Source of the DNA: Stylophora pistillata
Taxonomy: Eukaryota
Direction of reading: 5' to 3'
Assembly: GCF_002571385.2 (NCBI RefSeq)
Contig: NW_019218288.1
Coordinates: 97,362-161,086 of the forward strand
Length of the DNA: 63,725 nt
In this document: one piece after another, positions 1 through 63,725 of the stretch
Position numbering within the stretch: the stretch's first letter is position 1
Layout of the letters: each line of letters starts with the position of its first letter
Made by a program: the position numbers and the translations under genes
Notes under the pieces: generated by a model
What the model saw: the letters and a program-made list of their open reading frames with translations, nothing else
What the model was told of the DNA's origin: nothing
The model's database searches: none

Positions 1-905
1 TAGTTAACTGACAATTGGCCGAAAAATTAACAGTTAACTGATAACTGGGTACCCCCATTTGCACCCTCTTAGTGCCCTCTCGATTCAAGGAAGCGTGCTG
101 TGGAAATAAGGGTTACACGCAATAACTCATTGTGCTGAGTTCAACTACTCCAAGAAAGCATTTGCTTTCATATTATGGTTTAATTTCCAGAGCAAAGGAA
201 AGGTAGGAGATCATTTTATTGGAAAATACCACGCGTTTTTATTTGATCGATCAAGCATAAATGATATCTGGCGGTAGATCCACCTATGGGATACCCCGAG
301 ATTTGGAACGTTACGGTCAAGTTTTCCGAAGTCAAAATACAAATTGCAACGATTCGTAACATCATTTACAAAGTGGAATAAATAATTCTCAAGAATTGCT
401 TTTCGTTCCCATTCAAACCGTTTATCGATCCCACTGTTTACCACGTAAAGTTTAACAGATGGAGGGATTCTCAAATACGTCCTTAGTGGCTATAGTCAGC
501 CGCCATTCATGATTAATTATTGAAACGAAATTTCACGTTTGGTTAGCTTTTTACATGTTGGCAATTAGCATACGTTGTCAGAAACAAATATTGTGAAAAC
601 ACTTAAAAACGAAGATTAAATCTAAAATTCGATACCAATTAGTTTTTTTTTTTTTAACTCGAGGTTGGAGCTTTCTGGACATCGTAAAAGTTAATATGAA
701 TGCTGTATCGTTGAGGATACATACTCATGCGTTCAATGGAAATTAATTCAAAGTTTCATTACAACTTGATAAACCAGTTATTCAAGAGGTTTATCAAGTT
801 TAGAATGATGTTGATATTCCAATCTTATTTTGGGAGACTTTGCTTGATGCTATTGGAGATTAGCGCTGCTCCTTACTCCAATTTTTTCATTCCTCCTCTA
901 AAACG

Positions 906-3900
906 ATGTTTCAAAGAGAACGCGGCGAAAATCACGTAACACTGCCATTAACCGACGTGAACAATGACGACGAGGAGCCAAAAGACAATTTCAACTCTTA
1001 CGGAGGTGATGCAAACGATGAAGACGACGCTGAGCCCCAAACGTGGGGAAACAAGACTCAGTACGTGCTGGCAATGTTAGGTTTTTCTGTTGGATTCGGA
1101 AATGTTTGGAGATTCCCTTACTTGTGCCAAAAGAATGGAGGGGGTAAGTTTGTCTGAGTCATGCATTGAGTACATCTAGGCGTGAATGAAAAAGTGATCT
1201 TTTTATGTATGCAGCTGTTAAAACGTCGTTCTTGCTGTACCAGCTTATTGTCATCATTTGCAAGAAATTGAATCGATTGATCAAAATTCTGGGATCTCAG
1301 CGGATAAAAGTGGCAATTAAACTGGCTATGTCGTAAAGAGTGTCAGACCGTGGTAGTGGCTCGAAAAGCGGAATGTTTACAGATTTTGAAAAGAGCAGGA
1401 AATTTGCATAGATCGATATCGAAGCAATAGATAGAGACTCTCGGGGAACAGATCCAAACGGATGGAAACCCCTTCCAACCAATAATGTATATCCAATAAT
1501 CTCACCAGGATCTCTATAAGAATATAAAATTCAATAAAGGAACGAAGAATTTGCGAATAAAGAAACAGAAGAAACGTTGATATCAAAGTGCGTAACGTGC
1601 ATTGTCGATTGTTTCCAAAATACAATGCAATCTCTGTTTCACATTAGTTAACAAACATACTTTAGTATCGTAACCCAGTAAGAGGACCCATGGTTCCATC
1701 TGACAACTCGTTGAAATTAGTGGATTACCAAGGATTGTACCTGCCATCTGTTATCTTGAAACTCCATTTTAAAACCGATAGTCAGTCCATGTTAAGAATG
1801 TTTTTGTTTTAATTTTTAATGGCTGTAAATGCCTCAAACGACGATAATTCGAGTTGGCTGCGGAAAAGGAAAAAGTTTAAGCAGTACATCCGCGTTCAAG
1901 ATTTGTTTTCATCTTAACTGTGAATTTTAAGTGGATCACGCAAATTATACAAAAAAAGTGGTTATACCGGTTTCACATGAATACTAACTAGAGCAATTAC
2001 CACACTTTATTTCATTTTACGACCAAAATAAGCTTGTCTAACAAAAAACAATTGAAGCAGCTGTCCGTGAAGGCGCCACGCACCTTTCTAGATCATGACT
2101 TCGGTTGCTTTCACACGCACCTCATTGTTGACTGATTTGGTGGCGCGAAATTTTTTTAACAATTTTTCATCACAGTGTAATTTTGGTAAGCTTAAGTTTT
2201 AATAAACATTGCTGGGACAGCCGATACATTTGCGAAGCTGAACTCTTCTTTCCTATCGCTTTCATAAAGATTTTTTTAATCATTTAGGGATGCAACATTT
2301 TTATTCTAGGATAATGAACGACTCCACAAATGTTACTGAAATGAGGTACTTAAAACCTTGTGGCCGGCAAACTTCCCTCTCTCTTTCTTCAAGGCCTCCC
2401 TGTGCCCTTCCACCCCATTCTACCAAGATTTTGTACACAGAGATTTCGGTCTCCACAGAAAATACGTGGCTGGTTTAACTAAACCACTAACTTAGTTCAC
2501 CAGGACTGCCACACAATATATAAACCTCCACATTGTCTCGAAGTAACCACAATGTTGGACTGTCCCAGCACGGTGATGTGGTCACTTCGATCGCAGCAGA
2601 ACAAGAAAGAAAACCAGATCTCAAACGGAAATGTTTACTTCTTCTTCAGGTGCATTTTTGATTCCATACTTCATCAGCCTGATCTTTCTCGGAATTCCTC
2701 TTCTATTCATGGAGCTTGCCATCGGCCAAAGCCTCCGTCAAGGTCCTATTGGTGTATGGAAAGCTATTCACCCCTACTTAGGTGGTGTGGGGTTTGCTTC
2801 AGCGGTTGTGTGTGTTCTGATCTCCATGTACTATAACGTGATCATTGGTTGGTGTTTTTATTATTTGTTTGCGTCGTTTCAAGACCCTCTGCCTTATTCT
2901 TCTTGTCCTGTTGGCCCGAATTGCACCGTAAACGAAGAGTGTAAATTGGCAGGGCGGACGCAGTATTACTGGTATACGAAGACGCTTGGGGCAACAACTT
3001 CCATTGAGGATATGGGTGATTTCCAGTGGCATCTGTGTCTTGTGCTTGTATTAGCATGGATTGTTCTGCTGATCATTATCAATCGAGGAGTTCAGTCTGC
3101 TGGAAAGGTAAAGCCTTACGATTCCTGAAACATAGTTACCTCATTCGCTCAAAGCAGTCTGCAGTTTTTAGTGATTAGTTTATGCTCTTCGCAAAGATTT
3201 GGCATTTCTGCTGATCATTCGTCTCTCTTTTCTTAATTCTTAGGCGGTTTATGTCACTGCTACACTGCCATATATTGTTCTGGCTATATTCTTTGTAAGA
3301 GCTGTCACACTAGAGGGATCGGTTGACGGAATCAAACACATGTTTAAGCCTCAGGTAATCAGAAGATGATATTGTTGAATTCTTTCCTGGACTTGCGTGT
3401 TTAAAGGTTTCTTTCTGATCGATGTTCAAGTCAAATTAGGGCTGCAGTTGATTGGTCTAAATGGATGCGAACTTTAAGCTCATGTTTTTTGCCAGGTAAA
3501 AAGGAAAGATCACTAGTAAAATATAGACGAACAGGCTAGACATGACGAAAACAAACTTCTTGTGTTTTAAAGGAATATGTATCCGGTTGTCAGATCTTGA
3601 GTCAACTCAGTTAAGCTTTAATGAAAGAACTTCAGGCTGAAGTTAAATCGTACTCGAAAACAAGCTGTGATTTACCTCCTCATATGATAGTATGGGCCAT
3701 CCTTACTAAGGGTTGAAATGCACGTGAAGTTCAGAACAAAAAATGACTAATGTAAACGTTTCTTTCAGTTTTCCAAGCTAACCAGTCCTGTGGTTTGGTT
3801 AGAAGCCGTAACTCAAGTATTCTTTTCCATCGGTGTTGGCTTTGGTACTTTCATCGCCATGGCAAGTTACAACTCAAAGCATAACAACTGCAAACGAGAC

Positions 3901-6900
3901 GCCATATTTATATCGTTGGCTGACAGTTTTACGGCAGTCTTTGCGGCCCTGGTGGTGTTCTCCGTCCTCGGCTTTAAGGTGAGGTGTAACGATCAATACA
4001 ATTTGAGCGCAAAAAAACTGAAAATAACGAATAAAAAAGCAACCTTTAAGAGGTAGACAATGAAACACATGACAGAGAATTTGTGACTTAGCTGTGCGAT
4101 TGAACGCACGTCTACTTTGCAACTTCTGATGCGGGATACCACTTCTCTGAGGCAAAAATGGTGATGGTGTTAAGTCTTATTTAACAAAAAAATGTGACAA
4201 AGTAAGGTATCAAGTGAGAGGTCATAGACAGCTGTTTCGAGTCTATTGAACCTCAACAGTTTGCTATAACCATTTATATAAAATGTCTGACGGTCAAAGC
4301 AGATTAAACTTGCGGGATGTTACTGTGCAAACCGAGTGTTAACATCAATATCATCGTCGTCGTCGTCATCATCCAAGAGCTGAATGAAATACATCTGTTT
4401 CTGGTCAGTTATTAGAAGCGACCGTAAGATAACGTACACTATGAAATGAGTATCAGCGGAAATAATTTCCCTATAGACTATCATGCACTTCCAAAAAAAC
4501 TTGAATGTTGAAAAAATGGGAATTCTGCTAAGATTTATTGAGTAATAGTGCTTGTCAGGATCACAGTTCAGTTCTGGTGCGCTCACTTTCCTATGCCGGA
4601 ATAGTTATCTTGCCCTCTCTGTCCTATAATACCTAAGGAAAAAACCTTTTGATATTTAAGAGCCTTATTATGGCTGATTACTAATACATGAGTCTATTTC
4701 AGGCTTATCTACCATCTAAATACCAATCACATATGATTTCACTTGCATCTTGCTTATGTTCATAGGCACACGACTCATATACCCAGTGTTTGACACTATA
4801 TGGTGGGGTCAACAATACTAAACTGCCCGCTGAAGTGACGCTTGAGAAACAATGTCATAATCTGGAACACTGGCTATCTAAGGTAAATCAGAGTCCATCG
4901 TTCATCAAAAGAATCTACCATTCGTTCAGATAGACCGGAAGGTCTGTCTGACAAATAAACCGTCTGTCTGACGGACAAATAAACCGACCGACGAACAAAC
5001 GACCGAAGAGAGACAAAGTGAAAAGGGAAACTGTATCAAAAGAATCGTGCCTGTGGTTTTTTCATAACATCATGAGAAAGCTGCATAATTTCTTTTTTTA
5101 CTTGCGTAAGAACAAAATCGAAAGTAATTCTGTTAAAAAAATCATGATAAATTAGAAACGACTATTGCATCTTTTGTCTTAAGACTTTTAAAGGTTCTGG
5201 CCTCACTTTCATTGCCTTTACTGAAGCGATACTGTTGATGCCGGCTTCACCGCTATGGTCTGTTCTTTTCTTCGCCTTGTTGTTGTCTCTTGGTCTTGGT
5301 AGCATGTTCGGTATACTAGAGGGCGTGCTTAACCCGCTACACCAACAGAAGGTACTGCCCCTGCGTAAGGAAATACTAACAGGTCAGTTCTGTTGAGTTG
5401 AGTTGAGTAAACAGCGCGAGATTTCTCGAGGATTCATATGCAGTCGAATTGATTGGCATTCCCATTCATAATAATTCTTGTTCCTTCTTGGTTTACCGTC
5501 AACATTTTTGTATTTTTTCATCATATCTCAAAAATATTTTGTAGTTTCCTTTATCATGAAGTTAAATTTAGTTGAGCGTAAGAAATTGATTTGTTATTGC
5601 GAGCTATAGTTCCTTAAAGGTAACACCGCTGAGTTTTGTGGGAATATCGTAGTGAGCTGCAACGAAAACCTCCTTGCATGACATCGAATCACAATGAGTG
5701 AAATGACCTTGTCTACTTCTGCGTCGTGCATTCGACATCGGCCAGAATTTTAATTTTCTTTGGTTTCAAACAGTCTTCATTTGACCGAAAATTACCTAGC
5801 TACCTGTGTAGTAAGTGAAGTCATGCGGAAAAAAGAATCATGAAAAGTAAAGCAGCTAATTGAGAGACGAGGACTTTATTTTATGACCACGCCGCAGCTG
5901 TTCTTCTCTTTTCTTCTCCTTTCTTCTCTTTTCTTCTCTCTTCTCTTTTCTTCTCTCTTCTTCTCTCTTCTTCTCTTTTCTTCTCTTTTCTTCTCTCTTC
6001 TTCTCTTTTGTTCTCTTTTCTTCGTCAACAAATCAGATGCTAAGCTAGAACAATGTCAAATCCTGTCTAGGTCTTACATGCCTTATTTGTCTGGTTGTTG
6101 GACTGCTATTCTGTCAGACGTCTGGGGAGTACTGGCTGCAGATGTTTGACAGTTTTACTGGAACACTTCCGCTTCTGTTCATCTGTTTCTTCGAACTTAT
6201 TGGAGTTGCATGGGTGTACGGTACTAAGAGGTAAGATCTGGAGCCCGATCGAGTAATAAGCTAATGCCATAAGCTGGAGTTCATCCCATGTGGGCGTGTC
6301 TTAATATGTGGATGTTTGTTTGTTTGTTTTGTTTGTTTGTGAATTTGTTATGACTTCACGTTGCAATATCGCCGCATTATTTAGGCAACAAGTGATGCGA
6401 CTAATTGAAAAATCTAGCTTGTCACTTTTAGAAAACTTTTGGTGTATTATCTTGATGCAACGTCACTGAATTCAAAGCAACCACTGAGAGGAAGTATGAG
6501 ACAATGGTTGGAAAGTTAACCACGTGACTAGCATTTCATTTCTCCCTACAGTATCACCGCTAATTCAAACGATAAAATAGTAATTATTTTTACACGACTC
6601 GGGCAGTCAGAGGGCCAATAACTAAAATCAACCAATCAAAATGCTCTATTGCCGGTCAATATTCTCTCAGTATTGGACCGGGCACTGTCCCGAATGGTCC
6701 CGAATGATACCGCACTTGTGTCCCTTGGAACTTCAGTCGTATAATAAATCTCTTATTAACCAAGCTTGCTCGGGACCGTACTGGAAGAATATCGGCCCTC
6801 GGTCTTTTTTGTACGGACATCGCTGCGCTCGGTCCGTATTGTCAAGACCTCGGGCCGATATTCTCCCAGTGCGGCCCTCGCGCTTGGTTAATAAGATATA

Positions 6901-8529
6901 TCTAAATGAAATGATCGCCAAATACAGAGGCTCGATTGTTAATTAAGTCCTCCTTATCAGCACCATTGCAAAAGTGCAAAGAATAGGCTAGGGTAGAGAA
7001 TATGTTAGAGTGTGGGTTGAGAGTGCTAGTACATGTGTGCCCTGTTCTTTGAAAAGAATTCGTTATTCATCAAACAGAGCCAGGCCAGAGTGAATCCTCC
7101 TCCGGTCTCTGCCGGTTTGTGGTGTCTCTAGCAACGAAGAGTGTTCTTAGGAGCATCTTTTGATTCTTCCAGGTTTTCTGACGATTTAGCGTACATGCTC
7201 CCCGATAGACCCGGATGGTTCTGGATGATAATGTGGAGATTTATGTCTCCTGTGATAGTCTTGGTGATCTTTGTCAGCAGTATAGTTAACATGGCAATGA
7301 AGCCAGCCACGTACTTTGTTTGGAGACCAAATAAGGTGACTGAATGACATTACTGTGTTTCTTTATTTGTACAGTGACGGTGATAAGGAGAAGGGAGGGG
7401 TGGGTCGGGGGTAGAAGACATGGGCGTAATCGTGTTGAGATTGTAGGGTTCCATAGATACTGATTTTATAAAATTTTCCGCGGGAATACTGCGCCACAAA
7501 GTTTCCTCTAAAATCACGTAAAAGATCGACCATTTCTTCGCTGGTTGCAGCGACTAGTTTTGAGTCACAATAGATATCAGTTTGTCTTTTTACTCAAGGT
7601 GACAGTCTGTTTCCGCGCCACACCAAACGCGAACTTTATGTGACAAATACTGTACACGATCACCTTGAAGACCTTTGTAATTGCGAAATCGTGACAAATG
7701 ACAAAGTTCAAGAGTTTCCAGTATTTTAAGAACACAATTTGCTATCCGCGCGGTTTCAGTTAGCTGCACTAGGTGTCCCTTTTCAGACGTCTACAGAAGG
7801 AAAAAGCATCTCTTATCTTTCACGTCCGTCAATTACTGAATATGGAAAGGGAAATTACCATGAATCGAAACTTTGCAGTTTTTAGTGAATAAATTTTCAG
7901 TAGTGGACTATTTTTCAAACTAATTTGAATATATCAACAAAGTTGAAATGGTGAATTGGCCACCGTTACGGTTATAAAAGCTGACGTTTCGAGCGTTAGC
8001 CCTTCGTCGGAGCGAATAGAGGAATTGTGGGTTGTGTGTGCTTTTAAAGGCAGAAAATGGAGCTACGTGATTGGTGGGAACATGGCAACGAGAAAAAATT
8101 TGTTCGTGTTTTTATCGTTGCCATGTCCCCACCAATCACGTAGCTCCATTTTCTGTCTTTAAAAGCACACACAACCCACAATTCCTCTATTCGCTCCGAC
8201 GAAGGGCTAACGCTCGAAACGTCAACTTTTATAACCGTAACCGTGGCCAATTTACCATTTCAACTTTCTTGATATATTCAAATTATTTCGTTACCCCCAC
8301 CGACGCAGCGCCAAACAGTTTCTTTAGAAACTATCAGCCTTTATTCATTTCTATTTTTCAAATTGTATGTTTGTCCGTTTTGATATTTGAGGCGGAAGTG
8401 GAGAGCGTTCAGTACCCCTTCTGGTGTTACCCCATCATTGCTTTCCTCATCTGCGCATCCTGTCTCTGCATACCTGTGGTCTTCCTTGTAAAATCATGTC
8501 AACGTCTTATCGCCAAGAGGAGAGGATAA
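906..8529 (+). CDS. SLC6 Na+-dependent neutral amino acid transporter, B0AT/SLC6A15-20-like, paralog A (9 exons, ~597 aa)
   Basis: Exons 906-1143, 2650-3107, 3244-3354, 3769-3978, 4766-4882, 5184-5382, 6071-6230, 7173-7335, 8392-8529, all GT-AG, 1794 nt in frame. NSS motifs [40 protein letters not shown] and LGLGSMFG. Exons 2-8 have the same sizes as in paralog B. Confidence 0.93.
4221..4320 (-). mobile_element. Degenerate retrozyme-type hammerhead repeat
   Basis: Reverse complement GGTTATAGCAAA CTGTTGA GGTTCAATAGACTC GAAA CAGCTG TC TATGAC: hammerhead layout with palindromic stem III (ACAGCTGT) and a core A6-to-U change. Confidence 0.45.
5900..6023. repeat. Polypyrimidine (TTCTC-like) low-complexity tract
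   Basis: Directly visible, just upstream of the exon-7 acceptor of paralog A. Confidence 0.9.
6586..6900. mobile_element. Non-autonomous double-hairpin repeat (MITE-like), copy 1
   Basis: Closely matches 37835-38150. Two internal inverted repeats: TTACACGACT/AGTCGTATAA and TCTTATTAACCAAGC/GCTTGGTTAATAAGA. Confidence 0.8.
7917..8335. mobile_element. Penelope-like element terminal fragment in inverted duplication (~370-bp palindrome) with a hammerhead motif in each arm
   Basis: Arms ~7917-8091 and ~8115-8288 are near-perfect inverted repeats. Each contains GCT-CCGACGA-AGGGCTAACGCTC-GAAAC-GTC. The same motif recurs at ~9700 and ~60720. Confidence 0.75.
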
Positions 8530-9695
8530 AAACCCACAATCACGTGTTTGTTATGGGTTCACTAACACACTAATGACTAATCTCCACAACCGATTCATCC
8601 TTGTCTCTACCATTAAAAAGTTAATTTGATATCGTGACATTAACTGCACATCTGAGATTCTGTAGACGTTTAAAACATGTGGCTCTTTAAATGTACTAAA
8701 CATTCTGCTACGAAGACCGCAATTTTTAATCTCGCGTGGCAACCCGGCCGCCCGGTTTTGATTTGTCATTCCTACTCCCAAATTTCCATTCCTGGCAGTC
8801 GTTTCGGAAAATTAGGAGTAACCAGAAATAAATAGCCCCTGGAGCTGCACAAAAGGCACTGTAGACTCAAAGCAGCAGTTCTCTTTGAATGGTTGAGGTT
8901 AGCGTGTGCGGCCAGTTACCGAGCTATTAGTAAAACGGCGGCGTCCATGGTCAGATTTTCAACACATTTGAAAAAAAGTTCAGGAGAAATTATAACGTGG
9001 TTAGCGGTAAAGTTTGGATATACTTTGCTCTGGCGGAAATAGAAACTGCGCGTTATGTCCCGAGAGCATTCAGTTTTCCTTACAAGGGCATGAGAAGCCC
9101 GTTTATCTCAGCGCAGGCTTTATTATTGGAGTTGTATAGCAGAGTAAAGTCAAAGTAGTTTCACTGTTTATCATGTGGTTCGTATTTTTTCTTGATTAAA
9201 ACTTTTCGTTCTGTCTCGAACTTATCGTAAAGAGTATCATTGTAAATTTAGATTTAATCATCGGCTACAAGGGCGGAAATGAGTCTCTCTGTGCATTTGC
9301 TTTTCTCCTTACCCTGTTACGATACTGAAAGACGCACTTTTCAAATGACAGCTTCCACTGATTATACTTTTTCTTAATAGAAAGTATTAGTCGAGAAGCC
9401 TTTTACTTAATTTGACACCTTTATTGCACTTTTTAATACCGTTTGTCTGAGGCTGTACAGTTAGTTACATTTGTATTCGTATTATGGTTATTATATAATG
9501 TCAATTAAATCCTCTTTAGTCTGTATATTTGTCATAAAAATACGCTCACGAGTAGTTTAAATTCTGTCAATATCAAGAGCTAAACTTTCTTGACTGATAA
9601 ACTCCAAGCACTACGAGAAAGACATGCGTGGAGTGTAATTTTGGTTTTATAAACTGAGTTGATAATGTAACTTGGCCACCGTAAAGAGTTTCAAA

Positions 9696-9731
9696 GCTGA
9701 CGTTTCGAGCGTTAGCCCTTCGTCAGAGCGA
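9696..9731 (-). ncRNA. Minimal type-I hammerhead ribozyme motif (Penelope-like element type) within repeat 9635-9731
   Basis: Reverse complement GCT CTGACGA A GGGC-TAAC-GCTC GAAAC GTC AGC: CUGANGA/GAAA core, stem II, palindromic ACGU stem III, GUC cleavage triplet and stem I GCU/AGC. Confidence 0.65.
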
Positions 9732-10406
9732 TTGTTAAGTGTAGCTGAAGATAATTATATCTGTGAGTCAATGAGGCGCCGTGGATTTACATAAATTGAC
9801 ACTTTTGAAAACTTTTTGGGAGGAAACTTGTCAAGAAAGTTAAACATATATTGTATAGGCACTTCTACAAAAATCTCAGTGAACTCTCTTCGTCGCGGTA
9901 AGTTCGTTCACACCGGTTTTGTCATGTTATTTCATATTAAGTCCTGAAAAACGTAAATCAAATCAATTGGACATCATTTAAACTCTCATCAAGCACCCTC
10001 CTCGTATTTGTAAAAATCATGGAAATTCTCTTGTTACGATTCAAATGTTCCTGGCCGTCAGTCATCAGAAAACATCCGTGCTGATGAAATATTTACACAT
10101 GAACCTCTATTGTAGGATCGTGAACGAACTATTACATGTTACTTGAGAGGGTTTTAAATTGATAATACCCAGTTGTATTTCACGATCGCCGATACCAAAC
10201 GGTTCCTAGTTGTTTTTACATAGATGGTCTAAAATCACGTTTAGCGCGCTTCTCTGTTCACAAAGGAATTATTTTTCAAACCAGTCAAACTGGTTTTTGT
10301 GTTTTGGGAAAACTGGTTTCTATTTATTCTTCGTCCCTCGCTTTATGAGCCTTCAGACGAATTGTGTCTTTGAGCCTTGGCGCGTATTCAGAGCGATGCG
10401 ATCGTA

Positions 10407-13400
10407 ATGCCAAGACAAGATAGAAAAGGCGACGGTTTAGTAACTCTGAATCTAACAGCCAGCCCTGAGAATGGGTACGATGAAGCGGAAGAGGGCAAGC
10501 TCGATTTCGACAGAGACGCAGCAAGCGAGGAGGTGGATGTGGTAAAACCGCAGACTTGGGGAAACAAAGCTGAATATATTCTCGCTACTATCGGGTTCGC
10601 GGTTGGATTTGGGAATTTATGGAGATTTCCGTATTTATGTCAGAAAAATGGAGGAGGTAGGGAGAGATTTAATGGATTTCAAATTGAGTCATGATACCGC
10701 GTCTGCGGTCATGAAACTACTAATTTACTATGTAAATTGCGGCGAAGGAGGGAAAATCGTCACTCACTGATAGTTCCCTTCCGTTAGCTCAATGATTCCT
10801 GCTTGGAATTAAAACGCAATAGTTCGTATTATTTGGTTTTACTTCCTTTACCATTTCTGCTTTAGGTTCTTGGGCCATGTTTTTTTTTTTTTTTTATTGA
10901 CGGATTAAATAATTTCCTTTTAGGAAAGCACATGTAAAAGAACAATAACGTTCACAAAATTCGAGAGCCCCTGACGCCCTGTTGAGATAAGAAATCGCAT
11001 TAGAAAAACTAGCCTTATTAAAATAAAATCAGCGCACTTTTAGAGCTGTTATAGCCTTAGATATCACGTTAGTAATGTTTTGTTCCATCTTAAGTTTAGC
11101 TGTACCCGTCGCTCCATGGCTCGATTTTTTAAGCCAGTCATCTTTTGAAAAAAAAAGCAATTGATTGAAAATTGGCAAACTGACCGCTAGTAAGTTATTC
11201 TCCATTGTTTCCCTGGAAATACTTGGTGGAATTGCAAATACATCAGATCGGAAGCAACGTCGAACAACAGCTGACAAAAAGAGCAACTTTACGGCTAGAT
11301 AAAATGACAAAGCTCACGCGCCTTTCAAAATTTAATCACATGCACATGTCGAGGAGTCCCGCATTGCTCTTTTTAATTACTAGATTTACTCTCTTGCTCT
11401 TCGAACAAAAAAAGAAAAACCGATGAAAATCGCACCTCCTTTGAAGCAGTGTAACCGAAAAAAAGAACTCGGTATCTCAGATTATCCTAGCGAAATTGTG
11501 ATGTCCGTGCAATGAACCTTACTAACACGGCTGGAACGATGAATGCAAATTTTACGCTCGTCAGACGGTAACTCCTGGTAACAATAGGTCGACAGGACAT
11601 TTACACAACAGGTTATATCTGTAAAAACAAATACCATAGAAAGAACACGGTTTGCCTTCTTTTCAATATGTCACTCCACTAGCCTTTTGCTGTATAGCTT
11701 TAAAATTTCGTTTTAAAAGAATTCTTGTGATACTAAGACGCTGCTAGATGGAGTTAGCTGGGATCACCTAATAGCCGTTCAAAAAGTTAACCGTAAAAAT
11801 TTTTCCTATTTTCGACGTGTCATTTGTAAAATGTCAAAATGCAATGTTCCAAATTTAAGAAGGTATAATATTCTTTAACACTCCCAAAAAAGTGAAACTC
11901 GAAACTCTTTTAACGTATGCAATTTGCCTCAAAGTATTTTTCCTTTTGAACAGTTTCAATCCAAAATAATTTTTATGCGATTGAAAAGTGTATACGAAGA
12001 AGAAGTGATTTTGAAAAGCATTTAACAATAAAAAATTGCGCTAAAACTTTTCTTAAAATCATTTTAAGATTAAAAAATTAAAAAATTTCTAAAAGTGTAT
12101 CTTTGTATCGCATGCAATCATCTTTATTCGATCCGGCGGCCTCCAGCAAATGTTTTAGCGAGTCGGAACCCTTTCACGTATAAGTTTCTCTTTTTTTCCT
12201 TTATATTGGAAAGGGTTGTGCATGCAATACACGCAAAATCGTCATCAGTTCACAGAACTGTTTCCATAATTTATGCTTTGGTTGGACCAAGCTCTTTTTC
12301 AAAACCAAAAATGGAAGTTTATTATTTCGGTTTGTGACTAAAACGATACTAAATCTCTACATGTGGGCAGAGAGGCATGGCTAGTTTGACCATTCATGTC
12401 TTCTCTAATCAAAGTTATTTTTCATTTCTTCCATAAAAGGTGCGTTTCTAATTCCATACTTCATCAGCCTGATCCTCCTGGGGATTCCTCTCTTCTTCCT
12501 CGAGCTTGCCATCGGCCAAGGCCTCCGTCAGGGTCCCATCGGTGTGTGGAAAGCTATTCATCCCTACCTGGGTGGTGTGGGGCTGGCTTCGGTGGTCGTA
12601 TGCGTCCTGATCTCTATGTACTACAACATGATCATTGCATGGTGTTTCTATTATCTTTTTGTGTCGTTTCAAGACCCCCTCCCGTACTCTACTTGCCCCA
12701 GCGGCGTGAACTGTACGGTGAATGAGGAATGCAAACTGGCCGGTCGAACACAGTATTTCTGGTACACTAAAGCCCTTGGTACAACAACCTCCATCGAGGA
12801 TATGGGTGATTTCCAGTGGCATCTTTGCCTTGCACTAGTGTTGGCATGGATTGTTCTGTTTTTGTTTGTCAGCCGTGGTGTCCAGTCTGCCGGAAAGGTA
12901 AAACATTAATAAGCCTTGCCAGTTAGAGTGGTTCTCTCAGGAAGAAAAGCAAGGCCGTTGTCTGAAGACGACTCCGTTTTGTGTTTTGTTTTTGTAAACC
13001 TTTGAGAGTTATCTAAGTTCTCATTTGTTTATAGGCGTTGTATGTCACTGCCACCTTACCATATATCGTGCTGGCCATCTTCTTTGGTAGAGCTGTTACA
13101 TTGAAGGGGTCATTAGATGGAATCATACACATGTTCAAACCTCAGGTAATTATCGGAAAACCGTGTTCATTTCTACTGTTAAACCTTTGCAAAAGGACAC
13201 TCACTACAGGCAGACTCCTCAGATTGGAGCATTTTTCACGAGTCAGAAGTGATCGACAAAGCACACAGTCTATAGGGTATTGTGCGAGTCAGTGGGGGAG
13301 AGGGTCAAAATTCCATCCCGATGGTGGATACAGTTTAGAAATAACATTTCCTGGTGGCCGGGAACCATTCTGATTGATTTCTCAATTCTCTTCATAAATG

Positions 13401-16400
13401 AATAGTTGTACCTATTTGGCCGATCAGTATGGACTGTGTGACCTCCATTTTTACTTTAAAGAACTTGGCCCGATTACTATAGCCGTAGTTTAGAAAGTGA
13501 GCCCACGTTCGAGAATATCATCGAAGACCGAACTCGCCCAAACGGGAGAAATCGAGCCTAACAAAGAACTGATTATTATCGGCATAATGAGGCATCAAAC
13601 ATCTGAAGTAACATGCGTACCTGGAGAATTTGTGTGGGCCAAAAGCCAAAGCAACGAGCAGCGAAGCTCTGAAAGGCTTGGTAAGGAAGACGGGTCTTCA
13701 GAACAGGACTTTTTCTTATTGTCGGCTTCGAAAATAAAAAAGCGCCTGTTATGCAGGCTACCACAAAAGTAGAGTATGTTATTGTGTGCGCATAGTGTAA
13801 ACAACTTATAGAAAATATGAGATGATTTTTCCCGATCTTTAACTCCGCTTTATCTCAACATTTAGTTCTCCAGATTGACTTCACCTTTAGTATGGCTAGA
13901 GGCTGCAACTCAAGTGTTTTTTTCTGTTGGTGTTGGTTTTGGGACCCTCATTGCGATGGCAAGTTACAACCCAGTACATAACAACTGTCGGCGAGATGCC
14001 ATTCTTATTTCTTTGACTGATAGTTTGACCTCAGTCTTTGCTGCTGTTGTTGTTTTCTCCGTTCTCGGCTTCAAGGTGAGGTTTCGGCCTGGAAAGGTAG
14101 ATTTCTACCACACAAGTGAGCAAAAGGAACGGGAGAACGACTCACCCCGATAGCGTGTCAGGCGACTGGACTCGTTATGCGTTGGGATATTGCACGTAGT
14201 AAAAAGAAATGTGCAGTTCACTTAGTTACCAGGTTGAGGTTATAATAACATGTTTCTGCTGTAGTTGTTGTCGTCCGAGAACGGTTACAAGATTTTAATT
14301 CAAGTTTTTCAGCGTAAATAATTCAAAAAGACATTCTTCGTGTAGCTTCCGATGCGCTCTTTGTGACAATGTCAAAAAAATGCTTTTATCATTGGGCGTA
14401 ATTGAACCCTTTCATGATTAAAGAAAGAAAAAATGACTGCAAGACTACCAATTTGTTGGCATCTTGATTACCTCACTGCGCCATTCTCGTAATACTTTCG
14501 TCGAGAAAAAACACGAGACGCCCTATTGAAGCTAGTTTCTAGGACACTGCTCATTCCTCTGAGAGGACTCCAATGGAAAAGATTTTCAAATAGTTTTCTT
14601 TTTCTTTTTTGACAAACAAATTCGTTTGACTTTATTTTCGTAGGCACATGGATCGTACGACGAATGTTTGAGTCTATACGGTGGCGCAAACAATACTCAC
14701 CTTCCACTTGGAATAACAATTGAGGAAAAATGCCATAATCTAACATATTGGCTTTCTGAGGTAAGGATCTAAATAGTGGCAATAAAAGTGAACGAAGATG
14801 TTCAACAAGTAAATTTTTACTAATGTCTTCTCAGAAATTCGAAAATCAGGAAATTAATCCAAATTAAAGGACAAAATCAATAGTCTCTTGCTTCGAACCT
14901 CTACGACTGAATTGATTAGGATAGTACTGAAATATCAGTCTCGGCACAAACCTTCATTTTTTAAATGAATTTCCTTATCAGTCGTTTCAAGGTCCTGGCC
15001 TGACGTTCATAGCTTTCACTGAAGCCATCCTGAAGCTTCCCTTGTCTCCACTGTGGTCTGTGCTATTCTTCTCCATGTTGTTGTCTCTCGGGCTCGGGAG
15101 CATGTTCGGTATACTGGAGGGTGTGCTTAATTCCCTGCACGACCAGAGGTTGATTCCTCTGCGAAAAGAAGTACTGACAGGTAAATTAAGTTTTACTAAC
15201 TTTTTAGCCAAGTAACATAACAGAATTTCCATTTTGTGATATATTTTTTTCATTTGAGACTAAGAAAACCGTGAAGACTGATTTGATTCTTACCAGTCAA
15301 TAATACGCCGACTACCCAAAACAAACTTCAAGACACAAGAGCAAACCTCGAATCCAAAAACTAACCACCGCTCCTGTTTGCGTTTAGTTAATTGACACCC
15401 GATTGACTTTTTCCTTTTCTAACACAATACGCCATAAAACGTGGAGAAAATGCACGCAGCTAGCCTAAAGCGTGAAGAAAAACCTTGAACAACCATGTCG
15501 GCTTATACCATGATCTTTGAGTGACTGCTAGTCTCCTTTGCAGCCACGGTTTGTTGGTGGAAAGAGAAAGCGTTGTGTGACAAGACCAACCAAAGGCTGC
15601 GAAGGAGACGAGGTGAAAGTAGGAGTCCATAAACATCGTAATGGGCTCCTAGTAAATGGTTACGGATGTGATCTGTAACGAAAATAAAAAATTGGAAAAA
15701 AAAACGGGGAACACTTTGCACATTCCAGATGACAAAATATATAAGCTTATAAAAACACATTTTGTTGTCAGGTCTAACGTGTCTTGTGTGTCTGGCGGTT
15801 GGACTGCTCTTCTGTCAGACGTCAGGAGAGTACTGGCTGCAGATGTTTGACAGCTTTACAGGAACACTTCCGCTTCTGTTCATCTGCTTCTTTGAACTTG
15901 TTGGTGTTTCATGGGTCTACGGCGCCAACAGGTAATTATGGAAAGATAACGCTGTAATTTCATCCAAGGTTTGAAACAGCAAACGTTTCATTATTTAATG
16001 GAATAATTCATTGGGGCGGGAGTGGAAAAAAGAGTTCTTGTGATCCCAGTCCGCATGGTGGTATGGCCATCTTCACTGACCCAATGAAACAAATAACTAA
16101 CCAAGCAAGTAAAGGTCAGAAAAGACTTCATTGGAAGTAAATGTAAGAATAAACTATGGGTGGTACTCATGTAATAAATGTTTCTCGCCCATGCAGAGAT
16201 TATTCGCCGCAGATCGTCTGAAGCTATGCGCCAGTGATTAGCGCAGATTTAGGAAACAATAAGGTTTCTAAAAAGTTCATTTCTCTTGCTATCAGACACA
16301 CCTTTACCTGTGGTGTCAATTTATACAGAACAATTATCCCCCTGCACTAACATTCTTTCACTGGATACTCAGAACGATCGGCAACACAGTTCTAAACTAT

Positions 16401-17308
16401 CTTTCGCGCTTTGATTTGCAGGTTTTACGACGACATCGAGTACATGCTCCACATACGACCTGGCTTGTACTGGAAAATAACTTGGAGATTTGTGTCCCCT
16501 TCGATAGTTTTGGTCATCTTTGTCTGGAGCGTGTTAAACCTTGGACTAAAACCGATTACTTATTCGGTTTGGAACAGCAAGGAGGTACCGACAACACTTC
16601 CTCGAATATCTGCATAAAACGGAAGTTGGGGGCTTTGGGCAGAGCATTTCAATAACCCGTCATATTATAAACGAGCAGGGGACTGGGAACGAATTCTTTA
16701 TTTCATCAAATGAAAAGGCTTTGCCCGTCGCTGGGAATAAAAGTCTGTTTACTCAGTTGAATTTTTTTCATAACACATAAACATAGTAAATGTGGAACGA
16801 TTCGGACGTCCCTCTAATCCATACTAATCTTTCGTCAGAACAAATCATCACACGAAATTAGTGGAGAGAGGATGGCGTTATACAGTAAGATAAGATAAAA
16901 CCCTCGCTCGGTTTCTGCCATCCTCGTCGAGCCTGGTCATAGTTTGAATGGCTTTAGTTAACTAACAAAGGCATTACAAAAACGTGCCTTTCATCCTTTC
17001 ATGACTGCATAATCAAACAGTATTGTTTACTGAGATTATCGATAATTTCTAGAGGATTATAATTCATAAAAAACTATTGACAACTCCTTTTTCTTTAATT
17101 TCAGGGCGACGTCAAGAATGTGGAGTTTCCTAGTTGGTGTTTCTTTGTCATTGTGTTTCTCATCTGCGCCTCTTGTCTTTGTATACCAGCGGTGTTCTTT
17201 CTAAGACTGTACCAAAGAGTGACCTCAACGAGAAGGAGAGGTACGGAGATTGTGCGTGACTTGCTGGAATCGTCTGCAAAGAAACCGCCTGAGAAGAACA
17301 CAGAATGA
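10407..17308 (+). CDS. SLC6 neutral amino acid transporter, paralog B (9 exons, ~623 aa)
   Basis: Exons 10407-10656, 12440-12897, 13035-13145, 13866-14075, 14644-14760, 14982-15180, 15772-15931, 16422-16584, 17105-17308; 1872 nt in frame. Motifs [26 protein letters not shown] and LGLGSMFG. Confidence 0.94.
15529..15611. mobile_element. Very short MITE-like hairpin
   Basis: TAGTCTCCTTTGCAGCC ... GGCTGCGAAGGAGACGA inverted termini. Confidence 0.55.
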
Positions 17309-20300
17309 CTTACATCTTTTAATCTCAAAGAGATTCCAGTTTTAATGTCATAAACATAGAATAAAACGGTATCAGTTCTCAGGTCTCTGAGAGTGGCGCG
17401 GCGCAAACTGAATGCTAAATGCTCTATTTCTGTGATGTTTCGCTTTCAAATGATGCTACAGAGACAACTCCTTTGCAGAAGCCTCAACCGTTTTGAAGAG
17501 CAAAAGCGATGCAGAGAAGAGAGCTAAGAATGAAGAATCAAATGAACTCAGTAGAATTTTCAGCTATCACAACATTCATTTCTTTGCCAAACACACATGT
17601 CATCACTCAAGTCGTCTGAATGTCTAACCACATTACCCACATATACTTTGTTTGGCGAACCAGGAGTTTCAAAATTCCTAGAAATATATGACCCATACCG
17701 GGCGCTTTTCATTAAAACGGTGGGAGAGTCACATTTAAGAATTAACAGACTCTTTCCTGCCAAATTTATACTTTCCTCGTATCGTACCCGACTTACACAC
17801 TGTTAATTCACATCAAAGGAATTACGATTGGTGAAACCAAACAATTTATCCTAACAAATCCTAAGGTAGAATGTCTTTTACTAAACGTAAAATTTACTCT
17901 GTGATTTCTACGTTGTGCAAAGTATAAATACCGTATCATCATGTGTTAAAATTAAAAGGTACGGGTAACACTTTTCTGTAAAAGATATATTTAGAAATTA
18001 AATTCTAGGAACGTGTGGCGGATATGACGCCGACATCATACTGATATCTTGATATGTAAAGCGACAGAAACTAAAATACCCCTTGTGAACACATTTCACT
18101 TTTCTGCCTATTATTGGTTTCGAACTAAGGAAAATAAATCTGATGGGTCAAACCGACCAAGAAGGGCGGTTACTTAGCACTTTCAGTATCGAACGATTTT
18201 CAGAGCAATTCATCAATTGGTTCCTCATCATAAGTCAGAAGTTTCGAGGTACGATCTTTCAAGTTTGATCCGCACGAGTTTTCAAATACGATAGCTTTGG
18301 GCTGGTACACAAGATCTAGATCACCATCTTATATCAATAAAGACATCAAACCATCAACACAGGGAATAGCAGGGTTACATCTCGGAGACGGGGCCAGACG
18401 GGTATTTCGGTTTCATATGGCAAAGTGTCTAAAAAAAAAAAACAACCGGCCTAACGACAGGTAAAAGAAGGAACGGTTCAATTAGTTTACTTTGTCATCC
18501 TATTTCAACTTTCACGTACTGTTACGTTCCCACCTTGAATCTCTTTGTTGCGAAATAAACCCTAACAGAGCAGAAGGTAACTCTCTCTCGTGTTTTGGCG
18601 GGAGAGTAAAGCGGGAAACGTGGCAACCACAATGGAAATGAAAAATGTCGTAATTTGCATATACTACAGCCGCCTTTAAGTAATACACAGCTGCGTAGAA
18701 ATCATTTCGATTCGACTTCAGTCCCATCGATAAGAATCAGTTTTTAATCGATATGGATCAGTTTTTAATCAACTAGATTCCTTCCCCTTCCACTATGACC
18801 CGGCAAAATTCAAACTTCGATCACTGATCGCTCGACAGATTTCAAGAGCGAAAAATGCACTTTTTTTAGTTTTCATGAATAAACAACCCATGAAATTTGC
18901 TTTAGGAAATGAACCGCGACGAGTAGTTAACGAAATGAAGAAATTGAGCATTGTGAGCAGCACTGTGGTGAAATCTGAACCAGGGTTAGAGATGATCAAA
19001 TGTGCCTTTTAAATGGAAATAAAGCCCCTGAAATAGATCACTACAACAAATTAGTGATGCATGAATGAAAAAGCGGCGGCAGTTACTGTAACACGCTCAT
19101 CTCTCACTGTGCAATCTTGAAAATGCCAATGTCAAGTCGTTGAGTATTGATTAAAAGAAGTCTCTTTCAATTATATATATATCTATATATTTCCCGGCGA
19201 GATTAGCACGTGCCTTCAAAACGATATTGAAGTTTCTCTTTCTCTTTGTAAACGAAACTTGCTAAACACCATGTTTACGGAAGGCTCTGTGGGTGAATTT
19301 TGATCAAAGCTCAGTTGAATCGTATCATGCTATTATTTCGCTCCAACAATTCATATTTTCAGAGAAATATCACGCAAAGACCAATGAAAGGAAGAAACAA
19401 GTGCGTCATACATTTCGACGCAATAGATACAGGTAAAACCAGAACGGTGAAACACCCAATACCGTTGCGTAATAGAAAGTGAAATATCGGAATGAACAAA
19501 GGCGCTGATTGGCTACCTACCTTCCCGCTTGATTTGACCTATTGTCCGTCTGTTAATGCAAATTAAAATTTCAGCTGGGTTGACTTTAGCATCGAATTAT
19601 TGGTACGTATTCCACGTGGTGTTTAGACGGTGATTATTTGCGTCCTTTGGATCTCTATTATTGGTATGTTTAGGGTGACTTTTTAGTAGATAGATCTCAT
19701 GCTTGAACTTATTAAGACAGCTCTCTGCGATTACTTGGTCAGGAAAACCGCACAGAGACCACTGTAGAGTTTTCAAAGTGATTCAAAACACACGGCGAAG
19801 CGAGGCAAAAGGTACCTTAAACACGGGAAATTTGATGATTTCAATTGACTACAGCCCTCTTCTTTCAACAAAAAGATCGTTCGCTACCTTTCAGTGACTC
19901 CCAATTCATTCACAACTTTTTTATTTTGGCGCCCTTGGTACTAGTAGAGTCGTTTTTACGCGCTTGCCGTAAACCCGAACATGTGAAAACATGTAAACAC
20001 CGTTGGCGCTTTGTCGGAGTTAAACATTAATAACTGAAAGGGAAGAAATGACTAGTCAGAATTTGATTTCTCGTCACACCGGGAAACGGCTTGAGACAAA
20101 AACAACGGGAAGTGAACAAAAAATGCCAATGGTTTTATATGCCAAGGATGCGTTCTGTTCATTCGAAGCTCCCTGAAGCCCTCGAAAACGTATCTGCTAT
20201 TTAAGATTCTTCACGTGACTTCTGTAGTGTACACTTGCACGTGGCGGAAGAACTTTTTTCTTGAATAATTCCATCATATCGTTGTGGAATTAATGGAACT

Positions 20301-20721
20301 AGAGTGATTTCATTTGACTTGAGTCATAGGTGATCTCTTGGCAATACTTATTATTCAATTTTCTGTACAGGTCTCACTAGAATTTGTAGTATTGTTATTT
20401 ACCTCACTTGAAATATGTACTTTTTACTTGAATGAAACCTAATATGATCGATCAAATCACTCAGACTTTACCATTCGGCAGTTTGTTTTGGATAACATAT
20501 AAAACTGATATTTTTTTTCAGCGTTATGGAAGGTTTCTGACCACCTTTCGAACAATTTGTACTGTTCTTAACATTTTCGAAGATACGTTTTTGTGATGGA
20601 ACAATATGAGGCAATATAAACAAAACATCGTCGTTTTAGGTGACACGGGATTGAACTGTGTCGCTATTTTACGGGTGACTTACTTAAGTATGAAAGATGT
20701 GCTTCATGATCGGTTGTATTG

Positions 20722-20937
20722 AATAGTCCATTTTACAGTTGTGTGCTTGGTTGCCAAGCCTTTGAATGGGAAGCTAGGGTTGACCATGTTATGATACAAA
20801 CCTTGCTGCCTTTCAAATGTAAATCACTTTGTTATAATGCTAAGTAGATACAGGTCTCTATCACAACAGGGTCACCTTCAGCCTCACTCTGAATCAAAGG
20901 CTTGGCAATTAAGTACACAACTGTTAAATGGCCTATT
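20722..20937. mobile_element. MITE
   Basis: ~40-bp TIRs AATAGTCCATTTTACAGTTGTGTGCTTGGTTGCCAAGCCTTTG / CAAAGGCTTGGCAATTAAGTACACAACTGTTAAATGGCCTATT. Confidence 0.78.
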
Positions 20938-23900
20938 TTCTCATAATGAAATATAAACATAGTCATTGGCATAAAAGTGAAATGCACTGTTGTGTGTATG
21001 GATCAAGACAACGTTTACCCAGTCAGTGTATGCTAAGACGGAGAAAATTTCATTTTAACTGAACAATTTCTCAAACCCGTCTAGCAGCCACTATTTTTGG
21101 GTGCGTGATTCAGACTCTTACAAAACAACCAGCTTTGCATTTAAAAAAAATTACTAGACATTTCAAAAGAAAGAAATGAATGATCGATAGTCCTTTTGAA
21201 AAGTTTTTATCTAATTTTGCATAATTATATGAGAACAAAAACAACGATAAGGAACAGTGTCTTATCTGGCTCGAAAACGAGGTTAGTCACATGAACCCTT
21301 AGCAACCAGGCCGGCCATGATTGTGGAGGTGTCTTTGGTTAAGTCACTATAGTTGTCCTGACAACATTTGCGTTTCAGTGAGGTTAAACGCTTTTTGAAA
21401 TAATAAATTGATGCTGGTTTATGTAAGGATGTCTTAAGCAGCACTTTGCTACTTGGGGCTCTCCTCTTATCATGTGCAATAAATTGCAGGTAAATAGTCA
21501 TGAACCGCCATAGTTGGGAGGTAAACCCGTTGGTTCTTGGCGAAACATTTGAATTCGGCACGAGTGAAAACAGAAAATTTAAAGAATTACAGTGGAGGAT
21601 TTGAAATAAGAACCTGATTTCAAATCCACTCGGTCATACTGCTCCCACATCTTCAAAAAAATTGCAAATGCAGAGTTCCTCCGTTTGCCTGCCCTTAAAC
21701 CACTGATAAAGGTATCCATGGTGTTTAGAACAGGCGTGAAAATCAAATTTGTTTCGAAACAGTTCGTCTCATGTTCACGTGATACTGTTTAGCCCCAAGT
21801 GTCGTTTTAAATGACAATATAATCATAATTTGTTGCGACAAGTGTTTGGTGCTGTAAGTGGAAAGTTTAGAGTTAAATTTCAAGTCACGGTATGTTTTCG
21901 GATTAGCACGCGATTTTGGTGGACCTGCTAACAAAAACTATTGTGCGAAACAAAATAAACACAATATAATTTGACTACTGTTTACTCGCGCAAAGTTGGT
22001 GGTTCAACAGTCTTTTATTTTTCGATCGCTTGATTTAGACGACGCAGAACTATAGATATCTGTAATATAAACAAACCATTCAAAATTCGCACATGATGTG
22101 CATGGACGTTGGGCCATGTGATTGGCAGTGATCTGTTTTAACTGGTAACGTACGCATACACAACAAGTCCAGCATAGAACTTCAAAGAATAATGGCGCAT
22201 TGCTTTCAAGACATCCAGCTGAGGTGTATTCAAAATTTGTCATCTAATTTCCCATATTTATGCATAACAAAAACGATACGACAACAAAAATTAAGTAAAT
22301 GGTGTTGCCTTGTCTGGAGGTGGTATGTGCAGAAAAATTCTCTCTCTTCTTCCTGCAAGGTAGCCTTGCAAAACGGAGAATTCTCCATTTTCCTCAAAAG
22401 AGGGTTAGTATTTATAGCAATGTTACTTGAGTACAGAAATTTCAAACAAAAATATGTTACCTTCAGCAGACACGCTTGATTTATGAACTTCGTGAACTAG
22501 CTTGCACTCCACGCATGCGATATATTTGTAACATCAAACACTGATTTCAACAAACGAGAAAAATATCGTTGAGACCCGAAATTACAGTACCACATCTCCA
22601 ATGAGTTAAAAAATATTTTGAGAACCTCTTGACCGCGAATGTGACTCGGGAACACCATCAAATGAAATCAAGTGAAACTATCACTAGACTTTCAATTAAG
22701 GTAAGTGTGACTTTTTTTTGTTGCACCGTGATCCGTGAAGTAGGTTTTCATTCGCAATCTCACGGTTCACTTCACTGAAAATGCGCCAAGAAGATAAGAA
22801 TCTACTTGACCTACTGAACCGTTTTGCAAAGACATAAAACTGAGTTACGTGTGTTTAAACAACAATGGAAGGCCTCGAGGCCAAAGAACCCGTGGGAAAC
22901 CAGAATTTGTTCTTGTTTTCTTTTCGAAACCTTTGGTATACTGGCGCTAAAATTTTATTCCAAGCGACGCACAAATATATCCTCATTAAGAGTAAATGGA
23001 AATCGATAAGTATAAAAGTAGCTCCTAACATAGGACGTTTCTGTATTGTTAGTTGTCGAATCACGTGGCAAACATGGTGTTTTAATTTACTTGTTATGGA
23101 ATTGTTTCGCTTTCTTGCGAAAGATGAATGAAAACGTGTTTTGAATCGCCACCAACATAGTATGTGGATTCATAAACGAACTGTAACTTGCCAGTTCTGA
23201 AGCTTTTTAATGATGTGGTGGCGAATGACGAAATATCAACTTTTGATCCTGTATAATCAAACACTGAATATTGAAATTCCAACTTGAGCTTGTCTAAGTT
23301 TAGCGTGTGCATCTTTATGTTTATGTTTCCTGTGCAGCGAACCAACTGATACTTAACAGGATACTTAGCGGGAAAAATAAAGGAATTTGTTTTCGTAAAG
23401 TTTCCAACAAGATTCCAGACGCTCAGTGTGAAATAATAAAAGAAAACAACATTTAAGTTCAGTAACGATTATAACAACTATTGTCTTGAAAATTCCGTGT
23501 ATGTCTTGGAAGGAACCCAGACATCTCAGAGGCGTGACAGGTACAATAGCTATTATTGGTTAATATGCCACATCCTGTAAATGCCGGGAATAGACCGGTA
23601 CACAGGTCACGGGTTGAAATTGTAATAAAAAGAGCTCTCTTAATCTTTGCCAAGTTAGTCAATTGCCCGGCTTTCGTCCCTGTGCCAAAGTGTCTGTCGA
23701 TCAACCTTAGAAGGTAAGAACTATGTCATAAATATCATTCTTAAATCTTTCCAATTATTCATGGCTTCCACAGTTTGGCCCATTCATCAGTACATTTTTA
23801 AGTGGATCAAAACATTAGGTCAGCACACTTTTCTAGTTCGCAAACTCTTTGAAATGGCCATATTTTGAAACCGAATTTTCTCATAAAACATCAAAAAGAA

Positions 23901-25480
23901 TAACCGAATCATAATTTTGATTTTCAGGAACCTGTATTAAATCAAATTAATTAATTGACTGCACATTTCGATGGCACACAAGGAATTGGAAGACTGATTA
24001 ATAACATCTCTGTTTTGCATTGCGAAATCTATGCGTGAGAATAATTGTGTACTACAGAAGAGTACGCTATCAAGCGCCCTGTATTAGGAGCATAAACAAA
24101 CAGAAATCATTTTACCTTATAATCATAGAATTAATTTAAAATCGAATCATGTACTGTTGCCGTTATAATGCTTTTGCCGGCCACGACCACATTTTTGGAT
24201 TGAAAGTCCGGCCTTCACAGATTTCAAGCTCGGTTGAACAAAACTGAGTTAAATTTGACAGCACCACTTGTCGTCAGTTTGTCGGCCGGCAACCACAATT
24301 TGGGAGTTTCGCTAAGTAAGTCAGAGAAATCTTTTTTCCAATTTACGAAAAACTTCCAACTTTCCACGAAATTGTGAGCGAGTTGTCGCGCCTCGCGTGA
24401 TTTTCGCGAGCTCCATGAGTCCCAGAAGACATGATCAACCTTTGGCGGGAAATTTCTCGGCCCCCTCTTGAAGCGTCACATGGTATTTGTTTCGCTTCAG
24501 TGGTGAAAGTTGTACCACATGCGAAGTTTATAATACCTGAGCATCATCGAATTTACCTCCAAGTCAGGACCTAAAACGCTGTGTGGTAACATTCATAGGT
24601 CAGCTTAGCGCCTTGAAAACACTGGCTTCACCTTGAAGGAAAGAGCAAAAAGTTAGAGCCTCAACACACTTGGCTCACCTGAATAGAGTTGTCACATTGT
24701 TTTGACAGCTTTGTTGAACGTAGGCGCCATATTTGAACTCTTGACGTCACAAATAGACGAATTTAGTCGCCTGTAGGGGTTCTGTGCATGTGTGTGTGTG
24801 TGTGTGTGCTTTTTTTTTTTCAGCAACCACTAAGATAGGCGTTTGGTTTTTCAAGTAGGCGAAGGGACCTCAGAAAAGTTCAATTTCGACTACAAATTTT
24901 CCAAAAAGAGAGTTAATCTTTTCGACTCGCATGATCACTCTTTTTTTTTTTTTTCTAATATCGATACGGGTCAGCTCTGGCTGAGAATAGAGTAAGACAA
25001 TTTTGTTCGAGTTTTCCTTCCTTTTTTCTCAAAAATTGTCACATTCATTTAAACCTGAGGGTACTTTTTACAGTTTAACCTGTGTTAAAGGTCAAGCTAC
25101 AGCTTAAGGAAAAAAATCCAGTGATAAAAACTGTAAGTAACCACAGAATTCGAATGTTAAACATTTCATCCGACATATCATACTGTTAGCGTCTACGTTC
25201 CCAAAACGCACACTTCTGATTAAACGTGTTATAAACCTTCAAGAAACGGGCAAGTAGACTTAAAAGATAATATAACAAACGAATCTTAGCAACTTGTGAG
25301 GAAATATTCAGCCCTTAGCTAAAAGTTAAAGAGCGTAAATTCAACGCGAAGGAGAGCCATATGGTTATTACCATGCATATTAAGCAGCTTTGGTCCGCGT
25401 GAGCTGACCATCGTTTCAGTAATCACTGTTTTGTGTTGCAGAAACGTAAAGAGTGACTTCATCATTTCTAAGGATTACAA

Positions 25481-25742
25481 ATGGCCAAAGAAGAGGATCT
25501 TGAGTATTCGGACACCAAGAAGATAGCCTTCAACGTCGAGACCGAGGAAATTGAGGAGATCAATAACCCGCATCCGACCACCGACATTGAAAGTAATGGA
25601 GTAACCGTGCGTATCTACGAAGCTGATAGCGACCGTGGCAAGTGGGGCAATCAAATCGAGTTCGTTCTCGCAGCCATCGGATTTGCGGTTGGTCTTGGAA
25701 ATGTATGGCGTTTTCCCTACCTTTGCCAGAAAAATGGTGGAG
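25481..25742 (+). CDS. Alternative (duplicated) first coding exon 1a of SLC6 paralog C: N-terminus plus TM1
   Basis: MAKEEDLE...[34 protein letters not shown] ending at a phase-1 donor G|GTAAT, with an upstream acceptor ttgcag at 25441. No exon-2 homolog appears before 31427. Confidence 0.85.
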
Positions 25743-27346
25743 GTAATATGGCCTTTTCTTTACTACTTGTTTTGTCGGCATCTAAGTAAAATCTTTCCAC
25801 TAAGATGTTTACTGGTAGTAAAATGAATGCACAAGAAAAAGTTTTGAAGAAAAAAATCTGACCATTTCCCTAGCTACGAAATTATCTATGTATTTCACAT
25901 GTGAATTCTGTTTCTACGGAGAGTACTTTTTCAGGTGTATTCATCGTGTTAAAACGTGATATTTTTAATTCATCAATGGAACCTTCCGCATGATAAATTG
26001 ACTAATTTTACGACCAGGACGGAACAAAAGTTTTCGCTTTATTTTTGTTCTGAAATTCCTGTTCGAATTGAATTTTTAAGCTTTATCACTTTTGTAGGAC
26101 TGATTATGCTTCACGACGTCTCTTTTCTGCTCTTATCCATTTTCTCCTTGTATTCTATTTACAAGTAAACAGAGCTTGTCCGCCATTCATTCGCATTTGA
26201 CCACAATGACGAAGTGAAAAATAGCGATTCCAAAATACGCCATCATTCGACTAAGTGTATGTATTTCTTGAATATTTATTCTGCTATATTTCAACAAAAA
26301 CTTAAATTCGAAAACATTTTATGAAAATATGAGAAAATAGAAAAGAAACTGTGAATTAAATACTACGCCACAAATTCACCTAAATCGATTTGCATGACCG
26401 CGAACGCAGTTAGTCATAAAATATAACTATCCTCACGCATAATAAAATAAAGTGGATTTACGGAGAAAAAAATCGCCGTTTATTCCTCACTCTTCTTTCT
26501 ACCTCAAGGCTCTTTTTCAAGCCCATCACTACCACAAGAAAATCGAAGTGACGTTTTTCGCCTGTGCTATTGTAAGAACAAAATGTTCAGTTTTCCTCGT
26601 CGATCTCGTTTTCCGGCTAACTTCTGTTAGCTTGTTATCAGTAGTTATTTCACCATAAATTCTTATCAATCACAAAAATCTTTTTAATTCTGTATCGTTA
26701 ACTCAAATCAAAAGGGCGAGTATTTCGAATAACAGAGGGCAATTTATTTTTCCTTAATCAATGACTTTTACGCCAACGTTCAATATCACGTGTATTTGTT
26801 TACGTTTTTTTTCTTCCCGCCATTAATTTCGAGCGCTATGTATCATGTGACGGGGAACTTCTTTGGGCGACGAGTTGCAGCAGTAATCGGCATACTTTGT
26901 TTTTCACTGTTTTACCTCAGCGGCCACTTTTTCAGTTCACTTTTAGAGAACATAAAAGGAAGAAAAATATCTATTTTTAAATCGAAAGCCTCTTTTCATC
27001 ATTTTTTTTTTCTTAGCCATCAGGAATGATGTGATTCAGTACATCTGGAAAAAAATTATCAACCAATTTTTACCACTTTTAAAAAGAGTAATAAAACTAT
27101 CTCCCCTTCTCCCAAAAAGAGACAGAAATGGTATTGTCATTTCGGAAAGCCTAGGACCAAACTGGTGTTGATTGTGTTGCTAGCTTAATTCAGCCATATC
27201 TAAACCGTGATCTTCCTAAGTTCAAAGAGAAATCAGAGGAAAATCTTGAAAATTGGGCGGACTTATTCTCAAGACTTCTTTTCGCCACAATTTTGGGATT
27301 CCTAGGACTATAGTCCATAAGTTGTGGGATCAAGTTATTGACATAA

Positions 27347-27898
27347 GGGAGCATTCATTATTTATGGGAGGGGGTGGGCTGGCAAGATTTTCAGTGAGAC
27401 TAAATAACAAAATATCCTGACTCCGCTCTATGAGAATTAAAAATGTCATGACCCCTCTAGTGGTAATTGCAAAAATAGCGAGCCCCCCTCCCCCCCAAGA
27501 CTATCAAAGCAGCTAGGTTAAAAGAAGTGAAAAATATCTTTCAGATATTTAGTGTTGTTGCAGAAACACCTTGAAAATACAGTTCTAGAGTTTAAAATCT
27601 AAAGTTGATGTAAAATGGGTGACATGATATAAGAGATATCCTATGTTACTGTGTCCAGCTTGGTATGGTACTGTCTGCAAAGTTAGCTATTGTTCCTTAT
27701 ATCTTCAATGGTGGGTAGTAGAAATGTTCTACAAACTTAAACCTACATTTGTAGATGATATGTAATAAAAAAAGCTTTTGACCCCCCTACATTATTCCCA
27801 AATTTGTCTAATGACCCCCCATTTTAGTTCCTGAATTTATCATGACCCCCCCATTATTCTTGCCAGCCCTCCCCCCGCCATAAATAATGTAGGCTCCC
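27347..27898. mobile_element. Tourist/PIF-Harbinger-like MITE
   Basis: TIRs GGGAGCATTCATTATTTATGG / CCATAAATAATGTAGGCTCCC flanked by a TAA target-site duplication (27344-27346, 27899-27901). Confidence 0.8.
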
Positions 27899-28893
27899 TA
27901 AAGGTATATTGAATTTCGTATACCTTACAACCTTGTTTGCATGTGGTTTAAATTTTCAGTGTGGTATACAAACGGCTATCTCTTGTCTACTTGAATACAA
28001 ACGTAAGTTGGGGCAAACGGAAACTGCTCTCATTCACATATGCAAAGGGAACTAACGAGTCAACTTGAATACGGAAGTTGTGTTTCCCCCGCTGTTATGA
28101 AATCGGACAGTAAAAATTATTGTTACAAGAGTGCGTATAGAGTCTTTTACAAAATTAAAAGCAAACGCGTACACAATAAAGGCCGAAAGAATATCTTCAA
28201 ACTTACCTCGGTTCTTGTTTTATTCTCGTCTTGTTCTAACTGGAAGGTAGTAGGCAGGAGATTCGAAGTAAATGTTCTAGTTACGGAGCGGAGACGAATT
28301 TCCACGATCGAATTTGGGCTGGAATATTCAATTTGTTTGGAGAGCGTTTTTTAAATTATCCAGAACTCTGCAGACTACCTCCCAACAGGCTTGAACCGAT
28401 GTCACCGTAAGTCTACAACACAACACTGGTTAACAAACTGTTTCAAAACGAAAAGAAAGCCTGTAAAGTTGCACCTCTTTTGTCTAGAAATGTTTAACCA
28501 ACTGACCATTGTGCGCGAAGAAACAAATAAAATGTAAATATCAAATAAATTAGCTGGGAAAATCGCGGCATAAAGATTGGCACCTGTCAATTATGAGCTT
28601 GTAATGTACGAGTGGTTTCCTTTTAGTTCATTCAGACTTTAGAATTTTACGAGCAGTGCACTTGTATTTTTCACTGCAAAGAAGTCGGATCATCATTATA
28701 TGGTGTGATTTAGTGCTTTTCTACGAGAAAAAAGTTGCTCAAGGGAACGAAAGATTCCAGAAGTCATGAATGAAATTTGATCTTTCCACGTGCATCACAT
28801 CCTTCACTGTTTGTTTTCATATGCCCCTCAGAGGTGAAGCAAGTGTGCAGTTGATAATCGTCCGTTCGCTGAGCTAGAGGTTCCTTTCCAGTC

Positions 28894-31800
28894 ATGTCTC
28901 GTGCAAATTTAAAGGATGGCGTCGTAAATTTAACTGTCACGGAAACTCGGGGGAAAAATTTAGAAGTCCCGGAACAAAAATCAGCCAAAAACAGCGATGT
29001 TGTACCAGAGGTAGCTGTGGCGGACGAAAGAGGAGGATGGGGAAACAAGATAGAATTCATTTTGGCCACTGTTGGCTTCGCGGTCGGTCTTGGAAACATA
29101 TGGAGATTTCCTTATCTGTGCCAGAAAAGCGGAGGAGGTATTTTATCTGACATCAGTTCTTGGCTGAGGCCTTTTTGTCTGGGGCAAACCTCAAAATGTA
29201 ATCGGTTGAAAGGTTACTAAAACCATGGAGGTCCACCCCCGATTATTATTAATCACAGGTTAAAATTGGCGGACCGGCAATCTTATTTGTATTGTTGGTA
29301 ATTGAATAACGCCTGTTTCAAAATTTTTCGGGTGGAAGATTTTATTTTACCTCCTTTGGTCTGAAGAAATTTACGCATGAAAATTATATTCAAAAGAAAT
29401 TTGAGATCAGACCGGCCCATTGACGCTAAATTAATAGCATGAGTACTTGAAAATCGTGTTTGAGATATCTTATTAGCCGTGTTTTACTGTTTTACTTGGT
29501 GAACTTCATTGTTTAGTTTTAGCTATTTAGAAGCAGAAGGCGAAACGGATCAAAGTAATTTCTTTTGAAATTAGACCTGCGTGCGACACGTATTCGCTCG
29601 TTTAGATGCAAACGATTTTGATGTTTGTTTAGCTCAAGTACGTCTGCCTGATTTTATCAACGATAAATATTTCCTCCACAAAATACGAAGAAACGCTTTA
29701 TCCAAAACAAACTGCGTGTCTCGCTTATCTCGGATAATTTTGTTTTTGTCGATTGCTTGTGTTCATATTCACGCCAAAATTCCCGCGGCAACTACTTCAT
29801 TGATTTTGTGTTGTTTACCTTTTAAAACTAGAGCTTCTCACAAAATTTTCGGACGGTTGATATAGTAAAATACTTGCATACTAAACAAATGGTTTGGTCT
29901 GCTGTTGATCGGATTTTTGAGGGCTTAGAATGGTGCTCTTGAGGCAGTCACGCTCTTGGACGTGTGTGACTGGACTATGTTAAGGCTCTTTTGTGACAAG
30001 CCGCAACCCGCTACCCGCTTTTGTTTTGCCCAATATGTTTCGCGACAATATTTCACTATGGTTTTGAAAATAAATTTATTTGTGAAGTGACTGTTATTAT
30101 TGTCAAATATTGTACTCATGGTCGCTTTGTTTGGTCACGTTAATCTTTGGTTATAACAGGATATTTATCAACAGATAAGCATAAATTAAATTTGGACCAG
30201 AATCTCTTGGCACTGAATTTTGATTAGGCAGTTCAAAGGCTAATTGCTGTTTCCTGACGGCCAGGTATTCACAAGAGGTCAAACTTGGACCACTGCTTCG
30301 AATAATCTTTTAAAGTGATTTTTCCTTGGTTGGATCAACACTGTTCACAGTAATCAACATTTATATGAACCTTGAGGCTAACATGAAGATGGTTAACAAG
30401 GTTTTGCACAGTGAAACTGAACTTTGTATCTTGTGGGAGTTATGCTCTGAAAATTGTTTCCTCAGAAGATCAATATTTACTTTGTTTACATTGTTTTATG
30501 GCAAAACAGATAAGAGACAGTCATATTTGGTTGTGCTAAAAACTCGCAATAACTCTTTTGTGATTAACCTAAGGACTTTTCGCACCAAAATATTTATAGT
30601 CACAAAAATATCAATCAGTGGATTTTTCTATCTTTTTAGTTTGTCAATGCTATATGTGCAGAAAGGTGCCCTGAAGATGGGCCTACTACTTTTAACTGTG
30701 TTTCTTAAAGGAATTTTTTATTCACGGCTTTGTCTCTTTACTGGCAGTGTACATGTCTTTACTAATAAATAACATTCCAGAATTTACTTCAGTCTGTCAA
30801 TTTGAAAGAGAGATTTGCCAGAGGACCTTAGCAGAATGATCACAGTCATCAATAGTTCATATTCCACACAATGTTTGGTTATAAAGGTTCAGTAACTGAC
30901 GGTCATCAAATATGATTCGCTGAAATTTAAATTTAACAAAATTAAAAATGATCTTGATGTTGTATAACTGTTCAAAACATTCAAGTAATGTGATAATTGA
31001 GCTTTTGTGAGTTTTTTGACAATGAGCCCAAAAGAACAATTGTTTTCTCATACTGTGTAATTTTGCATTGAAAATCAAAGATGAGACTTTGATGTGTTCA
31101 GAACAGGGGTAGTTCTATAAAACTTATTGCAGCAAGAGAGTCAAAGACATGTAAATTGTGGCAAGAAACACAAAAGGACTCCCCCATTCCTTTCTAAGAA
31201 CCCATAACATGTGGTTTGGTTGCTCAAACATGAATAAAATACAACAAAGAAGGTGCCCTGTTGCTACTCAAGTCCCAAACCTGCTTCTGAATACAATTAG
31301 ACTGTGTTTTCTAATGCATTACATTTTTGTCTTTGTTAGCTCATACAATAATTACCAGTAAATGATTATGAGTCACTACTTATACAAAACATGTTTTAGT
31401 CTAACAGAACTATTTTTCATTTACAGGTGCATTTTTGATTCCATACTTCCTGAGTCTTTTCCTCATTGGTATCCCACTGTTCTTCCTTGAGCTCGCCATT
31501 GGCCAGAGTCTGCGACAGGGATCTGTTGGAGTATGGAATGCCATTCACCCATACCTTGGAGGTGTTGGTTATGCCTGTGTTGTTGTCTGTCTGCTTGTGG
31601 GAATGTACTACAACATGGTCATTTCCTGGTGCTTCTATTATCTGTTTGCATCATTTCAAGACCCTCTGCCATATGCTGAGTGCCCCCGACTGGATAATGG
31701 TACATTGCATGAAGAGTGTGAGCAGGCTGGTCATACACAGTTCTATTGGTACAGAAAAGCCCTTGATGTAACTCCCTCAATTGAGGAGAGTGGAGGTCTT

Positions 31801-34800
31801 GTTTGGCATCTTGTCCTTGTGTTGTTAGTAGCTTGGGCGGTTGTGTTCCTCTGCATGATGAGAGGGGTTCAGTCAGCTGGAAAGGTAACTCATTAACGGG
31901 TTACTGTATGCTCATGTAAGACTATTGACGGGGACAATTTATTTCCCAAAATCTACTAAAACCTTGAAACCCTACAGTTCTAACTCTAAAGGTGCAAACC
32001 CTTGGAAATATGAAATTTGAAGATAATGAGTTAACATTGTCTCACACTGGCTCACTTTAGACTGCCTCGTCCAAATTTCTTTCAACTAACTGACTTAAAC
32101 ATAATCCAAAAAAATTGTGGAAAAATTCTGATGAGGATTCTAAGGGCATTGTTCTATTTATCACTTTTCAGGCAGTGTACTTTACTGCTACTTTCCCTTA
32201 CATTGTCTTGACCATCTTCTTTGGTCGTGGTGTCAGCTTGGAAGGTGCTGGTGCTGGAATTACCCACATGCTGAAACCCCAGGTTTGTGTCTAGTCATTC
32301 TACAACATGTTTGTCAGGGACCTTTTAATAATACCATGTGTGGGTTTTCAAATATCCAATCTAATTTAATGCCACATGAGAGAAAGAAGGTTTACGGGTA
32401 CTTGTATCATCACCAACTATGCCTACCCTGGGCTCGCGCTGGGATGCCACAAAGGGCTTAAGAAATAAGTAAAAAGGATGAAAGATTTCATGAAAGGATT
32501 AGTAAAGGGGGGAAAACATTGTCTTCCTCTGTCAGAGTAAATATTATATAAATAGGAAAGTTTGTAAATGAAAATACAAGGTCAGCAGTAGTAGGAGGTT
32601 TTTGGCTGGAATAGCATCATTGGAATCTCTATGTTTTCATTTCATGGTAGCAGCAAAGTGGATTACTCGTCCATTTCTTCATCGTCTCTGACTTGTTTTA
32701 TTGCAGTTTTCAAAGCTTGCAAATCCTCAGGTGTGGCTGGAAGCTGCAACACAAATTTTCTTTTCTCTAAGTGTGGCCTTTGGAGGACTTATTGCCATGT
32801 CCAGTTACAATCCAGTGCACAACAACTGCCACCGTGATGCCATTATGGTCTCATTGATCAATTGTGGAACATCAGTGTTTGCCAGTATTGTAATTTTCAG
32901 CATCCTCGGTTTCAAGGTTTGTCTTAAGATTCCCTTCTTTCAAGTTCCGTACACTTCTATACTTATATCTTTCAACAGTTTTAAGGTGTGAATTACAACA
33001 TGATGAAGATTTGGAAAGGACCTGCTTCATATTTGTAACTTTTGTGAGATCACAAATTTTATTCCAGAATGGATAACTGTTGTATGTTGCACTCACATTT
33101 TCCCCATTCTTTCCAATTTTTCTCCCTTTTCTCTTTCATCTGCATTATCTGCTAGTAACAGAAATCTAAATTCTAGCCTTTAAGTTGATGTTAAACCAGG
33201 TCTGGGGCGGATTCAGGATTTAGTCAAGGGGGGCTTGGAGGATTGTCTGAGGGCATATACTTCCATGGGAGATTGTGAAAATTAGGTCTTTGAAAACGTG
33301 ATTTCCAGCATTTTTGAGGGAAATTTTAAGGGGTTTGACCAAACCACCCAAACCATCCCTGGATCTGCTTCAGCAGGTGATTTGCTCAGTTTTTTTACCC
33401 AACCTTTTAATTCAACTTTAATTGTATTCAAATCTGGATCTGTAATACTTTGTATTTTATATGCAATCCTTTTCATATCCTTACTAGAACTAGAGTATAT
33501 TGTCTAACTTCCCTTCAGGGAGCTTTGTTATAGCATCACTTTAAGTTAAAAAGTATGATATTTGGTACATTTTAGGCCACTCGTTCTTTCCATGAGTGTC
33601 AAGATTTTTATGGACGTATAAATGACACCAATGGAACTGATTTGGTTGCTGAGAAGTGCAAGGACTTGGAACATTGGCTGTCCCAGGTAAGGTGGAGGTT
33701 ATTTTATTATCATAACCAGAAGAATTCTTACAAGCTCATTGGATAAGAGCTATTTTTAACACGGGTACAGTCAGTGAAAATGATATCGATGATGTCAATC
33801 CAGAACAGCTCAAAATAATTATGTTACTGCTTAGGTCATTTGGATAACACTTCATTGCTTAAAGATTTTAATCTGAACATGTTAGAAGCAGGTCTGGTGG
33901 GTACATGTTTTGTTTTCAGCGGGGTGTGTTTAAAACACGAAATGGCGAAATGACGAAATGGTACCAAATATACGAGGCAAAGTTATAAGATATTACCGCT
34001 CCAATAGAAGTTGTAATGTTGCCCGATTTATTCTGTTTGGGAACGAGCATCTAATTTTTCAGTTTACCTTGTATCTATTTTATATAAACATCCCACGTCA
34101 CTCCGTTTCCCTGCAAAGTACACATTTGCCAAATATCTCGTGTAAACTTCATCACGAAGTGAGTTCTGTTTTCATCATCCATTCCATGTGATTGCTGGAG
34201 CTCTAAGCATAACGTTATAGCCGCTGCTCAATGGTAAATACGAGATAAACAAACCGTTTTCTTCCCAAAACGCCGCCATTTTGATGAGGAATATCCTAAG
34301 CGTCAAATCTGCACCCTGTTAACAGAGAGAGACTGGAGTCGAGTTTACCGAAAGGTCCATGAAGACAAATTTGTGATTGTAGATGTTTCTTTTATTTGTG
34401 GCGATTAATCCACAGAGTAAATTTGGCAACAGATGGAGATTTCAGTGGAATGGTAATACCTTAGAACTTTGGCCCTTGTCTTAAGTGCCACTTCGCCATT
34501 TTGCCATTTCGTCGTTTCACCGTTTCATGTTTTAAACACGCCCTTTTCAGCACTATTGCTTTCACTTCGTTGATTCCCAAGCAGTAGTAGTATACCATTT
34601 ATGTACAAGCAACAGACTTGACTATTATACAAAACCTCAAAATAAATACATAAAAAAACTGGATCTTGGTCAATGTTCTTATCTCAAATTTCTGGCACTA
34701 ATACTCAAAATACGCATACCGTATTTTGCTTATCATTTCCTTGCTGTTAGTTTACCAGGGCCCAGTTGTTCAAAGACTGATTAGCACTTACCCAGGGTTA

Positions 34801-36905
34801 AATTTTAATCAAGGTTTCTATATTTCTTTGTTCAGAAGCTGTTTTAAGATAATTTTCTCAATTCTTCTTAGAGCATTCAGTCATCAAATAGTAAACAAAT
34901 GGAATTAATCTGAATTTTATTTTAAAACTTTCAGATTTGCAATTAAATTTCACCGTAACCCTCGGTTATCTTAACCTACATTTAAACAACCCAGCCTCTA
35001 ACCTCTTACCACATACCACACTGTTCACACTGTGACTCTCGCTTGGTTTAGTTGGTGACTTTTCCTCTAATTTTGTAGTCTGCATCTGGCCCTGGTCTGA
35101 CATTCATTGCTTTCACTGAGGCCATTGTTAAAATGCCTGCCTCACCTCTCTGGTCTGTGCTGTTCTTTACCATGTTACTGACCCTTGGACTTGGCAGCAT
35201 GTTTGGAACTCTGGAAGGAGTCATCACTCCCTTTTATGACATGAAAATTGTGCCATGGAGGAAAGAGATCATGACTGGTATGTGTCTTGGTTGTTATAGT
35301 AACTGTTGTGTGTTTAGTGCTACCAAAATGACGTCCTAAATGTCCAGATTATGCAGTACAGTATCTCATCAGTGATTAGGAATCTGCTTTGTCATATCAT
35401 GTTCATCAGAGTGTGGGTATCATGAGGTAGAGAATGTTGTGAGATAATTAGAAAGCTTTTACGGCTCTCCTAGTTTGGTCACTGTGGGGATAACTGGTAA
35501 TGTTAACATAACATAACGAATAGGATTTATTTGTAGGTATCATCTGTGTCTTCTGTTACATCGTTGGGTTACTGTTTACCCAGCATTCTGGACAATACTG
35601 GCTCCAGATGTTCGATAATTACTGTGCTACTCTGCCTCTGCTGTTCATTGGCCTGTTTGAACTTGTTGGTGTGAGTTACATCTATACAATTGAAAGGTGA
35701 GAGTACACCCCAATATAGGAAGAGCCATGATTGGAGGTGTTTGTTTTGTATGTGTGGCTTTTCTGCAAAGTGGCTCTGACATCTTGATCTTTTCTCCACA
35801 ACAGGTTTGAAGATGACATACAGTACATGATTGGCTTCAGGCCACATCCATATTGGAGGATCTGCTGGCGCTATATATCACCTTTCCTCATTTCTGTTAT
35901 TCTCATTGCTAGCATCATTAATCTAGCAATCACGCCCATGACATATACAGCATGGGATCCTAAACTTGTGAGTGTTCAGGCCAATTTTTTCTTTGTCAAT
36001 CTAAACTATAAAAAAATTCTTAAGCATGATTGGTTATTGGCAGCATGATTTTAACACTAGTAGGATAGTCAATGCATCATCCTTGTAACTGGACATTGTA
36101 ATAGAACAGTTTTTCTGCTCTGTAGTCATTCAAATTTGTCGATTAGTGGTACATGGAATCCACTACATCCTATTCTTGAATTGAAAGAAGCACAAATCTT
36201 TGATCACAGACCAACTACATGGTCAAAAGGTCACAATAGCAGCTAGAAGTTGTAGAAAAACTACAAAGAAGCACAGATAGAAAAAAATTATGAAAATACA
36301 GAAGAGCCAAAAGATTTTATTCCAAGGGGGAAGAAGGATACTTAAGGAAGGGTAAACAGTTAGCTTTAAGAAAGAAATTATTACAACTACAGAAAGAGGA
36401 CAAGACATCGGTGAGGTTTGCATTACAAACTTAATCGTGTGCTTAAACTGTCCACACAACAAAATGGACATAGTTACAGTTATCAACTTGCAAAAATATT
36501 AGTATTTGTTTGCATGGAACTTGTAACATTTCACAAGCAGACAAAGATTAGGTGATAAATGTGATTTAAAGGGGTTACAGGCATAATTATTTTTACATGA
36601 TATATGTAGGTGAAAACCAAATTAACCTTTTTTCCTCTGTTTGGTGTTTTCAGTTCAAGACAGCAGACTTGAGCTATCCTGGATGGGGCTATGCTGTCAT
36701 TGTCCTCCTTATAGCAACATCAGTGCTCTTCATTCCTATTTTTGCATTGCTGCGCTATTTTGGGATCTTGAAATACAAGAAGCCAATGCCTCAACAGAGT
36801 GCGGGTGACCGTATTCCCCCAGGATCAATCACTCCATCACTGTCTCGTGTCCCCCTGCCACCCATGGAAGTACCACTGTCTGGAACTCGAGATGATGAGG
36901 ATTAA
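28894..36905 (+). CDS. SLC6 neutral amino acid transporter, paralog C (exon 1b form ~635 aa; exon 1a form ~641 aa)
   Basis: Exons 28894-29137, 31427-31884, 32172-32282, 32707-32916, 33576-33686, 35079-35277, 35537-35696, 35805-35967, 36654-36905; 1908 nt in frame. Motifs [42 protein letters not shown] and [12 protein letters not shown]. Confidence 0.94.
33208..33370. mobile_element. Degenerate MITE-like repeat
   Basis: Imperfect inverted ends GGGGCGGATTCAGG / CCTGGATCTGCTTC. Confidence 0.45.
33921..34543. mobile_element. MITE with ~8-bp TSD (hAT-like)
   Basis: TIRs GGGTGTGTTTAAAACACGAAATGGCGAAATGACGAAATGG / CCATTTCGTCGTTTCACCGTTTCATGTTTTAAACACGCCC; direct flanks TTTTCAGC at 33913-33920 and 34544-34551. 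Confidence 0.82.
34758..34997. mobile_element. Degenerate MITE-like repeat
   Basis: Imperfect inverted ends GGCCCAGTTGTTCAAA / TTTAAACAACCCAGCC. Confidence 0.5.
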
Positions 36906-36917
36906 TGCTAAGTTTGT

Positions 36918-37209
36918 GGTAACTATCAAGAAGAACTCCCTCAAAAAACCTGTCAGCCAACAATTTTAAGTACACCTGTTGGCTGACAGATGGCTAACAG
37001 TTGGTATAAGTGATTCAAAGTGTATAACTACAGAGTAACTTCAACATTTAAAAGTACACATTAAGTATAGTCAAATTTTTGTTTTTCTTTTTATTATTAT
37101 GGGTTCTATCACCAATATTAGTAACCCATTGGCTGCCTGTTAGTTATCTGTCAGCCAACAGACAACTGACAGGTTGGGTTTTTTAGGGAGCTCTTCTTCA
37201 CAGTAACCC
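36918..37209. mobile_element. MITE immediately after the stop codon of SLC6 paralog C (related to 46616-47060)
   Basis: Inverted ends GAAGAACTCCCTCAAAAAACCTGTCAG / CTGACAGGTTGGGTTTTTTAGGGAGCTCTTCTTC with internal TGTCAGCCAACA motifs. Confidence 0.65.
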
Positions 37210-37458
37210 AGTCTGTAGATGCTTGCTTAATTAGCTCTTTTGTGTGGGTTTTGGAACTTTGAGGCAAGGAGGAAGGGTAACATTTGGGTGCAGGTACAAA
37301 ACTGCCAGCTAAGCAAGCAATGTTAAAGCTAATGATTGTATATAATTTAGCTTTGGAGTTAAGGCGTAATTTTTCTTCCTTTTATCTGTATAAAGTTAGC
37401 CAAAATATAAAAAGGTGTTTTCCTTGCGTTAAAAAAATTCATAGTCTTTTAAAAAAAA

Positions 37459-37795
37459 NNNNNNNNNNNNNNNNNNNNNNNNNNNNNNNNNNNNNNNNNN
37501 NNNNNNNNNNNNNNNNNNNNNNNNNNNNNNNNNNNNNNNNNNNNNNNNNNNNNNNNNNNNNNNNNNNNNNNNNNNNNNNNNNNNNNNNNNNNNNNNNNNN
37601 NNNNNNNNNNNNNNNNNNNNNNNNNNNNNNNNNNNNNNNNNNNNNNNNNNNNNNNNNNNNNNNNNNNNNNNNNNNNNNNNNNNNNNNNNNNNNNNNNNNN
37701 NNNNNNNNNNNNNNNNNNNNNNNNNNNNNNNNNNNNNNNNNNNNNNNNNNNNNNNNNNNNNNNNNNNNNNNNNNNNNNNNNNNNNNNNNNNNNNN
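37459..37795. other. Assembly gap (N run)
   Basis: 337 Ns; a second small gap lies at 49035-49055. Confidence 0.99.
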
Positions 37796-37834
37796 AAAAA
37801 AAATACTAAAAATTGAGGTGATATATGAATTTCA

Positions 37835-38150
37835 TTTATTACACGACTCGGGCAGTCAGAGGGCCAATAACTAAAATAAACCAATCAAAATGCTCTATTG
37901 CCGGTCCAATATTCTCTAAGTATTGGACTGGGCACTGTCCTGAATTGTCCCAAATGACACCACACTTGTGTCCCTTTGAACTTCAGTCGTATAATAAATC
38001 TCTTATTAACCAAGCTTGCTCGGGACTGTACTGGAAGAATATCAGCCCTTGTTCTTTTTTGTTCAGACCTCGCTGCGCTCGGTCCGTGCAAAAAAGACCA
38101 AGGGCCAATATTCTCCCAGTACGGCCCTCACGCATGGTTAACAAGATATA
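37835..38150. mobile_element. Non-autonomous double-hairpin repeat (MITE-like), copy 2
   Basis: Dispersed copy of 6586-6900 in the same orientation. Confidence 0.8.
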
Positions 38151-41100
38151 TATATTTGTTGTGTTTAAAGATATTTTAGTGGGTGTCTGTTTAAAGTATA
38201 GTGCACAGGTTTAGCTTGAAAAGAATTTGTAGGAGGTGATAGAATTGTGAAAGTACAATCCAAACAGTGATGCATGTATGAACTGCTCCTACTGCTTTTT
38301 ATGGCTGCATGTGAACATGTTTTCACAAGCCTGTTGAAGTGCATCCTCAGGACTCCAGAATGCTTTACTATAAACCAAGTTTACTTGCACTGAAATATAC
38401 TTGCTGTTAAGCCAAGTACTTAGAGCAGGCCCAAACCTGTTAACTTTCCATACTCGGGGTTCAAATAATATTTCTTAATGATAACCCGAGTTGTTGTGGT
38501 TTGTGGGTTTCAACAGTTTTTTTGGCCGCACAAGTTGGTTGGTGCATGCTCTAGCTGTTGCACAAACGGCTGTGTTTGACAGAGTTGTGATAATTCTTAC
38601 TTTCATCTTCCAGAGTACAGTGTTAAGTCAGTAATGTGGATAGTCTTTTTTTGCTGGCTATTTACCCAAATTCATGATAGAGGTAGATATCTTTTACTAA
38701 CAACTTTCTCTGACGCTCTGATGTCAAGTTCAATTTATTATTCATAAGTGATGCTATGATTTCAAGGTTTGGTTCATCAGGTGCGGTGTCTGCCAACTGC
38801 AGGACAGTTGTGAGATTTTCAACATACATATACACAGTGCTTTCCATAAGATTTGAAGTAGGTGGCTACCTTGGTACAGCACCGGCCAGAGAGTGACTGG
38901 AGCGTGACTTGAACATGGTGACTGCAACTTGAGCGCCATGAAATATACCCAGCGACTCACAACAGAATACTCGCCGGAGCTCCAGCGGGTGCTGGGTCTT
39001 ATTAAAAGCACTGCATACACCATGTGATTCTAAATATTTATGATGTAATTGAAACTAATTAAACCAGATCGGTCCAGGTGACTTCGCAAATAAAATGTTT
39101 GTCATCCTTGCACCTAATTTTCTTAACCAGAATCGAAACTTGAAACCAAAAAGAAACTGAGAAATTCATTTGAGCTTTGGAGAAACAACATTTTTTGTTT
39201 ATTGAATAATAGCGATAAATTAGGGTGATTTTGTTAGTGATCTTGTCATGTTGTTTTGCTTTATTAACTAAAATTTGCCCATTATATTTGAACGTCCTTC
39301 TGTTCTTAATTTTATTGTTCTGAAAGTGCTTTCATTATGCAAAGGAAATATTTCTTTTGAATGTTATTCAGCTTTCATCAAAATTTAGTGGAGAACTTTG
39401 TCAGGTGGAAATCTTTTAATTCAATGCTGTTGTTGTTGTTGTTGTTGTTGTTTTTTTTTTTCTCAAACATACCTAATGATGGTCTTATATACCTCTGAAA
39501 CAGTCTCTCATTTAATTCTAGGGGTTTATCACATTGTTTTTCTTTATATTCAACCCCTTTTTCCTTTACTAGTGTGACACAATAGATTCAAAGGTATCCC
39601 AGAAAGGTAGAGAATGTATACGATTAAAACAGATCGTAGTTACCGTCTTGAAAGGTCTAGGCTCAAGTTTTCAAGATTGAAAAATATGACTAGCCTTTTT
39701 CAATGAAAGGCTTGCCGTAACATAGTTTATGTGTGACATGATATGGTGACAATAATAATTTCATAAAGAATTATTAGATTGTATGGATACGGAGGAGATC
39801 TTTAACTTTTTAAGACTTTGTCAACCACAATAATTGTATAATATCCTGCCCTGATTTTAGATTTACCAGTTATAATATTTGTTCAGCTTACAAATTTATC
39901 CATGAGTACTGTTTTATGTTACTGCCAATGATAAAAAATACGTTATAGTTTGTGTTATCATGAGTGGTGGATGGGCGAAATCTTAAGTTTTTACTTAGCC
40001 TTATTCAGTACACAAAAATTGATTTTTATCCATGATAATTACTTGATAAGTCAGATTTTAACCAAATGAGAACTGTATCGTCTTCACACATGTAATTCAT
40101 AACATTATGATGACATTTAGTAATCTGAAGGTCAAAAGCCATTTGCTTGTTAGCTAGTGTAGGATCTATGAAGTGAGACGGCTTGTATACAAATGCTCGT
40201 TCGCCCATTATATCTGGGCTCCTCGCTTGTTATTAGAGCAGTGATGTTTTTGGAGAGCTTGTGAGTGCTTCGAAAACTTTCCTGATTGCAAAATATGGGA
40301 GAAGGTTATTTAAAAAAATCACTCTTTCCTTTAACAAGTGATATATATTCATGCAATAGTCAATTACATTTTAGAGCTAATTTGATGTATTTTATGGCCG
40401 TTTTAATGCTTGACTCTATGGCAGTCTTAGTAATATTAATGTAACATTTTCATCGTTCTTCAGTTATTCTATGCTTACTCGCGTCGACTAGTGTGCAATG
40501 TGAAATGAAATAAACTTCTCTTGTCATTATAGTCCACTCATTTGTTTTTGTCATTTTGTACTTTAAATAGAAGTACAAGCCACTTAGCCAAATTCTGAGT
40601 CACTTCAGCATAATCAAAGTACGTAATTACAACCGAAGTGAATAGGGAAAGAATGTTACTCTGTTTTCTTGACGTTAAATTCAACAGGAAGTACTGCCTA
40701 CCCTTATCGTAAGACAAGGAAAAAGTCCCACTACACTCTTGGAGTGAGTTTCAAAGCCACTTTCAAATAATAAGGAGCACTCCGTGGAGTGGATAAATAC
40801 AAATAATTCAACTTAACAAGGTTTGAAATTTGTTATTTTGCGTAAGCTCCACAAAGTTTGCGCTCTTCAAGAAGTAAAAGTGCATGACCTTGAAGCAAGA
40901 ATCACTTTATCGTTGCAAGACTGGAAAAGAAAAATCTAGTCATCCAAGCAGGGAATCCTCATTAAGGAATTTTGCACCACGTAGAATGAATTTTGCAGCA
41001 CCTCAAAGGCAACTGCAGAATTTACTTTTAGAGGTCTTTACGGAAAACTGCAGCCCCCATACTCGCCCTTTAGCTAGAATTTTGGCTCTCTCGGTCAGGC

Positions 41101-41199
41101 CATCCTGATAGAAATTCTTTTCTCCTTCCCCTTTTACAACTGTAAAACTGAGAAGCACAGAAAACACCACTCTCGAAGAGTTGAATTTCATGAGTGCTC

Positions 41200-63725: not shown

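Follow-up and report, generated by a model that had tools for sequence, protein, structure and literature searches.

SERT becomes chloride-independent when the asparagine of its TM7 Na1/Cl site is replaced by aspartate (N368D), a point on which the wording of the review PMC6141625 is ambiguous. The chloride ligands of human SIT1 are Tyr47, Gln247, Ser251, Asn283 and Ser287, and the SIT1 current falls only by ~40% when chloride is removed (PMC10491607). A carboxylate at the serine four residues after this asparagine (the +4 serine) abolishes the chloride requirement of GlyT1, SERT, DAT and GAT1 (bioRxiv 2020.08.20.259572). According to PMC10707687, TuriSERT, with aspartate at the N368 position, is chloride-independent and is rendered chloride-dependent by D262N, while Tyt1 D259N and MhsT D263N are chloride-dependent with diminished H+ antiport. 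KAAT1 and CAATCH1 possess the aspartate, yet up to half of their uptake is lost without chloride; in KAAT1, Lys102 positions D338, supporting K+/Na+ coupling, and in TnaT an Asn-to-Asp exchange required the suppressor V56K, though TnaT has a second aspartate (PMC8310414). Human B0AT1, B0AT2 and NTT4 are chloride-independent (PMC6590891).

Here we describe three SLC6 genes (A, B and C) in a 63,725-nucleotide stretch of Stylophora pistillata DNA (the window). In the literature searched we found no study that addressed the function of B0AT-type SLC6 genes from corals, and the gene accessions appeared in no paper.

Three transporter genes and their TM7 site

All three genes are spliced, open throughout and composed of nine exons, and they belong to the B0AT/SIT1 clade.

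906..8529, + strand: gene A, SLC6 transporter of the B0AT/SIT1 clade, 597 aa, 9 exons
906-1143, 2650-3107, 3244-3354, 3769-3978, 4766-4882, 5184-5382, 6071-6230, 7173-7335, 8392-8529, + strand: exons of gene A (gene model)
1086..1088, + strand: A Ser61 (LeuT/SIT1 Ala22, KAAT1 Ser68), computed from exon 1; A-like copies have Ser here, whereas B and C have Ala
2694..2696, + strand: A Ile95 in TM2, at the position of KAAT1 Lys102 and TnaT Val56, giving the Asp no positive partner; computed from the gene model
3814..3834, + strand: A TM6 Gln285 and Ser289, both retained Cl/Na1 ligands, with Gly291, which corresponds to SIT1 Gly253 and is proline-permissive; alignment, PMC11217458
3922..3924, + strand: A Asp321 (GAC), TM7 Na1/Cl site, equivalent to SIT1 N283, GAT1 N327, SERT N368 and LeuT N286 (alignment; equivalences in PMC6141625)
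3934..3936, + strand: A Ala325 (GCA) at the Cl-coordinating +4 Ser position (SIT1 S287, GAT1 S331)
10407..17308, + strand: gene B, SLC6 transporter, 623 aa, 9 exons
10407-10656, 12440-12897, 13035-13145, 13866-14075, 14644-14760, 14982-15180, 15772-15931, 16422-16584, 17105-17308, + strand: exons of gene B (gene model)
14019..14021, + strand: B Asp325 (GAT), TM7 site equivalent to A Asp321 (codon read)
14031-14033, + strand: B Ser329, the +4 Ser, kept (codon read)
25481..36905, + strand: gene C, the Asn-type paralog; its first exon exists in two alternative forms (gene model; exon joints checked)
25481-25742, 28894-29137, + strand: alternative first exons of gene C (gene model)
31427-31884, 32172-32282, 32707-32916, 33576-33686, 35079-35277, 35537-35696, 35805-35967, 36654-36905, + strand: shared exons of gene C (gene model)
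32860..32862, + strand: C TM7 Asn (AAT), with Ser four residues on (codon read)

The spliced models of A and B are identical to the annotated S. pistillata proteins P0159 (597/597 residues) and P0161 (623/623), and the models of C match P0486 and P0488. XP_022804208, XP_022804207 and XP_022804203-6 are the accessions for these genes. RNA contigs from runs X6 and X14 cover the splicing of 8/8 introns of A, and exon 2 and the last exon of B lie together on a single contig of 2114 letters; the depth of such contigs is unfit for ranking expression, and runs X2 and X10 are apparently one data set. A and B differ with a dN of 0.175 and a dS of 1.42. Pfam SNF (PF00209) spans the full length (E 4e-172 and 2e-173), assigning the proteins to SLC6/NSS. 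The predicted fold of A is of the LeuT type and closest to SIT1 and B0AT1 (Foldseek TM 0.84-0.88; 0.87 to SIT1), its pLDDT of 89.7 being obtained for P0159 with a 108-row alignment and only 45 from the single sequence.

The TM7 codons, Asp in A and B and Asn in C, are exactly those of the original prediction, and its alignment to GAT1 N327 also stands. The TM6-TM7 exon of A matches human SIT1 and B0AT1 without gaps and GAT1 over ranges of equal length (1-69 versus 276-344), exon residue 52 falling on SIT1 N283 and GAT1 N327 and exon residue 56 on SIT1 S287 and GAT1 S331; residue equivalences for this site across SLC6 proteins are given in PMC6141625. The aspartate is real, neither a sequencing error nor chance, because its codons differ between A and B, the models equal public proteins and 38/38 coral A/B-clade sequences carry it, a count that is partly selected since they were drawn from clusters with Asp representatives.

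The other Na1/Cl ligands are kept in A (Asn66, Tyr86, Gln285 and Ser289). The chloride site reads Tyr/Gln/Ser/Asp/Ala in A and Tyr/Gln/Ser/Asp/Ser in B, and the Tyr/Gln/Ser/Asn/Ser set of chloride-dependent NSS proteins is found in C, as in SIT1, and in neither A nor B. Across the coral clade, Tyr/Gln/Ser are retained in 38/38 sequences and the +4 serine in 35/38. The alanine predicted for A at the latter position is indeed encoded, but it is limited to pocilloporid A (3/38); it is frequent among insect relatives. Ser61 is one of only four fixed differences between A and B. The pocket residues Phe64, Gly291, Gly293 and Ile422 are unlike those of C and common to the A/B clade and its anemone sister genes.

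Origin of the aspartate in stony corals

In quick IQ-TREE runs, with support by SH-aLRT alone in both trees, the genes group with SLC6A15/18/19 orthologues (16-row clade, SH-aLRT 100), which puts them in the B0AT/SIT1 clade (SLC6A15-20), and a 27-row coral clade (100) has an Asn-bearing anemone pair as its sister (97). Asp321 belongs to a set of 24 nearly invariant columns diagnostic of the coral A/B clade, and the aspartate is invariant across the robust and complex corals sampled. Since all coral A/B-clade sequences checked have Asp while the anemone sisters and C carry Asn, the residue arose once, in the stem lineage of the stony corals, between the divergence from C and the separation of A and B. 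The lineage-specific change that had been proposed is therefore upheld. As to its timing, a duplicate with Asn is already present in anemones, so that the change is later than the duplication separating A/B from C.

The Asn-to-Asp swap is well known and has arisen repeatedly in the SLC6 family, which limits the surprise. Aspartate occupies the site in 17/150 SLC6 representatives and in 15/127 aligned rows, 14 of them from the coral A/B clade and one an outgroup. These rows do not agree with the statement of PMC8310414 that Asp is the usual residue among B0AT1/B0AT2 orthologues. The residue had been called characteristic of KAAT1; it marks rather a wider invertebrate NAT-type clade (82/120 matches). 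In the phylogenetic check proposed at the outset, a joint clade of coral A/B with the Asp-bearing NAT-type proteins is rejected (AU p=5.7e-56, lnL lower by 226.5), and because of this the coral aspartate is KAAT1-like by convergence only.

The surroundings of the residue differ as well. At the TM2 partner position, Lys or Arg is found in 81/82 Asp-bearing NAT-type matches and in 0/38 Asn-bearing ones, versus Ile in 38/38 coral sequences, the offset that equates Ile95 with Lys102 being taken from PMC8310414, section 12. KAAT1 Ala66-Thr67-Ser68 in TM1 corresponds to Gly-Phe-Ser in A and Gly-Phe-Ala in B, the serine of A being the sole match; the KAAT1 side of these comparisons consists of named NAT1-like and related matches and review numbering.

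Ion coupling of A and B

We favour the reading that A and B carry out Na+-driven uptake of neutral amino acids that would be largely chloride-independent, with a probability of roughly 0.6. The TM7 aspartate would supply the negative charge that bound chloride provides in relatives, the carboxylate of Asp321 coordinating Na1 and repelling chloride. Lacking a lysine partner, it might be protonated on the return step, with amino acid and Na+ moving in and H+ moving out as in Tyt1 and MhsT; such proton counter-transport in A/B is a tentative addition. The neutral or imino acid substrate and the Na+ coupling are predicted from the conserved Na1 and substrate residues, and Gly291, Ile422 and Phe60 predict transport of proline and of larger neutral amino acids with hydrophobic side chains. 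We interpret the missing +4 serine of pocilloporid A as the relaxation of a site that would no longer bind chloride. Paralog C, whose SIT1-type chloride site is complete, is predicted to be chloride-stimulated.

Seawater and coral extracellular fluids are rich in chloride, which counts against an obvious advantage of chloride independence. The partial chloride dependence of KAAT1 and CAATCH1 despite their Asp, and the need of TnaT for V56K, likewise speak against a chloride-independent reading, as does the limited loss of current that SIT1 itself shows without chloride. Some human members of the clade are chloride-independent while B0AT1 and the B0AT2-named rows have Asn in our alignment; the phenotype is therefore not set by the TM7 site alone, and chloride dependence may already have been weak in the ancestor. 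Furthermore, the long branch on which the aspartate arose also bears changes in 23 other columns, so the aspartate may be part of a general divergence. It might then be of little effect, with A, B and C sharing a similar partial chloride dependence and A/B diverging in substrate choice or expression. The behaviour of KAAT1 (PMC8310414), the chloride-independent Asn-bearing members (PMC6590891), the retention of Tyr/Gln/Ser throughout and of most +4 serines, and the altered pocket shared with anemones all fit this reading. We consider it unlikely, as the aspartate is invariant in robust and complex corals and the three natural Asp carriers gain chloride dependence on reversion (PMC10707687), a result that also supports the original proposal that an acidic residue can stand in for chloride.

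Corals face Na+-rich, K+-poor fluids, and K+ coupling of A/B is unlikely. Where KAAT1 has the lysine that aids K+/Na+ coupling, the coral proteins have isoleucine, and the Thr67 equivalent is Phe or Tyr, which argues against the KAAT1-like K+ acceptance once suggested. D338 mutants of KAAT1 do change cation selectivity (PMC8310414), and A-like copies have the serine of KAAT1 Ser68, but that serine also occurs in B0AT2 and in insect Asn-type relatives; that A, more than B, is driven by K+ or another cation is quite improbable. Adaptation to the symbiosome membrane, also suggested originally, appears more improbable still. Symbiotic reef corals make up the majority of Asp carriers. However, Desmophyllum pertusum is without algal symbionts, and its Asp form (P0044) therefore weakens the idea; the Exaiptasia match found is C-type with Asn, and an acid lumen would work against H+ counter-transport. 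In Pocillopora acuta it is the oral epidermis that is enriched in amino acid import GO terms including SLC6 genes, which paralog not being given (PMC13581030).

A bolder form of the chloride-independent reading, and a decidedly unlikely one, is that a B0AT-type transporter re-invented the Tyt1/MhsT mechanism on the stony-coral stem, the unpaired aspartate replacing chloride and exporting a proton per cycle. If true, uptake would be driven harder from alkaline fluids (seawater, calcifying medium), and scavenging of nutrient or matrix amino acids would be tied to coral pH control. Any change in coupling would constitute an amino acid uptake innovation of the stony-coral stem. With its Asp-Ala, Asp-Ser and Asn-Ser members, the one tandem array, together with the anemone Asn orthologues, among them P0209 of Nematostella, forms a natural matched set for testing if, in an SLC6 transporter from an animal, coupling to chloride and protons is determined by one residue.

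Comparison with known transporters

The best sequence and fold matches to A and B are human SIT1 (SLC6A20) and B0AT1 (SLC6A19) of the SLC6A15-20 clade, at 43-45% identity. They have in common the Na1 ligands, the TM2/TM6 chloride ligands (SIT1), the glycine equivalent to SIT1 residue 253 and, with Gly417, a Na2 position that is weak; the coral proteins differ by the TM7 Asp for Asn, by Ile for Asn410/Asn435 in the side-chain pocket and, in A, by the missing +4 serine. The cnidarian CcSLC6_NAT1 of Cyanea capillata clusters with B0/IMINO transporters and its chloride independence was likewise argued from sequence, but it retains the TM7 asparagine and differs at the TM6 serine position (Thr309) (PMC6590891). 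Manduca KAAT1/CAATCH1 and the invertebrate NAT-SLC6 proteins share with A/B the aspartate at LeuT 286 (KAAT1 D338) and with A also the serine at LeuT 22; they form a separate clade, and the coral proteins are without the TM2 Lys102 partner and Thr67. The bacterial Tyt1, MhsT and TuriSERT, in which a natural Asp in place of this Asn stands in for chloride, are distant prokaryotic proteins likened here by literature description; they offer a functional precedent for chloride independence and H+ antiport (PMC10707687), and they are better analogues of coral A and B than KAAT1.

Gene models and register of the site

The tandem SLC6 genes and the neighbouring features are placed as follows.

906..8529, + strand: gene A (Asp321 codon 3922-3924)
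10407..17308, + strand: gene B (Asp325 codon 14019-14021)
25481..36905, + strand: gene C (Asn codon 32860-32862)
25481-25742 and 28894-29137: alternative first exons of gene C, each encoding a separate TM1
45473-52950: multi-CUB-domain gene (Pfam CUB matches; apparently one membrane segment)
57533-63318: open frame of 612 codons; the exons after it resemble leucine-rich repeats by eye (two pieces tested against Pfam gave no match)

Modelled with coral proteins as guides, A, B and C are each intact, with nine exons, GT-AG introns and intron phases identical across all three. The original prediction had read Asp at 3922 and 14019, Asn at 32860, and Ala four positions after the site in A alone of the three; the models bear out these readings. 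The annotated proteins of Stylophora pistillata include exact matches to A (597 aa; P0159), B (623 aa; P0161) and C (P0486/P0488). A and B share 74% identity (dN 0.175, dS 1.42) and either is 57-59% identical to C. All eight introns of A are spliced in RNA contigs (two of four runs), as is every intron of C (one of four), and for B a single 2114-letter RNA contig carries both exon 2 and the final exon. No variant at the Asp codons was seen among the RNA contig matches listed. Part of exon 8 is repeated, degenerate and inverted, in intron 1 of A (2445-2537, reverse, against 7227-7331; 69% over 105 bases), and high-copy repeats matched by thousands of RNA contigs lie within and past this gene at approximately 6590-6940, 7920-8350 and 9690-9730.

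TM1 contributes to the Na+ and substrate site. Both first-exon joints of C are present in RNA run X6 (short side 28 letters), and isoforms differing solely in the first-exon part were found in all six annotated pairs checked (Pocillopora, Orbicella, Oculina, Exaiptasia, Actinia and Nematostella).

The alignment of the TM6-TM7 exon of A is gap-free against both SIT1 and B0AT1 and spans ranges of equal length against GAT1, so that Asp321 corresponds to SIT1 N283 and GAT1 N327, and Ala325 to S287 and S331. These positions are ligands of Na1 and chloride, with SERT N368/S372 and LeuT N286/E290 as their counterparts (PMC6141625, PMC6829555). An alignment-based AlphaFold model (pLDDT 89.7) has its best structural matches in SIT1 and B0AT1 (TM 0.84-0.88).

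Origin of the aspartate

By their sequences, A, B and C belong to the B0AT/SIT1 clade and fall outside that of KAAT1. Asp occupies the site in 15 of 127 aligned rows (14 of them coral sequences of A/B type, the other an unnamed outgroup) and in no vertebrate or insect B0AT-type row of that alignment. In a quick tree, with SH-aLRT as its support measure and no bootstrap, the coral Asp sequences form a single clade of 27 rows (SH-aLRT 100) including Pocillopora, Stylophora, Orbicella, Oculina, Desmophyllum, Porites, Acropora and Montipora. A Nematostella/Actinia pair carrying Asn branches as sister to this clade, so the duplicate predates the coral-anemone split, and Asp was gained later, on the stony-coral stem but earlier than the separation of A and B. 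Of the 24 diagnostic columns on this stem, one is Asp321; the remaining 23 place no Lys, Arg or His within the core of the membrane, their sole basic change being at position 590, close to the C-terminus.

All other readable TM7 exons of the S. pistillata genome encode Asn. Four further B0AT-like paralogs with this residue lie on contigs G000:C25 (loci L005, L006 and L009, the last with a divergent TM1) and C81 (L007). A fourth tandem paralog, also with Asn, is found upstream of the window (G000:C503:76397-85350, L021-L022); frame changes and in-frame stops within its exons make it resemble a pseudogene, and Desmophyllum protein P0047 as query matches its exons at 53-100%. The Acropora digitifera isoform X1 P0003, B-type in its first half and C-type in its second, is likely an annotation joining tandem genes and was excluded from the trees.

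The Asn-to-Asp swap is recurrent in SLC6. Asp stands at the site in 17 of the best 150 SLC6 representatives (the aligned residue is missing in four), named carriers including clam, mussel, abalone, tardigrades, centipede, horsehair worm and rotifer, and a 26-row tree requires four changes there. The Asp-bearing P0231 of the clam Mactra antiquata is placed inside the B0AT clade and reflects a change separate from that of corals. Of the 38 rows of the coral clade, 3 have the Ala at +4; because Ala is also seen together with Asn (17 of 127 rows, mostly insects), it carries little weight by itself.

Comparison with KAAT1

The original prediction had called the coral site KAAT1-like; convergence replaces that label. 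A joint clade of coral and NAT-type Asp proteins was rejected (p-AU 5.7e-56). K+ acceptance by KAAT1 is linked, in PMC8310414, to D338 plus Lys102 and the TM1 triplet Ala66-Thr67-Ser68. Lys102 was placed at position 95 of A through review numbering (Thr67 = LeuT 21) rather than from the KAAT1 sequence itself. Among 120 matches, Lys or Arg occupies this position in 81 of 82 Asp sequences and in 0 of 38 Asn sequences, whereas all 38 coral sequences have Ile, leaving the Asp of A and B unpaired. The coral case is not unique, as 13 of 150 SLC6 representatives carry Asp without a Lys/Arg partner. The coral Asp is conserved, lineage-specific and convergent with KAAT1, and its mechanism is probably not KAAT1-like. 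KAAT1 Ser68 is, however, common to A-like coral copies, being one of four fixed differences between A and B, which leaves a small chance of an altered cation preference in A.

Predicted transport

In SIT1, Gly253 and Asn410 control the preference for proline and keep out long side chains (PMC11217458). Their counterparts in A are Gly291 and Ile422, from which A and B are predicted to take up proline together with neutral hydrophobic amino acids. Porites B has Ser at 291. The Asp form is present in Desmophyllum, which has no algal symbionts; this would make calcifying tissue, epidermis or gut a better fit than the symbiosome as the site of action. Three SLC6A15-20-type transcripts are 3.3-3.9-fold higher in whole colony than in the oral fraction of Tubastraea (PMC9357087), and the amino acid import enrichment of Pocillopora acuta oral epidermis includes SLC6 genes (PMC13581030), neither source identifying the paralog.

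C retains all five chloride ligands listed for SIT1 (PMC10491607) and would for this reason be stimulated by chloride, as SIT1 is. A literature search, with subscription papers mostly outside its coverage, returned no paper on ion coupling of A, B or C. We favour A and B being Na+-coupled symporters that are mostly chloride-independent (probability about 0.6). Against this reading stand the chloride-rich fluids of corals. KAAT1 likewise keeps, despite its Asp, a partial chloride dependence that is weak but real (PMC8310414), B0AT1, B0AT2 and NTT4 are chloride-independent through other changes (PMC6590891), and SIT1 loses just ~40% without chloride (PMC10491607). Chloride-independent symport by A and B is suggested by the bacterial Asp carriers together with GlyT1, where a carboxylate at the adjacent Ser abolishes the chloride need (bioRxiv 10.1101/2020.08.20.259572). 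Proton counter-transport might tentatively be added to their cycle. The nearest functional precedent for the coral proteins is bacterial: as described in PMC10707687, TuriSERT and Tyt1 have their Asp where this Asn stands, MhsT has its own in the corresponding chloride site, all three work without chloride while their Asp-to-Asn mutants require it, and H+ antiport is reduced in the Tyt1 and MhsT mutants.

What the first reader, a model, noticed from the sequence alone, without database searches (positions are those of the whole stretch)
25481..31884. One SLC6 gene with two intact, duplicated N-terminus+TM1 exons (variable first exon, shared body)
Exon 1a (25481-25742) and exon 1b (28894-29137) each encode a different cytoplasmic N-terminus plus a complete TM1 ([20 protein letters not shown] vs [20 protein letters not shown]). 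Both end in the same phase-1 donor, yet only one set of exons 2-9 follows (31427-36905). TM1 contributes to the substrate and Na sites, so swapping it would give isoforms differing in the transport core as well as the regulatory tail, like a UGT1A/protocadherin-style cassette. Neither exon is decayed despite heavy divergence upstream of the conserved W-G-N motif, which suggests both are under selection. Exon 1a has an acceptor at 25441 and a candidate upstream donor at 25133. Exon 1b has TTCCTTTCCAG|TC ATG, so a 1a+1b splice would be in frame and give two TM1s; exclusivity is therefore not enforced by frame.
Basis: partly seen in the sequence, partly recalled or inferred. Interest (0 to 1): 0.8.

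Follow-up and report, generated by a model that had tools for sequence, protein, structure and literature searches.

The report
Coral amino-acid transporter, two alternative first exons
A coral SLC6 amino-acid transporter gene has two intact copies of its first coding exon, each spliced to the same gene body and both kept in other coral genomes, giving two proteins that differ mainly in the cytoplasmic N-terminal tail: a tidy but fairly ordinary case of alternative first exons.

Summary
The window (a scleractinian coral contig) holds three tandem SLC6 genes. The third has two exon-1 copies, 1a at 25481-25742 and 1b at 28894-29137. Each has an ATG, an open frame, Pfam SNF positions 1-37 and a phase-1 GT donor. 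A single body follows, starting at exon 2 (31427, SNF position 38). No decayed body exons lie between the copies.

RNA contigs show GT..AG joints 25742>31427 (1a, one polyA run, 28-letter anchor) and 29137>31427 (1b, two runs, 85-letter anchor in one).

Four other coral genomes carry the same 1a-1b-exon 2 order with both exons intact, although synonymous sites are saturated. TM1 omega is about 0-0.03 in both exons. The tail omega is about 0.05 for 1a and 0.2-0.4 for 1b, and all 1b indels are multiples of three.

So 1a is not an orphan remnant. It is the better conserved exon, and a more distant coral has only a 1a-type exon.

The claim that the isoforms differ in the transport core is not supported. 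The GFAVGLGN motif is identical, and only two conservative differences (Q/K, I/V) are fixed between the types.

Unexplained: in three runs the 1a donor also joins an exon I could not find in the assembly.

Verdict: real, conserved alternative first exons; modest novelty.

The parts
25481..25742 (+). Exon 1a, coding part: ATG, 54-aa acidic N-terminal tail, R-x-x-W gate motif, TM1 ([14 protein letters not shown]), phase-1 donor GAG|GT
   Evidence: (SNF 1-37). RNA contigs of X3, X13, X14 and X1 end exactly at 25742. Orthologs are 68-97% identical in more than 15 ORF calls.
28894..29137 (+). Exon 1b, coding part: ATG, 46-aa tail of another type (like gene B and pseudogene Z), R-x-x-W, TM1 ([14 protein letters not shown]), phase-1 donor GAG|GT
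   Evidence: (SNF 1-37). Joint 29137>31427 in X3 and X13. Intact orthologs in L013, L015, L017 and L018.
28801..28893 (+). 5' untranslated part of exon 1b when it is used as a first exon; it lies colinear with the genome across the AG at 28891-28892
   Evidence: X3 record 12 lies on 28801-29135 without a break and then joins exon 2. X3 has no depth in 28560-28759. The start of transcription itself is not shown.
28682..28893 (+). Alternative acceptor used by the 1a donor in run X1; the reading frame from 1a meets a stop after about 10 codons
   Evidence: Joint 25740>28680 (cut +2) in X1, 181-letter anchor. Frame check. X1 is only guessed to be RNA.
31427..31884 (+). Exon 2, the shared acceptor exon (begins G|GT GCA TTT = GAFLIPY; SNF 38-205)
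   Evidence: Both joints land at 31427. Best solved relatives are SIT1/SLC6A20 (3.6e-56) and B0AT1/SLC6A19 (2.7e-49).
32172..36905 (+). Remaining body exons of the same gene. Likely 32172-32282 and 32707-916; further coding pieces lie near 35079, 35524, 35788 and 36654-36902, with the stop at 36903-36905. One loop exon between 32916 and 35079 was not mapped, and the boundaries are approximate.
   Evidence: tblastn and Pfam coverage of SNF 203-492. Splice-site listing. P0132 shows the exon 2>exon 3 join in a relative.
26784..26835 (.). Single-copy conserved non-coding element in the 1a-1b intron, about 1.05 kb behind the 1a donor in three genomes; candidate regulatory element
   Evidence: No Rfam match. 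Function not tested.

Best explanation
Gene C of a tandem array of SLC6 amino-acid transporter genes (SIT1/B0AT1-like branch) in a coral has two alternative first coding exons. Each carries its own start codon, a cytoplasmic N-terminal tail, the R-x-x-W gate motif and all of TM1. Each ends in the same phase-1 donor, and each is spliced to the one acceptor of exon 2 at 31427. TM1 is duplicated simply because, in this gene family, tail and TM1 share one exon. The products are two full-length transporters with almost the same TM1 and unrelated tails. Exon 1a has an acidic, strongly conserved tail. Exon 1b has a fast-evolving tail related to that of neighbouring gene B. The likely purpose (inferred) is isoform-specific regulation, sorting or expression through separate promoters, as with the N-terminal isoforms of GlyT1, rather than a change of substrate site. 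The arrangement is old: it predates the split of at least five coral lineages whose synonymous sites are saturated. Shown here: the anatomy, both splice joints, and conservation with purifying selection. Inferred: separate promoters, functional difference between the tails, and the order of origin (1a ancestral, 1b added later).
For: Anatomy.

RNA: a GT..AG joint 29137>31427 in X3 and in X13, with an 85-letter anchor in X13. A GT..AG joint 25742>31427 in X3, where its contig depth (89.6) equals that of the exon 2 contig (87.9) while the 1b joint has 8.6. The last 28 letters of 1a differ at 6-7 places from 1b, A and B, so a mis-laid paralog is unlikely.

Conservation: the order 1a-1b-exon 2 is present in L013, L015, L017 and L018, with ATG, open frame and phase-1 GT in every copy. 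dS is saturated (about 1-2 or undefined). dN/dS is about 0.01-0.03 for both TM1 parts, about 0.05 for the 1a tail and 0.2-0.4 for the 1b tail. The 1b lengths are 232, 235, 244, 244 and 265 nt, all 1 modulo 3. DNA outside the exons is unalignable.

More than 15 further ORF calls of 1a in other assemblies all diverge right after NGGG, which is the donor. A more distant coral (L016) has a single 1a-type exon in front of a C-like body.
Against: The 1a>exon 2 joint was seen in one of four runs, with a 28-letter anchor, and the tool marks it 'between: not known'. In X13 and X14 the 1a contig runs on only into an unplaced partner. All runs were Logan contigs, which show presence but not level or absence. 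No transcription start data exist for either exon, so 'first exon with its own promoter' is inferred; 1a may have a non-coding exon upstream. The 1b tail evolves fast, and in this genome 1b has two extra TM1-region changes (V>I, N>S). Three protein word searches found no spliced exon 1-exon 2 product of this gene.
Confidence: 0.75

Rival explanations
1. Exon 1a is the gene's real first exon. Exon 1b is a later, dispensable duplicate of a B/Z-type exon 1 that landed in intron 1. It is transcribed and spliced at a low level without a distinct role.
For: There is no 1b in the more distant L016. The 1b tail is only 56-65% identical between genomes where 1a is 81-93% and exon 2 is 82-90%. Tail omega is 0.2-0.4. 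Contig depth is lower in X3. The 1b tail resembles those of gene B and pseudogene Z.
Against: The 1b TM1 part is invariant in four genomes at saturated dS. ATG, frame and donor are kept in 5 of 5 genomes, and every indel is a multiple of three. In X13 the only exon 2 joint found comes from 1b.
Confidence: 0.1
2. Exon 1a is the leftover of a lost fourth paralog. It is still transcribed, but its transcripts are unproductive: joined to an unrelated exon, or to 28682 with a premature stop.
For: The 1a donor joins an unplaced, non-SLC6 partner in X3, X13 and X14. It joins 28682 in X1, giving a stop after about 10 codons. The array does lose genes: paralog Z upstream is a pseudogene.
Against: 1a is under the strongest constraint of all the parts tested (tail omega about 0.05, TM1 0.01-0.03) across saturated dS and in more than 15 assemblies. 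The 1a>31427 joint in X3 has the depth of exon 2 itself. No body remnants are present. In L016 the 1a-type exon is the only exon 1 of a C-like gene.
Confidence: 0.08
3. Assembly artefact: a gene body between 1a and 1b is missing or collapsed, so there are really two genes.
For: The partner of the 1a donor is absent from the whole assembly.
Against: Four independent assemblies of other corals have the same 2.1-4.1 kb gap between 1a and 1b with no SLC6 exon in it. There is no N run between 25742 and 31427. The unplaced partner does not read as the GAFLIPY start of an SLC6 exon 2. RNA contigs lie colinear on parts of the intron.
Confidence: 0.02

Closest known systems
GlyT1 (SLC6A9) N-terminal isoforms a/b/c, made from alternative promoters and first exons (my own knowledge; the name 'Isoform GlyT-1B' appears)
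   Same: It is an SLC6 gene with several first exons and one body, and its isoforms differ in the cytoplasmic N-terminal tail.
   Different: In GlyT1 the variable exons encode only the tip of the tail, and TM1 lies in common exons. Here each variable exon is a duplicate that also carries the gate motif and the whole of TM1. The gene belongs to the amino-acid (SIT1/B0AT1-like) branch and is found in corals.
UGT1A and clustered protocadherin variable-first-exon loci (my own knowledge)
   Same: Paralogous first exons, each with its own start codon, are joined to shared downstream exons. The first exon encodes a functional domain, not only untranslated sequence.
   Different: There are only two variable exons, not 9-50. 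The duplicated functional part (TM1) is kept nearly identical instead of being diversified. Promoter choice has not been shown.
SIT1/XTRP3 (SLC6A20) and B0AT1 (SLC6A19) amino-acid transporters
   Same: They are the best solved relatives of exon 2 (E 3.6e-56 and 2.7e-49, against about 1e-30 for neurotransmitter transporters). Named relatives are SLC6A19 and 'SLC6 15/16/17/18/20-like'.
   Different: Substrate, ion coupling and any need for an ACE2/collectrin-type partner are unknown for the coral protein. I know of no TM1-carrying alternative first exon in the mammalian genes.

Membership tests
SLC6 / Pfam SNF (PF00209) | Significant match to the SNF profile over the whole core | tested here: met
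   Exons 1a and 1b match SNF 1-37. The body pieces cover 38-205, 203-242, 240-312, 324-393, 388-444 and 442-492, all above the 27-bit cut-off.
SLC6 / Pfam SNF (PF00209) | TM1 signature with the unwound G-x-A-V-G-L-G-N stretch and the R-x-x-W gate motif in front of it (residue roles recalled from LeuT, my own knowledge) | tested here: met
   Both exons read R-G-(K/G)-W-G-N...GFAVGLGN(V/I)WRFPYLCQK.
SLC6 amino-acid transporter branch (SLC6A15-20; SIT1/B0AT1) | Closer in sequence to SIT1/B0AT1 than to the neurotransmitter, osmolyte or creatine transporters | tested here: met
   Exon 2 scores 193 bits to SIT1 and 170 bits to B0AT1, with the next best (TauT) at 109 bits. Exon 1 alone does not discriminate.
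SLC6 amino-acid transporter branch (SLC6A15-20; SIT1/B0AT1) | Na+-coupled neutral amino-acid or imino-acid transport | not testable with these tools
   This needs expression and uptake assays.
Alternative (variable) first-exon gene architecture | Two or more first coding exons, each with its own ATG and donors in the same phase | tested here: met
Alternative (variable) first-exon gene architecture | Each variable exon is spliced in RNA to the same downstream acceptor | tested here: met
   29137>31427 in X3 and X13; 25742>31427 in X3 only, with a 28-letter anchor.
Alternative (variable) first-exon gene architecture | A separate promoter or transcription start for each variable exon | tested here: inconclusive
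   The 1b contig starts at 28801 and is colinear with the genome, with no X3 depth just upstream. 1a contigs run 97-166 letters past the left edge that was laid. There are no 5'-end data.
Alternative (variable) first-exon gene architecture | Mutual exclusion of the variable exons in productive mRNA | tested here: inconclusive
   No in-frame 1a>28892 joint was seen. One 1a>28682 joint in X1 leads to a premature stop. Contigs cannot show absence.

The most novel reading that the evidence does not exclude
Exon 1a is a shared 5' module of two transcription units. About half of its transcripts go to the SLC6 body. The rest go to an exon that is absent from the assembly and is itself shared with another upstream exon, which would give a conserved 'tail + TM1 only' protein or a chimeric product. 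Alternatively, the two fixed TM1 differences (Q/K, I/V next to the Na2-site glycine) together with the tails give the isoforms different kinetics or membrane destinations, for example the symbiosome versus the apical membrane.
Probability: 0.12. Interest if true: 0.6.

Novelty: new member of a known kind. Interest (0 to 1): 0.33.

Why it matters
Corals take up and exchange amino acids with sea water and with their algal symbionts, and the SLC6 amino-acid transporters are expanded in tandem arrays. A transporter with two tails on one core, kept for a very long time, suggests that one transport activity is deployed under two regulatory or sorting regimes. It also gives isoform-specific 5' tags that can be read in existing bulk and single-cell RNA data. 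For annotation, gene models at this locus should carry two isoforms rather than an orphan exon or a fused double-TM1 model. It does not change how SLC6 transport or alternative first exons are understood.

Tried and rejected
(1) I looked for decayed body exons of a lost paralog with tblastn (word size 2, E<=5) in 17400-25400, 25743-28893, 29138-31426 and the L016 intron. Only chance-level hits came back.

(2) I tried to place the unknown partner of the 1a donor. It is not in the window, the whole genome (one search gave one 1-mismatch hit at control level), any fetched locus at up to 5 errors, or JGI metagenome contigs.

(3) I looked for spliced exon 1-exon 2 proteins of this gene in the protein collection. 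Three word searches and a cluster listing gave almost only genomic ORF calls. The exceptions were an exon 2>3 fragment (P0132) and a spliced A/B-type protein (P0197).

(4) I tried to decide whether L016's single-exon-1 gene is the ortholog of gene C. Trees from exon 2 and from three exons leave C, L016 and Z unresolved. Holding C and L016 together is not rejected (p-AU 0.118). The order of origin of 1a and 1b therefore stays an inference.

(5) An Rfam scan of 24000-32000 found nothing.

(6) Literature searches found no description of TM1-carrying alternative first exons in SLC6 genes or of this coral locus.

(7) Earlier notes of this scan held nothing on this place.

The big representative-protein search was not run, because the protein is not open. 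N runs (37459-37795, 41323, 49035-49055) were not filled. Depth figures from contigs are used only to compare neighbouring contigs within one run, and the tool warns that they are a poor measure.
Full report
WHAT IS THERE.

The window is G000:C503:97362-161086 of a 398-Mb coral assembly; RNA runs that hold the locus are labelled as a coral or 'coral metagenome'. On the + strand lie three tandem SLC6 genes:
- Gene A: exon 1 at 936-1143, body to about 8493.
- Gene B: exon 1 at 10407-10656, body to about 17305.
- Gene C: body 31427-36905.

A fourth copy (Z) lies upstream of the window and is a pseudogene, with stops and frameshifts in four exons.

Gene C alone has two exon-1 copies, 1a at 25481-25742 and 1b at 28894-29137. 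Each begins with ATG, is open, and ends GAG|GT in phase 1. Each matches Pfam SNF positions 1-37. Exon 2 begins at SNF position 38 (G|GT GCA TTT = GAFLIPY), and the remaining pieces cover SNF up to position 492 exactly once.

Sensitive tblastn finds no remnant of a second body before, between or after the two exons. No N run lies in 25742-31427.

IS EACH EXON USED?

Exon 1a's letters are held by 20 public runs from 8 studies, 7 of them recorded as polyA RNA. I laid Logan contigs of four runs on 25560-31559, staying within the 6,000-letter limit set by the operators. The results were:
- A GT..AG joint 29137>31427 (1b to exon 2) in X3, and in X13 with an 85-letter anchor.
- A GT..AG joint 25742>31427 (1a to exon 2) in X3, on one contig with a 28-letter anchor, marked 'between: not known'.
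- A GT..AG joint 25742>28682 in X1, a run only guessed to be RNA.
- In X3, X13 and X14, 26-50 letters following the 1a donor that lie nowhere on the stretch.

A 28-letter anchor is what a k=31 graph gives at a branch. The last 28 letters of 1a differ at 6-7 places from 1b, A and B, so a mis-laid paralog is unlikely.

Within X3 the 1a>exon 2 contig has depth 89.6 and the exon 2 contig 87.9, while the 1b>exon 2 contig has 8.6. The 1a contig has 163. The bin sums of table 2 leave about 64 for the unplaced continuation (my arithmetic). The tool warns that contig depth is a poor measure, so I use it only to compare neighbouring contigs in one run.

In X13, by contrast, the only feeder of exon 2 that was found is 1b, and 1a runs on only into the unplaced partner. 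Both exons are thus joined to the shared acceptor, and their use seems to differ between samples. The 1a joint rests on one run.

X3 has no depth just upstream. This fits an internal start of transcription but does not prove one.

The 1a>28682 form meets a stop after about 10 codons.

IS EACH EXON KEPT BY SELECTION?

A word search with 1a found 18 close ORF calls, 68-97% identical over all 88 residues. A cluster listing added further variants. All are genomic calls that diverge directly after NGGG, that is, at the donor.

Fetching the contigs showed the same order, 1a then 1b then exon 2, in four other coral assemblies: L013, L015, L017 and L018. The 1a-1b gap there is 2.1-4.1 kb. In all five genomes both exons keep ATG, an open frame and a phase-1 GT.

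Synonymous divergence between these genomes is saturated (dS about 1-2 or undefined). DNA outside the exons cannot be aligned at all, so any intact exon has been held by selection. The Nei-Gojobori estimates are:

| Part | dN/dS |
|---|---|
| 1a TM1 | about 0.01-0.03 |
| 1b TM1 | about 0-0.03 (protein invariant in four genomes) |
| 1a tail | about 0.05 |
| 1b tail | 0.2-0.4 |
| exon 2 | 0.04-0.10 |

The five 1b copies are 232, 235, 244, 244 and 265 nt long, all 1 modulo 3. Both exons are therefore coding and constrained, 1a more than 1b.

A more distant coral (L016, with a 1a-like exon 63% identical) has a single exon 1 of the 1a type, 4.4 kb in front of a C-like exon 2, and no trace of 1b. 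Trees from exon 2 and from three exons do not resolve C, L016 and Z. Holding C and L016 together is not rejected (p-AU 0.118).

The 1b tail ([16 protein letters not shown]) resembles the tails of gene B and pseudogene Z rather than that of 1a. My inference, at moderate confidence, is that 1a is the ancestral first exon of gene C. 1b would then be a B/Z-type exon 1 added later, either by exon duplication or by loss of the body between two genes. The reverse history is not excluded.

WHAT DIFFERS BETWEEN THE ISOFORMS?

The TM1 parts are nearly the same. 1a reads WGNQ(I/V)EF(V/I)LA(A/T)[23 protein letters not shown]. 1b reads [34 protein letters not shown], with V>I and N>S in this genome only.

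Across five genomes only two differences are fixed between the types: Q/K after WGN, and I/V just before GFAVGLGN. The R-x-x-W motif and the A-V-G-L-G-N stretch are identical in both. From my knowledge of LeuT and other SLC6 structures, not tested here, these provide the inner gate and the Na+ and substrate contacts.

The difference is in the tails. The 1a tail is an acidic 54-residue tail with an almost invariant NP(H/P)[16 protein letters not shown] block. The 1b tail is a variable 40-55-residue tail.

The likely mechanism is the one known for GlyT1 N-terminal isoforms: alternative promoters give one transport core two cytoplasmic tails for different regulation, sorting or expression. TM1 is duplicated only because in this family the tail and TM1 share an exon.

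FAMILY.

Exon 2 is closest to SIT1/SLC6A20 (E 3.6e-56) and B0AT1/SLC6A19 (2.7e-49), far ahead of the neurotransmitter and osmolyte transporters at about 1e-30. Named relatives are SLC6A19 and 'SLC6 15/16/17/18/20-like'. The gene is thus a nutrient amino-acid transporter type; its substrate is unknown.

UNEXPLAINED.

The letters that follow the 1a donor in X3, X13 and X14 (beginning TGGGAACAGAAGG) could not be found. They are not in the window, the whole assembly, any fetched locus or JGI metagenome contigs.

In phase they read VGTEGVLKEG, not an SLC6 exon 2. Their length of 26-28 letters in two runs suggests a further branch, meaning the partner exon also has another upstream exon.

It may be an exon missing from the assembly, a polymorphic insertion or a chain of very short exons.

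KNOWN OR NEW?

Three literature searches found no description of this locus or of TM1-carrying alternative first exons in SLC6 genes. Alternative first coding exons as such are well known (GlyT1, UGT1A, protocadherins). I file it as a new member of a known kind. It is useful for annotation and for isoform-level expression work in corals, but not surprising in mechanism.

LIMITS.

All RNA evidence is from assembled contigs of four runs. There are no 5'-end data and no long reads, and the species of the compared assemblies are not named.

The costly representative-protein search was not used.

Noticed in passing
window 26784-26835 (also L017:11320-11372 and L018:11326-11380): This is the only alignable non-coding DNA between these coral genomes at the locus, a block of about 50 nt at roughly 81% identity. 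It lies 1.04-1.06 kb behind the 1a donor in each genome, is single-copy in the genome and has no Rfam match. It holds CACGTG, TGTTTAC and TTCCCGCC/TTTCG(A/C)GC, which I recall as E-box, forkhead-like and E2F-like motifs. It is a candidate regulatory element, perhaps governing exon choice.
   Followed up: partly
RNA contigs of X3, X13 and X14 behind window 25742: The 1a donor is joined to 26-50 letters (TGGGAACAGAAGG...) that are absent from the window, the whole assembly and all fetched loci. The partner exon is unknown.
   Followed up: yes
L023 = G000:C503:74000-83999 (upstream of the window): A fourth tandem SLC6 paralog (Z) is a pseudogene. It has a stop in the exon-1 tail, a frameshift in exon 2, a stop in exon 3 and a frameshift in a later exon. 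Its tail is of the 1b/B type.
   Followed up: partly
window 28682 (acceptor) with 25742 (donor): In run X1 exon 1a is spliced to an acceptor 212 nt upstream of the 1b start codon. This would give a transcript with a premature stop, or a two-cistron layout with the 1b reading frame downstream.
   Followed up: partly
window 29094 and 29128 region (exon 1b): In this genome only, 1b has V>I (GNIW) and N>S (QKSGGG) in the otherwise invariant TM1 part, so 1b changes slightly faster in this lineage.
   Followed up: no
window 45473-48055 (+) and 59567-63318 (+): Downstream neighbours are open frames that look like CUB-domain exons (45.4-48 kb) and leucine-rich-repeat (RNI-like) exons (59.5-63.3 kb). 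They were judged by eye from translations and not scanned.
   Followed up: no
window 41420-41650 (-): A simple (GA/TC)n and (TA)n repeat tract and TE-like open frames sit around 41-42.4 kb, next to a single N at 41323.
   Followed up: no
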